From positions 278 to 64,277 of the forward strand of contig QZKM01000018.1 of assembly GCA_003599485.1 (NCBI GenBank): 64,000 bases of DNA, read 5' to 3'. Source of the stretch: Gammaproteobacteria bacterium. Its GTDB lineage: Bacteria > Pseudomonadota > Gammaproteobacteria > SURF-13. Of this stretch, positions 1 through 64,000 are shown in pieces. How positions within the stretch are numbered: the first letter of the stretch is position 1; each line of letters starts with the position of its first letter. The notes under the pieces were generated by a model. It saw only the letters and a program-made list of their open reading frames with translations, had not been told where the DNA came from and made no database searches. The position numbers and the translations under genes are program-made.

Positions 1-607
<607 letters not shown>

Positions 608-1744
608 TCATTGACGCAAATCCTCGAAGAATTTCTTGATGCCGTCCAGCCAGGAACTGGCGCGCGGGCTGTGTTTTCTGCCGCCTTCGCTGAGGCTCTG
701 CTCCAGTTCATTGAGCAACGCCTTCTGGCGCGCATTGAGGTTGACCGGTGTTTCCACCGTGACGCGGCATAACAGGTCGCCCGCCTCGCCGCCGCGCACC
801 GAACGCACGCCCTTGCCGCGCAGGCGGAACAGTTTTCCGGACTGCGTCTCCGGCGGGATTTTCAGCTTCACGCGGCCGTCCAATGTCGGCACTTCAAGCT
901 CGCCGCCCAGCGCCGCCGTGATGAACGAGACCGGCACCTCGCACAACAGATCGTTGCCTTCGCGGGCAAAAATGGGATGCTCGCGCACGTTGATGTGCAC
1001 GTACAGGTCGCCCGGCGGTCCGCCTTTGAAGCCCGCCTCGCCTTCGCCGCTGAGACGAATGCGGTCGCCGTTATCCACGCCCGCGGGTATTTTCACCGAC
1101 AGGGTTTTAGGCTCCTGGATGCGCCCTTGGCCGTGACAGGCGGCGCAGGGATCGCTGATGAGTTCGCCGCTGCCGCGGCAGCGCGGACAGGTTTGCTGCA
1201 AAGAGAAGAAGCCCTGCTGCATACGCACCTGGCCTTGACCGCCGCATGTGGGGCACACGGTGGGCTTGGTGCCGGGCTTGGCGCCGCTGCCGCCGCAGGC
1301 GCGGCAGGCGGCTTGCGCCGGAACGCGGATGTTGACGGTGGTGCCGTGCACCGCGTCTTCCAGACTGATGTCCAGGTTATAACGCAGATCGGCGCCGGCG
1401 TGCACCGCGCCCGCTCCGGCGCGCCCGGCGCCGAAGATATCGCCGAATACGTCACTGAAGATGTCCGTAAAGGCGGCGCCGCGGCCATGCGCCGCACCCG
1501 CCCCGGCCGCGGCGCCGGCGTCCACACCCGCGTGCCCAAACTGGTCGTAGGCGCTGCGTTTGCGCGCGTCGCTGAGGATTTCGTAGGCTTCCTTGGCCTC
1601 CTTGAACTTCTCTTCCGCCGTCTTGTCGTTGGGATTACGGTCGGGATGGAGCTTCATGGCCAAGCGGCGGTAGGCCTTCTTGATCTCCTCGTCGCTCGCG
1701 TTGCGCACCACGCCCAGCGTTTCGTAGTAATCGCGTTTTGCCAT
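608..1744 (-). CDS. dnaJ: Chaperone DnaJ
   Basis: J-domain with HPD motif (KLHPDRNP), Gly-rich linker, four CxxCxGxG zinc-finger repeats and a C-terminal domain. Immediately downstream of dnaK. Confidence 0.95.
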
Positions 1745-1767
1745 GTTGTTTGCCGGACCCTGAAACG

Positions 1768-1796
1768 CAAACGCAGAGCACCGTGCTCTGCGTTTG
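1768..1796 (-). other. dnaK-dnaJ intercistronic hairpin (14-bp near-perfect palindrome CAAACGCAGAGCAC-c-GTGCTCTGCGTTTG)
   Basis: Palindrome seen directly in the sequence between the dnaK stop and dnaJ start. No following U-run, so a processing, stability or attenuator element is more likely than a full terminator. Confidence 0.5.
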
Positions 1797-1832
1797 TACT
1801 GCCTTGCATTCTAACATCAAAATAACGGCAGT

Positions 1833-3755
<1,923 letters not shown>

Positions 3756-3819
3756 GTTTTAATTCTCCTTGATAAACAATGGCATGTGCGGATTTTGCGC
3801 ACCTTGCCGAATAGGGGGT

Positions 3820-3848
3820 ATATAAGGCTGGGTAAGCATGGTTTCAAG
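3820..3848 (-). promoter_or_regulatory. Sigma-32-type heat-shock promoter for dnaK
   Basis: The minus strand reads CTTGAAA-N14-CCTTATAT, a good match to the sigma-32 consensus CTTGAAA-N13-15-CCCCATNT. It lies about 65 nt upstream of the dnaK start and overlaps the grpE stop codon. Confidence 0.55.
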
Positions 3849-4383
3849 CCCCGGCGCCGTCCGCGGCGGGCGCCTTGGCCACGATCACCAGCGCCGGGCG
3901 GATGACCCGGTCATGCAGCAGGTAGCCCTTTTGACACACGGTAAGCACGGTGTCCGGCGCGGCGTCTGGCGATTCCACGGCCGACATCGCCTGATGCAGT
4001 TTGGGGTCGAATTTCTGCCCCGCCGGGTCAAGCGTCTTGACGTTGAACTTTTCCAATACATTACTGAGCAGCTTGCGGGTGAGCGTCATGCCCTCCACCA
4101 GTTTATCCGCCGCGGCATGGCCCGCCGCCGCGGCCAGCCCGGACTCCAGACTGTCCATCACCGGCAGCAGTTCGCCGACAATCCTCTCCAGGCCGTATTT
4201 GTGCGCGGCCTCGATGTCGCGCTCCGCGCGCTTGCGGAAATTCTCCATCTCGGCGCGCGCGCGCAACACCTGATCCCAGTGCGCGTCCGCCTTGGCGCGT
4301 GCGTCTTCCAGCAGCAGATGCAGTTCCTGTGTTCCGGATACGGGCGGCTGTTCACTGGCAGCCGTTACGTTTTCTTCCGTCAT
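3844..4383 (-). CDS. grpE: Nucleotide exchange factor GrpE
   Basis: 179 aa, acidic N-terminus and GrpE fold sequence. Positioned between hrcA and dnaK. Confidence 0.9.
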   Translation of the reverse strand: MTEENVTAASEQPPVSGTQELHLLLEDARAKADAHWDQVLRARAEMENFRKRAERDIEAAHKYGLERIVGELLPVMDSLESGLAAAAGHAAADKLVEGMTLTRKLLSNVLEKFNVKTLDPAGQKFDPKLHQAMSAVESPDAAPDTVLTVCQKGYLLHDRVIRPALVIVAKAPAADGAGA

Positions 4384-4423
4384 GGGTCACTCTAAAATAA
4401 TTGAAAAACTGACAATACCCAAC

Positions 4424-4452
4424 AATGTGGGCGGTTCAACGCTGAGTCAAGG
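4424..4452 (-). promoter_or_regulatory. Putative sigma-32-like promoter for grpE
   Basis: The minus strand reads CTTGACT-N14-CCCACATT upstream of grpE, inside the 3' end of hrcA. The match to the sigma-32 consensus is weaker than at dnaK. Confidence 0.35.
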
Positions 4453-5506
4453 CCGCCCCGAGCAACCTGGCGGTGATATCCACCAGCGGTATCACGCGCT
4501 CATAGCCCATGCGCGTCGGCCCCACCACGCCCAGCACACCCGCCACCTGGCCGCCCGCCTCGTAAGGCGCGGTGATCAGACTGTAATCCTCCAGCGCGTC
4601 ATAACCCGACTCCGCGCCAATGAAGATTTGCACTCCCTTCGCGTGCAGGCACTGATCCAGCAGATGCAGAATGTCACGTTTCTGGTTAAACACCTCGAAC
4701 AACTGGCGCAGCTTCTCCACGCTGTCGGTCTCCGCGCGCGACAGCAAATGCGCCTGCCCCTTGACCACGTAATCCGGCTCGGATTCCGGCACGGCAAAGG
4801 CCTTGTCCGCCATCTCGATGGCCAGGCGCATCATGTCGTTCATGCGTTCGCGCGTCTCTTGCAGTTCCTTGAGCAGGGTTTCGCGCACGGTATGCAAATC
4901 CTGCCCCGCGCACAGGCTGTTAAGATAATTCGCCGCCTGTTGCAGCTCTGACGGACTGTACTGGCGCGCGGTGTGGATGATGCGGTTCTGCACTTCGCGC
5001 TCGTTGGTGACGAGTATCACCAGCACGCGATTTTCCGACAGCGGCAGGAATTCCACCTGGCGCAACACCGGCTGGAGGCGGCGCGGCAACAGCACCAGAC
5101 TGGCCAGCTTGCTCACCTCGGACAGTACGTTGGAAGCGGTCTCCATGAGATCGCCGATATCCTTGTCCGGGTCGAGTTCGCTTTGCAGCCGCCGTACCTC
5201 GCCGCTGGCGGGCGGTTGCATGGTGAGCAGGCTGTCCACGAAAAAGCGGTAGCCCTGCGCGGTGGGAATGCGCCCGGCCGAGGTATGCGGTGAAGTGATG
5301 AGCCCCATATCCTCCAGGTCGGCCATCACGTTGCGGATGGTCGCCGGGCTCAGTTCGAAGCCCGTGTCGCGCGCCAGCGCGCGCGAACTCACCGGCTGTC
5401 CCTCACTGATATAACGCTCCACCAGCACGCGCAACAACTGCCGCGCACGGTCGCCGATGACAGCCGGATTGCTCACCATAACACCCTGACTTTGCTGATA
5501 AATCAT
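4436..5506 (-). CDS. hrcA: Heat-inducible transcriptional repressor HrcA (real start probably the internal Met near 5476, MVSNPAV...)
   Basis: 356-aa ORF with an HrcA-family winged-helix N-terminus (ARDTGFELSPATIRNVMADLEDMGL) and a C-terminal inducer-binding domain. Confidence 0.9.
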   Translation of the reverse strand: MIYQQSQGVMVSNPAVIGDRARQLLRVLVERYISEGQPVSSRALARDTGFELSPATIRNVMADLEDMGLITSPHTSAGRIPTAQGYRFFVDSLLTMQPPASGEVRRLQSELDPDKDIGDLMETASNVLSEVSKLASLVLLPRRLQPVLRQVEFLPLSENRVLVILVTNEREVQNRIIHTARQYSPSELQQAANYLNSLCAGQDLHTVRETLLKELQETRERMNDMMRLAIEMADKAFAVPESEPDYVVKGQAHLLSRAETDSVEKLRQLFEVFNQKRDILHLLDQCLHAKGVQIFIGAESGYDALEDYSLITAPYEAGGQVAGVLGVVGPTRMGYERVIPLVDITARLLGAALTQR

Positions 5507-5513
5507 TGCTATT

Positions 5514-5540
5514 TTAGCACTCGCACGAAGCGAGCGCCAT
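5514..5540. promoter_or_regulatory. Degenerate CIRCE-like inverted repeat (TTAGCACTC-N9-GAGCGCCAT) in the divergent hrcA/nadK intergenic region
   Basis: The first half-site matches the CIRCE consensus TTAGCACTC exactly. The second half matches GAGTGCTAA at 6 of 9 positions. Confidence 0.35.
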
Positions 5541-5607
5541 GCCCGGTGTGCACCCTGCGCGGCCGGCGGGGATGGATGAAGCGCGGGCGATATGTTAAGT
5601 TTGCGCT

Positions 5608-6510
5608 ATGTCGCCGCCTGCAAAATCCAAATCCATACAAGCGTTTAAATCCGCCGGCCTGATCGGCAAGTATGGCGATCCCGGCGCGGGCGGCACGCTC
5701 AGGGAACTCAGCGGCTATCTCCGGCAGCGCCGCATCGAGGTGTTGCTGGACGAAGGCACGGCGCAGTTGCTGCCCGGCCACGGGCTGGAAACCGGCTCGC
5801 GCGATGAGATAGGCAGGCGTTGCGATCTGGTGATTGTGATCGGCGGCGACGGCACCCTGCTCAACGCAGCGCGCTCGCTGGTGAGTTTCGGCATCCCGCT
5901 GCTCGGCGTGAATCTGGGCCGGCTCGGTTTTCTGGTGGATATTTCATCGCAGGAAATGACGCAGCGGCTGGATGATATCCTCGCCGGGCATTACCTCGAG
6001 GAAAAACGGCTGTTGCTGCACGCCTCGGTGGAACGCGATGGCGAGGTAACCAGCGCGAGCGATGCGTTTAATGACGTGGTGCTGCACAAATGGGACGCCG
6101 CGCGCATGATCGAATTCGACGTGCACATCAACGGGCGATTCGTGAACACCTACCGCTCCGACGGCATGATCGTCTCCACCCCCACCGGCTCGACGGCGTA
6201 TGCCTTGTCCAGCAACGGGCCGATCCTGCATCCCACGCTTGACGCGGTGGCGCTGGTGCCGATTTGCCCGCATACCATGAGCAACCGCCCCATCGTGGTG
6301 GAAAGCGGCAGCCGCATCGAGATCAAGGTGGATGAGGCCAGCGCAAAGAACGCGCGCATCACCTGCGACGGCCAGATCAGCCTGAGCTTGACGCCTGGCG
6401 CGCGCGTCGTCGTCGGTAAAAAAGATCAATGCGTGCGGCTGATACACCCCGCCAACTACGACTACTACCAGATGCTGCGCGCCAAGCTGCATTGGGGGGA
6501 AAATTTCTAG
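5608..6510 (+). CDS. nadK: NAD(+) kinase
   Basis: GDGT motif (VIVIGGDGTLL) and NAD kinase family sequence throughout. Confidence 0.9.
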   Translation: MSPPAKSKSIQAFKSAGLIGKYGDPGAGGTLRELSGYLRQRRIEVLLDEGTAQLLPGHGLETGSRDEIGRRCDLVIVIGGDGTLLNAARSLVSFGIPLLGVNLGRLGFLVDISSQEMTQRLDDILAGHYLEEKRLLLHASVERDGEVTSASDAFNDVVLHKWDAARMIEFDVHINGRFVNTYRSDGMIVSTPTGSTAYALSSNGPILHPTLDAVALVPICPHTMSNRPIVVESGSRIEIKVDEASAKNARITCDGQISLSLTPGARVVVGKKDQCVRLIHPANYDYYQMLRAKLHWGENF

Positions 6511-6522
6511 CAAGGGTCATTC

Positions 6523-8226
6523 ATGCTGACGCATCTTGGCATCCGCGATTTCGCCATCATTGAAAATCTGGATCTCGATCTCGGCGAGGGCATGACCGTG
6601 CTCACCGGCGAGACCGGCGCGGGCAAGTCCATCATCGTGGACGCGTTGCTGCTCGCCCTGGGCGGGCGCGCCGGGAACGGCATGATCCGCCACGGCGCGA
6701 CGCGCGCCGAAATCAGCGCCAGTTTCGATCTCGGAAAAATCCCGCGCGCGCGCGCGTGGCTGGATGAGCACGATCTGGAGGACGCGCCGGACTGCGTGCT
6801 GCGCCGCATCATCACCCGGGAAGGCCGCTCCAAGGCCTACATCAACGCCTCCAGCGTGCCGCTGCAACTGTTGCAGGAGCTGGGCGATCTGCTGGTAGAC
6901 ATCCACGGCCAGCATGAGCATCAGTCACTGTTGCAGCGCAACGCGCAACGTGAGCATCTGGATGATTACGCCGGTCACGCCCCACTGCTGGCCGATCTCG
7001 CGTCCCTGCATAAGCGCTGGATTAACAGCGCGCGCGAACTGGACACCCTGCTGCGAGCCCAGAGCGAGCGCGAAACCCGGCTCACCCTGCTGCGCTATCA
7101 GGTGCAGGAACTGGATGCGCTGAAGCTGGAGCCCGGTGAGTGGCCGGCGCTGAATGCCGAACATGCGCGGCTTGCCAACGTAAACCGTCTGCTGGAAACC
7201 GCGCAGGGCGCGCTGTCCGCATTATATGAAAATGAACAGGGCTCGGCCTTGGGGCTGCTCACACGCAGCGCGAACGAGCTGCAGAAGCTGCATGAATATG
7301 ACGCCAAGCTGATAAAGCTGAGCGAACTGCTCGACGGCGCCGCCATTCAACTGCACGAGGCGGTGAATGAACTGCGTCATTATCTCGATCACCTGGAAGG
7401 CGATCCTGAGCGCCTGCACAAGGTGGAGCAGCGTCTGGCCGATATTCATGACCTGGCGCGCAAGCATCGCGTATCGCCGGATGAATTACCCGGCCTGCAT
7501 CAACGCCTGGCGGAGGAATTGGCCAATATCGAAGGCGCTGACGCGCGCCTGGAACAACTGCAAAAGGAAACTGCCGCGTCACGCGCGGCCTACCTCGCGC
7601 TGGCGGAAAAATTGAGCACCGCGCGCGCGAGACAGGCCGGGGAATTGCAAAAGCTGGTGACGGCGCGCATGCAACAGCTCGGTATGCCGGGCGGACGGTT
7701 TGAAATTCAGCTCGAGCGCGTGGCGGAAGATCAATACGCGGTGCATGGTCTGGATCGGGTGGAGTTTCTGGTGAGCGCCAATCCCGGCCAGCCGCTCAAG
7801 CCCCTGAACAAGGTCGCCTCCGGCGGCGAGTTGTCGCGCATCAGCCTCGCCATACAGGTCATCAGCGCGCAGAGCGGTCGCATCCCGACCTTGATCTTCG
7901 ATGAGGTGGACGTCGGCGTCGGTGGCGGCGTGGCGGAGATCGTGGGACAGCAGTTACGCGCCTTGAGCGGACAGCGCCAGGTGTTGTGCGTGACGCACCT
8001 GCCGCAGGTGGCGGCGCAAGGGCGGCATCACATCCAGGTGAGCAAGGAGACCAGAAAAGAGGCCACAAACATCACGCTGCGGCCGCTTGACGTCGAGGAA
8101 CGGCGGGATGAGATCGCGCGCATGCTGGGCGGGGTGAAAATCACCGAACAGACACTGGCCCACGCCGGCGAGATGCTGGACAACGCTCAGATCAAGGAGT
8201 CAAAAGTCAAAAGAGCCAAGGGCTGA
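6523..8226 (+). CDS. recN: DNA repair protein RecN
   Basis: 567 aa. N-terminal Walker A (GETGAGKS), long coiled-coil region and C-terminal SMC-like signature. Confidence 0.93.
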   Translation: MLTHLGIRDFAIIENLDLDLGEGMTVLTGETGAGKSIIVDALLLALGGRAGNGMIRHGATRAEISASFDLGKIPRARAWLDEHDLEDAPDCVLRRIITREGRSKAYINASSVPLQLLQELGDLLVDIHGQHEHQSLLQRNAQREHLDDYAGHAPLLADLASLHKRWINSARELDTLLRAQSERETRLTLLRYQVQELDALKLEPGEWPALNAEHARLANVNRLLETAQGALSALYENEQGSALGLLTRSANELQKLHEYDAKLIKLSELLDGAAIQLHEAVNELRHYLDHLEGDPERLHKVEQRLADIHDLARKHRVSPDELPGLHQRLAEELANIEGADARLEQLQKETAASRAAYLALAEKLSTARARQAGELQKLVTARMQQLGMPGGRFEIQLERVAEDQYAVHGLDRVEFLVSANPGQPLKPLNKVASGGELSRISLAIQVISAQSGRIPTLIFDEVDVGVGGGVAEIVGQQLRALSGQRQVLCVTHLPQVAAQGRHHIQVSKETRKEATNITLRPLDVEERRDEIARMLGGVKITEQTLAHAGEMLDNAQIKESKVKRAKG

Positions 8227-8236
8227 TCCACGCGCG

Positions 8237-8836
8237 TTACCAGTAACGCACGCGGCCTGTATCCAAGTGCACGAAATTGGGGCCGCGGTAATAGCCCACA
8301 CCGCCGCCTTGCAACGCCATCGCCGCCTTGCGCACCTGCGCGAGGTCGCGCCCCGGCACGCGGACGTCTATCGCCATGCCGTGCATATGCAAACTGCGTT
8401 TGGCCACGCCGCCACTGCGTTCCGCCAGCCGGGCGTTGGTTTCCGGTGAACGGTAGGCCGAAATGATGTGAAACGGCTCGCGTGTGCGCAGCTTCAGCTT
8501 CAATTCGTACAGCAAATCGAGCACGCGCGCGTCCATCTCGCCCACGGCATCGCTGTAATGATCGCGCAGCACGTAGTTAATCTCGCTCAGCGCTTCGGGA
8601 ATATACGCCCCCTCCATGCTGTACACCAGCTTGAGCTTCTCGCCGGTATGCGTGTTGTAGAAGGCGATCTCGCGCGCGGACTCCACGGCGCGGTTTGGCT
8701 TGGCCCAGGCGGTCGCGGGCAACAGCCCAGCCACGCCTGCCGCCACGCCGAACTTTAAAAAGCCGCGCCGGTTCAGGCTTTTCTGTCCAGTGCGGCCATT
8801 TCCCCCGGCCTGCTCGTCGAATCTGTCATCATTCAT
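8237..8836 (-). CDS. DUF882 / peptidase M15 family protein, MepK (YcbK)-like murein endopeptidase with Tat signal
   Basis: Twin-arginine motif RRGFLKFG. The YcbK-like core includes HMHGMAIDVRVPG. It overlaps the upstream L,D-transpeptidase gene by 8 nt. Confidence 0.7.
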   Translation of the reverse strand: MNDDRFDEQAGGNGRTGQKSLNRRGFLKFGVAAGVAGLLPATAWAKPNRAVESAREIAFYNTHTGEKLKLVYSMEGAYIPEALSEINYVLRDHYSDAVGEMDARVLDLLYELKLKLRTREPFHIISAYRSPETNARLAERSGGVAKRSLHMHGMAIDVRVPGRDLAQVRKAAMALQGGGVGYYRGPNFVHLDTGRVRYW

Positions 8837-9749
8837 GTTCTGTCTCCTGCTTCTCCCTATTTTGTTCGACCTGCGAAGCGCCGACCTCGCGCGCCAGCCC
8901 TTCCTTCTGTTTGAGTACTTGCGCCGCCTTTTCCCAGGCTATCATCTCTGTGATTCCGGCCTCGGCGGCCAGATGCTGCACCCTTTTTAACGGATTGCCC
9001 CCTCGTTTGTAAACATCCGGGTGTGCTTCAAGAAAGATACGCCCACCCGGAAGCTGCGCCAGCAAAACAGGCTGATATATAATTTTACCAGCAAGATTAA
9101 CGGAGATGTGGGGAAATAACTCGAAAATGTCATCCGGATGTAAACGGATGCAACCGTGGCTTTGAAACCGGTATACACTGGTAGGTGCAATGGTGCCGTG
9201 TATGCCGATACTCGGCAGGCTGAGCCCCAGCCAGTACTTTCCCAAGGGATTGTCGGGACCGGGCGGAACCCTGGTTACCACTTCCTTCCCTTCCCGGCGC
9301 ATCTCCTCCTGAATGGAGAGCGGCACATCCCAAGTGGGGTTTTCCTCCAGAGTGAGCACCGTGAACTTGCCCGTGGGCGTAGGCCAGTCGGGGCGCCCCA
9401 GACCGACCGGATACGAGGCGAACAGCGCTTCATCCTTGAAGAAAAACAACATGCGCTGCGGCAGGTTGATGAGGATGCCCGTGCTCAGGCCTTCCGGCAC
9501 GATGTGCCGGTTCTCCACGCGCAGTTCTTGCCCGGGCTGGAGACGCGCGTTGGACTCCAGGCCATTGAGTCGCGCGAGCAGCGCCGCGTCCACGCCAAAA
9601 CGCGAGCCAATCTTGCCGAGCGAGTCGTCCTTTTGCACCGTATAGGTAAACTCGCCGCCGGTGAGGATGTCCGGCAGGCGCGGCGTGTCGTTTGCGGCGG
9701 CGGCGATGCTGACCGCAGCCAGCAGACAGGAGAATATCCGGCTTTTCAT
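8829..9749 (-). CDS. L,D-transpeptidase (YkuD domain) with N-terminal LysM domain and signal peptide
   Basis: LysM-like segment (YTVQKDDSLGKIGSRFGVDAALLARLNGL). Catalytic motif HGCIRL with the conserved His and Cys of YkuD enzymes. Confidence 0.8.
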   Translation of the reverse strand: MKSRIFSCLLAAVSIAAAANDTPRLPDILTGGEFTYTVQKDDSLGKIGSRFGVDAALLARLNGLESNARLQPGQELRVENRHIVPEGLSTGILINLPQRMLFFFKDEALFASYPVGLGRPDWPTPTGKFTVLTLEENPTWDVPLSIQEEMRREGKEVVTRVPPGPDNPLGKYWLGLSLPSIGIHGTIAPTSVYRFQSHGCIRLHPDDIFELFPHISVNLAGKIIYQPVLLAQLPGGRIFLEAHPDVYKRGGNPLKRVQHLAAEAGITEMIAWEKAAQVLKQKEGLAREVGASQVEQNREKQETEHE

Positions 9750-9812
9750 TATTTTTTAAACCCGTCCAGTCAGGTTTAATTCATGCCGGATAGCGGCTGT
9801 ACGATCCGCCGA

Positions 9813-10265
9813 TTATGCTCCCTTAACGCGCTGGCAAGCCGCGCAGATGCCGTAGATGTAGAGCGAATGATCGGTCATGGAAAAACCGGCCTTTTTGGCG
9901 ATGGCGCGCTGGCGCTCTTCGATCATTTCGTCCATGAATTCTTCCACCTTGCCGCACTTCACGCACAGGATATGATCGTGATGCTTGCCTTCGTTGAGCT
10001 CGAACACCGAGTGGCCGCCCTCGAAGTGATGGCGCGACACCAGCCCGGCGGATTCAAACTGGGTCAGCACGCGGTACACGGTGGCAAGACCCACGTCCTC
10101 GCCGCCTTCGAGCAGGCTCTTGTAGATATCCTCGGCGCTCAGGTGGCGCTCCGGACTGCTTTCCAGCATCTGCAGAATCTTGATGCGCGGCAGCGTGGCC
10201 TTGAGCCCGGCGTTTTTCAAATCGCGGCTTTCAGCCTGGGTTCCCGTTTCCGTAGTCCGTTTCAC
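9813..10265 (-). CDS. fur: Ferric uptake regulator Fur
   Basis: Contains LKNAGLKATLPRIKILQMLE and the metal-binding histidine/cysteine patterns (HHDH, CxxC). Confidence 0.92.
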   Translation of the reverse strand: MKRTTETGTQAESRDLKNAGLKATLPRIKILQMLESSPERHLSAEDIYKSLLEGGEDVGLATVYRVLTQFESAGLVSRHHFEGGHSVFELNEGKHHDHILCVKCGKVEEFMDEMIEERQRAIAKKAGFSMTDHSLYIYGICAACQRVKGA

Positions 10266-10281
10266 TTAAAAGCGCCCTTGC

Positions 10282-10305
10282 GTTATCATGCAACAATCAT
10301 TAAAC
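10282..10305. promoter_or_regulatory. Putative Fur box in the fur/bamE divergent promoter region
   Basis: GTTATCATGCAACAATCATTAAAC partially matches the 19-bp Fur consensus GATAATGATAATCATTATC. Confidence 0.3.
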
Positions 10306-10722
10306 ATCAACCGTCCGGCCCCGTTCATGCATAAGCTTCGCATTGTTTCGCTCTTGAGCGCAAGTCTCGCGCTCGCGGGCTGCCCTTCCGTGCCCATCCC
10401 CGGCGTCCATAAGATAGACATCCAGCAGGGCAACATCATCACCCAGGAGATGGTGAGCAAACTCAAGCCCGGCATGACCAAAAATCAGGTCAAGTTCGTG
10501 CTCGGCACCCCGCCCATCACCGACGCCTTCCACCAGGACCGCTGGGACTATGTGTACAGCCTGCAACAGGGCGGCGGCGAGCGCCAGCAGCGGCGTCTCA
10601 CGCTGTTTTTTGACGGCGACAAGCTCACCCGCATCGAAGGCGACATCAAGCCCGCGTCCACTCCTCCAAACCAGCCGGACAGTGCGACTCAGAGCGAGAG
10701 CCCTGACCCGGCGGAAAACTAA
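10288..10722 (+). CDS. bamE: Outer membrane protein assembly factor BamE (lipoprotein; real start probably the Met at 10327)
   Basis: Lipobox LAGC followed by a SmpA/OmlA domain. Divergent from fur, as in Pseudomonas. Confidence 0.85.
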   Translation: MQQSLNINRPAPFMHKLRIVSLLSASLALAGCPSVPIPGVHKIDIQQGNIITQEMVSKLKPGMTKNQVKFVLGTPPITDAFHQDRWDYVYSLQQGGGERQQRRLTLFFDGDKLTRIEGDIKPASTPPNQPDSATQSESPDPAEN

Positions 10723-11051
10723 CCCCCGGCCTTGACCTGCTGCCCGGCGCGCTGCTTACGCGCCTGCCTGGGGTCGGCGATGAGCGGCCGGTTGATCTCC
10801 ACCCGGTCGCGCGCGCGCAGAATCTGGTCGAGTTTGGCGAGCTTGCCGTACACGCTCACCTTGTTCACGTTGAGATCAATCTCCGGGAAACGCTCCAGAA
10901 TACCGGAGGCGTGGATCGCCTGCTCCAATGTGCTGCCCGCGGGCAATTCCAGCGGCAGAATGACCTGCACATCCGGCCGCGCATAGGCGACCTCCACGTT
11001 AATCGTGCGCGCCCCAGCCTGCGCCGCGGCAGGCAGGTCAGCGTTTGCCAT
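10719..11051 (-). CDS. ratB: RnfH/UPF0125 family protein, RatB/YfjF-like (start assumed at the internal Met; ORF extends to 11159)
   Basis: The sequence MANADL...INVEVAYARPDVQVILPLELPAGSTLEQAIHASGI matches the RnfH family. It sits downstream of, and overlaps, the RatA-like gene. Confidence 0.7.
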   Translation of the reverse strand: MANADLPAAAQAGARTINVEVAYARPDVQVILPLELPAGSTLEQAIHASGILERFPEIDLNVNKVSVYGKLAKLDQILRARDRVEINRPLIADPRQARKQRAGQQVKAGG

Positions 11052-11469
11052 ACACCTGCCTTGCGCGTTCGCAAAAGGCGTCCACCAGGCTGTTGCTGAT
11101 CTGGTTGAACACCGGGCCGAACGCCAGCCCGACCAATTTGTTGTGAAACTCAAAATCAAGATCGAGACTCACCTTGCAGGCCTCTTCGCCCAGCGTGTCG
11201 AAACGCCAGAAACCCTCCAGGTGACGGAACGGCCCCTGCACCAGGCGCATCTCGATCATCTTGTTTTTTTGCAGCCGGTTGCAGGTGGTGAAGGACTTGT
11301 GCACCCCCCCATAGGCGATTTCCATCTCACCGTGCACCTCGTCTTCGTTGCGGCTCAGCTCGCGCGAAGCACGGCACCAGGGCAGGAATTTGTAATAAGA
11401 AGCGACATCATCCACCAGGGCGTACATATCGCCTGCCGCGTAGGGCACCAGCGCGCTTTTGCTGATCAT
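11038..11469 (-). CDS. ratA: Type II toxin RatA/YfjG family (SRPBCC, ribosome-association toxin); start at the Met of MISKSALVPY
   Basis: Aligns essentially end-to-end with the E. coli RatA pattern (..SRTALVPYSA...KSFTTRNQL...LDFEF.NKL). The stop overlaps the ratB start. Confidence 0.8.
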   Translation of the reverse strand: MISKSALVPYAAGDMYALVDDVASYYKFLPWCRASRELSRNEDEVHGEMEIAYGGVHKSFTTCNRLQKNKMIEMRLVQGPFRHLEGFWRFDTLGEEACKVSLDLDFEFHNKLVGLAFGPVFNQISNSLVDAFCERARQVYGKR

Positions 11470-11557
11470 GGCGCTATTATCGCCGACTTCCTGAAGCGGC
11501 TCAACGCGACCTTGAATCTCTGTTATTCCGGTAGCGCGGGCACTATATAATGCCTCT

Positions 11558-12025
11558 ATGAGCAAAGAGAAACCCGCGCCGCGCACCGTCGCCGTCAACA
11601 AGAAGGCGCGCCATGACTACTTTCTGGAAGGCCGGGTCGAGGCCGGCATGGCCCTGCAAGGCTGGGAAGTCAAAAGCCTGCGCGCCGGGCGCATTCAACT
11701 GAAGGAAAGCTACGTGCTGCTGAAAAACGGCGAAGCTTGGCTGTTCGGCGCCCACCTCTCCCCTCTCCCCACCGCCTCCACTCACGTCCACCCCGACCCC
11801 TTGCGCACGCGCAAACTGCTGCTGCACAAGGACGAACTGAACAAGCTCATCGGCGCGGTGGAGCGCAAGGGCTACACCCTGGTGCCGCTTTCGATTTACT
11901 GGAAAAACGGCCGCGCCAAACTGGAAATCTCCCTCGCCAAGGGCAAGCAGACGCACGACAAGCGCAATGCCGAACGCGACCGCGACTGGCAGCGCGAGAA
12001 GCAGCGCTTGCTGAAAACACGCTGA
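11558..12025 (+). CDS. smpB: SsrA-binding protein SmpB
   Basis: 155 aa, contains NKKARHDYF and [10 protein letters not shown]. Directly followed by tmRNA. Confidence 0.95.
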
Positions 12026-12075
12026 CGTGGCATGGAACCCGGCATAGGGGTATACTGTCTTATCTGTAACTCATT

Positions 12076-12444
12076 GGGGGCGACCCGGTTTCGACGTGGG
12101 TCACAAAACCTGAGGGGCATGCCGAGGTGCAGTTCACCTCGTAAATCAAACTGCACAAATATAGTTGCCAACGACGACAACTACGCCTTAGCGGCCTAAT
12201 CCCCGCTAACCTCTGACTGAAGCCGTGCTTGTGCGTTCAGGTCCGCAAGGACATTCAGGGGACGACGCTCACAAGATCGCGCTGCGGCCCGTCCGTGGTC
12301 AACGCGCTAAAGCTCTGACGGACTCGCCTGCTGTGTTCCCTGCCTGTCGGGTAACGGCCGGTTAAACTCAAAGATGAGGCTACGCATGTAGAACCAAGGG
12401 CGGCGGACTTGCGGACGTGGGTTCGATTCCCACCGCCTCCACCA
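12076..12444 (+). ncRNA. ssrA: tmRNA (SsrA), tag peptide ANDDNYALAA
   Basis: 5' end GGGGGCGACCCGGUUUCGACG and 3' end GGUUCGAUUCCCACCGCCUCCACCA form the tRNA-like acceptor stem. The internal tag reading frame is GCC AAC GAC GAC AAC UAC GCC UUA GCG GCC UAA. Confidence 0.93.
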
Positions 12445-12452
12445 TCCAACCA

Positions 12453-12480
12453 AGGCCGGGCATCTCCGGCCTTATTTTTT
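12453..12480 (+). terminator. Rho-independent terminator after ssrA
   Basis: GGCCGGGCAUCUCCGGCC hairpin followed by UUAUUUUUU. Confidence 0.8.
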
Positions 12481-12494
12481 CATCCATCTGCCAA

Positions 12495-14174
12495 TTATCG
12501 AAGCATAACAAACAGCAACAGCAAATTTAGGATCAGTGACACAATAAACAGCGCTTTCCAGTGTTGAGGGCGGATGCGCTCAAGCAAAGGCGCTTTGCGT
12601 TGCGGGTGGCTGGTTGGCGGAGGACTGCTCAGCGCCGCGGCAAAATCTGCGGCGTGGGGGTAGCGTTGGCTTGGGTCGGGGGCGCAGGCCTGGCGCAGGA
12701 TTTCGGACAGCCAGTGCGGCACGTCGGGGTTGTAGCGCTCAGGCGGGATGAAGCGGCTGTAGGAAGGATGGGTGAAGGGTTCGATTTCACCATAGGGGTA
12801 TTTTCCGGTGAGCATCTCGTATATCGTCACCGCCGCGGAGTAGACGTCTGCACGCTCATCGGCCTCTCCGCCCGCCATCACCTCGGGCGCAATGTAGCTC
12901 GGCGTGCCGACGGGCGTGAGCGATTGACTGCCCGCGTCCATGCGCTCGATGCGGCTTACTCCGAGATCGAGCAGGCGCACCCGGTGTTCGGCGTCTATCA
13001 GAATATTTTCCGGTTTCACGTCGCGGTGGATCACGCCCTTGCGATGCAGATGGTCGAGGCCGGTTAGGATCTGCTGCGCCAGCGACAGCGTTTCGTGCAC
13101 GGACAGTCCGCTTTTCCGTTTGATGCGCGCGGCCAGAGTCTCGCCGTGGTGGAACACCATCACCGTGTAGAGCGCGCTGCGCCGTCCCGGGGTAAGCATG
13201 ATGGTCTTTACCACGTGCGGGCTGTCCAGGCGCCGGCCCAGCCATTCCTCGCGCAGAAAATAACTCACGAACGCGGCGTCATCGGCGTAACGCGGGTTGG
13301 GAAATTTTAGCGCCACGCGCTGGCCGGTTTCACTGTCCACCGCGGCATACAAGGTGGACAAACGTCCGCTGTGCAGGCGCTCGCCGATGACGAAGCCGTC
13401 CACCGTGTCGCCCGGTTTCGGCAGCGCACGGATGGGCAGCGCGGTGATGCTGAGACTGATATCGGATGCGGTCTCGGGCGGGAGCTTTTCCACGCGCGCC
13501 ACGCACGCGCTGACGTTATCCATGCTGCCCGCCTTGAGCGCTTGCAGCACCAGAGTCTCGGCAATGTCCTGCGCGCCGTGATTTTCCCGGGCAAGCACCT
13601 CGGTTATTGTCTGGACATCCAGCGTTTCGTGCACGCCGTCGCTGGTGATGAGAAACACGTCGCCTTCCTGCAGTTCCCCGCTTTGCACGTCGGCGTTGAG
13701 TTGTACATCCAACCCGCACGCGCGCGTAATCATGGAACCGATGTGCGCGTAGGGACGGCTGTGATCGGTGGTGACCTGCGTGAGCAGCCGGTTGCGGTAC
13801 AACCAGACGCGCGTGTCGCCCACGTGGCCGACGGCCCAGCGGCGATTGCGCAGCACCAGGGCGGAGAGCGTGGTGGCCCGGCCCGCTGGCGGTTCGGCCA
13901 GCACGGCGCGGTTGGCAGCAATGAAGCAATCCCTGAGCGTGTGCTCCAGGGTCAGGGTTTCGGGAGCGGCGTAGTATTCATCGCGCAAGGTGCGAATCGC
14001 GCACTCGGCGGCCTCTTTCCCTCCCGCCATGCCGCCCACGCCGTCGGCCACGGCGAACAGCGCGCCGTAGTCGAGATATTGGCCCGTGCTCGGCGTGATG
14101 ACGAGACAACTGTCTTCATTGGCCTTGCGTTTCCCCCCTTGCGACGAGCAACCGGCATCCAGAGTCAAGCTCAT
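12495..14174 (-). CDS. Fused PP2C-type Ser/Thr phosphatase (N-terminal) and Ser/Thr protein kinase (C-terminal) with a C-terminal transmembrane helix; last gene of the nitrate assimilation operon
   Basis: PP2C motifs KRKANEDS, AVADGVGG, GDTR, TSDGV and DN in residues ~1-235. Kinase motifs VALK, HRDVKPENIL, DLG and GTPSYIAPE in residues ~260-520. Hydrophobic tail ALFIVSLILNLLLLFVML. Only 6 nt separate its start from the upstream transporter stop. Confidence 0.85.
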   Translation of the reverse strand: MSLTLDAGCSSQGGKRKANEDSCLVITPSTGQYLDYGALFAVADGVGGMAGGKEAAECAIRTLRDEYYAAPETLTLEHTLRDCFIAANRAVLAEPPAGRATTLSALVLRNRRWAVGHVGDTRVWLYRNRLLTQVTTDHSRPYAHIGSMITRACGLDVQLNADVQSGELQEGDVFLITSDGVHETLDVQTITEVLARENHGAQDIAETLVLQALKAGSMDNVSACVARVEKLPPETASDISLSITALPIRALPKPGDTVDGFVIGERLHSGRLSTLYAAVDSETGQRVALKFPNPRYADDAAFVSYFLREEWLGRRLDSPHVVKTIMLTPGRRSALYTVMVFHHGETLAARIKRKSGLSVHETLSLAQQILTGLDHLHRKGVIHRDVKPENILIDAEHRVRLLDLGVSRIERMDAGSQSLTPVGTPSYIAPEVMAGGEADERADVYSAAVTIYEMLTGKYPYGEIEPFTHPSYSRFIPPERYNPDVPHWLSEILRQACAPDPSQRYPHAADFAAALSSPPPTSHPQRKAPLLERIRPQHWKALFIVSLILNLLLLFVMLR

Positions 14175-14180
14175 GCGTCA

Positions 14181-15467
14181 TTATACTTTGGCGGTCGTCA
14201 CCGTGGACGAACCCCAGGTGGTGCGCCAACGGGTTTTGACCAGGACAAGGCCAACCAGACCGAATAGCGCCAGCCCCGCGAACAGCCAGAAGCCGGCGGC
14301 GAAATCGCCGGTGATGCCCTTGGACCAGCCCAGTGTCTTGGCAAGAAAAAAGCCGCCTAGCCCGCCCGCGGCGCCGACCAGACCGGTGATAATGCCCATC
14401 TCGCGCCGGAAGCGCAGCGGCACCAGTTGAAACACCGAACCGTTGCCCATGCCGAGCGCCATCGCGCCGATGAAAAAAAGAGTCACCGCCAGCCAGGCGA
14501 CGGGCGGCAGGCCGGACAAACTCCAGCCCGCGACCTTGGCGGTGCTCGCCGCCAGTGCTTCCGGCGCCGGGCCTTCCGGCAGAAAGGCGATGCTGAAATA
14601 GCTCAGCGCCACCACTACGAATAATATCTGCAAGGCGCGGATGCCGCCGATGCGGTCGGCGAGCCATCCGCCGACGGGGCGGAACATCGAGCCGGCGGCG
14701 ACCACCAGGGCCGCCATCATGCCCGCCGTGATGCCCGAGGCGTGATACCAGGTGGAAAAATACAGCGGCAGCGCGTTGCCCAGCCCGACGAATCCGCCGA
14801 AGGTGATGGAGTAGAAAAACATGAACCACCAGGTGTCGGGATCGCCCAGCACCAGGCCGTAGTTTTTCAAGGTCACGGGGGCGCGCTGGTCCGGCGCGTC
14901 CCTGGCCATGAGGCTGTACAGGATAAACACCAGCACCACCGGGATCAGCAAAAAGCCGAACACGTTTTGCCAGCCGAAGGTTTCGGCAAACCAGGGAACC
15001 AGCAGCGAATCGAACACCACCCCGACGTTGCCCGCCCCGGCGATGCCGAGCACGATGCCCTGATAATGCGGCGGATACCAGCGGCTGGCCTGCGGGATGG
15101 CCACTGCGAAGCTCGCCCCGGCAAAGCCCAGCACCATGCCGAAGAGTTGCACCGCCAACTTGGAGTGCAGACCGAATAGCCAGACGTAGAGCAAGGCGGC
15201 AATGATGATGAGCTGCCCTATTTGCCCCGCGCGCTTGGGCCCGATGTGGTCGGCGAACATGCCCATGGGCACGCGCAGCAGCGCGCCGGACAGGATCGGT
15301 ATCGCCACCAGGCCAAACTTTTCTTCGATACTGAGGTTTAAATCCTGCATCAAGTACAGCGCCAGCGGCCCCAGCACGACCCAGACCATGAAGCTGACGT
15401 CGAAATATAAAAAGGCTGACAGCAGCGTCGGCCAGTGTCCGGTCTTGAGAAAGTCCTTTAGATTCAC
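14181..15467 (-). CDS. MFS nitrate/nitrite transporter (NarK/NasA family)
   Basis: 428 aa, 12 predicted TM helices, NarK-family sequence. The overlapping 453-aa ORF at 14116-15477 is a shadow frame. Confidence 0.85.
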   Translation of the reverse strand: MNLKDFLKTGHWPTLLSAFLYFDVSFMVWVVLGPLALYLMQDLNLSIEEKFGLVAIPILSGALLRVPMGMFADHIGPKRAGQIGQLIIIAALLYVWLFGLHSKLAVQLFGMVLGFAGASFAVAIPQASRWYPPHYQGIVLGIAGAGNVGVVFDSLLVPWFAETFGWQNVFGFLLIPVVLVFILYSLMARDAPDQRAPVTLKNYGLVLGDPDTWWFMFFYSITFGGFVGLGNALPLYFSTWYHASGITAGMMAALVVAAGSMFRPVGGWLADRIGGIRALQILFVVVALSYFSIAFLPEGPAPEALAASTAKVAGWSLSGLPPVAWLAVTLFFIGAMALGMGNGSVFQLVPLRFRREMGIITGLVGAAGGLGGFFLAKTLGWSKGITGDFAAGFWLFAGLALFGLVGLVLVKTRWRTTWGSSTVTTAKV

Positions 15468-15500
15468 TCAGTCTCACTCCTTATAGGGATAATCATGGCG

Positions 15501-18191
15501 TCAAGCACATTGCTTTACGGTCTGCGCAATCAGCGCCTTCAACTCGGGGATACAGGAACCGCAGTTGGTGCCCGCTTTAAGACGTTGGCCGATGGCCTCC
15601 ACGCTGTGCAGGCCGTCGCGTTGTATCGCGCGCAGCAGGGTGTTGCGCCCCACGTTGAAGCAAGCGCACACCGTGGCGCCGGCGTCCTCCACGGCGGCCA
15701 ATGGCCGTGCGGCAAGCAGGCTGTTGCGTTCCGCGTTCGTGAGCGCGCGCTTGAGGGCGAATAACTCCATCAGCCACGAGCGCGAGGGAAGTTCTGGGCC
15801 GGGGGCCACAAACAGACAGCTTTCCAGGCGCTGGTTCAACAGCCGCGCGCCGCGGTAACATCCGGCGCCACGATCGAGATAATCAATCCAGGCGACACGG
15901 TCGTTTTCACTGTCTTTGGGCGCGCAAAGCAGCGCGCGCGCCCACGCGCTCCAGTCGCCGGGTTGCGTCTCGCCCGCCAATTCATAACGCCACAACTCCA
16001 CGCCCCTGGCGCGCGCCCAGTAACTCACGTCATGCAGCGCCAGCTTGCGGCGCGACAACAAAAATCCATGCCAGCGCGGGCGGTAGGCGCTCACCCGCAC
16101 CGGCGTGTGCTTGGATTCCGGCTGGCCGGAAACCGGGTCCACCACGGGATGCACCAGCGCATCCACACGCGCCTGTGCGGCGAATTGATCGTTCCAGTGC
16201 ATGGGGACGAATACATTGCCGGGCAGCTGTGCGTCGTTCAGCATCGCACGCAGCGTGACGCTTCCGAGCCGGCTGGTCACACTTATCAAATCGTGTTGCC
16301 GTATACCGAGCGGCTCCGCATCCTGCGGATGCAACTCGGCATACGGTTCATACGTGTGGCTGGATAAACGCGCGGACTTGCCGGTGCGCGTCAAGGTGTG
16401 CCAGTGATCGCGCACGCGCCCGGTGTTGAGCACCATGGGATAGGCCTGATCCACCGGATGACGGGGATCACGCGGCGTGACGGGGATAAAGCGCGCCTTC
16501 CCCAACGGCGTATAAAACTGCCCGTCTCCAAACAGACGTTGTGTGCCGGCGGAACCGGGCTGCACTACCGGCCATTGGGTGGGCGGCAGCGTATCATAGG
16601 CGGCCTCATCCAAACCGCACAGCCCGGAAATGTCGAAGTCGCGCGCGCCGTCGTTCTCAAACCCGGACAGCGCCGCGTGCTCATTAAAGATTTGCGCGGG
16701 CGATGAGTAGTTGAACGCGTGCGTGTAGCCCATGCGTTTTGCCACTTGCGCGATGATCCACCAATCCGGCCGCGCCTCGCCGGGCGCAGGCAGAAATTTG
16801 CGCTGACGTGAAATACGCCGCTCGGAATTGGTCACCGTGCCGTCTTTTTCGCCCCACGCCGCCGCAGGCAACAAGACGTGGCCATAGGCCGTGGTGTCTG
16901 TATGGCGCACGCAGTCTGAAACGGCGACGAACTCACACGACTGCAACGCCTTACACGCCGCATCCGCGTCCGGCAGACTCACCACCGGATTGGTCGCCAT
17001 GATCCAGATGGCCTTGATCTTCCCCTCCCCCAGCGCACGAAACATGTCCACCGCCTTGAGCCCCGGTTTGTCCGCGATGACGGGCGATTGCCAGAAACGC
17101 TGTACGCGCGCGCGGTGTTCCGGAATCTCCAGCTCCATGTGCGCCGCCAATTGATTCGCCAGCCCTCCCACTTCGCGCCCGCCCATGGCGTTGGGCTGTC
17201 CGGTGAAGGAAAACGGCCCCATGCCGGGCCGGCCGATGCGTCCGGTGAGCAGATGGCAATTGATAATGGCGTTGACCTTGTCGGTGCCGCTGGAGGACTG
17301 ATTCACGCCCTGCGAGTAGACGGTCACCGTCTTTTCCGTGGCGGCGAACAGATCAAAAAACGCCTGCACCTGCGTTGCATCGAGTCCACATTGGAGGGCC
17401 GCGGCATCCGCGCCGGGCACGCTGACCAACGCGCTGTTTACCGCGGCCTCCACGCCTTCGGTATGAGCGCGGATATAGGCGTCATCGCGCCGACCGTTCA
17501 CGTGCAAATAACCCAGCAGGCCGTTAAACAGCGCCGCGTCGCTGCCGGAGCGCAACGCAAGATGCAGATCGGCGATGTCGCAGGTCGCGGTGCGGCGCGG
17601 GTCTATCACCACGATCTTGAGCCGGGGATTGGATTTCCTGGCGTGGGCGATGCGCTGAAACAATACCGGATGGCACCAGGCGGTATTGGAGCCCGCCAAT
17701 ACGATCAAATCCGCAAGCTCCAGGTCTTCATAGCAGCACGGCACCGTGTCACTGCCGAAGGCGCGTTTGTGTCCCGCGACGCTGGAGGCCATGCACAGGC
17801 GCGAGTTGGTATCAATATTGGCTGAACCGATAAATCCCTTCATCAGTTTGTTGGCGACGTAATAATCTTCCGTGAGTAATTGTCCGGATACATAAAACGC
17901 CACGGCGTCAGGCCCCTGCTCACGAATAATGCGTGCAAAGTTTTGCGCGATGGCGTCCAGCGCCGTGTCCCAGGTGCAGCGTTCGCCCCCCATTTCGGGA
18001 TAAAGCAGCCGCCCCTCCAGGTCTATGGTTTCAGCGAGCGCCGCGCCCTTGGAACACAGGCGTCCGAGGTTGGCCGGGTGCGTCTCGTCGCCGCTTATTT
18101 GCACGCTGCCGCCGGCTTGGACGGCGGCGGCTATCCCGCAGCCCACGCCACAATAAGGACAGGTGGTTTTTACACCCTCCGCGCCGGTCAT
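15501..18191 (-). CDS. nasA: Assimilatory nitrate reductase catalytic subunit (molybdopterin bis-MGD enzyme) with C-terminal BFD-like [2Fe-2S] domain
   Basis: N-terminal 4Fe-4S motif CPYCGVGCG, molybdopterin oxidoreductase core, and C-terminal CxC...CGSC BFD-like motif. Overlaps nirD by 4 nt. Confidence 0.9.
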   Translation of the reverse strand: MTGAEGVKTTCPYCGVGCGIAAAVQAGGSVQISGDETHPANLGRLCSKGAALAETIDLEGRLLYPEMGGERCTWDTALDAIAQNFARIIREQGPDAVAFYVSGQLLTEDYYVANKLMKGFIGSANIDTNSRLCMASSVAGHKRAFGSDTVPCCYEDLELADLIVLAGSNTAWCHPVLFQRIAHARKSNPRLKIVVIDPRRTATCDIADLHLALRSGSDAALFNGLLGYLHVNGRRDDAYIRAHTEGVEAAVNSALVSVPGADAAALQCGLDATQVQAFFDLFAATEKTVTVYSQGVNQSSSGTDKVNAIINCHLLTGRIGRPGMGPFSFTGQPNAMGGREVGGLANQLAAHMELEIPEHRARVQRFWQSPVIADKPGLKAVDMFRALGEGKIKAIWIMATNPVVSLPDADAACKALQSCEFVAVSDCVRHTDTTAYGHVLLPAAAWGEKDGTVTNSERRISRQRKFLPAPGEARPDWWIIAQVAKRMGYTHAFNYSSPAQIFNEHAALSGFENDGARDFDISGLCGLDEAAYDTLPPTQWPVVQPGSAGTQRLFGDGQFYTPLGKARFIPVTPRDPRHPVDQAYPMVLNTGRVRDHWHTLTRTGKSARLSSHTYEPYAELHPQDAEPLGIRQHDLISVTSRLGSVTLRAMLNDAQLPGNVFVPMHWNDQFAAQARVDALVHPVVDPVSGQPESKHTPVRVSAYRPRWHGFLLSRRKLALHDVSYWARARGVELWRYELAGETQPGDWSAWARALLCAPKDSENDRVAWIDYLDRGAGCYRGARLLNQRLESCLFVAPGPELPSRSWLMELFALKRALTNAERNSLLAARPLAAVEDAGATVCACFNVGRNTLLRAIQRDGLHSVEAIGQRLKAGTNCGSCIPELKALIAQTVKQCA

Positions 18192-18520
18192 GCGCTTTTC
18201 TGCAGCTCATCAGGCCGGAGTGATATACTCACCACGCCCTGCTCCACTTTCACCGGATAACAGGCTGTACGCCCCTCATCCGGCGCTACGGCGGAGCCGG
18301 TCACCAATTCGATCACCCAGTTGTGCAGCGGGCAGGTCACACGATTGCCGTGCACAATGCCCTGTGACAGCGGCCCGTTCCTGTGCGGACATTTGTCGTT
18401 GAGCGCGAATACTTCGTTATTTGCCGTACGGAACAGCGCGATGTCACCCTGCGCCGTGCGCATCACGCGTGCGCCCAGTATGGGGATATCTTCCAAACAT
18501 CCCGCTTCGATCCACTGCAT
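18188..18520 (-). CDS. nirD: Nitrite reductase small subunit NirD (Rieske-type); start at the Met of MQWIEAGCLED
   Basis: Rieske-like CPH...CPLH motifs. The longer ORF in the track (to 18712) overlaps the nirB 3' end and is an upstream extension. Confidence 0.85.
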   Translation of the reverse strand: MQWIEAGCLEDIPILGARVMRTAQGDIALFRTANNEVFALNDKCPHRNGPLSQGIVHGNRVTCPLHNWVIELVTGSAVAPDEGRTACYPVKVEQGVVSISLRPDELQKSA

Positions 18521-18528
18521 GGCTGGGC

Positions 18529-20967
18529 TCACACCACTTCTCTGAGGGGCGTGAATTCGTGTTTCTGTACTTCGCGTTGAGCCCGCTCCGCCCAGGGATC
18601 CAGTTGCGCGTATTTTTGTGATTCGATGAACCGCGCATACAGCGCCTTGCGCCCCTCTGTATCCTCCACCACGCGCTGCTTGACGTAGGCGAGCCCAACA
18701 CGCTCTATCCACGGCGCAGTACGGTCAAGATAACGCGCCTCTTCCCGGTACAACTGGATAAAAGCGCAACAATATTCTTCCACTTCGTCCTCGGTCGCCA
18801 CCTTGCACAGCAGATCGGTCGGGCGTATCTTCACGCCACCGTTGCCGCCGACGTGCAGCTCCCAGCCAGAATCCACCGCGACCACGCCGAAGTCCTTGAT
18901 GGTCGCCTCGGCGCAGTTGCGCGGACAACCCGACACCGCCATCTTGAACTTGTGCGGCATCCACGAACCCCAGGTGCGTTTTTCCAGGCGGATGCCCATG
19001 GCGGTGGAATCCTGCGTGCCGAAGCGGCACCATTCTTTGCCGACGCAGGTCTTCACGGTGCGCAGCGCCTTGCCGTAGGCGTGGCCGGACACCAAGCCGC
19101 CCTTGCCCAGTTCACGCCACACCGCGGGCAAATCTTCTTTCTTCACGCCCAGCAGATCAATGCGCTGCCCGCCGGTGACCTTGACGGTGGGGATGCTGAA
19201 CTTGTCCACCACGTCGGCGATGGTGCGCAGCTCATTGGAATTGGTGACGCCGCCCCACATGCGCGGCACAACCGAATAAGTGCCGTCCTTCTGAATATTG
19301 GCGTGCGCGCGCTCGTTGATGAAGCGCGATTGCGGGTCATCCTGATATTCCGCGGGCCAGGCGCACAACAGGTAATAATTGAGCGCGGGACGGCAGGAGT
19401 GACAGCCATCCGGATTAAGCCATTTAAAATGAGTCATGACCTCGCGTATCGTGAGCAGATGCTGTTCGCGTATGGCCTTGCGCACCTCATCGTGCGTGTG
19501 GTCGGTGCACTTGCACAACGGTTTTTCCCTGGGCGCAGCCGCGTAACCCCCGCCCAGCACCGAGGCCATGATCTGTTCCACCAGCCCGGTGCAGGAACCG
19601 CACGAAGAGGACGCCTTGGTGTGCGCGCGCACCTCTTCCAGCGTGAACAGGCCTTTTTCGGTGATCGCCTTGACGATGGCCCCCTTGCACACGCCGTTAC
19701 AGCCGCACACCTCCATGCCATCGCTCATTGCGGCCGCCTTGTTCTGGCCGCCGTGGCCCGCGTCGCCGAGATGCGCCTGACCGAACATGAGCTGATCGCG
19801 GAACGCGGCGACGTCGGCGCCGTCGCGCATCAACTGGAAATACCAGGCCCCGTCCACGGTGTCTCCATACAACACCGCGCCTTGAATGCGGTTGCCGCGG
19901 ATCACCAGCTTTTTGTACGCACCCTGCGATGCATCCTTGAGCACAATCTCTTCACTGCCCTCGCCGCCGTTGAAATCACCTGCGGAAAACAGCTCTATGC
20001 CGGTGACCTTGAGTTTGGTCGAGACCAGTGAACCTTGATAGCGCAGGTAGCCGAAGTGAGCAAGATGATTGGCGCAGACCCTGGCCTGCTCGAACAGCGG
20101 CGCGACCAAGCCGTAAGTTTGGTTGCGGTGCTGCACGCACTCGCCGACGGCGTAGATACTGGGGTCATACGTTTGCAGCGTATCGTTCACCACGACGCCG
20201 CGCTCGCAATAAATGCCGGATTTTTTCGCCAGCTCTATGTTGGGCCGGATACCCGCCGCCATCACGACGAGATCGGCATACAGTTCGGAGCCGTCTTCGA
20301 AACGCACACCGCGCACGCGCTTCTCGCCCAGAATCTCCACAGTCTGCGCGGGCATGTGGAAATGCATGCCGCGTTGTTCCAGCGATAGCCGCAGCATTTC
20401 GCCCGCCACCCTGTCCAATTGACGTTCCATCAGCGTCTCGTGGATGTGCACCACGGTCACGCTCATGCCCTGGCGCATCAGGCCATTCGCCGCCTCCAGA
20501 CCCAGCAAACCGCCGCCGATCACCACCGCGTGCCGGTATTTTTCCGCGGCGGCGATCATCGCCTGCACGTCGCGGATATCGCGGAAGGTCACTACCCCCG
20601 GCAGGTCTTTCCCCGGCACCGGAACCACAAACGGATTCGAGCCGGTCGCCAGCACCAGACGGTCATAAACCGCACTGGCGCCGTCAGCGGTGATGACCCT
20701 GCGCCTGGCGCGGTCTATCCAGGCCACTTCGGTACCGCAATGGAGCATGATGCCGTTGTCTGCGTACCATTGCCTATCATTGAGCATGATCTCGGCTATG
20801 GTCTTCTCACCGGCCAGCACGGGCGAGAGCAGAATGCGGTTGTAATTACCGTAGGGCTCGGAACCGAACACGGTAATCTCGTATTTATCCGGCGCGACCT
20901 TCAGCAGTTCCTCCAGAGTACGCACTCCGGCCATGCCGTTGCCGACCAATATCAGCTTCTCTCTCAT
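18529..20967 (-). CDS. nirB: NAD(P)H-dependent nitrite reductase large subunit NirB (real start probably the Met of MREKLILVGNG; ORF extends to 21024)
   Basis: FAD/NAD-binding GxGxxG near the N-terminus, BFD-like 2Fe-2S domain, and siroheme/4Fe-4S sulfite-nitrite reductase domain (CxxxxC...C). Confidence 0.92.
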   Translation of the reverse strand: MREKLILVGNGMAGVRTLEELLKVAPDKYEITVFGSEPYGNYNRILLSPVLAGEKTIAEIMLNDRQWYADNGIMLHCGTEVAWIDRARRRVITADGASAVYDRLVLATGSNPFVVPVPGKDLPGVVTFRDIRDVQAMIAAAEKYRHAVVIGGGLLGLEAANGLMRQGMSVTVVHIHETLMERQLDRVAGEMLRLSLEQRGMHFHMPAQTVEILGEKRVRGVRFEDGSELYADLVVMAAGIRPNIELAKKSGIYCERGVVVNDTLQTYDPSIYAVGECVQHRNQTYGLVAPLFEQARVCANHLAHFGYLRYQGSLVSTKLKVTGIELFSAGDFNGGEGSEEIVLKDASQGAYKKLVIRGNRIQGAVLYGDTVDGAWYFQLMRDGADVAAFRDQLMFGQAHLGDAGHGGQNKAAAMSDGMEVCGCNGVCKGAIVKAITEKGLFTLEEVRAHTKASSSCGSCTGLVEQIMASVLGGGYAAAPREKPLCKCTDHTHDEVRKAIREQHLLTIREVMTHFKWLNPDGCHSCRPALNYYLLCAWPAEYQDDPQSRFINERAHANIQKDGTYSVVPRMWGGVTNSNELRTIADVVDKFSIPTVKVTGGQRIDLLGVKKEDLPAVWRELGKGGLVSGHAYGKALRTVKTCVGKEWCRFGTQDSTAMGIRLEKRTWGSWMPHKFKMAVSGCPRNCAEATIKDFGVVAVDSGWELHVGGNGGVKIRPTDLLCKVATEDEVEEYCCAFIQLYREEARYLDRTAPWIERVGLAYVKQRVVEDTEGRKALYARFIESQKYAQLDPWAERAQREVQKHEFTPLREVV

Positions 20968-21106
20968 CTGAAACCCTCGTACTTCGAACTTTGGATAAGA
21001 GTGTCTCAGCAAGTTATGGGCCAACCGCGTTTTCCAATCTAATCAATTGTTTTTAATTATTTTTTTGTCCAGGCACGACAAATGAAAGTAGATGCAGCGG
21101 CGCTGC

Positions 21107-21156
21107 CTGCACCAAATCACAGCAAGCGTGCATTTTGATTCCCGTATTTGGTGCAG
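21107..21156. promoter_or_regulatory. Perfect 11-bp inverted repeat CTGCACCAAAT-N28-ATTTGGTGCAG in the nirB/mobA divergent intergenic region
   Basis: Seen directly in the sequence. It could be a leader RNA hairpin or a dimeric regulator binding site. Confidence 0.45.
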
Positions 21157-21252
21157 AAAACTTCTTGTGCATACGCGCAGCAACGCGCCAACCCGCGCTG
21201 CGCCGGGATATTTTTCCTCCTGGTATGAGGATTGCTGACTCAATCAAACACA

Positions 21253-21912
21253 ATGCGCGCGCAACCACACGTTACCATTACCGGAGTGATCCTCGCGGGC
21301 GGACAGGGCCGCCGCCTGCATGGTGCGGACAAGGGCTTTCTGGAGCTTGCGGGGAAGCCGCTGGTGGAACATATCCAGCGGTGGCTGGCGCCACAGGTTG
21401 ACCAGATCATCATCAACGCCAATCGCAACCTGCCGCGTTACGCGCGTTATGGCGTGCCGGTAGTGGAGGATGGCGCCGCCGGACATTGCGGCCCACTGGC
21501 CGGGATGCTGAGCGCCATGCGTCACGCCGGGACGGACTATATCCTCACCGCGCCCTGCGATTCGCCTCTACCGCTACGGCAGTACGCGTCGCGCATGCTG
21601 GCTGCGCTGAGGCAAGCCGGGGCCGGCGCGTGCGTGGCGCATGACGGGATACGCCTGCAACCGGTATATGTCCTGTTGCACCGCGGCCATGCGCCTGATT
21701 TGCAGAACTACCTGCGCGGCGGCGGACGCGCGGTTCACGAATGGCTGAAGCGTCACCCCTGTGCGCTGGCGGATTTTTCAGATCAGCCCGAAGCATTCAT
21801 GAACGTGAACACCCCCGGACACTACGCGCGGCTGAAACGGGCCGTTGAAAGCAAATTTGACGTAAACTATGTGGATCATGGAGGCGAAGAAAGACAGCCT
21901 GCTTGGCGTTGA
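21253..21912 (+). CDS. mobA: Molybdenum cofactor guanylyltransferase MobA
   Basis: VTITGVILAGGQGRRLHGADKGFLELAGKPL is the MobA nucleotide-binding N-terminus. Confidence 0.85.
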   Translation: MRAQPHVTITGVILAGGQGRRLHGADKGFLELAGKPLVEHIQRWLAPQVDQIIINANRNLPRYARYGVPVVEDGAAGHCGPLAGMLSAMRHAGTDYILTAPCDSPLPLRQYASRMLAALRQAGAGACVAHDGIRLQPVYVLLHRGHAPDLQNYLRGGGRAVHEWLKRHPCALADFSDQPEAFMNVNTPGHYARLKRAVESKFDVNYVDHGGEERQPAWR

Positions 21913-23104
21913 GGAAGCGCAGCGGCGCATCAGCGCCGCCATCACGCCCGTCACCGAATGCGAGCAAATCGCACTCGGCGACAGCCTGGGGCGTGTGCTC
22001 GGCGCGGACCTCTGCTCCAGCGCGGACGTGCCGCCTTATGCCAACTCGGCCATGGACGGCTATGCCTTCAATAGCGCCGATTTGCCGGACATCGGCAAGC
22101 GTGATTTAAAAATCGTGGGCGCGGCACTGGCGGGCAAGCCTTACAGTGCGGCACTGCGCCCGGGCGAATGCATACGCATCATGACCGGTGCAGTGCTGCC
22201 GCAGGGCGCGGACACCGTCGTCATGCAGGAGCAGGCGGAGTGCGCGGGCGACACCCTGCTTCTCGCGCCGGGGCATGCACCCGGCCAGCATGTACGCCGG
22301 GCCGGCGAGGATATTGCGCGCGGGGACGTAGTATTAAAGTGTGGCAGACGGCTCCAACCCGCTGACCTCGGCCTGCTGGCCTCGCTCGGCATCGCCACGG
22401 TGAACGTCTACCGGCGTATACGCGTTGCGTTGTTCACCACCGGAGATGAACTGCGCGAGGTGGATGAACCGCTGGACGCAGGACAGATTCACGACAGCAA
22501 TCGTTACGTGCTGCGCGCCCTGCTCACCCAGGCGGGCGTGACGTGCGTGGACATGGGCATCGTGCGCGACAGGCGCGAACAGGTGCGCGCGGCGCTGGCC
22601 CGGGCAGCGGATATCGCGGACGTGGTCATCAGCAGCGGCGGGGCTTCGGCAGGTGAAACCGATTACATCCGGGAAATTCTGGCCGAGCTGGGCGAAGTGA
22701 ATTTCTGGCGCATCGCCATGAAGCCGGGCAAGCCACTGGTCTTCGGCCGCATCGGGCGCGCGCATTTTTTCGGCTTGCCCGGCAATCCGGTGTCCGCCAT
22801 GGTCACCTTTTACCAGTTCGCGCTGCCCGCGCTACTCAAACTGATGGGCATGCAGGACCGCGCGGCGCATACCCTTTTGCTGAACTGTACCGAACATCTC
22901 AAGAAGGCGGCTGGACGCACCGAGTTTCTGCGCGGCGTCATCGAACACGACGCTGCGGGTCAAATGACGGTGCGCACCACCGGGGCGCAAGGATCGGGAA
23001 TACTCAGCTCCATGAGCAAGGCCGACTGTTTCATTATCCTGCCCGGACCGTGTACGGAAGTCACACCCGGCGCTCCGGTGACGGTGCAATTATTCACGCT
23101 CTGA
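21878..23104 (+). CDS. moeA: Molybdopterin molybdenumtransferase MoeA
   Basis: MoeA N-terminal, MoCF-biosynthesis (GGASAGETDY) and C-terminal domains. Overlaps the mobA end. Confidence 0.9.
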   Translation: MEAKKDSLLGVEEAQRRISAAITPVTECEQIALGDSLGRVLGADLCSSADVPPYANSAMDGYAFNSADLPDIGKRDLKIVGAALAGKPYSAALRPGECIRIMTGAVLPQGADTVVMQEQAECAGDTLLLAPGHAPGQHVRRAGEDIARGDVVLKCGRRLQPADLGLLASLGIATVNVYRRIRVALFTTGDELREVDEPLDAGQIHDSNRYVLRALLTQAGVTCVDMGIVRDRREQVRAALARAADIADVVISSGGASAGETDYIREILAELGEVNFWRIAMKPGKPLVFGRIGRAHFFGLPGNPVSAMVTFYQFALPALLKLMGMQDRAAHTLLLNCTEHLKKAAGRTEFLRGVIEHDAAGQMTVRTTGAQGSGILSSMSKADCFIILPGPCTEVTPGAPVTVQLFTL

Positions 23105-23151
23105 CCCGGCAGAGATACAGCCTTGCCACCCGGCAGGGAGCGCTGACTGAA

Positions 23152-23544
23152 TCAGCGTTTCTTTTTCACCGCCTTCCTTTTCATGGCGACCGCCCTTCTC
23201 ACCGCCGCCCGTTGCATGCGCGCCAGTTTGATAAAGTATTTGCGTTCCCATTTTTTTTCGAACGCGCGTATGGCCTTGCGTTTGGCCTTCATCATGCGCG
23301 CCATGGTCTTCCTGGCGGCCGCCCGGGCACGCTTGGCGGCCGCTTTCACCGCGGCCTCGGCCTTGGCCTGAGCGAGTCTCTCCTTCGCCGCCAGCCTCTT
23401 CAGGGTAGCGGCGCTTAATTTAAGTTTGGCTCGCCTCTTGCGGCGCGTTATCTTCGCCACACGGGCTGCTTTTCCGCCTCGTCTGCGCACCGCACCGGCT
23501 TTTCTTTTCTTCCTCACTATTGCAGCCTTCTTCATTTTTGCCAT
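23152..23544 (-). CDS. Highly basic Lys/Arg/Ala-rich low-complexity protein, histone H1-like (AlgP/BpH1-like) nucleoid-associated protein candidate
   Basis: About 130 aa, more than 40% K+R, with repeated AAKRA/KRK motifs. Also high-GC third-position coding in this frame, though that is weak evidence in a ~64% GC genome. Confidence 0.6.
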   Translation of the reverse strand: MAKMKKAAIVRKKRKAGAVRRRGGKAARVAKITRRKRRAKLKLSAATLKRLAAKERLAQAKAEAAVKAAAKRARAAARKTMARMMKAKRKAIRAFEKKWERKYFIKLARMQRAAVRRAVAMKRKAVKKKR

Positions 23545-23645
23545 GATGTTTTTCTCCTGCATGGATACGACCAACATGATTCATTATACCTGCATGTTTT
23601 AATAGTACAACATTCATTAACAGCGCGCTGCATTCATCCATTACT

Positions 23646-24698
23646 TCATTCGTCCGGCACTGCAACCTGGTCCGTGTCCAGCCATCCGCACGCGTACTTC
23701 CCGACAATGGCCGACAGCGCTTTGATATGTGCGGGGTGATCATTAAGCGCCGGCATATAATGGTAACTCCCGCCGCCTGATTGAAGAAACAAATCGCGGT
23801 TCTGCATGGCGATTTCCTCAAGGGTCTCCAGGCAATCGGCGGAAAATCCCGGGCACACCACGTCCACGCTTTTTACGCCGGCGCCACCCCATTGTTGCAG
23901 GATTTGATCCGTGTAAGGCTGCAACCACGGCTCGCGCCCGAAACGCGACTGAAAGCTCACCTTCCACTGGCCGGCGGAAAGTCGCAGTTGCTCCGCTATC
24001 AGGCGCGCCGTTTTGTGGCACTCGTAATAATAGGGATCGCCCTGGGCAAGAAAGCGCTGCGGCAGCCCATGAAAGGAAAACAACAGCCGCTCGCCCGGCT
24101 CACGGCCGCGCCAATTATCGCGGATGGACTCCGCCACGGCTTTAATGTAAGCGGGCTCATCGTGATAATGCTTCACCACGCGCAGCTCAGGGATATTTTT
24201 CCACTTTTTGAGTGTCGCAGCCACTGCGTCGAAGGTCGAGGCGGTGGTGGAGGACGAGTATTGAGGATAAAGCGGCAGCAGCACTATGCGCGCGGCGTTG
24301 GCGGCGCGCAACTGATTAAGCGCGTCCTCCAGGGAAGGCTTGCCGTAACGCATGCCCAGCGCCACCGTCAGCGGTTCCTTGAAGCACTGTTTCAATTCAT
24401 TCTGCAACGCCGCCGCTTGACGCTGTGAATTCGCCAGCAAAGGTGAACCGTGCTCGCTCCAGACCTTTGCATAAGAGTGGGCGGAGCGCGCGGGGCGGAT
24501 ACGCAGTATCACGCCGTGCAGTATCGGCCACCACAACCAGCGCGGCATATCCACCACGCGCGGGTCCCAGAGAAATTCTGCCAGATAACGGCGCACGGCT
24601 TGTGCAGTGGGCGCATCCGGCGTGCCCAGATTGCTGATTAACACGCCTGTGACGGACGGCGGCGCGTCGTGCGCCTCCTCTGTGACGGATGCGCTCAT
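23646..24698 (-). CDS. hemH: Ferrochelatase HemH
   Basis: Ferrochelatase family sequence ([10 protein letters not shown]...YPQYSSSTT...). Confidence 0.9.
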
Positions 24699-25606
24699 GA
24701 GCGGGTCTTGCGCGCCGCAGCGGCGTCATCATCGGTGTGATGCTCGTCCAGATAGGACTTGAATGGCCGGCCCAGCTCCGGGTGACGCAGCGCATACTCC
24801 ACCGTAGCCTGCAGATAACCCAGCTTGCTGCCGCAATCGTAGCGTTTCCCGATGAACGGATAGGCCAAGACGGTTTCCAGTTGAATCAGTGACGCGATGG
24901 CGTCGGTCAATTGAATTTCGCCCTGCGCCGCCTCCGCCCTGGCCCCAATCAAATCGAAGATGCGCGGCGTGAGGATATAGCGGCCCACCACGGCGAGCGT
25001 GGAAGGCGCTTGTTGCGGCTGCGGTTTTTCCACGATGGAGGTGACGCGGCGCAGTGTCCCCTGCCACGCCTCACTGTCCACGATGCCGTACTTGCCGGTA
25101 TCGCGGCGCGCGACCTCCTCCACCGCAAGCAAACTGCAACGATGCTGTTCATAAACCGCAACCATTTGCGCCAGGCAGCCGCGTTCACCATCATAGATCA
25201 AATCATCAGCCAGTATCACCGCAAAGGGTTCATCCTTGATGAGATCCCTGGCGCACAATACAGCATGTCCCAGGCCCAGCGCTTCGGCCTGACGCACATA
25301 GGCGCACGACACGCCCCTGGGCAATATACCGCGCACCTCGGCGAGCAGTTCCGTGCGCCCGCGCCGCTCCAGTTCGTATTCCAGTTCGAACGAACGGTCA
25401 AAATGATCCTCGATGGCGCGCTTGTTGCTGCTGGTGACGAAAATCATTTCCGTAATACCGGCGCTGACGGCTTCTTCCACGGCGTACTGGATCAGCGGTT
25501 TATCCACCACCGGCAGCATTTCCTTGGGGCTGGCCTTGGTCGCGGGAAGAAACCGCGTTCCGAGCCCCGCTACCGGAAATACCGCTTTACGGATGTATGG
25601 CGTCAT
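24695..25606 (-). CDS. galU: UTP-glucose-1-phosphate uridylyltransferase GalU
   Basis: [34 protein letters not shown] is the GalU signature. Confidence 0.93.
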
Positions 25607-27480
25607 GTGAGGGCCAGGGGAACGACGTTGGAGGGCCGGCCGTCCGGCGACTCATTAAGCTCCGGTACCATGCGCTTGACCAGCGCGCGCAAGCGTGGCT
25701 CGTCATAGTCGTCGCAGGCCAAGGCCAGCTCCTCCAGATACTCACTCAACGATGGCCAGTCACAGCCCCTGCACTGAGCGAGCAGTATCTTTGGATGAGG
25801 GGTGGGAGTGAGTTTTTCCTGCTCGTGAAACAGCTCCTCGTACAGCTTTTCACCCGGGCGCAGGCCGGTATAGATGATTTTGATATCCTTGCCGGGAGAT
25901 TTGCCCGACAGACGGATCATCTGCTCGGCGAGGTAGGCGATGGACACCGGCTTGCCCATGTCGAGCACATAGATTTCTCCGCCCTTGCCGATCACCGAGG
26001 CCTGCATGATGAGCTGACAGGCTTCGGGTATGGTCATGAAGAAACGGGTGATTTCCGGGTGCGTGACCGTAACCGGTCCGCCCGCCGCGATCTGTTTCTG
26101 GAACAAGGGCACCACGCTGCCGGCCGAACCCAGCACGTTGCCAAAGCGCACCGTGATGAGGCGCATGCTGGAGCGTACCCCCAGCGCCTGGCCGAGGATC
26201 TCGGCGATGCGCTTGCTCGCGCCCATGACGTTGGTGGGATTGACCGCCTTGTCGGTGGAAATCAAAACAAACGTGGCGCAGCCGTGGCGCTCGGCCGCTT
26301 CCACCAGCGTCCTGGTGCCGAGCACGTTGTTGCGCACCGCCTCGCGCACCTGATTCTCCAGCATCGGCACGTGCTTGTACGCCGCGGCGTGGAAAATAAC
26401 CTCCGGCCGGTGCTGTCGCAGCAGGTGTTGCACCGCGTTCGCATCGCACACGTCGCCGAGGCAGGCCTGCAAATTGAGGTTGGGAAACTTTCCGCGCAAC
26501 TCCATCTCGATGCTGTATAAATTGAATTCGCTGCGCTCATAAATCAGCAGCGCGCTCACCCCCAGGCGCGCCACCTGGCGGCACAATTCCGCGCCGATGG
26601 AGCCGCCTCCGCCGGTGATGAGCACGGTTTTCCCCGTCAATCCGCTGCTGATCGCCTGCCAGTCCAGCGATACCGTTTCGCGGTTGAGCAAATCTTCCAG
26701 CGCCACTTCCTTCAACGCTTGCAGCGCCGACTGCCCGGAAACCAGGTCGCGCAGGCGCGGCAGGGTGCGAAACGGCAGCATGGTTTGCTCGCACAGGGAA
26801 ACCGCGCGCTGCATTTGCGCGTTGGTCGCCGAAGGCATGGCGATCACGATCACATCCACACCCTTGCGCCGCACGACGTCCGGCAGGTCATCCAGGGAAC
26901 CCAGCAGTGGAACGCCATGAATCTTCGCGCCCTTCAGTTCCGGGTTGTCATCCAGGAATCCCACCGGCAGATATTCCTCGCCGTGCAGCATGTCGCGCGC
27001 CAGGCTCTCGCCCGACCTGCCGGCGCCCAGCAGCAGCACGCGCTTGCGTTCCGCGCGGTCGAGCAGGTTGAAGCGGTGATCTTTCCACAGGCGGTACATT
27101 TGACGCGGCGCGCCCAGCAGCATCACCAGGAACACCGGATAAAGCAGCAATATACTGCGTGGTATGCCTTCCAGGCGGTTGAACAGGAACAAGCCCAGCG
27201 CTATCGTCAGTACACCGAACAACGCGCCGCGCATGATGTTCCATAGGTCGGCGACACTGGCGAAACGCCACAAGCCTCGATAGGCGCCTGTCCACCATAA
27301 TATTAATCCCTGGGCGGCGATAATCCACGGCGTCAATTGCAACAATCCGGGCTGATTCAGGGTAAGGGAGAAATCATGACGCACCCAGACAGCCAACACC
27401 CATGCCAGACCCGCCATGAAGAGATCATGCAGTAACACGGCCGCGCGGCGGCTGATTACGTTGGATGCTAAACCCGGCAT
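25603..27480 (-). CDS. Membrane-anchored nucleotide-sugar 4,6-dehydratase/epimerase, WbpM/CapD/PglF family
   Basis: N-terminal TM helices, two Rossmann domains ([10 protein letters not shown]) and the polysaccharide biosynthesis CapD family core. Confidence 0.85.
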
Positions 27481-28476
27481 TTATTTAATCGTCATTCTGA
27501 TCTGCAAATACACCCACATGGCCGCTCCCGCCATGCCCGCGACGGATACGGCATGGACGGCAAGCTCGTCATGCCGCCACACCCACGCGGCCAGCCCCCA
27601 CAGCAACGCGACATTTAATACTATCACGGCCATCGTCACCTGTTTGTGGCTGTATCCGGCCTGTGTCATGCGCTGATACAGATGCGTGGCGTGCGCCTGA
27701 TACCAGCGCTCGCCGCGCAGCATGCGCCGCAGCAGGGTCAGTGTAGCATCCAGCACGAACGGCGCAAGCAGTATCAGCCAGATGAGCGCGGATAAAGCGC
27801 CCGACTGCGCGCCGGCGAGCGCCAATACCGCGAAGCTGTAACCCAGCAAGCCGCTGCCCGCATCGCCCATGAATATTTTGGCGGGCGGCCAGTTCCAGAC
27901 CAGGAATCCCGCACTGGACACGGCCAGCGCCATGCTGGCCAGCGCCAGTCCGGGTGCATCGCTCAACCACAGCAGCACACCGCCTGCCAGCGCCGCGCAC
28001 AGCGCCTGCGCGCCCGCCAGGCCGTCAATGCCGTCCATGAAATTATAGAGATTGATCAGCCAGACCATTCCCAGCAGCGCCAGCAATGCATCAAATGCGG
28101 AAAGATCCGCCCCCAGCCAGAACAAGGCCCACAACGCAGCCAGCACATGCACCAGCAGACGCCACGGCGGCGCAACGTGGCGGTGATCATCCCACGCGCC
28201 AACGGCCGCCACCAGCAGCCCGCCCCCCAGCAGCGCCATGCCGGCGTCGCGCGGCAACACGTCCCACCACAGCAACAGGGCGAGACTGAAGAAAAACGCC
28301 GCCGCAATGGCGATGCCGCCGCCGTGCGGCGTCGGCACAACATGGGCGCTGCGCTCGTTCGGCACATCCAGCAATCCATGGCGCAAGGCAAAACGGTACA
28401 TCAACAGCGTCGTCAGCAGCGCCACGCCAAAGGCGCCCGCCAGCACAAGTCCGTAAGCAAACAGCGGGGAAGGCAC
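27481..28476 (-). CDS. Undecaprenyl-phosphate N-acetylhexosamine-1-phosphate transferase (WecA/WbpL, GT4 MraY-like); start uncertain, possibly GTG near 28476
   Basis: Multi-TM protein with MraY/WecA motifs (NLYNFMDGIDGLA, DAGS). The long Arg-rich N-terminal extension of the ORF is unlikely to be coding. Confidence 0.7.
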   Translation of the reverse strand: MPSPLFAYGLVLAGAFGVALLTTLLMYRFALRHGLLDVPNERSAHVVPTPHGGGIAIAAAFFFSLALLLWWDVLPRDAGMALLGGGLLVAAVGAWDDHRHVAPPWRLLVHVLAALWALFWLGADLSAFDALLALLGMVWLINLYNFMDGIDGLAGAQALCAALAGGVLLWLSDAPGLALASMALAVSSAGFLVWNWPPAKIFMGDAGSGLLGYSFAVLALAGAQSGALSALIWLILLAPFVLDATLTLLRRMLRGERWYQAHATHLYQRMTQAGYSHKQVTMAVIVLNVALLWGLAAWVWRHDELAVHAVSVAGMAGAAMWVYLQIRMTIK

Positions 28477-28493
28477 GGGATAGCGTGGACGGC

Positions 28494-29273
28494 TCAGGTT
28501 GTATGCAGGGAGGCGATTTCGGACTGTATCGCGCGCAACGCCTGCATGGGATCGGGCGCGCGCGTGATGGGACGCCCTATCACCAGATAGCTGGCGCCGG
28601 CCTGCAACGCCTCGCATGGCGTCAGGGTGCGCTTTTGATCGTCCGCTGTGCTGTTTGATGGCCTGATGCCCGGCGTCACCAGGCAAAAATCCGCGCCCAG
28701 TGCGCCGCGCAGCAACGCGGTCTCGCGCGGCGAACACACCACGCCGTCCAGCCCCGCGGCGTGCGCAAGCCTCGCAAGACGCAGCACGTTTTCCTCAACG
28801 GAGCCCATGAGCCCAAGCTGGCGCAGGTCATGCGCGTCCAGGCTGGTGAGCACGGTTACCGCTACCAGCAAAGGCCTGGAACCGCCCGCCTTATCCAGCG
28901 CGTTGCGCGCCGCTTCAAGCATCTTTTTTCCGCCCAATGCGTGCACGTTCATCATCCACACGCCCAGATCCGCCGCTGCGCTGCAAGCCTGCGCCACGGT
29001 GTTGGGGATGTCATGAAATTTGAGATCAAGAAACACGTCAAAACCGCGCTCGGCGGCCTGCCGTACGAACTGCGGCCCGCCGCGCACAAACAGCTCCTTG
29101 CCGATCTTGAGCTTGCATTCCGCCCCGTCGAGCGAATCCAATAACGGCAGCGCTTGCCGCGGATTGGGATAATCCAGCGCCACGATGATGCGCGTAGCCG
29201 CTCCCGTCGCCCTGCCTCCCGCGACACTGGCAGAACCCTTCGCTGGCGCTGAACCCTGTGCGTCGTCAGTCAC
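28494..29273 (-). CDS. pyrF: Orotidine 5'-phosphate decarboxylase PyrF (probable GTG start near 29273)
   Basis: IIVALDY...[10 protein letters not shown]...VNVHA matches the E. coli PyrF pattern. Confidence 0.88.
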
Positions 29274-30429
29274 CTTCCACACCCTGCAACGGCTTGATCG
29301 TATTCCAGCGTTTGCAGCTCGGGCATTGCCAATGCAATGCCTTGCCGGCAAACCCGCACTGAGTACAGCTGTACAATGGTTTGTTGCACATGAGCTGGCT
29401 GGTGAGATCTTTCAGAATGAGCAGATTGTCACGCACCTCCGCGTCGGCGTGACTGAGCTTGACCTCGATCAGATGATCGAGTCCGCGCACCGAGGGACGA
29501 TTGCGCAGTTGCGCGGTGATGAAGTCTTCCGCCTGCGCGTCCCCGTACTGGCGGCGCAGCGCATCGGCAAGCGCGAGCATAAGTGAAATGTTTTTATGCT
29601 GACTGGACAGACGGCGCAGGTAGTCCACCATGTCCGCCTCACGGCCCAGCCTGGAGTAGCAATCGCGCAACGGTTCGATGATCTCCGGCAGAAAATCGCT
29701 GTCCTGTTGTTCAACGCGCTCCAGCGCGCGCAATGCGGCCTTGTAATCGCCCGCCCGGCGCGCCATATCGGCCTCGATCAAGCTGGCCCTGACGCTGTTC
29801 TCGTCGGTGTCCAGCGCCTGGCGCAGGTACTGCTCTGCCTGCCTGTCATCTGCGCCAGCCAGCGCCTGCTCGGCCAGTTCACAGTAGTATTGCGCGACCA
29901 TGCCTCGCGTGTCCTCGCCAAAAAGGGTCTGCAATTTTTTTGCGCTGGCTATCGCCTGACGCCAGTCTTTTTCCTGCTGGTAAATATCCAGCAGTAGATG
30001 CAGCGCATTGCCTACGTGCTCATTCCTCTCGATCAATTCCTGAAACAGGCTTTCGGCGCGGTCCAGTAATCCCGCGCGCAGATAATCCTGACCGAGTTCG
30101 AGCAGCGCCTGACTGCGTTGTTGCAGACTGAGCGTGGGGCGGGCGATAAGATTCTGGTGTATGCGGATCGCGCGCTCTACCTCACCACGGCGCCGGAACA
30201 AACTGCCCAGGGCAAGATGCGTCTCGACCGTCTCGCTGTCCACCTCAACCATGCGGATGAACACCTCGATGGCCTTATCCGGCTGTTCATTGAGGAGATA
30301 GTTGAGCCCCTTGAAATAGTGGGAGGAAAATTCAAAACCGCTGCGTGTCCGCCTCTTATCGTCGCGCTTGGCGAGCCACCAGCCGGAGGCGGCGGCCACG
30401 GGCAGGAGCAGCAGCAATAGCGTCCACAT
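29266..30429 (-). CDS. lapB: Lipopolysaccharide assembly protein B LapB (YciM)
   Basis: N-terminal TM helix, TPR repeats, and C-terminal rubredoxin-like CxxC...CxxC ([21 protein letters not shown]). Confidence 0.9.
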
Positions 30430-30439
30430 TACCGGAGAC

Positions 30440-30754
30440 CTACTGGCTGTCCTTGACGGGAATGGAGCGCAGATTCATGATTTCCGTTTCCAAAAGTTTC
30501 ACGGCCTTGCGCAGGCGGCTCACTTCGCGCTTCAAACGGAAAATGGACCCCAGACAGGAACCCACACCGAATAAAACGCCGGCAGCCGCGGCGATCACCA
30601 GTGTGAGCGACAGCGGCACATCCCAATGGCCGAAATAGTAATCAATCTGCACTACCCCGGCGTTGATCAACGCCAGGCCCAGGCTTGCCGCCAGAATGAT
30701 CAAAAACAGCATGAAGCGCACAATACGCAACATTTCACCTCCCTCAAACAGCAT
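30440..30754 (-). CDS. lapA: Lipopolysaccharide assembly protein A LapA (YciS, DUF1049)
   Basis: Small 2-TM protein immediately upstream of lapB. Confidence 0.8.
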   Translation of the reverse strand: MLFEGGEMLRIVRFMLFLIILAASLGLALINAGVVQIDYYFGHWDVPLSLTLVIAAAAGVLFGVGSCLGSIFRLKREVSRLRKAVKLLETEIMNLRSIPVKDSQ

Positions 30755-30824
30755 CGCCTTTGCGTGCAGCGGGTAAGTATAATATGGTTAGTGCGCGACC
30801 GCATCCGGTCCGCCTTTGGCGCAT

Positions 30825-30854
30825 AAAAAAACGGCATGGAGCGACCCATGCCGT
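30825..30854 (-). terminator. Rho-independent terminator downstream of ihfB
   Basis: Minus strand reads ACGGCAUGGgucgcuCCAUGCCGU followed by UUUUUUU. Confidence 0.75.
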
Positions 30855-30954
30855 CATGCTCGGATGCAACTTGCGACGCACAGGGATGTGCTAGTGTCGC
30901 GGGAGGCAGGATGCCGGGAGCGACCGGCGCACAGGACGCCGGAAGCGGCGGCGA

Positions 30955-31254
30955 CTATTTCTGCCCGGCGTTCACCCGCTCGCGTAATTCCTTGCCCGGT
31001 TTGAAATGCGGCACATACTTGCCAGGCAGTGTCACGGCGCCGCCGGTTTTCGGGTTCCTGCCGACGCGCGGTGAACGATAGTGCAACGAGAAGCTGCCAA
31101 AGCCGCGTATCTCGATGCGCTCGCCTTCGGAAAGCGCCTGCCCCATGTGCTCCAGCATGGTCTTTACCGCCAGTTCGATGTCTTTATAAGCCAGTTGCGC
31201 CTGCTTGCGCGACAGCGCGTTGAACAGCGCCTCGATGAGATCGGACTTGGTCAT
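30955..31254 (-). CDS. ihfB: Integration host factor beta subunit
   Basis: [10 protein letters not shown]...RGFGSF...GRNPKTG is the IHF-beta signature. Confidence 0.95.
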
Positions 31255-31290
31255 GGAGTGCATGGATTTTACGGCTCCCCGGTTGGTGGA

Positions 31291-32967
31291 CTACTCGCCT
31301 TTTTTCTTCATGTGCCGCTTGAGTATGTCCCCCAGGGTCGGATTGTGCGCTGCACTCTGCTGGGCGTACTCCTGCATGGCCTCGGCGTGCTCTTCGCTGT
31401 CCTTGGCCTTGATGGATAATGTGATGCCGCGGTTCTTGCGGTCCATGCCGGTGAACTTGGCTTCGATTTCATCGCCCGCCTTGAGCACGCTGCGCGCGTC
31501 TTCCACCCGGTCCTGGGAAAGCTCGGAGGCGCGCAGGTAACCCTCGACGCCATCCGCCAGTTGTACAGTGGCGCCCTTGGCGTCCACTTCTTTGACCACG
31601 CCCTTCACGATGCTGCCCTTGGGATGCGTGGCGACGAAGTTGGAGGCCGGGTCCTGCTCAAGCTGTTTGATGCCGAGCGAGATGCGCTCGCGCTCCGGAT
31701 CCACCGCGAGGATCACGCTCTCGATCTCGTCGCCCTTCTTGTAGTTGCGCACCGCCTCTTCACCGGGCAATGCCCAGGAAATATCGGACAGGTGCACCAG
31801 ACCGTCTATGCCGCCGTCCAGTCCGACGAAAATACCGAAATCGGTGATGGATTTGATCTTGCCGGAAATCTTGTCGCCCTTGTTGTGGGTGGCGCCGAAC
31901 TCCTCCCACGGGTTGGGCTTGCACTGTTTCATGCCGAGCGAGATGCGGCGCCGCTCCTCGTCTATTTCCAGCACCATCACCTCGACTTCGTCACCGAGCT
32001 GCACCAGCTTGGAGGGGTGCACGTTTTTGTTGGTCCAGTCCATTTCCGAGACGTGCACCAGGCCTTCCACGCCGTCCTCGATCTCCACGAAGCAGCCGTA
32101 ATCGGCGATGTTGGTGACCTTGCCGAACAGGCGCGTGCCGGAGGGATAGCGCCGCACCAGGTCCGCCCACGGGTCGTCGCCGGTTTGCTTCAGGCCCAGC
32201 GAAACGCGGTTGCGCTCCTTGTCGAACTTGAGCACCTTGACTTCAATCTCGTCGCCGACTTTGACCACTTCGCTCGGGCTCTTGATGCGCTTCCACGCCA
32301 TGTCGGTGATGTGCAGCAGGCCGTCTATGCCGCCCAAATCCACGAACGCGCCGTAATCGGTGAGGTTTTTCACCACGCCCTTGACCACGTCGCCTTCCTG
32401 AAGATTTTGCAGCAGCGCCGCGCGCTCCGCGCTGGTTTCCGTGTCCATCGCCGCACGCCGCGACACCACGACGTTATTGCGCTTGCGGTCGAGCTTGATG
32501 ATCTTGAATTCGTATTCCTTGCCTTCCAGTTGGGCCGGATCGCGCACCGGGCGCGCATCGGCCAGCGAGCCCGGCAGGAACGCGCGCACGTCGCCGATTT
32601 CCACCGTGAAGCCGCCTTTGACGCGGCCGCTCACCAGGCCGGTAATTTTTTCGCCGGCCTCGAACACCCGTTCCAGTTTGGTCCAGGATTGATCTCGCTT
32701 GGCCTTCTCGCGCGACAGGCGCGTCAGGCCGAAGCCGTCCTCGATATTGTCCAGAGCGACGTCCACCACGTCGCCCACATTGACTTCAATTGCGCCCTGC
32801 TCGTTGTAAAACTGCTCGACGGGTATCATCCCTTCGGACTTGAGCCCCGCGTCCACCACCACCACGTCGTGATCCACGCGCACCACTCTGGCGCTGACGA
32901 TGGAGCCGGTACGCATACGCTTTCCGGTAAAGCTCTCTTCCAGTAACTGGGCAAAATTTTCGCTCAT
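31291..32967 (-). CDS. rpsA: 30S ribosomal protein S1
   Basis: 558 aa with six S1 repeats. Confidence 0.97.
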
Positions 32968-33092
32968 ACTTTTATAAATCTATCCTCGACCGCTGACGGC
33001 GCCGTCATCGGCCGCGTGCAGATCTAAACCACCTGGTTAATTGATAATCAGTGCAAACCGGGACATGCCCGCCTGCGCCACCTGTACCACTC

Positions 33093-33788
33093 CTACTTCT
33101 TCCGTAACAACGCCTGTATCCGCTCCACCACGGCCTCGATGCTCATTCCGGTAGTGTCCAGCGCCACTGCGTCCGGCGCCGGTTTCAGGGGGGCGGCGGC
33201 GCGTGCGCTATCCCGCGCGTCGCGCTCGGCAATATCCTTTACAAGGTCGTTCATTTTAGCATCGAGTCCCTTATCTTTCAACTGTTTATAGCGCCTGCAC
33301 GCGCGCTCCTCAGGCGTCGCGGTAAGAAAAATCTTGAGCGCCGCGTCGGGGAAGATCACCGTGCCCATGTCGCGTCCGTCGGCGACCAGCCCCGGCGCTT
33401 TGCGGAACGCGCGCTGCCGCTGCAGCAGCGCCGCGCGCACTTCGGGCAGGGCCGCCACCCGGGAGGCGTTATTGCTGCACTGTTCGCTACGCAGCGCCGC
33501 GCTGACCTCGACACCCTCCAGATATACCTTGTCCGGCTGCGCCGGGTCTGAGGAAAACCGCGCATCCAGCCCTGCCGCCAGTGCGCCCAAACCTGCGGCG
33601 TCATCCAGCGCCACGCCGTGCTGCAGCGCGGCCAGAGCGACCAGCCGGTACAACGCGCCGCTGTCGAGATAATGCCAGCCCAGACGCTGCGCCAGCAGTT
33701 GGCTGATCGTGCCCTTGCCGGAGCCGCTGGGACCATCTATGGCAAGCACGGGGGCTGGCGCAGAGGGTGGCACGCGAGTCTGCGTCAT
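33093..33788 (-). CDS. cmk: Cytidylate kinase (start at the Met of MTQTRV...)
   Basis: Walker A AIDGPSGSGKGT and Cmk family sequence. Position between aroA and rpsA matches the E. coli cmk-rpsA-ihfB order. Confidence 0.9.
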   Translation of the reverse strand: MTQTRVPPSAPAPVLAIDGPSGSGKGTISQLLAQRLGWHYLDSGALYRLVALAALQHGVALDDAAGLGALAAGLDARFSSDPAQPDKVYLEGVEVSAALRSEQCSNNASRVAALPEVRAALLQRQRAFRKAPGLVADGRDMGTVIFPDAALKIFLTATPEERACRRYKQLKDKGLDAKMNDLVKDIAERDARDSARAAAPLKPAPDAVALDTTGMSIEAVVERIQALLRKK

Positions 33789-33789
33789 T

Positions 33790-35106
33790 CTAAATTTGCC
33801 GGATGTTGAGGCCCGCGCCGCGCGCGAGATCGGCAAAACCGGGAAACGAGGTATTGACGTTGGCGCAGTCGCGTATCGTGATAGGCGCGCCGGCGCGCAG
33901 CGCCGCCATGGCGAAGGCCATGGCGACGCGATGGTCGCCGTGGCTGTCAACGTCGCCGCCGCGCAGCGCACCGCCCTGGATCACCATGCCGTCCGGCGTG
34001 GGCCGCGCACTGATGCCGAGGGCGTTGAGCCCGTCCGCCATTACCTGGATGCGGTCGCTTTCCTTGACGCGCAATTCATGCGCCCCTTGCAGCACGGTTT
34101 CACCCTGGGCGCACGCGGCGGCGATGAACAGCGCGGGGAACTCGTCTATCGCCAGCGGCACCTGCTCCACCGGAATGACGATGCCATGCAGCGGCGCTGC
34201 GCGCACACGGATGTCCGCCACTGGTTCGCCGCCCGCCGTGCGTTCATTCAGTAACTCAATATTCGCTCCCATCAGGCGCAGGATATTAACCACGCCGGTG
34301 CGGGTTGGATTGACGCCGGCGTGCTCCAGCATCACGTCTGATCCTGCGGCAATGCTCGCGCCCGCCATGAAGAACGCGGCGGAGGAAATATCCGCCGGTA
34401 CCATAATTCGCATGGCGCGCAGCTTGCCGCCGCCCTGCACGCACACCGTGTTGCCGAGGCGCGCCACCGGACAGCCGAAGCCCTGCAACATGCGTTCGGT
34501 GTGATCGCGCGCCGGCGCAGGCTCGGTCACGCAGGTGCGCCCCTGCGCGTACAACCCAGCCAGCAGCAAGGCAGATTTGACCTGCGCGCTCGCCACCGGC
34601 ATCGCATAGTCTATGCCTCGCAGCTCCGTATTGCCGTAGATGATAAGGGGTGCGGTGCCATCCGGACTTGCCTCGATGCGTGCGCCCATGCGCGTCAGCG
34701 GTTCAATCACGCGCTTCATGGGGCGGCGCGTAAGTGAAGCGTCGCCTGTCAATGTCGCGGAAAACGGTTGAGCGGCGAGCAGGCCGCACAGCAGGCGCAT
34801 GGAGGTGCCCGAATTGCCGAGATCCAGAGGTTTATGCGGCGTGCGCAAACCGTGCATACCCGCGCCGTGGATAATCACGCGCCCCGGCTCCGGGCGCTCG
34901 ATTTTCACGCCCATGACGCGAAACGCCTCCAGCGTTGCCAGACAGTCTTCGCCTTCCAGAAAGCCGCTCACCTCGGTGACGCCTTCCGCCAGCGCGCCGA
35001 GCATGATGGAACGGTGCGAGATGGACTTATCGCCCGGCACGCGCACGCGGCCGCTGAGCTTGCCGCCGGGCATAATCTGATAAGTGATGGACGATGCAGT
35101 GCTCAC
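33790..35106 (-). CDS. aroA: 3-phosphoshikimate 1-carboxyvinyltransferase (EPSP synthase)
   Basis: LPGDKSISHR and the EPSP synthase fold sequence. GTG start. Confidence 0.93.
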   Translation of the reverse strand: MSTASSITYQIMPGGKLSGRVRVPGDKSISHRSIMLGALAEGVTEVSGFLEGEDCLATLEAFRVMGVKIERPEPGRVIIHGAGMHGLRTPHKPLDLGNSGTSMRLLCGLLAAQPFSATLTGDASLTRRPMKRVIEPLTRMGARIEASPDGTAPLIIYGNTELRGIDYAMPVASAQVKSALLLAGLYAQGRTCVTEPAPARDHTERMLQGFGCPVARLGNTVCVQGGGKLRAMRIMVPADISSAAFFMAGASIAAGSDVMLEHAGVNPTRTGVVNILRLMGANIELLNERTAGGEPVADIRVRAAPLHGIVIPVEQVPLAIDEFPALFIAAACAQGETVLQGAHELRVKESDRIQVMADGLNALGISARPTPDGMVIQGGALRGGDVDSHGDHRVAMAFAMAALRAGAPITIRDCANVNTSFPGFADLARGAGLNIRQI

Positions 35107-35966
35107 GGATAACGCTCGTCGCGCGCACGCTTGGCACGGGTAAAAATGGCCGTCAGCGCCGCGCCGTCGTTCGTGCTGATCGCGGCGGCGATGCGCTCAA
35201 GTTCTTGCTGATAATTCTGCAACGCATCCAGCAGGGCCTCGCGGTTGGCGAGACAGATGTCGCGCCACATCGCGGGGTCGCTGGCCGCGATGCGGGTGAA
35301 ATCGCGCAGGCCGCCGGCGGCGTTTTTCAATATTTCACCGCCGTTGCCGGCGTCGAGCCGCGCCAGATTATCCATCAGCGCATAGGCCAGAACGTGCGGC
35401 AGATGACTGGTGACGGCGAGAATCTCATCGTGCTGTTTGGCGCTCATCTCGCTCACTGCCGCGCCCGCGCTTTGCCACATCGCGCGCACCTGCGCCAGCG
35501 CCTCTGGGCTGGTCTCCGCGAGCGGGGTCAAAATCACGCGCTGATTTTTAAACAGTGTGGCAAAAGAGGCCTCCACCCCGCTCTTTTCCGTGCCCGCGAT
35601 GGGGTGGCCCGGCACGAAATTTCGCGGGACGCTGTGAAACACCGCGCGCGCGTCTTCAATCACGCTCTGCTTGGCGCTGCCCGCGTCGGTGATGACGGCC
35701 TGCGCGGAAATATTGGACGCTATCCGCCGCAGCACCTCGCGCGTCGCGCCGGTCGGCACGGCAAGCACAATCATGTCGGCGCCCGCTACCGCCCGCGCAA
35801 GATCGGTTTCATACCTGTCTATCACGCCCAGCGCCACGGCCTTTTGCAATTGAGCGGCGTCGCGCGCGCAGCCGACGATTTCATTGCACGCCTTGGCCGC
35901 CTTGAGCGCCCGCGCCAGCGAACCGCCGATGAGCCCCACGCCGATGATGGCCAGCCTATTTATCAT
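35103..35966 (-). CDS. tyrA: Prephenate dehydrogenase
   Basis: N-terminal Rossmann GVGLIGGS and TyrA family sequence. Confidence 0.85.
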   Translation of the reverse strand: MINRLAIIGVGLIGGSLARALKAAKACNEIVGCARDAAQLQKAVALGVIDRYETDLARAVAGADMIVLAVPTGATREVLRRIASNISAQAVITDAGSAKQSVIEDARAVFHSVPRNFVPGHPIAGTEKSGVEASFATLFKNQRVILTPLAETSPEALAQVRAMWQSAGAAVSEMSAKQHDEILAVTSHLPHVLAYALMDNLARLDAGNGGEILKNAAGGLRDFTRIAASDPAMWRDICLANREALLDALQNYQQELERIAAAISTNDGAALTAIFTRAKRARDERYP

Positions 35967-37063
35967 TCTTCCAGTACCTTTTCCAGCGCGCCCAGGAAAC
36001 GCGCGTTTTCCTCATGCGTGCCAATGGTCACGCGCAAATGCCGCGGCATACCATAGTTCGCCACCGGACGCACAATCACACCCTCGCGCAGCAGACCTTC
36101 ATAGACCGGCTGGGCGGGACGTTCTACGTCCACGCTGATGAAATTCGCCAGCGAGGGGATGAAACTCAGGCGCAGGCGCGTGAACGCCTGCGTGAGTTGC
36201 GCCATGCCGGCGCGATTCAGCGCCACGCTGCGCGCGAGATGCTCCCTGTCTTCCAGCGCGGCCAGCGCCGCCGCCTGCGCCAGCGAATTCACGTTAAACG
36301 GCTGGCGCACGCGGTTCAGCAGGTCAGCCACTTCCGGATGCGACACACCGTATCCCACACGCAGGCCGGCCAGGCCATAGGCCTTGGAGAAGGTGCGCGT
36401 GGTAACCAGATTCGCGTAGCGCGCCACCCAAGGCAGCGTATCGGGGTAGCGCGTTTCACTGTCAATGGCGTATTCATAATACGCTTCGTCTATCACCACC
36501 AGCGCGTGGCGCGGCACGGCGCGCACGAAGGCTTCCAGACTTTCCCGGTCCAACCAGGTGCCGGTGGGGTTGTTGGGATTGGCGATGAAGATCACGCGCG
36601 TACGGTCGCCGATTAAACCGCGCATGGCGTCGAGATCATGGCCGAAATCGCGCGCCGGCGCGACACGCGCGGTCGCGCCCACCGCCTGGGTGACGATGGG
36701 ATACACGGCGAAGGAATGCTCGGAGAAAATTACCTCATGCTCCGGCGTGACGAAGGCGCGCGTGAGCAGTTCCAAAATATCGTTGGAGCCGTTGCCGAGC
36801 GTGATCTGCTCCGGCGTCACGCCGTGTTTGCGCGAAAGCGCCTGTTTCAACTCGAACCCCGCGCCGTCGGGATAGCGCGCCAGTTCCGGCAGGGCCGCGC
36901 GCGCCGCCTCCAGCGCGCACGGGGCGGGGCCAAGCGGGTTTTCATTCGAGGCCAGTTTGATAATGCCGCTCACGCCGTATTCGCGCTGCAATTCGGCGAT
37001 GGGCTTGCCGGGGATATAGGGTTGCAGCCGGCGCACGCCCGGCGCGGCGAGTTCAGTGAACAT
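35963..37063 (-). CDS. hisC: Histidinol-phosphate/aromatic aminotransferase (HisC family)
   Basis: LASNENPLGP and class-II aminotransferase PLP-lysine region. Confidence 0.85.
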   Translation of the reverse strand: MFTELAAPGVRRLQPYIPGKPIAELQREYGVSGIIKLASNENPLGPAPCALEAARAALPELARYPDGAGFELKQALSRKHGVTPEQITLGNGSNDILELLTRAFVTPEHEVIFSEHSFAVYPIVTQAVGATARVAPARDFGHDLDAMRGLIGDRTRVIFIANPNNPTGTWLDRESLEAFVRAVPRHALVVIDEAYYEYAIDSETRYPDTLPWVARYANLVTTRTFSKAYGLAGLRVGYGVSHPEVADLLNRVRQPFNVNSLAQAAALAALEDREHLARSVALNRAGMAQLTQAFTRLRLSFIPSLANFISVDVERPAQPVYEGLLREGVIVRPVANYGMPRHLRVTIGTHEENARFLGALEKVLEE

Positions 37064-37069
37064 GTTTTT

Positions 37070-38137
37070 TTACAGTACTGCCCTGGGATAGGCGCCGAGA
37101 ATTTTCACCAGCACGCCGTCCGCTTCCAGTTCGGACAGCGCCTGCGTCACTTTCGCGTCCTGCGCGTGACCTTCGATGTCCACAAAGAACACGTAATTCC
37201 ACAGGCCCTGACGTGACGGGCGCGACTCGATGCGGGTGAGCGAAATGGCGTGCCTGGCGAACGGCTGCAACAGGCGATGCAGCGCGCCGGGGCGGTTCGA
37301 GGTAGCCAGCAACAACGAGGTTTTATCCTGCCCGCTGGGTGGCACGGCCTGCTTGCCGACTACCAGAAAGCGCGTGGTGTTGTCGGGATTATCCTCGATG
37401 TTGGCGGCGATAATGTTCAGTTGATAAATCTGCGCCGCCTGCTCACCGGCGATGGCCGCGGCGCCCGGCTCGGCGGTGGCGCGGCGCGCGCCCTCGGCGT
37501 TGCTGCTCACGCTCAGCCGTTCGATGCCGGGCAGATGCGCCTCCAGCCACTGGTGGCATTGTCCCAGCGACTGCGGGTGGGCATAGATGCGCCGCACCTC
37601 GCCCAATGCCGCCATCTTGCCCATGAGCTGCTGATGGATGCGCAATTCAACCTCGCCGCAAATCTGGAGCGACGAGTGCATGAACATGTCCAGGGTATGA
37701 TCCACCACGCCCTCGGTGGAATTTTCCACCGGCGCCACGCCGTAGGCCGCGGCATCCGCCTCTACCTCGCGGAACACCTCCTCGATCGAGGACAGCGCGC
37801 GGGTTTCAATCGCGTGGCCAAAGTGCTTAAGCGCGGCGTTTTGGGTGAAGGTGCCTTCCGGCCCCAGGTAGGCGACGCGCGTGGTCTGTTCCATGGCGCG
37901 GCAGGCGGACATGATCTCGCGGAAGATGCGCGTGATGTGCTCGCCGCTCAGCGGCCCCTGGTTGCGCTTCAGCGCCTGGCGCAGCACCTCGGCCTCGCGC
38001 TCCGGACGGTAGGGTTGCGCGCCGTTTTTCAGCCGCGCGATCTCCAGCGCGTAGCGCGCGCGTTCGTTAAGCAAGGTCTGGATTTTTTCATCCAGCTCGT
38101 CAATGCGCACGCGCAACGATTGGAGTTTGTCGTTCAT
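37070..38137 (-). CDS. pheA: Bifunctional chorismate mutase / prephenate dehydratase
   Basis: Chorismate mutase type II N-terminus (LRVRIDELDEKIQTLLNERA), prephenate dehydratase domain and ACT domain. Confidence 0.92.
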   Translation of the reverse strand: MNDKLQSLRVRIDELDEKIQTLLNERARYALEIARLKNGAQPYRPEREAEVLRQALKRNQGPLSGEHITRIFREIMSACRAMEQTTRVAYLGPEGTFTQNAALKHFGHAIETRALSSIEEVFREVEADAAAYGVAPVENSTEGVVDHTLDMFMHSSLQICGEVELRIHQQLMGKMAALGEVRRIYAHPQSLGQCHQWLEAHLPGIERLSVSSNAEGARRATAEPGAAAIAGEQAAQIYQLNIIAANIEDNPDNTTRFLVVGKQAVPPSGQDKTSLLLATSNRPGALHRLLQPFARHAISLTRIESRPSRQGLWNYVFFVDIEGHAQDAKVTQALSELEADGVLVKILGAYPRAVL

Positions 38138-38226
38138 AACAAATTAGGGGAAAGGGACAAGGGAAAACGCAAACCCCAGTGTGCTGCCACCCCCTTTCCT
38201 CTTGTATCTTTGCCCTTTTCCCTGCT

Positions 38227-39390
38227 TCACAATGTTCTCACCGACAGCACGCCGTTGATGGCGGCGATTTCCTTCACCGCTGCATCAGGGATCGGCTTGT
38301 TCACGTCGGCCAGGGTATAGGCGTAGTCGCCACGCGACTTGTTGAGCAAATCCACGATGTTGAGATCGGCCTTGGCCATGGCGGTGGAGATTTGCCCCAC
38401 CATGTTCGGCACGTTGGCGTTGGCGATGGCGATGCGGTAGCCTTCTGTGCGCGGCATCACCACTTCGGGATAGTTCACCGAGTTGCGGATGTTGCCGTTC
38501 TCCAGGAAATCTCGCACCTGTTCCGCGACCATGATGGCGCAATTGTCCTCCGCCTCGGCGGTGGAGGCGCCGAGGTGCGGCAGCGCGATGACGCGCGCGT
38601 GGTTCCTGAAAATGTTGGCCGGGAAATCGCATACATAGGCGTGAATCTTTCCGGCGTCCAGCGCCTCCTTGAGCGCCTTGTCGTCCACGATGCCTTCGCG
38701 CGCGAAATTGAGCAGCACCGCGCCCTTTTTCATCAACTTCAGGCGCTGTGCATTGATGAGATGCCGCGTCGCGTCCGCGAGCGGCACGTGCAGGGTGAGG
38801 AAATCCACCCTGGACGCGAGATCGTCCACGCTCGCCGCCTGCTGCACCTCGGAAGACAGTTTCCACGCGCCCTGCACGGTGATGCCCGGGTCAAAACCGA
38901 TCACCTTCATGCCGAGCGCGAGCGCGCTGTTCGCCACCTCGCGCCCGATGGCGCCGAGACCGATCACGCCCAGCGTGCGGTATTGCAGTTCAAACCCGGC
39001 GTAATCCTTTTTGCCCGCCTCGACCAGCCTGTTGAGGGTGGCATCATCGCCGTCCAGTTTGCGCGCAAAGTCCCACGCCTGGCAGATGTTGCGCGCGGCC
39101 AGCAGCATACCCGCCAGCACCAGTTCCTTCACCGCGTTGGCGTTGGCGCCGGGCGCGTTGAACACCGGCACGCCCAGCCTGGCGAACTTTTCCACCGGAA
39201 TGTTATTCACCCCTGCCCCCGCGCGCCCCACGGCCTTGACGCTTTTCGGCGGTTCCATCTTGTGCATGTCGGCGGAACGCAGCAGGATGGCGTCCGGCTG
39301 CTGAATTTCGGAAGCCACTTCATAGTTTTCGCGCGGCAGACGTTCCAGGCCAACCGGAGAAATGTTATTCAGGGTCAGGATTTTGTACAT
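38227..39390 (-). CDS. serA: D-3-phosphoglycerate dehydrogenase
   Basis: 2-hydroxyacid dehydrogenase NAD-binding domain (GLGAIGREVA) plus a C-terminal regulatory domain. Confidence 0.85.
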   Translation of the reverse strand: MYKILTLNNISPVGLERLPRENYEVASEIQQPDAILLRSADMHKMEPPKSVKAVGRAGAGVNNIPVEKFARLGVPVFNAPGANANAVKELVLAGMLLAARNICQAWDFARKLDGDDATLNRLVEAGKKDYAGFELQYRTLGVIGLGAIGREVANSALALGMKVIGFDPGITVQGAWKLSSEVQQAASVDDLASRVDFLTLHVPLADATRHLINAQRLKLMKKGAVLLNFAREGIVDDKALKEALDAGKIHAYVCDFPANIFRNHARVIALPHLGASTAEAEDNCAIMVAEQVRDFLENGNIRNSVNYPEVVMPRTEGYRIAIANANVPNMVGQISTAMAKADLNIVDLLNKSRGDYAYTLADVNKPIPDAAVKEIAAINGVLSVRTL

Positions 39391-39407
39391 GTAGTCCTCT
39401 TAAACAA

Positions 39408-39479
39408 GTGGCTAGTGGCTAGTAGCTAGGTAATACACTGTATGCTTTTTCTCGTTACTAGCGACTAGCCACTCGCCAC
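39408..39479 (-). other. serC-serA intercistronic hairpin: 22-bp imperfect inverted repeat (20 of 22 matching) GTGGCTAGTGGCTAGTAGCTAG / CTAGCGACTAGCCACTCGCCAC, 28-nt loop
   Basis: Seen directly in the sequence. It begins 5 nt after the serC stop and is followed on the minus strand by UUGUUU and then the serA Shine-Dalgarno AAGAGGA. Candidate partial terminator or attenuator. Confidence 0.55.
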
Positions 39480-39484
39480 TGCTT

Positions 39485-40570
39485 TTAAGCATTCCGCCGC
39501 GCAAACTCGCGCATGAATTCGATCAAGGTGTCCACGCCTTTTTCCGGCATGGCGTTGTAGATGCTGGCGCGCATGCCCCCCACCGAGCGGTGACCGGCAA
39601 GCGCCACCAGGCCGGTTTTTTTCGCCTCGGCCATGAAGGTCTCGTCCAGCTTGGGATCTTGCAGCGTGAACGGCACGTTCATCCATGAGCGGCAGGACTT
39701 TTCCACCGGATTGCGGTAAAACCCGCCGGAGTTGTCTATCGCGGCGTACAGCTTGTCCGCCTTGCGTTTGTTACGTTCACCCATTGCGGTCAGACCGCCG
39801 TTACGCTTCAACCATTGAAACACCAGGCCCGCAACGTACCAAGCGTAAGTGGGTGGAGTGTTGTACATGGAGCCGTTATCGGCGTGGGTTTTGTAATCGA
39901 ACATGAGCGGCGTGCCGGGCAGGATTTGTCCCATCAAATCCTCGCGTACGATCACCAGCGTCAGCCCCGCCGGGCCGATGTTTTTCTGCGCACCGGCGTA
40001 AATCACGCCGAAACGGCTCACGTCCAGCGGACGCGACAAAATGGTGGACGACAAATCCGCCACCAGCGGCACGCCGTGCGTGTCCGGTATGGTGTGAAAC
40101 TCCACGCCGCGGATGGTTTCATTCGGCGTGTAGTGCACGTAGGCGGCGTTGGGATTCAGCTTCCACGCCGCGCGCTCCGGGATGCAGGTGAAATTTTTAT
40201 CCTCGGAACTGGCCGCGACATTCACCTTGCAATAGCGCTTGGCCTCGGCGATGGCCTTTTGCGACCAGTCGCCGGTGTTGAGATAGTCCGCCGTGTCCTT
40301 GCCGCGCAGCAGGTTCATCGGCGCCATGGCGAACTGCGCCGTCGCGCCGCCCTGCAGGAACAGCACCTTGTAGTTGCCCGGCGCCGCCAGCAGTTCGCGC
40401 ACGTCCTTTTCCGCCTGCCCGGCGATGGCCATGAAGTCCTTGCCGCGATGGCTCATCTCCATCACCGACATGCCGGACTTGCCCCATTCCAGCATTTCAT
40501 CCCTGGCCTGTTGCAGCACCTCTTCCGGCAGCACCGCCGGCCCCGCACTGAAATTGAATACGCGTGCCAT
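39485..40570 (-). CDS. serC: Phosphoserine aminotransferase
   Basis: MARVFNFSAGPAVLP and class-V aminotransferase sequence. Confidence 0.93.
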   Translation of the reverse strand: MARVFNFSAGPAVLPEEVLQQARDEMLEWGKSGMSVMEMSHRGKDFMAIAGQAEKDVRELLAAPGNYKVLFLQGGATAQFAMAPMNLLRGKDTADYLNTGDWSQKAIAEAKRYCKVNVAASSEDKNFTCIPERAAWKLNPNAAYVHYTPNETIRGVEFHTIPDTHGVPLVADLSSTILSRPLDVSRFGVIYAGAQKNIGPAGLTLVIVREDLMGQILPGTPLMFDYKTHADNGSMYNTPPTYAWYVAGLVFQWLKRNGGLTAMGERNKRKADKLYAAIDNSGGFYRNPVEKSCRSWMNVPFTLQDPKLDETFMAEAKKTGLVALAGHRSVGGMRASIYNAMPEKGVDTLIEFMREFARRNA

Positions 40571-40596
40571 AATGACGCTTGTTCTCCGTTATTTTT

Positions 40597-43167
<2,571 letters not shown>

Positions 43168-43283
43168 CGGAGTGAGTGCGGCGGCGGGCTGGAGAATTAT
43201 AGTGAAGGGGCTGAATCACAGCGTAATTTTAGCATAATTCCATGTCCGCCCGCACCCGGAAAATAGGACAAAATGAACCCGCT

Positions 43284-44327
<1,044 letters not shown>

Positions 44328-44417
44328 GAGTGCTTCATATTAACGAATTAAAACAATAACTTGATTGATAATTGCGGGCGCGGAACAAATCCTAAATTTA
44401 ACAAAATACGGGATTTT

Positions 44418-44461
44418 TTTGATACAAATCAATTGTTTTTTACTTGTGAAGTCACTATAAT
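44418..44461 (+). promoter_or_regulatory. Sigma-70-like promoter for the OmpA-family gene
   Basis: TTGTTT, a 17-nt spacer, then TATAAT in an AT-rich intergenic region. The Shine-Dalgarno AAGAAGGAG precedes the ATG at 44539. Confidence 0.5.
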
Positions 44462-44538
44462 TAAATTTTAGGCCTAAAGTAGCATGCTTCACTACTATAA
44501 CCGAATACTCAGCCCACGGCTAAGAAGGAGTCACAACA

Positions 44539-45213
44539 ATGACCAAAACCATCAAGAATTTCATGCTGGGAAGTATCATGGCCATCAGCCCGCTCCTTGG
44601 CTTTAACACCGCTTATGCGGGAGAGATCTCCGGCAACCACGCTTACGTGGTGGATGCGGGAGGCACGCTGGTCAGAGACGGCTCAGAGAAGTGTATTCGC
44701 ACCGGCTCGTGGGGCGATTCGGTACACTTCCTGGTTGAATGTGGCGACGCCGTGGAGCAGCCGGCGGCGGAGCCCGCCCCGGCCGCCAAGCCTCCAAAAG
44801 GTCCTCAACCCCCCGCCATCCGCGCCACCTTGCAGACCGACGCTTACTTTGACTTCGACAAGGCCATTTTGAAACCGGAAGGCCAGGCCAAGCTGGATGA
44901 GTTCGTGGTCAAAATGAATGAATACACCCAGGTGGACGTGCTGCTGGTCACCGGGCATACCGACCGCATCGGCGCCGAGGCTTACAACATGAGATTGTCA
45001 CAGCGCCGCGCGGACGCCGTGAAGTCCTATCTGGTCAGCAAGGGCGTGGCCTCACACCGCATCGAAACCGACGCCAAGGGCGAGTCACAGCCGGTAGTGG
45101 AATGCGCCCACGTCAAGGGCAAGGAGAATCGCCATAACAAGGCCCTGATAGATTGCCTGGCGCCGAATCGGCGTGTCGTGGTCGAGGCCAAGGTGCAGCG
45201 CGAACAACGCTGA
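44539..45213 (+). CDS. OmpA-family peptidoglycan-associated protein (RmpM-like: signal peptide, Pro-rich linker, OmpA C-terminal domain)
   Basis: Signal peptide, linker PAAEPAPAAKPPKGPQPP, and OmpA domain motifs TGHTDRIG...NMRLSQRRA. Confidence 0.85.
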   Translation: MTKTIKNFMLGSIMAISPLLGFNTAYAGEISGNHAYVVDAGGTLVRDGSEKCIRTGSWGDSVHFLVECGDAVEQPAAEPAPAAKPPKGPQPPAIRATLQTDAYFDFDKAILKPEGQAKLDEFVVKMNEYTQVDVLLVTGHTDRIGAEAYNMRLSQRRADAVKSYLVSKGVASHRIETDAKGESQPVVECAHVKGKENRHNKALIDCLAPNRRVVVEAKVQREQR

Positions 45214-45241
45214 TACGAAATCTTGAAATAGCAGTATCATA

Positions 45242-45268
45242 AGCCCCGCCCTCGCGGGGCTTTTTTTA
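45242..45268 (+). terminator. Rho-independent terminator
   Basis: AGCCCCGCcctcGCGGGGCU hairpin followed by UUUUUUU. Confidence 0.85.
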
Positions 45269-45294
45269 TCCGGGGAAAGACTTCAAGCGCCATC

Positions 45295-46605
45295 ATGCAG
45301 CAGATTGATTTAATCGTCCACGCGCGCTGGGTGATCCCGGTGGAGCCCGCGGGCGTGCTGGAACACCACTGCGTGGCGGTGCATGAAGGGCGCATCGCAG
45401 CAGTGCTGCCCAGCACGGACGCTTCGATGCGCTACCGGGCCGCGGACATCCTGCATCTTCCCGATCACGCACTGATTCCGGGCCTTATTAACGCGCACAC
45501 CCACGCCGCCATGTCGCTGCTGCGCGGGCTGGCCGATGACCTGCCGCTGATGGAGTGGCTGAACAAGCACATCTGGCCCGCCGAAAGCGCCTGGGTCAAC
45601 CCTGAATTCGTACACGACGGCGCCGGGCTTGCCGTCGCGGAAATGCTGCGCGGCGGCGTCACCTGCTTTAACGACATGTATTTCTTCCCGGATGTCACCG
45701 CGCGCGTCGCCGCGCGCTGCGGCATGCGCGCCAACGTCGGATTGATCGTGCTGGACTTCTCTACCGCCTGGGCGAGCAACGCGGACGACTATCTGCACAA
45801 GGGCATCGCGCTGCACGACTTGCTGCGCAATGAGCCGCTGCTCAGCGTCAGCTTCGCACCGCATGCGCCGTATACGGTGTCCGACGCGCCGCTGCAAGAC
45901 ATCGTTAAATACGCGGAAGAGATGAACCTGCAAATACACATGCACGTGCACGAGACCGCCGAGGAGGTGCGCCAGGGAGTGGATAAATACGGCACACGCC
46001 CGCTGCAACGTTTGCAGGAGCTAGGGCTGCTGTCGCCCTCGCTCATGGCGGTGCACATGACGCAACTGACCGATGAAGAGATCGCGCAGGTTGCGCGGAG
46101 CGGCGCGCACGTGCTGCACTGCCCGGAATCCAACCTCAAACTGGCAAGCGGCTTCTGCCCGGTGGACAAACTCATCAAGGCCGGCGTGAACGTGGCCATC
46201 GGCACCGACGGCGCGGCGAGCAATAATGACCTGGATATGTGGAGTGAAATGCGGAGCGCGGCGCTGCTCGCCAAGGGCGTGAGCGGCGACGCCACCAGCG
46301 TGCCCGCCGCAGAGGCCCTGCGCATGGCGACGATCAACGGCGCGCGCGCGCTGGGATTGGAGGACAAAACCGGTTCCCTGCAACCCGGCAAGGCCGCCGA
46401 TATGACCGCGGTGCATTTAGGCGCAATCGAAACCCAGCCGCTGTATGACCCCGTGTCGCAACTGGTGTATGCGGCGGGGCGTCATCAGGTGACCGATGTC
46501 TGGGTGGCCGGGCGGCGCCTGCTGCGCGAACGCAAACTCACCACCCTCGATGAGCAGGCCATCCTCGCCAGGGCCGCGCAATGGCGGGATAAGATAAGAC
46601 CCTAG
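45295..46605 (+). CDS. mtaD: 5-methylthioadenosine/S-adenosylhomocysteine deaminase (amidohydrolase, TRZ/ATZ family)
   Basis: Metal-binding HxH (INAHTHAAMS) and amidohydrolase core. Confidence 0.8.
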   Translation: MQQIDLIVHARWVIPVEPAGVLEHHCVAVHEGRIAAVLPSTDASMRYRAADILHLPDHALIPGLINAHTHAAMSLLRGLADDLPLMEWLNKHIWPAESAWVNPEFVHDGAGLAVAEMLRGGVTCFNDMYFFPDVTARVAARCGMRANVGLIVLDFSTAWASNADDYLHKGIALHDLLRNEPLLSVSFAPHAPYTVSDAPLQDIVKYAEEMNLQIHMHVHETAEEVRQGVDKYGTRPLQRLQELGLLSPSLMAVHMTQLTDEEIAQVARSGAHVLHCPESNLKLASGFCPVDKLIKAGVNVAIGTDGAASNNDLDMWSEMRSAALLAKGVSGDATSVPAAEALRMATINGARALGLEDKTGSLQPGKAADMTAVHLGAIETQPLYDPVSQLVYAAGRHQVTDVWVAGRRLLRERKLTTLDEQAILARAAQWRDKIRP

Positions 46606-48434
46606 TTGATGTTTACCAGCCGCTGCCGCAGCCGGCCCGTGATCTGCGCGGCGGGCAGCGGGCCGCCCAGGTAATAGCCCTGCGCAAAATCGCAACTCAA
46701 CCCGGCGAGCCTGTCCAGAACTTCGCGCGTCTCGACGCCCTCGCCTACCACCTTGATCCCAAACGCATGCGCCAGATCAATAATCTGGCGCACGATCACG
46801 GCGTCGTCCTCGTTCATCGCCATCCCGGTCACAAACGACTGGCCGATCTTGATCTCGTCCACCGGCGGCTTCCTGAGATAGCTGAGCGAGGAATAGCCGG
46901 TGCCGAAGCCGTCAACGGACAGCCGCACGCCAAGTTCGCTCAAACGCATGAGCATGTCCGTGACGCGCGCCGGGTCCGACATGACGCTCTCGGTGATCTC
47001 CAATTCCAGATACTGCGGTGCGAAGCCGGTGGCGTGCAGCAATTGCCCGATCTGGTCCAGGAGCTGGCCGTTTTGCAGGTTCTGCACGGAAAGATTGACC
47101 GCGATACCGACAGGCAGACCTGCCTCATGCCAGGCGCGGCCTTGGCGCAATGCGGCGTCGAGCACCCACAGGGTGAGCCGGTTGATCAACCCGGTGCGCT
47201 CGGCAACCGGAATAAACTGATCGGGCGCGATCAGGCCGTGCTGCGGGTGCTGCCAGCGCACCAGGGCCTCCACGCCCGCCACCTCACCCGTCGTTATGGA
47301 AACCTTGGGCTGATAGTGCAGCACCAGTTGTTCATGTTCGATGGCCTGGCGCAGCTCTCCGATGAGCGCCAGGCGGTGCACGGTGCGATGGTCGTATAAC
47401 GCGGCATAAACGGCATAGCCGCCGTTCTGTTTGGCTTCGTACATCGCCGCATCGGCGCGCTGCATGAGCAGATCAGCCTCGTCGCCGTGCTCCGGATAAA
47501 GCGCAATGCCGATGCTGGCGCCGATCTCCATGCTCAGTCCTTCAACGACCATGGCTTCCTGCAGGGCGTGGAGTATTTTCTGCGCGACCAATGTGGCCTG
47601 GTTCGCGCCGGTGTGCGGCAGCACCACCGCGAATTCATCTCCGCCCAAGCGCGCCAACGTGTCGGAATCACGCAGCACGTTGCGCAGGCGCGGCCCGATC
47701 TGACGCAACAGCAGATCACCCCTCTGGTGACCGAGCGTATCGTTGACTTCCTTGAACCGGTCGAGGTCCATCAGCAGCAGGGCAAAAGGCGTGTCCTCGC
47801 GCCGGCCGATGCTGATGGCCTGTTGCAAACAGTTATACAACAGGGCGCGGTTGGGCAGGCCGGTCAGCGGGTCGTGCAAGGCCTGATGTTCCCGCGCCTG
47901 CACATCCTCCTGCGCCTGACGCAGCGCCCTGTTGAGTTCGCCGCTGACGATTTCGTGCTGGACCCACAGCGCCACGTCACACAGTTTTTGCACATCGTCT
48001 TCGCTCATTTGCCGTGGGCGGTAATCCACGATGCACAACGTGCCCAGCCTGCTGCCGTCTAGGGCGCTGACCGGACATCCGGCATAGAAACGTATAAACG
48101 GCGGCCCCGCCACATAAGGGTTGCCGGCAAAACGCTCGTCGAGCAGGGTGTCGGGCACCACCATCACCTCGTCCCTCAGGATGGCGTGGGCGCAAAAGGA
48201 GAAGGCGCGCGGGGTCTCGGAAATGTCCAGACCGTAGCTCGACTTGAACCACTGCCGCTCGGCGTCAATCAGGCTGATGAGGGAAACCGGCGCGTCGAAC
48301 AAGCGCGCGGCAAAACGGGTGATGCGGTCGAAGCGCGTTTCGGGGGGTGTATCGAGCAGGTTCAGGTTTGCCAACGTGGCAAGCCTGGCGGCCTCGTCGG
48401 CCGGCAGCGGCGCTTCAAGCATAACTTTCCCCAA
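46602..48434 (-). CDS. GAF-GGDEF-EAL c-di-GMP signalling protein
   Basis: N-terminal GAF domain, a GGDEF domain (RLGGDEFAVV) and an EAL domain (ELEITE). Confidence 0.85.
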   Translation of the reverse strand: MGKVMLEAPLPADEAARLATLANLNLLDTPPETRFDRITRFAARLFDAPVSLISLIDAERQWFKSSYGLDISETPRAFSFCAHAILRDEVMVVPDTLLDERFAGNPYVAGPPFIRFYAGCPVSALDGSRLGTLCIVDYRPRQMSEDDVQKLCDVALWVQHEIVSGELNRALRQAQEDVQAREHQALHDPLTGLPNRALLYNCLQQAISIGRREDTPFALLLMDLDRFKEVNDTLGHQRGDLLLRQIGPRLRNVLRDSDTLARLGGDEFAVVLPHTGANQATLVAQKILHALQEAMVVEGLSMEIGASIGIALYPEHGDEADLLMQRADAAMYEAKQNGGYAVYAALYDHRTVHRLALIGELRQAIEHEQLVLHYQPKVSITTGEVAGVEALVRWQHPQHGLIAPDQFIPVAERTGLINRLTLWVLDAALRQGRAWHEAGLPVGIAVNLSVQNLQNGQLLDQIGQLLHATGFAPQYLELEITESVMSDPARVTDMLMRLSELGVRLSVDGFGTGYSSLSYLRKPPVDEIKIGQSFVTGMAMNEDDAVIVRQIIDLAHAFGIKVVGEGVETREVLDRLAGLSCDFAQGYYLGGPLPAAQITGRLRQRLVNIN

Positions 48435-48642
48435 GATCTCCGGCCAAAGCTTAATGCGTTATTATAGGAAAGTGATCAGGCCATCACCAGCGCGATTTAT
48501 TTTGTCACTGTTTTTCAGTGGGTTATAGTGGATTGTTGTTTTGATAGTACAATAGCAGACAGGGAGGGAGATGAATTCTCCAAAACTTTCTTGAAATTGC
48601 CTCCATGATCTTTTGAGACAGATAGAATATGGACGTATGTTT

Positions 48643-49347
48643 ATGAATTCTGAACATTTTAATACGGATGCGCACGAAATCGCCAAGTTCGAAGCGGCGG
48701 CCGCGCGCTGGTGGGACCCAAGCAGCGAATTCAAACCGCTGCATGATCTCAATCCCCTGCGCCTTGAGTATATCGAGAGCCATGTGACGCTGGCCGGCAA
48801 ACGCGCGCTCGACGTGGGGTGCGGCGGCGGCATACTGGCCGAGGGGCTGGCGCGGCGCGGGGCCGAAGTCACCGGCATAGACATGGGCGCGGCATCGCTC
48901 AGCGCCGCGCGCCTGCATCTGCTGGAATCGGGCCTCAAGGTGGATTATCAGCAGACCGCCGTCGAGCAATTCGCCCAGCACCACCGCGCGGAATTCGATC
49001 TGGTCACCTGCATGGAACTGCTGGAGCACGTGCCCGATCCGGCTTCGGTAGTCAGGGCCTGCGCGCAACTCGTCAAACCGGGCGGCGTGGTGTTTTTCTC
49101 CACGCTGAATCGCAATCCGAAGTCTTGGCTGTTCGCCGTGCTGGGGGCGGAATACCTGCTGCGTATGCTGCCGCGCGGCACGCATGATTACGCCAAATTC
49201 ATCCGCCCCGCGGAGCTGGCGGCATGGATCCGGGACAGCGGCCTCACGCTACGCGAACTGACGGGCATGAGCTACAATCCGCTCAGCCGGCAATACAGCC
49301 TGTCGCGCGACGTGAGCGTGAATTATTTCGCCGTGGCGGGGAAATGA
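48643..49347 (+). CDS. ubiG: Ubiquinone biosynthesis O-methyltransferase UbiG
   Basis: SAM motif [12 protein letters not shown] and UbiG family sequence. The ORF starts at 48613; the Met at 48643 is the likelier start. Confidence 0.88.
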
Positions 49348-50012
49348 AGCACGCGCTGCGCACCGTGCTGTTTGATCTGGACGGCACGCTGGCGGACACC
49401 GCCCCCGATCTCGCCCACGCGCTCAACGCCGTGCTGCGCGAACAGGGGCGCGCCGCCCTGCCGTTTGCACGCGTCCGCGCCGCCGTCTCGCACGGCGCAA
49501 GCGCGTTGATCCGTCTTGGCTTCAACATCGAGCCCGATGATGCAAACTTTGAAACGCTGCGCTTGCGTTTACTGGACATTTATCAACAGCACCTGGCCGA
49601 TCAAACCACCCTGTTCCCGGGCGTACCGGAACTGCTGGAGCATATTGAACGACGCGGCATGAACTGGGGCGTGATCACCAACAAGCCCGCCTGGCTCACT
49701 GGACCGCTCATGGATAAGCTGGGTCTTACGCAGCGCGCCGCCTGCATCGTGAGCGGCGACACCACCGCGCGCCGCAAGCCCGACCCCGAGCCCATGCTGT
49801 ACGCCTGCGGCAAGGCGGGCAGCACGGTGCAGGAATGCGTGTACGTCGGCGACGCCGAGCGCGACATCGAGGCGGGAAGACGCGCTGGAATGAAAACCCT
49901 GGTGGCATTGTTTGGTTATATCGCGCACGACGACACGCCTCACGCCTGGGGCGCGGACGGCATGATAAACGCGCCGCAGGACGTGCTGGCCTGGATGGAC
50001 GATCATGCTTGA
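49344..50012 (+). CDS. gph: Phosphoglycolate phosphatase (HAD family)
   Basis: HAD motif [10 protein letters not shown]. Start overlaps the ubiG stop (ATGA). Confidence 0.8.
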
Positions 50013-51288
50013 TTCCATTTCACTTTTTACCTTGTTATCAAGCATCACGCTGGCGTTGCTCGTGGGCGCGTTCGCGTGCTATTTCCATCTTCAACGCCGC
50101 GTCAGCGAACTGCGCGAAACCAACGCCACGCTGCGCGCCACGCTGGAAGCCGAGCGCCACGCCATGAGCGAGAAAATGAGCGCACTGGAAGGCGCGCGCG
50201 CCGAATTGACTCACACCTTCAGCGCGCTGGCCGGTCAGGCTCTGCGCAGCAACACCGAGGAATTTCTCAAGCTGGCGCAAGAAAATCTCAAACAATTCCA
50301 GATCAAGGCGGAAAGCGGTCTGACGCAAAAAGAAAAGGCGATTGAAGGCCTGGTCCAGCCCATCAGGGAGGCGCTGGAAAAAACCGAAAAGCAGATACAT
50401 CAGATCGAACTGGAGCGCAGGGAGGCGTATGGCTCGCTCGGCAAACATCTGGAGCAGATGGCGCACGCGCATCAAACCCTGCAAAGCGAGACGCGCAATC
50501 TCACCCAGGCATTGAGACGCCCCGAAGTGCGCGGTCAATGGGGCGAGATGACGCTCAAGCGCCTCGCGGAACTCGCCGGCATGGTGGAATACTGCGACTT
50601 TTCCCAACAGGAACACACCGCCACGGAAGACGGCGCGGTGCGCCCCGACATGATCGTGCGCATGCCGGGCGGGCGCGAGATCGTGGTGGACGCCAAGACG
50701 CCGCTCGACGCTTACCTCAGCGCGGTGGAGGCCCCGGACGACGCGGCGCGCGACAAATACCTGCAACAGCACGCGCGCAAGGTCGCGGAGCGCGTGAAAG
50801 AGCTGGCGGGTAAGGCCTACTGGTCGCAATTCCCGAATGCGCCCGATTTTGTGGTGTTGTTCATCCCCGGCGACCAGTTTCTCAGCGCCGCGCTGGACGT
50901 GGATCGTGACCTGCTGGAAAACGCATTGCGGCAGAAGGTCATCCTCGCCACGCCCACCAGTTTTGTCGCCCTGCTGCGCGCCGTCGCCTACGGCTGGCGC
51001 CAGCAAAGCCTGGCAGCAAATGCGGAAAAAATACGCGACCTTGGCGCCGAACTCTACGAGCGCCTGGCGACCTTCACCGAGCACTTTTCCAAAGTTGGCG
51101 CCAATTTAAAAACCGCCCTGGACTTTTATAACAAAGCCGCCGGTTCTTATGATCGCATGCTCATCCCCAGCGCGCGGAAATTCGTCGAAATGGGCATCCA
51201 GGCCAACAAACCCCTGGAATCTCCCACGCCCATAGAAGCCGAGGTACGCACGCTCGCCAATCCAGCAAAAAACAAACCATCCGGTTGA
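50005..51288 (+). CDS. rmuC: DNA recombination protein RmuC
   Basis: N-terminal TM helix, long coiled coil and RmuC C-terminal domain. Confidence 0.85.
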   Translation: MLDSISLFTLLSSITLALLVGAFACYFHLQRRVSELRETNATLRATLEAERHAMSEKMSALEGARAELTHTFSALAGQALRSNTEEFLKLAQENLKQFQIKAESGLTQKEKAIEGLVQPIREALEKTEKQIHQIELERREAYGSLGKHLEQMAHAHQTLQSETRNLTQALRRPEVRGQWGEMTLKRLAELAGMVEYCDFSQQEHTATEDGAVRPDMIVRMPGGREIVVDAKTPLDAYLSAVEAPDDAARDKYLQQHARKVAERVKELAGKAYWSQFPNAPDFVVLFIPGDQFLSAALDVDRDLLENALRQKVILATPTSFVALLRAVAYGWRQQSLAANAEKIRDLGAELYERLATFTEHFSKVGANLKTALDFYNKAAGSYDRMLIPSARKFVEMGIQANKPLESPTPIEAEVRTLANPAKNKPSG

Positions 51289-52160
51289 CACGGATGGCTC
51301 CCCACGATTACTTCCGGGACAAAATAGCGCAGCCCGGCTCCTTGCTGTACTACAGCCTGCTGTACACCCCGCAAGCAGGGCGCGACGCCCTCATCGCACT
51401 GCATACCCTGCGTCACGAATTGCTCGATGTGCTGGACAAATGCAGCGACGCTTCGGTGGCGCGCATGAAGTTGAACTGGTGGCGCGAGGAGCTGCATCGC
51501 CTGTTTCAGAACCAGGCCCGCCATCCCTTGACCCAGGCACTGCTCCCGCTCACCCAACGCTACACTCTTCCACTTGAGCATTTCCTGGAGATTGTGGACG
51601 GCGTGCAGATGGGACTGGACGTCACCCGCTACTCGTCTTGCAATGAACTGCTGCTCTACTGCCACCGGGTAAGCAGCATGGTGACGCTGATGAGCGTGGA
51701 GATTCTGGGATACACGGAACGCGCCACGCTCAAATTCGCCCATGAGTTAGGCGTGGCGCTGCAACTGACGCGTTTTATACTGAACCTGCGCCACGACTCG
51801 CGGCGCGGACGGATTTTTATACCGCTTGATGAAATGAACCGCTTCGGTGTGAACGTCAACGACCTGAAAGAAGCCGCGCCCGGCGGCAAGCTGAAGGAGC
51901 TGTTAAGGCTTCAGGCGCAGCGCGTGCGTGAATACCACGCCAAGGCGTTGGCTCAACTCCCCGCAGTGGACCGTTACCGCCAGCTTCCTCTGCTCACCGA
52001 GGCCTGGCTCCATCTGGCCTTGCTGGACAAGCTTGAGGACAGGGACTACTGGCTGCCGGAACAACCTCTGACACTCGCGCCGTTACGCCAACTCTGGATC
52101 GCCTGGCGCACCCTGCGCCGCGAGAAGGGCATGCGCAAATCCGCGACTCAAGGCGCCTGA
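51285..52160 (+). CDS. Squalene/phytoene synthase family protein (head-to-head isoprenoid synthase, HpnD/CrtB-like)
   Basis: Family-typical sequence (YCHRVSSMV...RFI.LDE). Confidence 0.6.
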   Translation: MTRMAPHDYFRDKIAQPGSLLYYSLLYTPQAGRDALIALHTLRHELLDVLDKCSDASVARMKLNWWREELHRLFQNQARHPLTQALLPLTQRYTLPLEHFLEIVDGVQMGLDVTRYSSCNELLLYCHRVSSMVTLMSVEILGYTERATLKFAHELGVALQLTRFILNLRHDSRRGRIFIPLDEMNRFGVNVNDLKEAAPGGKLKELLRLQAQRVREYHAKALAQLPAVDRYRQLPLLTEAWLHLALLDKLEDRDYWLPEQPLTLAPLRQLWIAWRTLRREKGMRKSATQGA

Positions 52161-53185
52161 CCGGTGCGCGCGAGGTAATCCCTCAAATTTTCCGGCTTGT
52201 AGCCCGAGAGGTTTTTGTAGCGCCGCAGCGCATCGGGATGGACTTTTTCTCCGGTGTTTTCACCCGCCCCAATGGGGCGATGATGACTGGGTGTGAGCTT
52301 GTAGAGCCCCGTCCTGGAGTCGCGCAACTCGCCGTCCCATCCGGGATGGATGTTTTCCCTGACGTAGTCCTCGTCAAAGGCAAGCCCCGCGCCTTGCGCC
52401 TTTTCCTTCATCCACATGAAGGTGATGTCGGAAAGGCCACTGTCTTCATAGCCGCCGCCGACGTTGGTATGCACACCGGCGAACCACACCTGCTCCAGTT
52501 TTTGACCCGCCGCGTGCGGCTGCTGCTGCCAGATGCTCGGCGCAAACGGCGCGCGCTTCTCGTCTATCGCCAGTGCCTGATAAGCGTGATCCACGTAACT
52601 GCTCAGCTTCACGTCGTGGAATTCCAGTCCTATCAGCCTGTTCGCATAACGCATCCCGCGCAGCGGAATGCCCAACGCGCCCACGGTGTCCCACACGCCG
52701 ATGCATTTAATACGCACCTCGTGCGCGTACATCCTGCGGAATATCTGCGCTTCCACCGAATTCGGATTGGACTGGTCATCCCGGCGGCGATACAAGGCAT
52801 AAGCCTGCTGGAATTTATCCGCGTGTTCCTTTTTCAGCAACCCGCAGTTGCGCATCAGACCGGCGGTGCTTCTCGCGGTATAAGCGCCGCGGCTGAAACC
52901 GAACAGATAAATCTCGTCGTCCGGCTCATAGTTTTCCACCAGAAACCGGTACGCATCCTCGATATTTTCTGACAAGCCGGCGCCAAAGGCCCCGCCCCTC
53001 ACGCGATCCCACCAATGCGTGCCCACCCCCTTGTCGTAGAAAACCCGTTGCTCCATTCCGCGCGCATCCTGACGCGCCACCGCCAGCGCCATCTTCGCCA
53101 CGTTACTCGGCCTGATCTGACCCCGGTCTTTCTGGTCAGGCGTATTCCATGTGCCGTCGGAACAGATGACGATGCGTTTAGGCAT
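52148..53185 (-). CDS. DUF2235 alpha/beta-hydrolase (T6SS Tle1-like phospholipase catalytic domain), standalone
   Basis: Starts IVICSDGTWN. Nucleophile elbow GFSRGA (GxSxG). Only ~345 aa, with no Tle1 C-terminal extension. Confidence 0.65.
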   Translation of the reverse strand: MPKRIVICSDGTWNTPDQKDRGQIRPSNVAKMALAVARQDARGMEQRVFYDKGVGTHWWDRVRGGAFGAGLSENIEDAYRFLVENYEPDDEIYLFGFSRGAYTARSTAGLMRNCGLLKKEHADKFQQAYALYRRRDDQSNPNSVEAQIFRRMYAHEVRIKCIGVWDTVGALGIPLRGMRYANRLIGLEFHDVKLSSYVDHAYQALAIDEKRAPFAPSIWQQQPHAAGQKLEQVWFAGVHTNVGGGYEDSGLSDITFMWMKEKAQGAGLAFDEDYVRENIHPGWDGELRDSRTGLYKLTPSHHRPIGAGENTGEKVHPDALRRYKNLSGYKPENLRDYLARTGQAP

Positions 53186-53203
53186 GGCACATCCTCTTAT
53201 GTT

Positions 53204-53682
53204 GAATCACTCCAGCAGCTTACCATAGCCCGTGTAGAGCGCAATAACCGAAGGGCATTGCGCCGGATGCGATGCCACTTTCACCAGCGCTGCTTTCATA
53301 ACCCGCCAATCATCGTTCTCGTTTTCATCCGGCGCATTACGGCTCATGCCTAATGCGCCCTACGCTTGCTGAAACAGGAAATACGAAGTAGTCAGGATCA
53401 GACGCTTTACTGTTGTGCGCAATTCCATCCAGGTTCAATCTTACGAATACCACGAAATCACAATCGAAGCGGCTGATCAGAAAACCCGTGGCTTTCCGTG
53501 TCCATCTGCTCTTAACCTGAAGTCTGGCAGAGGTGTTGTGTTCTGGACTTGTAGCGACCAAGTCATACCCCGGCATATTCGTGTATGTCTTGTATGTATG
53601 CCTCGACGCCATTAATCAGCAGATTCCCGAGCACCAGAAACTCTGCACCTTCAGACTCCAGCTTCGTGTTCTTGTATACCAT
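53204..53682 (-). pseudogene. Probable frameshifted gene remnant: three consecutive overlapping minus-strand ORFs of 40, 91 and 47 codons in different frames; the middle piece has a PD-(D/E)xK-like motif (D...QVK)
   Basis: Minus-strand translations: MVYKNTKLESEGAEFLVLGNLLING... (53563-53682), MASRHTYKTYTNMPGYDLVATS...LQVKSRW... (53337-53612), and MSRNAPDENENDDW... (53204-53347). Successive frames overlap by 50 nt and 11 nt, and local GC falls to about 50%. Confidence 0.3.
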
Positions 53683-53785
53683 CTCTATCGTGCTCTTGAG
53701 CCCCTAACGCCTTGTTGTGCCGCGCCGGCCACGAGCGCACCAGGAAATGCGCTGCACTGTCCCCAGCGTCGGCACGAACAAATAG

Positions 53786-54280
53786 TTATGTTTCAAGTTT
53801 TTTGTACATGACATACGCGTCAACGAACCCATGTGTGGGATGCCTAAACGCCTCCGGTAACGCGCCGACAATCTCAAAGCCAAGCTTTTTCCAGAGCCGA
53901 ACAGCACCGGTATTGGTCGAAACGACCAAGTTGTATTGCATTGATCGAAATCCCCGCCTCATGGCCTCTTGCTGAGAATGCTCGCACATGGCAGACGCGA
54001 TGCCTTTGCCCCGAGAGGTTTCTCCGACAACGTAGCCACAGTTGCAAACATGCGCACCTTGGCCCGGTTGATTGGCCTTTATGTAGTAGGTGCCCAAAAT
54101 GTGCCCTGAGTCATCTTCTACCACGAATGTGGCTGCTGGCACCTCAACCCAGACCTTAAAGGCTTCGGCTTCCGAGATGTCGGAGGCGAAACTGTAGGTA
54201 TCACCAGCACGAAAGACGGGCTCAAGAATGGCCCAAGTAGCCGGCCAGTCGGATTCTTCAATAGGCCGAATCGTCGTCAT
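53786..54280 (-). CDS. GNAT family N-acetyltransferase (start at the Met of MTTIRPIEE)
   Basis: Acetyl-CoA binding motif region (VGETSRGKGIASAM) and GNAT fold sequence. Confidence 0.8.
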   Translation of the reverse strand: MTTIRPIEESDWPATWAILEPVFRAGDTYSFASDISEAEAFKVWVEVPAATFVVEDDSGHILGTYYIKANQPGQGAHVCNCGYVVGETSRGKGIASAMCEHSQQEAMRRGFRSMQYNLVVSTNTGAVRLWKKLGFEIVGALPEAFRHPTHGFVDAYVMYKKLET

Positions 54281-54425
54281 ACGTTGGAAATGTCTCTTGA
54301 AACATAACGGGACGCGAGTCGAGGCGCACCCCAAATGGTTAAGGATAGAATGATTCTATTCTTAGTCAGGAGCGGGCGACAGCCGCGTCCGGAGGGAGCG
54401 GCTCGAACGAGGGATAGGCACCTCA

Positions 54426-54725
54426 TCAGGTATGACCGGCTTCGGCATGCAACTTGAGTCCCAGAGCCCCGATGACTTTGAGGATGGTATCGAAACCGGG
54501 GCTGCGCTCGCCGGAAAGAGCTTTGTAAAGGCTCTCACGGGATAGGCCGGCATCGCGCGCAACCTGCGCCATGCCCTTCGCACGGGCAATGTCGCCTAGT
54601 GCTTTAGCAATGAAAGCGGCGTCTCCGTTTGCCTCTTCGAAGCAAGCTTCGAGGTAGGCGGCCATTTCCTCAGGGGTTCTGAGGTGTTCGGCAACGTCAT
54701 AGCGAGTGGTAGCAGTTTTGGCCAT
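54426..54725 (-). CDS. Addiction-module antidote protein, HigA family (HTH antitoxin)
   Basis: 99 aa. Sequence typical of the putative addiction module antidote family (EEMAAYLEACFEEANGD...IAKALGDIARAKGM...LYKALS). Confidence 0.8.
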   Translation of the reverse strand: MAKTATTRYDVAEHLRTPEEMAAYLEACFEEANGDAAFIAKALGDIARAKGMAQVARDAGLSRESLYKALSGERSPGFDTILKVIGALGLKLHAEAGHT

Positions 54726-54730
54726 AGTGA

Positions 54731-55027
54731 TTACTCCGAAAGGTTGCGGGCGAGGCGCAAGGCAGTCTTGATGTCCTTGGCTTGGGTGCTCTTATCACCG
54801 CCGGCCAGGAGAATGATTGCTTCTCGCCCTCGCTTTCTGAAATAGACCCTGTACCCAGGGCCGTAGTTGATTCGCAACTCCGATATGCCTTCGCCAACCG
54901 GCTCTACATCACCAGGGTTTCCGCCAGCGAGGCGCTCGATCCTGGCCTGAACACGCGCTCTGGCTTGGTTGTCACGTAGGTCATCGAGCCATTTAGCAAA
55001 GACGCCGGTCTTGCGAATTTCGACCAT
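54731..55027 (-). CDS. Addiction-module killer protein, RelE/ParE superfamily (HigB-like), encoded upstream of its antitoxin
   Basis: 98 aa. Toxin-first arrangement with a 5-nt gap to the antidote gene. Confidence 0.8.
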   Translation of the reverse strand: MVEIRKTGVFAKWLDDLRDNQARARVQARIERLAGGNPGDVEPVGEGISELRINYGPGYRVYFRKRGREAIILLAGGDKSTQAKDIKTALRLARNLSE

Positions 55028-55035
55028 CCACTAAC

Positions 55036-55053
55036 TGTAGCCGCATGGCTACA
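55036..55053. promoter_or_regulatory. Perfect palindrome TGTAGCC-GCAT-GGCTACA about 10 nt upstream of the higB-like start; candidate TA operator
   Basis: Seen directly in the sequence. Confidence 0.45.
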
Positions 55054-55133
55054 TCATGTCAATAGCAAAGCGACATCGCTTCAAGTGGCCAACCGGAGTG
55101 AGGAACAACGCGCGTCCCGTTGAGAGGTGCGCG

Positions 55134-55565
55134 TCATGTCTTGCGCTGGTCTCGTATCAGGCTGCGTAGTTTGTTCATCAGGTATCCTCCCAACCACAGC
55201 ATGGCCTCCCACACCTGCACCGTCACCAGGCCGATGAGAAAGGAGTGCACAAATGCGGTTTCGATCACCTTGTCCGCGCCGAGCAAGGCCAGCGCGGGTG
55301 AACCGGCCCAGGGGATGGTGGAGGCGAGCACCTTGCGTATCAGGGGCTTTCCCTTGAAGGCGTGATAGCCGAGCGGGGCCATCGCCAGGGGAGCGATCAG
55401 TAAATGCAAGCCGCCCGCGAGATGGACTACATAGGCGTACAGCGCCGCCAGGATCAGGAGCGCTACCCAGTTGCGCAAATAATAGGAGCGCACGCCGATT
55501 CCCGCGCCGGAATCAACGCCGCCAACCAGCGATAAAGCCGCTTGTTTTGTCTTATTTTCCGACAA
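55134..55565 (-). CDS. Small integral membrane protein, no recognisable family, no heme-binding motif
   Basis: Two or three predicted TM helices. Same strand as fccB and directly downstream of it. The annotated TTG start overlaps the small ORF, so the true start is uncertain. Confidence 0.5.
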   Translation of the reverse strand: MSENKTKQAALSLVGGVDSGAGIGVRSYYLRNWVALLILAALYAYVVHLAGGLHLLIAPLAMAPLGYHAFKGKPLIRKVLASTIPWAGSPALALLGADKVIETAFVHSFLIGLVTVQVWEAMLWLGGYLMNKLRSLIRDQRKT

Positions 55566-55635
55566 ACAGCGAGGTGAGCCATGCCACGATGACGATCGCC
55601 GCCGCCAAACTCAACATCACAAAGGTGAAGTCCAT
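55552..55635 (-). CDS. 27-codon single-TM micro-ORF (MDFTFVMLSLAAAIVIVAWLTSLFVGK), 3 nt downstream of the fccB stop
   Basis: ATG is preceded by the Shine-Dalgarno GGAGAGGG at 8-nt spacing. The peptide is a uniformly hydrophobic helix. Confidence 0.4.
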   Translation of the reverse strand: MDFTFVMLSLAAAIVIVAWLTSLFVGK

Positions 55636-55638
55636 GAT

Positions 55639-56985
55639 TTATCCCTCTCCAAACAAATCGCCGTACAGGGCCTTGGCCCAATCCAGTGTCGCCGCGCCTT
55701 TGGCGGCGTCGCGCTTTTCATCCGTGCCGGTGCTTTCCTTGGCGGGGCTGAAGGCCTTGGCGGTGGTGTCGTAGCTGAAGCTCACCCACATGCTGATCGC
55801 CTCCTGCGGGGCGGTGTTCACCATGGAATAACACAGGCTGGCGGGGCTGGTCCAATCAATCGTCTTGCCCGCCGCGTGCGCGGCAATGACCTTGGCTACG
55901 TATTTTCCTTCGCTGTTGGCGAGGTGCGCGCTCTTGGGGAAGCCCATCGGACGGCTGTCGCCGGTCACGTACACGCGCGAATCGCCCGGCACGTGATATT
56001 TCCGCACGTCTATGCGCGCCTCTTTTTGCGGACTCTTGGCGTCAACCAGGCCCGCCACTTCGATCAATTTCGAGGCGCGCACGCCGGGATAGATCGCGGC
56101 CTCGTCAAAATCATACGAGTCAAACTCGGTGCGGATGGTTTTTGCGTCCGCGTCCACGCCGGTGATGTTCACCGACGGAACGTATTCGACGTAGTCCTTG
56201 TACAGCTCGTTAAACGCGGCGTGGAAGCCGTCCTTTTTCACCGCGATGTCGGGGTTGTTGTCCAGCACCAGCACCTTGCCCTTGATTTTGTGCTTCTTGA
56301 AGTAAGACGCAATCATGCAGGTGCGCTCATATGGCGCGGGCTTGCAGCGGAAGTTGCCGCCGGGGACGGTTTGTATGAAAACCCCGCCCTTGAAGTTTTC
56401 AATCTTGCGCTTGATGGAAACATGCTCCGCGCCCGTCATCCAGCCAGCGGGATATCCGGTGCGCAAACGGTATTCGGTGTCCGGGTCGTTCACGCCGATA
56501 CGCGCGTAGTCGTAATCTATGCCGGGCGCGAGCACCAGATAGTCGTAGGCGATTTCGCCCTGATCGGTGTGCACCTTGCGCCCGGCGCGGTCCACGCCGG
56601 TGCAGGTGGCGTTGAAAAAGACGTAGCCGCCGCGCTTCGCGGCGTCCAGGAAGCTGTGCCCGGCGAGAAATTCCAGGTCAATGACATCGGCATACCACAG
56701 ATTGCTGGAAAAACACGAGCTGTACATGGCGCGCTTTTCCACCAGCACCACGTCAAAACCCGGATTTTCAATCTTGAGATATTTGGCGATGGTAAGGCCG
56801 GACGTGCCTCCGCCCACCACCACCACGCGCGGGCCCCTGGCCTTGGGCAGATAGGCCTTCTTCCCCGTGCTGACGCCCTTGGGCGCGGCCTGCGCCAGAC
56901 CGGGCAGTCCGCCCGACGCGCCCGCGGCCAACGCGGCGCCGGAAAGTTTGATAAAACCACGCCGGGACAATTTGTTTTTGCTCAT
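55639..56985 (-). CDS. fccB: Sulfide dehydrogenase (flavocytochrome c) flavoprotein subunit FccB/SoxF-like, Tat-exported
   Basis: Twin-arginine motif SRRGFIKLSGAALAAG. FAD-binding VVVVGGGTSG. FccB-type pyridine nucleotide-disulfide oxidoreductase. Confidence 0.85.
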   Translation of the reverse strand: MSKNKLSRRGFIKLSGAALAAGASGGLPGLAQAAPKGVSTGKKAYLPKARGPRVVVVGGGTSGLTIAKYLKIENPGFDVVLVEKRAMYSSCFSSNLWYADVIDLEFLAGHSFLDAAKRGGYVFFNATCTGVDRAGRKVHTDQGEIAYDYLVLAPGIDYDYARIGVNDPDTEYRLRTGYPAGWMTGAEHVSIKRKIENFKGGVFIQTVPGGNFRCKPAPYERTCMIASYFKKHKIKGKVLVLDNNPDIAVKKDGFHAAFNELYKDYVEYVPSVNITGVDADAKTIRTEFDSYDFDEAAIYPGVRASKLIEVAGLVDAKSPQKEARIDVRKYHVPGDSRVYVTGDSRPMGFPKSAHLANSEGKYVAKVIAAHAAGKTIDWTSPASLCYSMVNTAPQEAISMWVSFSYDTTAKAFSPAKESTGTDEKRDAAKGAATLDWAKALYGDLFGEG

Positions 56986-57056
56986 CAGGCAACTCCCTCA
57001 ATCAAGGCGGTGGAGAAAGATGAAATGGTAAGTGCAAGCCGTCCGTTAATCAATCA

Positions 57057-57704
57057 TTATTGCACGCGTGCGGGACAGATTTCACCCAGGCAGCATAACG
57101 CGCAGCGTGGACGCGGGCGGCAGATTTCCTTGGCGTGGCGCACGATGAGCGCGTGAAACTCGTTGAATAACCTGATTTTTCCCTTGCCGCGCCAGCCTTT
57201 TTCAAACAGGGCGCGCAGCGTTTCATAATCCTCGTCGCCGCGCACGTGACCCAGGCGGCTGTGCAGGCGGCGGGTGTAGGCGTCTATCACAAACACCGGG
57301 CGTTCGAAGGCGTACAGCAGAATGTCGTCCGCGGTCTCCGGCCCGATGCCGTTCACCGCCAGCAGCCGCCTGCGCAACACCGGCGTGGCGAGCCGCGCCA
57401 GCGCCTCGTGCCCGCCTTGCGCGAGATACCAGGCGCAGAAATTGCGCAGGCGTTTGGCCTTGATGTTGAAATAGCCGGAGGGCTGGAGCAGGCGCGCGAG
57501 GCGCGCGTGCGGCAGGCGCGTGATGACCTTCGGATCAAGCGCTTGGGCCCGTTTGAGATTGGCGATGGCCTTTTCGACGTTGCTCCACGCGGTGTTCTGC
57601 GTGAGCACCGCGCCCGCCATGACTTCAAACGCCGTCTCGCCCGGCCACCAGTGTTGCGGGCCATAGTGGCGGTAAAGCGTGCGGTATACCTTGGTGAAGC
57701 TCAC
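57057..57704 (-). CDS. Endonuclease III-related HhH-GPD protein with C-terminal 4Fe-4S cluster loop
   Basis: HhH-GPD motif (LLAVNGIGPETADDILL) and the cysteine cluster CRPRPRCALCCLGEIC. Confidence 0.75.
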   Translation of the reverse strand: MSFTKVYRTLYRHYGPQHWWPGETAFEVMAGAVLTQNTAWSNVEKAIANLKRAQALDPKVITRLPHARLARLLQPSGYFNIKAKRLRNFCAWYLAQGGHEALARLATPVLRRRLLAVNGIGPETADDILLYAFERPVFVIDAYTRRLHSRLGHVRGDEDYETLRALFEKGWRGKGKIRLFNEFHALIVRHAKEICRPRPRCALCCLGEICPARVQ

Positions 57705-57714
57705 ACCTTGAAGA

Positions 57715-58527
57715 TCAATGTCTGCGCGTCGTCCGGCGCGGCTTGCGTGGTGCCAATGAAGGTTTTACGTTGCGCCGGGCAACGGGCTCAGGTTGCAGAC
57801 CCACGCTTTGCAGCAGCGGCGCGAGTTGCTCCTCATCCAGTTCCTTATGCTGCCCGCGGTGCAGCCCGCGCGGCAGCGTGATGGGGCCAAAGCGCACGCG
57901 CGTCAGGCGGCTCACCTTCACGCCCTGCGATTCCCACAGACGCCGCACCTCGCGCTTGCGTCCTTCCCTGAGCGTGACGTGGTACCAGCGGTTGGCGCCC
58001 TCGCCGCCTGCGTCCACGATGCTGTCGAAATGCGCCGGGCCGTCATCCAGCGTCACGCCCTGCTTGAGCCTGCGCAGCATGGCCTGGTCCACCTGGCCCA
58101 GCACGCGCACCGCGTATTCGCGCTCCAGCTCATGCGAAGGGTGCATGAGGCGGTTGGCGAGTTCGCCGTCGGTGGTGAACAGCAGCAGGCCGGAGGAATT
58201 GATGTCGAGGCGGCCGACCATGATCCAGCGCCCCTTGCGCAGCGGCGGCAGTTTGTCGAACACCGTGGCGCGCTGCTCCGGATCGGAGCGCGTGCACATC
58301 TCTCCTTCCGGCTTGTAATACATCAGCACGCGCCGCTTGACTCCGCTCAGGCGGTGCGCCTGCACCGGCACGTCGTCGAGGGTGATGGCGTCATCGGGGC
58401 CCGCCGTGTCACCCAGCCTGGCCGCTACGCCGTTGAGCTTGACTCGCCCCGCCTTGATCCAGTCTTCGATCTCGCGCCGCGAGCCGTAACCGGCGTGCGC
58501 CAAGAGTTTTTGCAGTCGTTCAGACAT
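57715..58527 (-). CDS. rluB: 23S rRNA pseudouridine synthase RluB
   Basis: S4 domain and RsuA/RluB catalytic motif (GRLDINSSGLLLFT) with a basic C-terminal tail. Confidence 0.88.
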   Translation of the reverse strand: MSERLQKLLAHAGYGSRREIEDWIKAGRVKLNGVAARLGDTAGPDDAITLDDVPVQAHRLSGVKRRVLMYYKPEGEMCTRSDPEQRATVFDKLPPLRKGRWIMVGRLDINSSGLLLFTTDGELANRLMHPSHELEREYAVRVLGQVDQAMLRRLKQGVTLDDGPAHFDSIVDAGGEGANRWYHVTLREGRKREVRRLWESQGVKVSRLTRVRFGPITLPRGLHRGQHKELDEEQLAPLLQSVGLQPEPVARRNVKPSLAPRKPRRTTRRH

Positions 58528-58550
58528 GAGCAGGCAAACCGCGCCAAGAC

Positions 58551-59189
58551 TTAATCTACGTTGCCTGAATCTATGCTGGCAGAATCCGCATCGGCGGCCG
58601 CTTCAACCTGCTGCGCGGGCAACATCTCCGCCAAATCCAGTTCCGGGTGCGCGGCGTCCTGCGCCGGAAGCTCGGCCAGCGCAGGCAACTCTTCCAGGCC
58701 GCGCAGATTGAAGTAATCCAGAAACTCGCGCGTGGTCGCGTACAGCGCGGGCCTCCCCGGCACTTCGCGGTGACCCACGATGTGTATCCATTCGCGCTCC
58801 TGCAAGGTCTTCATGATGCTGGAGGCGATGGTCACGCCGCGGATCTCCTCGATCTCGGCGCGCGTGATGGGTTGCCGGTAGGCGATCAGGGCCAGCGTCT
58901 CCAGCAGGGCGCGCGAGTAGCGTGGCGCGCGCTCCTCCCACAGCCTCGCCACCCAGGGCGCGAATTCCTGCCTGACCTGGATGCGCCAGCCGCTGGCCAC
59001 CTCGCGCAATTCCAGGCTGCGCGAGGTATAGTCGTCGCGCAGTTGCTGCAGCGCCTCGCGCAATTGTCCGCGCGCGGGCCGCTCCGTCTCGTTGAACAAA
59101 CCGGACAGGCGTTCTTCGCTCAACGGTTCGCCTGCCGCGAGCAGCGCGGCCTCCAGAATGTTCTTTATCGCCGTCGTGTCCATGGTCAT
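58551..59189 (-). CDS. scpB: Segregation and condensation protein B
   Basis: ScpB winged-helix repeats. Confidence 0.88.
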   Translation of the reverse strand: MTMDTTAIKNILEAALLAAGEPLSEERLSGLFNETERPARGQLREALQQLRDDYTSRSLELREVASGWRIQVRQEFAPWVARLWEERAPRYSRALLETLALIAYRQPITRAEIEEIRGVTIASSIMKTLQEREWIHIVGHREVPGRPALYATTREFLDYFNLRGLEELPALAELPAQDAAHPELDLAEMLPAQQVEAAADADSASIDSGNVD

Positions 59190-59992
59190 GTGTCCGCGCT
59201 CGCGCTTCTGACGTGAATCACGCCATACAAATCATGCTGCACCAATTCAATCAGCGATTCCTTGATGAGTTCCAGCAACGCCAGAAACGTCACCACCACG
59301 CCACGCCGCCCTTCCTCGTGCGGGAACAGCGCCCCGAACTCGGTAAAGTGATCGGCGCGGATGCGGCTCAGAATCTGGCTCATGCGTTCGCGCACCGAGA
59401 GCGGGTCACGCTGAATGTGATGGTGGGTGTACATCGCGGCGCGCGCAAGCGCGTCGTTGAACGCGCGCAGCAATTCATCCAGCGTCACCGCGGGCGGTGG
59501 CCGCGTCACCGACTTGAAGCGCGCCTCGGCCAGGGCCTGAAACACGTCGCGACCCAATTGCGGCAGTGCGTCGAATTTTTCTGCGGCCTGTTTAAAGCGC
59601 TCGTACTCCAGCAGGCGCCGCACCAGTTCGGCGCGCGGGTCCTGCTCTTCTCCCGCCTCGACCGGGCGCGGCAACAGCATGCGCGACTTGATCTCGGCCA
59701 GCATCGCGGCCATCAACAGGTATTCCGCGGCCAGTTCCAGGCGTAGCTCGATCATCAGGCCGATATACTCAATGTATTGTTGCGTGACACGGGCGATGGG
59801 GATGTCCAGGATGTCCAGGTTCTCGCGCTTGATGAGATAGAGCAGCAAATCGAGCGGGCCCTGAAAGGTTTCCAGAAAAACCTCCAGCGCATCGGGCGGG
59901 ATGTACAGGTCGTGCGGCAGCTCGGTCACCGGCTCGCCTCTCACCTTGGCGATGGGCGTCTGCGCCGCCGCGTCTGTCAGCATATCGTTCAT
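59186..59992 (-). CDS. scpA: Segregation and condensation protein A (start at the Met of MNDMLTD; ORF extension to 60280 overlaps trpS)
   Basis: ScpA family sequence. Overlaps the scpB start. Confidence 0.85.
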   Translation of the reverse strand: MNDMLTDAAAQTPIAKVRGEPVTELPHDLYIPPDALEVFLETFQGPLDLLLYLIKRENLDILDIPIARVTQQYIEYIGLMIELRLELAAEYLLMAAMLAEIKSRMLLPRPVEAGEEQDPRAELVRRLLEYERFKQAAEKFDALPQLGRDVFQALAEARFKSVTRPPPAVTLDELLRAFNDALARAAMYTHHHIQRDPLSVRERMSQILSRIRADHFTEFGALFPHEEGRRGVVVTFLALLELIKESLIELVQHDLYGVIHVRSASADT

Positions 59993-59997
59993 TGCGT

Positions 59998-61215
59998 TCA
60001 GCGGTAGGCGAGACCCATGGCCTCGCGCACCTCTTCCATGGTCACGCACGCCACGTCGCGCGCCGCCTCGCAGCCCTCGGCGATGATGTTGCGCACCAGC
60101 GCGGGATTGTTTTCGAATTCCAGCGCGCGTTCGCGGATCGGGGCCAGTTCTGCCAGCACCGCGTCTATCAGCGGCTGCTTGCATTCCAGGCAGCCGATTC
60201 CGGCGCTGCGGCAGCCCTTCTGCGCCCAGTCCTGGGTCTCCGCTGTGGAGTAAATTTTGTGCAGCGGCCACACCGGGCATTTTTCCGGCTCGCCCGGATC
60301 GGTGCGGCGCACCCGCGCCGGGTCGGTGGGCATGGCGCGCAGTTTCGCCTGCACCGATTGCGGCGCCTCGCGCAGCGCGATGGTGTTGTCGTAGGACTTG
60401 GACATCTTCTGCCCGTCCAGACCGGGAAACTTGGAGGCCGGGGTGAGCAGCGCCTGCGGCTCCGGCAGGATGATGATGCCGCCGCCTTCCAGATAGCCGA
60501 TCAGGCGCTCGCGGTCGCTCAGGGTCATGTTCTGCCGCGCCTCGACCAGCGCGCGCGCGGTTTGCAGCGCTTCGTCATCGCCCTGCTCCTGATAACGCTT
60601 GCGCAGTTCCTTATAGAGCCTGGCGTTTTTCGCGCCCATCTTTTTGATCGCCGCCTCGGCCTTTTCCTCAAAACCGGGTTCGCGTCCGTAGATATGATTA
60701 AAACGCCGCGCCACCTCGCGCGTCAACTCCACGTGCGCCACCTGGTCTTCGCCCACCGGCACCAGGCTCGCTTTATAGATCAGGATATCCGCGCTTTGCA
60801 ATAATGGATAACCGAGAAAGCCGAAGGTGGCGAGGTCTTTCTCCTTGAGTTTTTCCTGCTGATCCTTGTAGCTCGGCACGCGCTCCAGCCAGCCGAGCGG
60901 AGTAATCATGGACAGCAGCACGTGCAGCTCCGCGTGCTCCGGCACGCGCGACTGGATGAACAGCTTGGCCACGCCGGGGTTGATGTCGGCGGCCAGCCAG
61001 TCTATCACCATGTCCCACACGTGCTCGCCGATAATGCCCGGCTCGTCGTAGTGCGTGGTGAGCGCGTGCCAGTCGGCGACGAAGAAGAAACACTCATACT
61101 CGTGCTGCAGGCGCACCCAGTTTTTCAGTACCCCGTGGTAGTGGCCGAGGTGCAGCCTGCCGGTGGGGCGCATGCCGGAGAGCACGCGCGCGTGCCTGTC
61201 GGGAATGGAATTCAC
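59998..61215 (-). CDS. trpS: Tryptophan--tRNA ligase
   Basis: HIGH motif (RLHLGHYHG) and KMSKS motif present. Confidence 0.95.
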   Translation of the reverse strand: MNSIPDRHARVLSGMRPTGRLHLGHYHGVLKNWVRLQHEYECFFFVADWHALTTHYDEPGIIGEHVWDMVIDWLAADINPGVAKLFIQSRVPEHAELHVLLSMITPLGWLERVPSYKDQQEKLKEKDLATFGFLGYPLLQSADILIYKASLVPVGEDQVAHVELTREVARRFNHIYGREPGFEEKAEAAIKKMGAKNARLYKELRKRYQEQGDDEALQTARALVEARQNMTLSDRERLIGYLEGGGIIILPEPQALLTPASKFPGLDGQKMSKSYDNTIALREAPQSVQAKLRAMPTDPARVRRTDPGEPEKCPVWPLHKIYSTAETQDWAQKGCRSAGIGCLECKQPLIDAVLAELAPIRERALEFENNPALVRNIIAEGCEAARDVACVTMEEVREAMGLAYR

Positions 61216-61216
61216 T

Positions 61217-61876
61217 TTACCCCCTTAATCCCACAATGAAATACAACAGCGATTGCAGTCCGTCTATCACCGGCCCCAATATACTCCCCAGCACGCCGCT
61301 CATCAGCAGCAGCAACAGCACCAGCAATCCGTAAGGCTCAATACGATTCAACTGCCACGACCAGGGGCCGGGCAACAGACCGGACACTACGCGGCCGCCG
61401 TCCAGCGGCGGCAGCGGCAGCAGGTTCAGCACCATCAGCACCAGATTGATCACAATGCCGGCTTGGCCGGCGTAAAACAGATAGGCGCCAAGCCATGGCA
61501 ACTCATGGTTGACGCCGATGCCGATGCGCAACATGATCACCCAGAGCAGCGCCATGAGCAGATTCGACAGCGGCCCCGCGGCGGCGACCAGCGCCATGTC
61601 GCGTTTCGGGTGCTTGAGATTCTCCCAGGTCACCGGCACCGGCTTGGCCCAGCCGAAGATGAACGGACTGAACAGCAGCATCAGCAACGGCAGCAGCACG
61701 GTGCCTATCGGGTCTATGTGCTTGAGGGGATTGAGGGTGAGGCGGCCAAGCATCATCGCCGTCGGATCGCCGAGCCTGCGCGCCACCCAGCCGTGCGCCA
61801 CTTCATGAACCGTTATCGCAAACAGCACCGGCAGCGCCCACACGGCGATGCGCTGCAGCGTACTCATTTCATCCAT
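61217..61876 (-). CDS. Site-2 protease family (peptidase M50) zinc metalloprotease
   Basis: HEVAHG zinc-binding motif within multiple TM helices. Confidence 0.8.
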   Translation of the reverse strand: MDEMSTLQRIAVWALPVLFAITVHEVAHGWVARRLGDPTAMMLGRLTLNPLKHIDPIGTVLLPLLMLLFSPFIFGWAKPVPVTWENLKHPKRDMALVAAAGPLSNLLMALLWVIMLRIGIGVNHELPWLGAYLFYAGQAGIVINLVLMVLNLLPLPPLDGGRVVSGLLPGPWSWQLNRIEPYGLLVLLLLLMSGVLGSILGPVIDGLQSLLYFIVGLRG

Positions 61877-62610
61877 CAAACCATTATATCCAGATTCGAT
61901 ACAAAATTAAATATTTTATTTTCTCCAATTTTTTCTAATCTTATACTTCCCAAAAGAAGATATGCATTGATAGCATCATCTACAAATAGATAATCCCTGA
62001 TTACATTTCCTCCCCACATTGTTGGTCTTTTACCCGACAAGACTGATTGTATTGTTTTTGGAATAAGCCGGTTAAAGTTTAAATCTCCCGGTCCATAAAT
62101 ATTTACAAATCTAGGTATAAGGACTGGTAAATTAAAAGTTGTAACATAACTTTGAGCTATTAAATCTGCACAAGATTTTGATGTTTCATAGGGTCTGGAT
62201 GGTCTTGGAGTGTACCCTTCAAAATATGGAACTTTATTTTTCCCATATACGTGAGATGTGGAAGATATAATAACTCTTTCAAGATTATTTTTTCTTGCAC
62301 TCTCTAAAATATTTAGTGCTCCTTCTATGTTTACTTTATATGTCTTGTAAGGATTGCTTTGACCAGTTTCCACCAGCGACTCTCCTGCAAGATGGAAACA
62401 TATTTCTATCTTTGATTTTTTTATAAACTCATCAACTTTGCGGAAATCTAAAATATCAGCTTTTAATACTTTATCTTTATTCTTAACCGACTTTGATATA
62501 CCATAAACATCTGATCCAAGAGTTTTGAGTTTTTTAGCAAGATTACTGCCAACAAAACCATTTATACCTGTTATCAGTACCCTTTTACTTTTAAAAATTT
62601 GTGTTTGCAT
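61876..62610 (-). CDS. NAD-dependent epimerase/dehydratase (extended SDR), low-GC, probably C-terminally truncated
   Basis: Cofactor motif GINGFVGSN and catalytic YETSK. Only 244 aa versus ~310 typical. GC about 30%. Confidence 0.7.
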   Translation of the reverse strand: MQTQIFKSKRVLITGINGFVGSNLAKKLKTLGSDVYGISKSVKNKDKVLKADILDFRKVDEFIKKSKIEICFHLAGESLVETGQSNPYKTYKVNIEGALNILESARKNNLERVIISSTSHVYGKNKVPYFEGYTPRPSRPYETSKSCADLIAQSYVTTFNLPVLIPRFVNIYGPGDLNFNRLIPKTIQSVLSGKRPTMWGGNVIRDYLFVDDAINAYLLLGSIRLEKIGENKIFNFVSNLDIMV

Positions 62611-62619
62611 AATTTTATT

Positions 62620-63456
62620 TTATTTTTTAACTAGAACTCCTAATACACCCGCCATCACTTCTCCACTTCTTAAAATTATAACTCCTAAAGTCACCAAAGG
62701 TCTTCTAGTAAATAGTTGCCAATGTTTAAAATATGCTTTTTTTATTGGAAAAAATTGTGAAGCCGCAACTTGCGGCCTTCTCTTTAAATATTCTCTGAAA
62801 GCCCTACTGTAATAAAATTTCTTTTTTACTCTTTGTAAGAGCTTTGTTTCTCCTTCGTCATGATATATAAAGTTGGTAATTTTCCCAATTTTTCCTTTTT
62901 CTGCCATTCTATAATGAAAGTCTGAATCTTCTATACCCACAACTGCTTCATCATAACCACCTATCAGCACTGCATCTTTCTTTCTAAAAAATCTGCAGCA
63001 CTCATTAAGCCCGCTTTCTAAATAAGTAGAAACATATCTTTCCAATGCCACACACTCTGTCCAAAAACCTTTCCCAATAGAAATTTCGGGTATTGTAAGA
63101 GCTATGTTTTGTCCTTTTGTTAATACGCTTGAACATTCTTCAATAACTTTTGGTGTTAAGTACATATCCTGATCCATAACTAGAATATATTCACCTCTTG
63201 CTTCTTTTATCCCTCTATTTCTTTGTATGCTTCTTTCAGGTCCATCTTTAAAAAACCGGGCATATTCTTTTATAATATTCTCACACTTTCTCTGTTCTTC
63301 TTTACCATAATAAGGACTATCAACCACAACAATTTCTACATTTGGATATGTTTGATCCTTGATAGATAGCAAACATTTTTCTATTGTTCTTGAACTGTCG
63401 TATGTCGCAAGAACAACTGTAACTAAAGGTAATTTTTCCATTTTTTTATTTATCAT
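62620..63456 (-). CDS. Family 2 glycosyltransferase
   Basis: GT2 N-terminus (VTVVLATYDS) and a DxD-like motif (MDQD). Low GC. Confidence 0.8.
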   Translation of the reverse strand: MINKKMEKLPLVTVVLATYDSSRTIEKCLLSIKDQTYPNVEIVVVDSPYYGKEEQRKCENIIKEYARFFKDGPERSIQRNRGIKEARGEYILVMDQDMYLTPKVIEECSSVLTKGQNIALTIPEISIGKGFWTECVALERYVSTYLESGLNECCRFFRKKDAVLIGGYDEAVVGIEDSDFHYRMAEKGKIGKITNFIYHDEGETKLLQRVKKKFYYSRAFREYLKRRPQVAASQFFPIKKAYFKHWQLFTRRPLVTLGVIILRSGEVMAGVLGVLVKK

Positions 63457-64000
63457 ACTGTTCTTTTATTACATTCCATATTTTCTCTCCTGCTTTCTGC
63501 CATTCAAATTGCCTAGACCAAATAATAGCCTGCTTGGACAGCTTATTATACATTGGCTTATCTTCTATCAAAAGAGCAGTTGCCTTTGCAAGATCATCAC
63601 AACAGTTTTTATTTGTCAACAAACCGGTTTTATTGTTTTGGATTGAATCTCTAAGCCCCGGAACATTGTAGCCCACTGCTGGCGTCCCAACTGAATTTGA
63701 TTCAATCACATTTATTCCCCATCCCTCTGTTTTTGAAGGATGGACTAAAACCCAAGCCCTAGAAAGCAATTTAAACTTCTGCTTTTCTGAAACATAATCA
63801 TAGAATACTACTTTATCTGTTAAATTAAATTCATTTATTAATTTTTTTAAGCTTTTAACATAGTTTTTTTCTCCTTTTCCAATTATCCACAGTTGAATAT
63901 CTAGAATATGTTTTAATTTCTCCAGAACATAAACAACATCCTCTATGCCTTTTGATTTTGCCACTCTTCCTAGGAAAATCAGAGTTGGTTTTTTAATTTT
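63446..64000 (-). CDS. Family 4 (GT-B) glycosyltransferase, C-terminal domain; N-terminus outside window
   Basis: EX7E-like GT4 C-terminal domain (PSKTEGWGINVIESNSVGTPAV). Low GC. The ORF runs to the window edge. Confidence 0.7.
   Translation of the reverse strand, partial: KIKKPTLIFLGRVAKSKGIEDVVYVLEKLKHILDIQLWIIGKGEKNYVKSLKKLINEFNLTDKVVFYDYVSEKQKFKLLSRAWVLVHPSKTEGWGINVIESNSVGTPAVGYNVPGLRDSIQNNKTGLLTNKNCCDDLAKATALLIEDKPMYNKLSKQAIIWSRQFEWQKAGEKIWNVIKEQYDK

Follow-up and report, generated by a model that had tools for sequence, protein, structure and literature searches.

What purpose does a membrane-anchored protein kinase/phosphatase serve at the end of a nitrate assimilation operon? The question is raised by five closely spaced genes, all on the minus strand of the window (the whole 64-kb stretch of a metagenome-assembled contig that we analysed): nirB, nirD, nasA, a narK-type transporter gene and an ORF of 559 aa. 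The genes of the locus are:

18529–20967, minus strand: nirB, assimilatory NAD(P)H nitrite reductase large subunit, 812 aa (TIGR02374, 957 bits)
18188–18520, minus strand: nirD, nitrite reductase small subunit, 110 aa (TIGR02378, 83.6 bits, above the cutoff of 74.65)
15501–18191, minus strand: nasA/nasC, assimilatory nitrate reductase, 896 aa (Pfam Molybdop_Fe4S4, Molybdopterin, Molydop_binding, Fer2_BFD)
14181–15467, minus strand: narK-type (NNP family) nitrate transporter, 428 aa (MFS_1, 1.7e-33; TIGR00886, 251 bits)
12495–14174 including the stop codon, minus strand: tail-anchored bifunctional PP2C phosphatase/Hanks Ser/Thr kinase, 559 aa
21232–23104, plus strand: mobA-moeA, divergent, molybdopterin guanine dinucleotide cofactor synthesis, accessory to NasA (Pfam)

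Pfam and NCBIfam assignments are consistent with all of the operon gene names. NirB contains Pyr_redox_2, Fer2_BFD and NIR_SIR domains, the C terminus of NasA carries a BFD-like 2Fe-2S domain (Pfam), and the transporter aligns with E. coli NarK (4jr9) over TM1–TM12. The ORF coordinates agree with the one-strand layout and junctions given by an earlier reading of the sequence alone (the sequence-only reading): 8 nt from the nirB stop codon to the nirD ATG, a 4-nt nirD/nasA overlap (ATGA), a 33-nt nasA–narK gap that includes AAGGAG, with GTG as the narK start codon, and 6 nt between narK and the 559-aa ORF. We place the nirB start at the ATG at 20967, downstream of a Shine–Dalgarno-like acgaggg; a start at 21024 was rejected, as it merely opens the longest TTG-initiated ORF. 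The mobA-moeA pair (NTP_transf_3; MoeA_N, MoCF_biosynth and MoeA_C) also flanks the nas cluster of L085, a 69%-identical relative.

A tail-anchored fusion of phosphatase and kinase

The 559-aa protein is laid out as follows:

13485–14174, minus strand: PP2C (PPM) phosphatase domain, residues 1–230 (PF13672, PF00481; all metal-binding Asp kept)
12627–13400, minus strand: Hanks-type kinase domain, residues 259–516 (PF00069, 2.3e-42; fold matches PknB)
12576–12590, minus strand: juxtamembrane motif P529-L-L-E-R533, conserved in the family
12501–12569, minus strand: C-terminal transmembrane tail anchor, residues 536–558 (AlphaFold2 helix; hydrophobic sequence)

Pfam detects PP2C_2 (1.6e-14, residues 17–186) and PP2C (3.2e-9) in the first half and Pkinase (2.3e-42, residues 263–505) in the second. 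The AlphaFold2 model (mean pLDDT 84) comprises the PP2C domain (1–230), a linker, the kinase (259–516), a disordered segment (517–535) and the helix (536–558); its pTM of 0.55 leaves the interdomain geometry uncertain. Foldseek matches the kinase half to PknB and the PP2C half to PstP and tPphA (TM-score on the target about 0.8 each). The PP2C catalytic residues are all present (D21 in NED, D44-G45 in DGVGG, D120 in GDTR, D179 in SDG, and D219-N220), as are those of the kinase (K290, E310, H383-R384-D385, K387, N390, D403, and E431 in APE), with D403 lying in a DLG rather than a DFG motif. All 17 catalytic positions of the two domains are likewise intact in 134 of 205 family sequences. The fusion thus looks catalytically competent, judged by its residues.

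The combination of PP2C domain, Hanks kinase and C-terminal transmembrane helix proposed in the sequence-only reading is confirmed by these results. Its description of the kinase domain as complete holds for the catalytic residues but not for the glycine-rich loop, in which an atypical L-H268-x-[SG]-R271 (LHxGR type) replaces GxGxxG. This loop is a family hallmark: among 132 unique intact homologues, H268 is conserved in 96% and R271 in 90%. In the same 132 sequences the PLLER motif retains P in 98%, L in 94% and R in 99%, and distant members from Acinetobacter and Catenovulum have a related juxtamembrane motif that keeps the Arg/Lys. The anchor was found in all 21 aligned homologues. Because the helix stops one residue short of the C terminus, there is no extracytoplasmic domain.

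Transcriptional control of the operon

Three elements bear on how the operon is transcribed:

21108–21155, minus strand: inverted TGCACCAAA ... TTTGGTGCA repeats, putative NtrC-type upstream activating site, followed by an A/T-rich spacer
21008–21023, minus strand: sigma-54-type -24/-12 promoter motif TGGCCCATAACTTGCT, 41 nt 5' of the nirB ATG
12452–12473, no strand assigned: GC-rich hairpin, likely bidirectional terminator, between the convergent nas operon and ssrA

The repeats upstream of nirB read as TGCACC/GGTGCA, and their role as an NtrC-type site is putative. L085 has a similar GCACC/GGTGC arrangement and a counterpart of the sigma-54 motif, TGGCCCGACTATTGCC, upstream of its nirB. As -24/-12 motifs occur in the window at chance level (3 matches against 2.35 expected), the case for a sigma-54 promoter rests on the position of the motif and its conservation in L085, not on motif counts. 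Together, motif and repeats give the operon what appears to be the signature of canonical general nitrogen control.

The kinase/phosphatase gene and the nas genes almost certainly share a transcript, given the 6-nt gap, the lack of any promoter-like site at the narK junction and the single strong hairpin 3' of the gene. The hairpin (9-bp stem containing 6 GC pairs; plus-strand T-run) lies 22 nt past the kinase/phosphatase stop codon; the tmRNA gene ssrA occupies 12076–12444.

The sequence-only reading had also held that the operon lacks a canonical regulator. Within the 64 kb this stands as far as specific regulators are concerned: Pfam analysis of essentially every substantial ORF found no NasS/NasT, NasR or NtcA/NtcB encoded in the window, and a home-built REC+ANTAR HMM, which matches strongly in about 28 related loci, had no match among all six-frame ORFs of at least 50 aa. 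As a general statement it is contradicted by the nitrogen-control signature at nirB, and it does not extend to the system as a whole. In roughly one-third of related loci a NasT-like or NasR-like gene is found within 10 kb. A Methylocystis plasmid has the identical order nirB-nirD-nasA-MFS-kinase/phosphatase with nasT-nasS in front, and the cluster of Pseudomonas sp. UW4 reads nasST-nasA-ppkB-nasDEC-cobA (PMC3596284). With nasST or nasR retained in relatives, the kinase/phosphatase is no substitute for these antiterminators. That nitrate-specific antitermination may be missing at the nirB promoter is really suggested by one feature only, the nirB leader, which at about 30–55 nt has no room for a NasT/NasR-type terminator.

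The kinase/phosphatase gene nearly always follows a nitrate or nitrite transporter gene

In 75 of 77 genome loci from gamma- and betaproteobacteria, the kinase/phosphatase gene starts at most 235 nt (median 73) downstream of narK on the same strand. The pairing persists across at least ten arrangements of nirB, nirD and nasA, some with those genes on the opposite strand. narK is the sole invariant neighbour; for each of nirB, nirD, nasA and nasT there are many loci in which the gene is missing or lies elsewhere. Sampling by NarK instead of the kinase gave the same picture: among 68 metagenome loci in which the NarK tail is complete and the downstream sequence extends for at least 1.8 kb, 67 have the kinase/phosphatase directly 3'. 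In the single exception the tail reads RWRSSW and there is no kinase gene within 6 kb. In total, the synteny extends to about 140 independent loci in alpha-, beta- and gammaproteobacteria.

Relatives are paired with two other kinds of nitrate/nitrite transporter. A paralogue adjoins nasT and/or an NrtABC-type nitrate ABC transporter in three loci (L011, L057 and L086), lying immediately 5' of nasT in L011 and before an NrtA-type binding protein in L086. On Acinetobacter plasmids an FNT (nitrite) transporter gene precedes the kinase/phosphatase, with cynS adjoining, and in Catenovulum the partner is a different NNP subtype. A degenerate sub-clade, in which the DFG Asp is changed to Gly and PP2C Asp residues are lost, has no transporter neighbour in 7 of 7 loci; the ~560-aa ORF and transmembrane helix are still intact. 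Selection on the catalytic residues thus appears to track the transporter neighbour.

Because the narK neighbour is invariant while nirB, nirD and nasA move, comparative genomics ties the protein to nitrate uptake specifically. The suggestion of a phospho-switch coupled to nitrate uptake or reduction is narrowed accordingly to uptake, as the reduction genes shift position.

An invariant cytoplasmic tail in the partner transporter

One segment of NarK stands out:

14211–14231, minus strand: codons for the NarK tail R413-W-R-T416-T417-W-G419, candidate phospho-acceptor or docking site

All 77 kinase-linked NarKs carry RWRTTWG without change, against an overall identity of only about 50%, and the motif is present in the NarK-selected metagenome set too. 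Homology to E. coli NarK places the tail after TM12 and in the cytoplasm, on the side of the catalytic domains. In the nearest kinase-less NarK sister clade (P0126 and P0271–274, with no kinase within 8 kb), KxRW is kept and TT is replaced (RWCAA, RWRAA, RWEPQ), a small control of five sequences in two contexts. The co-occurrence of tail and kinase could simply be two features of one clade. Furthermore, the tail cannot be a universal target, because the Catenovulum NNP-type NarK and the Acinetobacter FNT protein lack RWRTTWG and both have the partner gene.

A candidate phospho-switch on nitrate uptake

We consider it about an even chance (probability roughly 0.5) that the 559-aa protein is an active tail-anchored Ser/Thr kinase/phosphatase and a dedicated partner of NarK at the inner membrane face. 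In this scheme, in which enzymatic activity, NarK as substrate, T416/T417 as the phosphorylated site, the direction of regulation and the kind of signal are presumed, the protein would share one NtrC/sigma-54-type transcript with nirBD-nasA-narK, and its C-terminal helix and juxtamembrane PLxxR segment would keep both cytoplasmic catalytic domains beside NarK. The kinase would phosphorylate the tail R-W-R-T416-T417-W-G and the PP2C domain would dephosphorylate it, such that the balance of the two sets transporter activity post-translationally. A nitrogen signal in the cytoplasm, or the state of transport itself, might shift this balance, and the phospho-layer would supplement transcriptional control, not replace it. 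If so, nitrate uptake would be turned on and off through phosphorylation by the transporter's own kinase-phosphatase partner. The narK synteny and the NarK tail favour a transporter-coupled version of the phospho-switch suggested in the sequence-only reading.

A possible, if somewhat unlikely, alternative is that the protein regulates nitrate assimilation through a substrate other than the transporter, such as soluble NasT/NasS, NirB, NasA, PII/GlnK or NtrB/C, or that NarK is merely a sensor ('transceptor') relaying a signal; narK adjacency would then reflect co-expression and co-localisation at the membrane. The paralogues 5' of nasT and before the NrtA-type binding protein point this way, as do the distant members whose transporters lack RWRTTWG. 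The seemingly short nirB leader would leave room for another nitrate-responsive input, and the PII phosphatase tPphA is among the top structural matches of the PP2C half, although PstP and generic PP2Cs score equally. However, narK alone is invariant while nirB, nirD, nasA and nasT come and go, NasT/NasS are not near in the window or its closest relatives, the tail anchor and conserved juxtamembrane motif indicate a membrane partner, and it is the kinase-less NarK sister clade that lost the invariant TT.

That the protein works mostly non-catalytically, as a membrane scaffold, chaperone or allosteric transporter subunit with its domains as binding modules (pseudokinase- or pseudophosphatase-like), is improbable. 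The family-wide replacement of the glycine-rich loop would fit, as would the sizeable sub-clade that kept its ORF and helix after losing most PP2C metal ligands and the DFG Asp. However, this clade is exactly the one without a transporter neighbour, and the conservation of 17 of 17 catalytic positions in the window protein and in 134 of 205 family sequences is hard to explain without catalysis. Least credible is an unrelated passenger, a generic signalling or defence-type kinase at the operon end by chance. Its sub-threshold NCBIfam similarity to defence kinases (MADS6, 175 bits; PglW, 82 bits) falls far under the cutoffs of 460 and 990 and reflects the shared kinase fold only, and the synteny statistics effectively refute it, in line with the 6-nt gap and promoterless junction.

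Pfam and the AlphaFold2 model find PP2C, linker, kinase and anchor in the 559-aa protein and no sensor domain, which is a point in favour of the phospho-switch. Points against it are the non-canonical loop and DLG for DFG, and the paralogue beside nasT fits a regulator substrate equally well. Co-expression of the homologue speaks in its favour: in P. aeruginosa biofilm transcriptomes, the consecutive loci PA1783 (nasA), PA1782 (ppkB) and PA1781 (nirB) change together (PMC6954232). A P. putida RB-TnSeq preprint describes nitrate phenotypes for the transporter, nasT and nasS and leaves the kinase unmentioned; presence of the gene in KT2440 is not established, so the preprint bears neither way.

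Relation to known systems

The family to which the 559-aa protein belongs is annotated and widespread but uncharacterised; the protein is an unexceptional member of it, with a mechanism that can be tested. In NCBI this very protein carries the name 'bifunctional protein-serine/threonine kinase/phosphatase'. Genome papers catalogue the homologue ppkB/PA1782 in nas clusters (PMC3596284, PMC8527097, PMC6954232), including the 'protein kinase and nitrate transporter' of Methylococcus nas clusters (PMC8527097); the link of PA1782 to the window protein rests on literature and synteny. Annotated plasmid examples exist too. We found no functional study of the family in the literature, and no biochemical or genetic evidence. 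With its name and its nas-cluster listings already on record, the gene is less novel than the sequence-only reading implied. Members of the NCBI/PGAP family share the ~560-aa length, the PP2C-kinase-TM order and the position right after a NarK-type transporter. Nothing essential differs in the window, where the pair comes last, 3' of nirB-nirD-nasA, instead of preceding nirB, and nasST is not nearby. New here are the near-obligate narK pairing, the ABC and FNT pairings of relatives, the NarK RWRTTWG tail and the dead sub-clade without a transporter.

NasS/NasT and NasR are likewise dedicated regulators within nas clusters and co-occur with the kinase/phosphatase in many relatives, but they are not related to it and work on the mRNA leader; the window has none, and its nirB leader looks too short. 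Stk1/Stp1 and PknB/PstP of Gram-positives and actinobacteria have the same two folds (Foldseek about 0.8 each), with cognate kinase and phosphatase encoded together. However, these are two separate proteins, and the kinase has a mid-protein TM helix and extracellular PASTA sensors, whereas the window protein is a single chain with no extracytoplasmic domain and an anchor at the extreme C terminus. NCBIfam scores against these families are far under the cutoffs (187 against 450; 130 against 230).

In plants, Ser/Thr kinases and PP2Cs act antagonistically on a cytoplasmic site of nitrate transporters: C-terminal tail phosphorylation and a PP2C form a switch on NRT2.1, of the same NNP family as NarK, and T101 of NRT1.1 is controlled by CIPK23 and the PP2C ABI2. 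The analogy, a precedent for the proposed switch, is functional only, as these enzymes are separate, unrelated beyond their folds, not membrane-anchored likewise and part of eukaryotic signalling networks. In cyanobacteria, phosphorylation of PII (GlnB) and the PP2C PphA couple nitrogen status to short-term control of nitrate/nitrite uptake; there the target is PII, not the transporter, and the kinase is not fused to the phosphatase. The PP2C half is about 30% identical to tPphA, no more than to PstP.

Organization of the nas operon

The nitrate assimilation (nas) genes of the window form a run of five on one strand. The tight packing described in the sequence-only reading was borne out, with gaps or overlaps of 8, 4, 33 and 6 nt, and all five gene assignments were confirmed by Pfam and NCBIfam. 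The operon had been taken to span 12495-21024, but its upper end needed correction: 21024 is the start of the longest TTG-initiated ORF, and the nirB ATG lies at 20967, behind a Shine-Dalgarno-like sequence.

Genes of the nas operon (coordinates, strand, product)
20967->18529 (-): nirB, 812 aa; first gene of the five
18520->18188 (-): nirD, 110 aa; 8-nt gap after nirB
18191->15501 (-): nasA, 896 aa; 4-nt ATGA overlap with nirD
15467->14181 (-): narK, 428 aa; GTG start; 33-nt gap after nasA, containing AAGGAG
14174->12495 (-): kinase/phosphatase ORF, 559 aa; 6-nt gap after narK

A sigma-54-type -24/-12 motif, TGGCCCATAACTTGCT, is located 41 nt upstream of the nirB ATG and is itself preceded by an A/T-rich stretch and inverted TGCACCAAA/TTTGGTGCA repeats. 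Because the count of sigma-54 motifs across the 64 kb is not above chance, the case for this promoter is argued from position and conservation only, the same architecture being found upstream of nirB in L085, a locus from a 69%-identical relative. NtrBC dependence is documented for the homologous Pseudomonas genes (PMC7214821). The predicted nirB leader is only ~30-55 nt long and therefore too short for a terminator/antiterminator of the NasT/NasR type. No Rfam leader was detected, and a search of the operon at a permissive E-value returned only the tmRNA.

We found no sigma-70-like site in a scan of the narK/kinase junction, which together with the 6-nt gap suggests, as the natural reading, that the two genes are co-transcribed. 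A strong GC-rich hairpin (12452-12473), 22 nt past the kinase/phosphatase stop codon, is shared with the convergent tmRNA gene (ssrA, 12076-12444), beyond which lies smpB; the hairpin probably terminates both the nas operon and ssrA. Divergently upstream of nirB are mobA-moeA, for the molybdenum cofactor of NasA, and then hemH. The divergent ORFs of 226 and 411 aa were considered as nasT and nasS and rejected, Pfam assigning them to mobA and moeA.

Kinase and phosphatase domains in one chain

The last ORF of the operon had been read as a fusion of a PP2C phosphatase with a Hanks-type kinase, and Pfam recovered both domains in the 559-aa protein. The kinase half (Pkinase, PF00069) matches over residues 263-505 at 2.3e-42 (145.6 bits against a cutoff of 31.7); the phosphatase half matches PP2C_2 (PF13672) at 1.6e-14 (54.4 bits, cutoff 24) and PP2C (PF00481) at 3.2e-9 (37.3 bits, cutoff 20.3). 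By inspection and alignment, the kinase catalytic residues are complete (K290, E310, H383-R384-D385, N390, D403 in a DLG in place of DFG, and E431 of APE), as are the metal-coordinating aspartates of PP2C motifs I, II, VIII and XI (D21, D44-G45, D120, D179 and D219-N220). Thus, a single chain apparently holds a kinase and a phosphatase that are both competent, as judged from these residues. The kinase domain has no GxGxxG nucleotide loop and reads I-G-E-R-L-H268-S-G-R271-L-S instead; many active bacterial kinases depart from GxGxxG at the glycine-rich loop.

The AlphaFold2 model (mean pLDDT 84) comprises a PP2C domain (1-230), a short linker, a kinase domain (259-516), a disordered stretch and a single C-terminal helix (536-558). 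Searched separately with Foldseek, the kinase half resembles PknB and the phosphatase half PstP/tPphA, with TM-scores on the target of ~0.8, and no solved chain with both PP2C and kinase was among the matches. Neither a signal peptide nor an extracytoplasmic domain is present, and the two catalytic domains are therefore predicted to lie in the cytoplasm, tail-anchored at the membrane.

An annotated family

The uniqueness that the sequence-only reading implied for this gene did not survive. The exact protein is present in NCBI as 'MAG: bifunctional protein-serine/threonine kinase/phosphatase [Gammaproteobacteria bacterium]', and a homologue named ppkB/PA1782 in Pseudomonas is already placed in nas clusters by genome papers (PMC3596284, PMC8527097, PMC6954232). 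The window protein is probably the counterpart of PA1782, judging from the gene order in the literature (PMC6954232, PMC3596284). In the P. aeruginosa kinase literature PA1782 is listed as a predicted kinase only (PMC8560001, PMC11197903). For P. putida, an RB-TnSeq preprint and its supplements report phenotypes on nitrate for nasT, nasS and the transporter; they contain no entry for PP_2091, a presumed locus tag, and so bear on the family neither way. Within this annotated family the window gene is unremarkable, and full-text literature search turned up no functional study of the family.

Alpha-, beta- and gammaproteobacteria all have homologues of ~560 aa, and the order PP2C, kinase, C-terminal TM helix is kept in all 21 that we aligned. 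The catalytic signature of the window protein recurs in 134 of 205 family sequences in the alignment. Across the 132 unique members whose catalytic residues are intact, conservation reaches 100% at K290, the glycine-rich loop has family-wide become L-H-x-[SG]-R (H 96%, R 90%), and the anchor is preceded by a juxtamembrane P-L-x-x-R motif (P 98%, L 94%, R 99%).

Two other classifications were rejected. NCBIfam scores fall far short of those for the Stk1/PknB PASTA kinases (NF033483, 187 versus 450 bits) and the Stp1 phosphatase (NF033484, 130 versus 230), and the protein has neither PASTA repeats nor an extracytoplasmic region. The scores for defence kinases are likewise low (MADS6, 175 versus 460 bits; BREX PglW, 82 versus 990), and the neighbourhood consists of nas genes, not defence genes.

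Coexistence with canonical regulators

We searched the window for nitrate-assimilation regulators with Pfam, on essentially every substantial ORF, and by running an HMM, trained on NasT proteins of related loci whose REC+ANTAR architecture Pfam had verified, on all six-frame ORFs. None of NasT, NasS, NasR, NtcA/NtcB or NarXL was found in the window. No ANTAR protein is encoded in the 64 kb that the search covered, and the remaining ORFs scanned are housekeeping, polysaccharide and c-di-GMP genes only. The claim that the operon has no canonical regulator therefore stands for the window, but it fails as a property of the system. A Methylocystis plasmid carries nasT-nasS-nirB-nirD-nasA-MFS-kinase/phosphatase, which is the window order with canonical regulators in front; in about one-third of related loci, a NasT-like or NasR-like gene is found no more than 10 kb from the kinase/phosphatase gene; and Pseudomonas sp. 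UW4 has nasST-nasA-ppkB (PMC3596284). Because these loci carry both, the enzyme coexists with antiterminators and is not a substitute for them.

The window also encodes a GAF-GGDEF-EAL protein (46602-48434, -). In P. putida, c-di-GMP reportedly inhibits NasT (PMC10783516); nothing in the window ties this gene to the nas operon.

A transporter gene as the constant neighbour

To compare gene neighbourhoods we used two samples. In the first, 80 genome loci were recovered with the family alignment and searched by tblastn with the window Nas proteins; 77 contain narK. In 75 of these 77 loci narK is followed, on its own strand, by the start of the kinase/phosphatase gene at a distance of at most 235 nt (median 73). 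Around this pair, nirB, nirD and nasA occur in at least 10 arrangements, in which they precede or follow it, flank it on both sides or lie on the other strand. The second sample consists of metagenome loci retrieved with a two-sequence NarK alignment and is an unbiased set, independent of selection for the kinase, that comprises only tail-bearing NarKs, mostly alphaproteobacterial. Here the kinase/phosphatase gene lies directly downstream of narK in 67 of the 68 loci with sufficient flank.

Family members are also found beside other types of transporter. A paralogue of ~580-604 aa with HQD for HRD (L011, 11457-13202; L057, 12773-14566; L086, 1-578) adjoins nasT and/or an NrtABC-type nitrate ABC transporter, and shares its cluster with the narK-linked copy. 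In Catenovulum a different NNP subtype is paired with the kinase/phosphatase. Mobilizable Acinetobacter plasmids, such as A. junii plasmid pA (L168, 7401-10716), have cynS (cyanase) and an FNT formate/nitrite-type channel gene, with a distant family member (28% identity) immediately behind the channel gene. What stays the same across these neighbourhoods is a nitrate/nitrite transporter, not a reductase.

In L085 (5940-9981) and L003, both from 69%-identical relatives, genes for a 726-aa molybdoenzyme and a 615-aa Fer4_11/DmsC-like protein lie between narK and the kinase/phosphatase gene and stand in for the BFD-containing NasA. These are the only loci with an intact enzyme in which narK does not adjoin it.

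A conserved NarK tail accompanies the enzyme

The 77 paired NarKs are ~50% identical overall, and all end in VKxRWRTTWG(x3-4)[ST]xA[KR][VI], in which RWRTTWG (R413-G419 in the window protein) is invariant; this ending is shared by the orthologue from Methylocystis. Homology to E. coli NarK (4jr9) places the segment after TM12, on the predicted cytoplasmic side. Of 73 full-length NarKs representing clusters at 50% identity, only the closest few carry RWRTTWG. In the nearest clade without the motif (P0126 and P0271-274, ~47% identical) K-x-R-W is kept and TT is replaced (RWCAA, RWRAA, RWEPQ). There, in two contexts, the gene after narK is convergent and encodes a giant fusion of nitrate and nitrite reductase, and there is no kinase/phosphatase gene; none lies within 8 kb in L173, the context with DNA available. 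The sole exception in the NarK-selected set (L133) has the tail RWRSSW and no kinase. This pattern is as expected of a phospho-acceptor or docking tail, on evidence that is correlative and has a small control of two contexts.

We also looked for a 'Rosetta stone' fusion of NarK and kinase among 150 NarK representatives. P0163, in which a NarK tail runs into PP2C, looks like a frameshifted metagenome call, and P0192 (NarK-NarK) and P0149 (NarK with a Usp domain) are not usable. The reductase fusion of L173 (9264-15545) is an unusual all-in-one assimilatory enzyme, a 2093-aa ORF in which a nitrate reductase of the molybdopterin type is fused with a cNMP-binding domain and with two nitrite-reductase (NIR_SIR) modules. 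The window NarK has a ~24-residue insertion at about residues 296-320 (14508-14582), LPEGPAPEALAAS...GLPP, that is common to the Methylocystis protein and missing from betaproteobacterial orthologues.

A degenerate sub-clade lacks the transporter neighbour

One sub-clade of ~54 unique members (Acidiferrobacterales, Sulfurifustis-like) has lost the DFG aspartate, most of the PP2C aspartates and the juxtamembrane motif, with a TM-anchored ORF of ~560 aa still intact. All seven loci examined (L006, L081/L082, L083, L084, L170, L171 and L172) lack a transporter neighbour; therefore, catalytic conservation tracks the transporter partner. In each of them the degenerate gene adjoins pnp-rpsO-truB-rbfA-infB, and the genes just upstream, nasA in L083 and a mobA-like gene in L171, look like remnants of a nas locus.

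A possible phospho-switch on nitrate import

Transcriptional control of bacterial nitrate assimilation by NtrBC, NasST, NasR and NtcA is well studied. To our knowledge, the same cannot be said of how proteobacteria adjust their uptake of nitrate on a scale of seconds to minutes, and the kinase gene of nas clusters, annotated for two decades, has never been explained. We propose that the enzyme would phosphorylate NarK reversibly and so tune nitrate uptake, the site most likely being T416/T417, and give this transporter-specific model a probability of about 0.5. As the protein lacks a sensor domain, its signal would come either from a cytoplasmic metabolite that acts on a catalytic domain or from the conformational state of the transporter. 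The sequence-only reading had suggested a phospho-switch coupled to nitrate uptake or reduction; the pairing and the TT tail strengthen that idea and sharpen it to the transporter, whereas its appeal to a missing regulator and to uniqueness falls away.

In the main rival model the enzyme would act on some other Nas or Ntr component, with NarK serving as an anchor or sensor. On this view, adjacency to narK would come from shared expression and a shared place at the membrane, and the loss of TT from the kinase-less sister clade counts against it; we regard the rival as rather unlikely, yet well ahead of the remaining two. A purely scaffolding role would fit the anchored ORFs that persist in the degenerate sub-clade and would leave the complete catalytic residues of the transporter-linked members to be accounted for; it is improbable. 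An unrelated passenger gene is the least credible reading: the other nas genes are freely rearranged, and the gene nevertheless stays beside narK in both samples.

Plant NRT2.1 and NRT1.1 are under kinase/PP2C switches, and cyanobacterial nitrate uptake is under PII-P/PphA control. By analogy, the plant switches would be the closest functional resemblance of the proposed role and the cyanobacterial system a looser one. We tentatively extend the model, at somewhat less than even odds, to a Proteobacteria-wide family of tail-anchored PP2C-kinases that would fill the place of a missing post-translational regulator for the import of inorganic nitrogen oxyanions. Such a transporter-tethered phospho-switch, hooked independently to NarK/NNP, NrtABC and FNT and acting on RWRTTWG in the main NarK lineage, would be the bacterial counterpart of the plant NRT2.1/NRT1.1 switches and the long-sought basis of the rapid inhibition of nitrate uptake by ammonium or nitrite in non-cyanobacterial bacteria.

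The comparison yields a hypothesis that is cheap to test, with a partner (NarK), a candidate site (T416/T417), catalytic residues (K290, D385, D44 and D219) and two natural controls, the kinase-less NarK clade without TT and the degenerate enzyme clade without a transporter. If true, Hanks-type phosphorylation would here gate a bacterial nutrient transporter directly, something seen in few cases, and the parallel with nitrate signalling in plants would be a striking convergence; if wrong, the gene stays an ordinary member of an annotated family.

Other features of the window

A T6SS Tle1-like phospholipase effector domain (PF09994, 5.5e-89) is encoded at 52148-53185 (-), where GC content is lower (~57%); no other T6SS genes were seen near it. 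Over the last 2 kb (61900-64000) GC content drops abruptly from ~62% to ~32%. An epimerase/dehydratase and two glycosyltransferases are encoded in this segment, which may have been acquired horizontally as a surface-polysaccharide island or may reflect a chimeric join made during metagenome assembly.

Follow-up and report, generated by a model that had tools for sequence, protein, structure and literature searches.

In a gammaproteobacterial contig stretch of 64 kb, referred to here as the window, three open reading frames follow one another on the minus strand: a gene for an FccB-type flavoprotein, a micro-ORF of 27 codons and a gene for a polytopic membrane protein of 143 residues. All three are present as the first-pass annotation had described them. 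The features of the locus, listed in the direction of transcription, are as follows.

57056..57085, minus strand: promoter-like site GTGAAA-18-AATAAT with a TG extension (consensus match only)
55639..56985, minus strand: FccB-type flavoprotein gene, 448 aa (domain, signal and structure matches, aligned catalytic cysteines)
56884..56985, minus strand: predicted twin-arginine signal peptide, about residues 1-34 of the flavoprotein (TIGR01409; PF10518 weak)
55643..55650, minus strand: Shine-Dalgarno motif GGAGAGGG of the micro-ORF, within the last flavoprotein codons
55552..55635, minus strand: 27-codon micro-ORF MDFTFVMLSLAAAIVIVAWLTSLFVGK, predicted single-pass membrane peptide (open reading frame, conservation, hydropathy)
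55134..55565, minus strand: predicted 143-aa polytopic membrane protein with no assigned domain (open reading frame, TTG start)

A flavoprotein gene among housekeeping genes

The flavoprotein matches the Pfam family PF21706 (FCSD_central) with 89.4 bits, where the cut-off is 27. For the C-terminal FCSD flavin-binding family PF09242, residues 382-445 align to positions 6-71 of the 71-position profile with 23.8 bits (cut-off 26), and a precomputed match to this family is present in most homologues. The Tat signal model TIGR01409 reaches 22.2 bits (cut-off 16.7) over residues 6-33; the twin-arginine motif reads SRRGFIK, and cleavage is likely after AQA. Among solved structures, the best matches over residues 51-420 are 3vrd_B (E=4.5e-44), 1fcd_A (E=5.1e-41) and 5n1t_A (E=7.9e-41). 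In the alignment to 1FCD, Cys91 falls on Cys42, which links the FAD, and Cys214 and Cys385 on the redox pair Cys161/Cys337; all three are invariant across 20 homologues. By full-length homology, cysteine set and Tat signal, the protein is assigned to the FCSD flavoprotein subunits (FccB/SoxF), and the proposal of a Tat-exported FccB-type flavoprotein is borne out by its FCSD_central, TIGR01409 and FccB structure matches. An assignment to SQR was rejected: SQR structures match residues 53-244 only, with E values of about 1e-8 to 1e-9, the NCBIfam model SQR_III gives 53.5 bits where 525 are required, and the end of the protein is that of a canonical FccB.

The gene sits among housekeeping genes, outside any sox cluster. 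Upstream and on the same strand lie genes for an HhH-GPD glycosylase, RluB, ScpB, ScpA and TrpRS, and the order TrpRS-ScpA-ScpB-RluB-HhH-GPD-fccB is syntenic in this lineage. The promoter-like site falls at the end of the HhH-GPD gene and is a possible promoter of the fccB-like unit. No c-type cytochrome gene was found across the 64 kb, where CxxCH occurs only in a DnaJ-sized ORF and in a 57-aa ORF, and the adjacent CxxCH cytochrome subunit gene of an FccAB holoenzyme is absent from the window. The first-pass annotation had claimed that no cytochrome c subunit stands beside fccB and that the arrangement departs from the textbook fccAB. Both claims hold, since there is no fccA- or soxE-like gene adjacent or anywhere in the window, and the flavoprotein gene is flanked by the micro-ORF downstream and the HhH-GPD gene upstream.

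Conservation of the micro-ORF

The ATG of the micro-ORF lies 3 nt past the TAA of the flavoprotein gene, in the local sequence GGA GAG GGA TAA ATC ATG, with GGAGAGGG (55650-55643) located 7 nt ahead of it. The peptide has a mean Kyte-Doolittle hydropathy of 2.37 over residues 3-25, and its terminal charges, acidic at the N-terminus and basic at the C-terminus, would fit an N-out/C-in orientation. This orientation would leave about 4-5 residues facing the periplasm, a small surface for a soluble flavoprotein and as such a point against an accessory role. Pfam gave no match to the peptide, and NCBIfam only two sub-threshold matches at chance level (E=0.05 and 0.19). The surrounding 10 kb hold 150 ORFs that are 20 aa or longer, so a 27-codon ORF is unremarkable by itself, and it is conservation that raises this one above chance. 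The micro-ORF is absent from the ENA and NCBI gene calls examined. Its description as an unannotated single-helix ORF is thus right as to a real single-helix ORF and wrong as to its being unannotated, given that the JGI calls for the same contig already list it as a 27-aa gene; a 29-aa homologue is listed in one Logan assembly.

Ten independent loci with flanking DNA were compared (L001, L002, L003, L082, L084, L090, L091, L093, L094 and the window), all with flavoprotein identity of at least 71%. A homologue of 27-29 aa follows fccB in every one of them, at a spacing of 2-21 nt and once of 115 nt, and each is preceded at equal distance by a Shine-Dalgarno motif (GGAG, GAGG or AAGG). Differences at the three codon positions number 291/140/478, and the median dN/dS is 0.24 in frame versus 2.58 in frame +2, while frame +1 has stops. 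Residues M1, D2, T4, M7, A18, S22 and G26 are invariant. Peptide identity falls as low as 33-41%, with length, hydrophobicity and terminal charges retained. When metagenome contigs were scanned with a degenerate DNA pattern for the peptide, a single further copy was recovered, also adjoining fccB. The first-pass annotation had made its proposal depend on conservation of the micro-ORF beside fccB, and this conservation is found in all ten loci together with a coding substitution pattern. By these sequence comparisons, the micro-ORF is a real gene, conserved in association with one fccB clade, and bears the signature of purifying selection.

The peptide tree agrees with that of the flavoprotein. 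Both flavoprotein subclades (bootstrap 86.5% and 99%) contain the micro-ORF, which is therefore older than their split. It was not found in relatives at 64-70% identity (L086, L088, L097, L099) nor in any more distant one, and one of these four shares the upstream synteny of the window. The enzyme can thus exist without the peptide, which counts against an accessory subunit. The trees indicate two or more losses of the micro-ORF in lineages that retained fccB.

L091, L082, L003 and L094 have a terminator or hairpin behind the micro-ORF, and no terminator lies between fccB, the micro-ORF and the 143-aa ORF in the window; taken together, these arrangements mark fccB and the micro-ORF as the conserved unit. 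Read-through of the flavoprotein stop codon, giving a tail-anchored flavoprotein, was considered and rejected. The two genes are in frame in the window (TAA ATC ATG), yet this is so in only four of the ten loci, and no fusion of the flavoprotein to a helix exists among the best 120 homologues. The lack of such fusions is also counted against an accessory role of the peptide.

Partners of related flavoproteins and a role for the peptide

The closest large group of homologues is a sister clade with 51-63% identity and catalytic residues identical to those of the window protein. Its members include Thiobacillus, Gallionellaceae, Comamonas badia, Rhodanobacter thiooxydans and some Sulfurimonas. 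Directly downstream of the fccB-like gene and on the same strand, they carry a gene for a Tat-exported Rieske iron-sulfur protein, which is soluble, of about 232 aa, has a C-x-H...C-x-x-H motif and is annotated as Rieske protein or arsenite oxidase small subunit. A literature search on such an FccB-Rieske pair found nothing on point. No Rieske gene of this type occurs across the 64 kb of the window, where the micro-ORF takes the place of the partner. More distant relatives have the classical dihaem FccA, and in the relatives L027-L029 an upstream ORF contains two CxxCH motifs.

The flavoprotein resembles the FccAB enzymes of Allochromatium vinosum (1FCD), Thermochromatium tepidum (3VRD) and Thioalkalivibrio (5N1T) in an alignment that spans the whole mature protein, its FAD-linking and redox cysteines, its FCSD central domain and its Tat signal, with an identity to these solved enzymes that was judged, not computed, to be only moderate. 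Unlike them, it has no dihaem FccA gene, either adjacent or elsewhere in the 64 kb. The 27-aa membrane peptide behind it is not known from canonical fccAB operons. SoxF-type flavoproteins, such as SoxF of Paracoccus pantotrophus, function with no cytochrome subunit bound tightly to them, and neither they nor orphan FccB proteins are known to have a small membrane peptide. In Thioalkalivibrio, the copy numbers of fccB and fccA do not always match, and orphan copies of fccB occur (PMC6382920). Like SoxF and these orphan copies, the window gene belongs to the FccB homologues that have no corresponding cytochrome gene alongside; unlike SoxF, it lies outside a sox cluster, among housekeeping genes.

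Small single-helix subunits are known from respiratory enzymes, among them CydX of cytochrome bd, CcoQ of the cbb3 oxidase and NapE of the periplasmic nitrate reductase. The 27-aa peptide would fall in this class by its length below 50 residues, its single predicted transmembrane helix and its place in the operon of an enzyme, and, like these subunits, it is of a kind often missed by annotation. It differs from them, and from the free-standing 27-aa micro-protein YohP (PMC7549839), in that its sequence resembles no described family. Its enzyme is a soluble periplasmic flavoprotein instead of an integral membrane complex, and the association is read from gene order only.

The explanation that we prefer, with roughly even confidence, is a partner-less FccB/SoxF-type dehydrogenase accompanied by a small accessory membrane peptide, the 143-aa protein being a mere neighbour. 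The locus would encode the catalytic flavoprotein of a periplasmic sulfide (or sulfane-sulfur) dehydrogenase, exported by the Tat system, with covalent FAD and an intact redox cysteine pair. As no dedicated redox partner gene stands alongside, electrons would most probably pass to a soluble acceptor in the periplasm whose gene lies elsewhere, for which a cytochrome c or a HiPIP-type carrier is a candidate. The micro-ORF is expected to be translated from the same mRNA as the flavoprotein by means of its own Shine-Dalgarno motif, yielding a single-pass peptide of the inner membrane that has been passed on together with the flavoproteins of this clade while kept under purifying selection. Having no cofactor-binding capacity, the peptide is unlikely to carry electrons. 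By analogy with other micro-subunits of bacteria, it would most likely serve as a small accessory subunit in the membrane, which holds or stabilizes the enzyme or its membrane partner at the membrane surface.

It is also conceivable, although rather unlikely, that the peptide is a dedicated micro-subunit by which an FccB-type sulfide dehydrogenase lacking a cytochrome is tethered to the inner membrane, perhaps beside a membrane acceptor. It would then be one outcome of an undescribed swapping of partners, the others being a dihaem cytochrome c, a Tat-exported Rieske protein and a TM-anchored DUF302 protein. The literature searched on small membrane proteins with sulfide dehydrogenase offered nothing on point.

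Metagenome surveys routinely count FccB-type genes as "fccAB sulfide oxidation". In a large branch of this family, the cytochrome subunit is missing and its place is taken by a Rieske protein, by a 27-residue peptide or by no partner, and the electron routing and energy yield inferred from annotations may therefore be wrong for such organisms. The micro-ORF is a well-supported further example of a conserved bacterial micro-protein missed by most gene callers, and a concrete candidate for asking if soluble redox enzymes of the periplasm make use of such tiny membrane peptides.

Rival readings and the 143-residue protein

A somewhat unlikely alternative is that the micro-ORF encodes a genuine small membrane protein unrelated to the flavoprotein, for instance a stress or regulatory protein of the YohP type, which shares its transcript and is carried along by synteny. 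Regulatory single-helix proteins this small are common (PMC7549839, PMC12648545), and with the whole neighbourhood from TrpRS to fccB syntenic, co-inheritance alone is weak evidence for a functional tie; the relatives that lack the peptide, moreover, still keep the enzyme. Against a passive passenger, the peptide is always found directly behind fccB although the genes further downstream differ (a 339-aa polytopic membrane protein with 10 TM segments in L002, an NTP-transferase and a ferrochelatase in L084, DUF167 in L090). Where it is absent, another gene abuts fccB, namely ChrA in L086 and, in L097, what we take from its translation to be a PPK2-like gene. The pattern scan, which started from the peptide side, likewise led back to fccB with its only further copy.

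The first-pass annotation had raised the possibility of a membrane-tethered sulfide dehydrogenase that passes electrons to a membrane partner or to quinone, with the 143-aa protein in the place of a cytochrome subunit. In such a membrane module, which we regard as very unlikely, the peptide and the 143-aa protein together would anchor the flavoprotein and feed electrons to the membrane or quinone pool instead of to a cytochrome c subunit. The packing of the genes is in its favor: the three ORFs of the window are contiguous and terminator-free, the TTG start of the 143-aa ORF overlapping the end of the micro-ORF by 14 nt, and fccB, micro-ORF, DUF167 and 143-aa homologue are similarly tight in L090. 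In addition, all members of the 143-aa family with examined context are found no more than about 0.6 kb downstream of an fccB gene of this clade.

The protein itself argues the other way. Neither Pfam nor NCBIfam gave a match to it, CxxCH is absent, and H107 is the single conserved histidine across the wider family, so that no bis-His haem site is available; neither the His pairs nor the anchor domain of a haem-b or quinone anchor subunit can be recognized in its sequence. A profile of the family found only 18 matches among 1.84 billion representatives, by which it is a very small lineage-specific family. Two remote relatives that were looked up adjoin an HTH regulator and DUF2059, respectively, and neither is near redox genes. 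The structure model, with a pLDDT of 59, was too poor for fold comparison.

Gene order in the relatives further separates the 143-aa gene from the enzyme. In the retrieved flanking DNA of L001, L002 and L084, where fccB and the micro-ORF are both present, no homologue was found, and this, with the lack of a domain and of CxxCH, speaks against the proposed substitution for the cytochrome. In several relatives, a DUF167 gene lies between the micro-ORF and the 143-aa homologue. The latter is translationally coupled to DUF167, not to the micro-ORF, in L090, L091 and L094, and is placed behind the hairpin or terminator in the four loci that have one. The two genes are contiguous in the window because both DUF167 and the hairpin are missing here. 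The possibility, raised at the outset, that the membrane ORF is an unrelated and separately transcribed gene is borne out in part by the relatives; in the window itself the ORFs are contiguous and no terminator intervenes. The 143-aa protein is best treated as a neighbour with only a putative link to the flavoprotein. That the micro-ORF and the 143-aa ORF are one frameshifted gene was rejected, as a DUF167 gene or a gap stands between them in the relatives.

It is highly improbable that the micro-ORF is a functionless leftover, either a helix detached from a C-terminus or the signal-anchor end of a Rieske gene of the kind that the sister clade has. It does occupy the position at which the sister-clade Rieske gene starts, both open with MD and a hydrophobic stretch, and its repeated loss with fccB retained would suit a remnant. 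However, selection in frame and the upkeep of start codon and Shine-Dalgarno motif over some 30% flavoprotein divergence are not expected of one, the peptide profile matches no Rieske N-terminus in 26 Rieske-carrying loci, no twin-arginine motif is left in the peptide, and fused forms are lacking. A chance ORF on DNA conserved for some other purpose, such as a 3' structure of the transcript, is barely credible: short ORFs are plentiful in this GC-rich DNA and most gene callers skip this one, but an Rfam scan of the region gave no match, and the third-position bias, the low dN/dS and the peptide properties kept at such low identity are those of a coding sequence.

An FccB-type flavoprotein gene and its neighbourhood

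The first-pass annotation had described an FccB-type, Tat-exported flavoprotein followed by a micro-ORF and a small membrane protein in place of a cytochrome c subunit. All three ORFs were found on the minus strand in that arrangement:

55639-56985, minus strand: FccB-type flavoprotein, 448 aa
55552-55635, minus strand: micro-ORF MDFTFVMLSLAAAIVIVAWLTSLFVGK, 27 codons
55134-55565, minus strand: 143-aa ORF, TTG start, 14-nt overlap with the micro-ORF

The assignment of the flavoprotein was borne out. Its FCSD_central domain scores far over the Pfam threshold, the C-terminal FCSD flavin-binding domain falls slightly under its own, and a twin-arginine signal was detected with NCBIfam. Among solved structures the protein comes closest to flavocytochrome c sulfide dehydrogenase flavin subunits (3vrd_B, 1fcd_A and 5n1t_A; E-values 4.5e-44 to 7.9e-41), aligned over the full mature protein, and matches to SQR structures are confined to the N-terminal FAD fold. 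In the alignment to 1FCD, Cys91, Cys214 and Cys385 take the positions of the FAD-linking Cys42 and the Cys161/Cys337 redox pair, and all three are unchanged in 20 diverse homologues. Together, these residues, domains and structural matches indicate that the protein retains intact FccB/SoxF-type catalytic machinery, with the activity itself predicted from sequence.

No cytochrome gene adjoins fccB. A six-frame scan of the whole 64 kb for CxxCH returned only a DnaJ-sized ORF and a 57-aa ORF, and the window also lacks a Rieske homologue. A normal fccAB pair with fccA just upstream is excluded in the window, the same-strand genes there encoding an HhH-GPD glycosylase, RluB, ScpB, ScpA and TrpRS. 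The remaining window genes are likewise housekeeping (HrcA, RecN, nitrate and nitrite assimilation, MoeA, ferrochelatase, S1, aroA, gyrA). Amid them lies an isolated gene whose 345-aa product has a catalytic domain of the T6SS Tle1-like kind (PF09994 in the precomputed gene table; 52148-53185, minus strand). A 559-aa ORF elsewhere in the window joins an N-terminal PP2C phosphatase domain to a C-terminal Ser/Thr protein kinase domain (12495-14174, minus strand).

The micro-ORF starts 3 nt past the fccB stop (GGA GAG GGA TAA ATC ATG), and its Shine-Dalgarno-like GGAGAGGG sits within the final flavoprotein codons. A promoter-like site precedes the flavoprotein gene, no terminator-like site was found between the three window ORFs, and an Rfam scan of the region gave no match. 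A stronger promoter-like site (TTGACA-17-TACAGT, 55062-55034), just 3' of the 143-aa ORF, precedes genes for a Gp49/HigB-like toxin (98 aa) and an HI1420-type HTH antitoxin (99 aa) at 54426-55027, minus strand. An antitoxin-type gene likewise lies downstream of the 143-aa homologue in the related locus L090.

Conservation and probable loss of the micro-ORF

The comparison covered 80 genomic loci encoding flavoprotein relatives, designated by L numbers, and additional metagenome contigs. All independent relatives with flanking DNA and 71% identity or more (L001, L002, L003, L082, L084, L090, L091, L093) carry a 27-29-aa peptide homologue directly 3' of fccB on the same strand. Scanning the metagenome collection with a degenerate DNA pattern derived from the peptide yielded one more locus, L094, again next to fccB. 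In nine loci the peptide gene begins 2-21 nt after the fccB stop, in the tenth 115 nt after it, and every copy has GGAG, GAGG or AAGG at Shine-Dalgarno distance, either within or past fccB.

Between loci the peptides can share as little as 33-41% identity, yet their length, hydrophobicity, an acidic N-terminus and a basic C-terminus are preserved, with M1, D2, T4, M7, A18, S22 and G26 invariant. Pairwise DNA differences number 291, 140 and 478 at codon positions 1, 2 and 3, and the median dN/dS is 0.24 in frame versus 2.58 in frame +2, frame +1 being interrupted by stops. The single-helix peptide is very probably encoded by a real gene, under selection, apparently translated and coupled to fccB. 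Its description as unannotated holds for most gene callers, but it is listed in the JGI calls for the window contig and in one Logan assembly.

At 64-70% identity L086, L088, L097 and L099 lack the peptide, and so does each of the 40 fetched loci at 63% or below. The gene next to fccB is a convergent ChrA gene in L086 and, in L097, a PPK2-like one that overlaps it; L099 lacks the peptide yet keeps the same upstream synteny. In a bootstrapped NJ tree, all loci of at least 68% identity form one clade (94.5%), which splits into two supported subclades (86.5% and 99%), each comprising peptide loci and one basal peptide-less locus. It is therefore probable that the peptide is older than the split and that at least two losses followed, in the lineages where ChrA or the PPK2-like gene now stands beside fccB. 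Such losses imply that the enzyme can persist without it.

The 143-aa protein and alternative readings

The 143-aa family is very small, with 21 proteins in 5.8 billion clusters and 18 profile matches among 1.84 billion representatives. The window protein has no Pfam or NCBIfam match, and its AlphaFold model (pLDDT 59) is too low for use. That it forms a membrane electron-acceptor module with the micro-ORF, as the first-pass annotation proposed, agrees with the placement of all close members with examined context downstream of the same fccB clade; two distant relatives, each about 115 aa long, are found beside an HTH regulator and DUF2059, respectively. Only one histidine is conserved in the wider family, so nothing points to haem b or quinone chemistry. 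No 143-aa homologue occurs in the fetched downstream flanks of L001 (~1.1 kb), L002 (~4 kb) or L084 (5 kb), where fccB and the peptide are kept. In L003, L082, L090, L091 and L094 a DUF167/YggU-like gene separates the 143-aa gene from the micro-ORF, its call abutting or overlapping the 143-aa start in L090, L091 and L094. What is conserved as a unit is thus fccB and the micro-ORF. The 143-aa gene often occurs nearby, and in the window and L093 it has come to adjoin the micro-ORF because DUF167 is absent. While the observed gene order, the missing cytochrome and the conserved micro-ORF all stand, the electron-acceptor module is improbable.

Hairpins directly 3' of the micro-ORF were found in L091 (3546-3575), L082 (4360-4395), L003 (5460-5495) and L094, with no counterpart in the window. 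That of L091 is a good intrinsic terminator (GTCAGGGCATGCCCTGAC then TCTTTTTT), and the others have a conserved stem, CAGGGTGTGC...GCACACCCT. The L091 DUF167 gene also contains, inserted in frame, about 30 nt that repeat the start region of the micro-ORF (ggataacgATGGATTTTGCATTTATCATC; L091:3670-3700), adding GITMDFAFI compared with the L082 and L003 versions.

Stop-codon read-through into a tail-anchored flavoprotein was rejected: the window stop and start do share a frame one codon apart (TAA ATC ATG, 55636-55641), but only 4 of 10 loci do so, and none of the 120 best homologues has a C-terminal helix extension.

Putative role of the peptide and partners of relatives

The locus is a cytochrome-less FccB type with a conserved micro-protein. 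In the periplasm the enzyme would oxidise sulfide or sulfane sulfur, with the electrons passing to an acceptor encoded elsewhere. By the positive-inside rule the peptide would insert N-out/C-in, and its conserved small-residue face (T4, A11, A18, S22, G26) may suit helix-helix packing; it would then serve as a small accessory subunit in the membrane and not carry electrons. Very little of the peptide would be exposed to the periplasm, and some relatives do without it, both of which set limits on such a role; the odds that the peptide serves the flavoprotein at all seem evenly balanced.

Other relatives have different neighbours. In 26 of 43 loci of at least 45% identity, a Tat-signal protein of about 232 aa, with a C-x-H...C-x-x-H motif and a Pfam Rieske match, is encoded directly 3' of the FccB-like gene; database entries name it either a Rieske (2Fe-2S) protein or the small subunit of arsenite oxidase. 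The arrangement resembles a flavoprotein-Rieske pair, not a flavocytochrome. It occurs in a 51-63% clade of Thiobacillus, Gallionellaceae, Comamonas badia, Rhodanobacter thiooxydans, Hydrogenophilales and others, and in three Campylobacterales. Three Campylobacterales loci have, after the FccB-like gene, a gene for a DUF302-domain protein of 196 aa whose N-terminus forms a membrane helix.

Gene arrangements in flavoprotein relatives
L030:4001-6076: FccB-like and Rieske-type pair; also L004-L025, L042, L033, L034, L041
L035:5356-5946, L040:5366-5956, L043:5364-5954: TM-anchored DUF302 gene, directly after the FccB-like gene

In Sedimenticola, a Solemya symbiont and Poriferihabitaceae (47-50% identity), an ORF that is 232-257 aa long and has two CxxCH motifs precedes the FccB-like gene (L027:1730-2503, L028:1312-2046, L029:3288-3986). 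This is the classical gene order, fccA before fccB, occurring in the same broader family; the window has no such ORF. A dihaem-type ORF, Rieske protein, DUF302 protein or micro-peptide next to fccB points to partner swapping in the family; the window's clade represents the branch that has a micro-peptide but lacks an adjacent redox partner. Mismatched fccB and fccA copy numbers have been noted in Thioalkalivibrio (PMC6382920). No paper describing an FccB-Rieske pair or a peptide partner of FccB was found, and the widespread Rieske pairing of the sister clade may merit separate study.

Unlike the window, where no peroxiredoxin gene lies directly upstream of fccB, several relatives carry a gene for a 212-aa 1-Cys peroxiredoxin (AhpC-TSA and 1-cysPrx_C) immediately 5' of the FccB-like gene (L003:3323-3961, L082:2025-2663, L086:4312-4950, L097:1718-2356).
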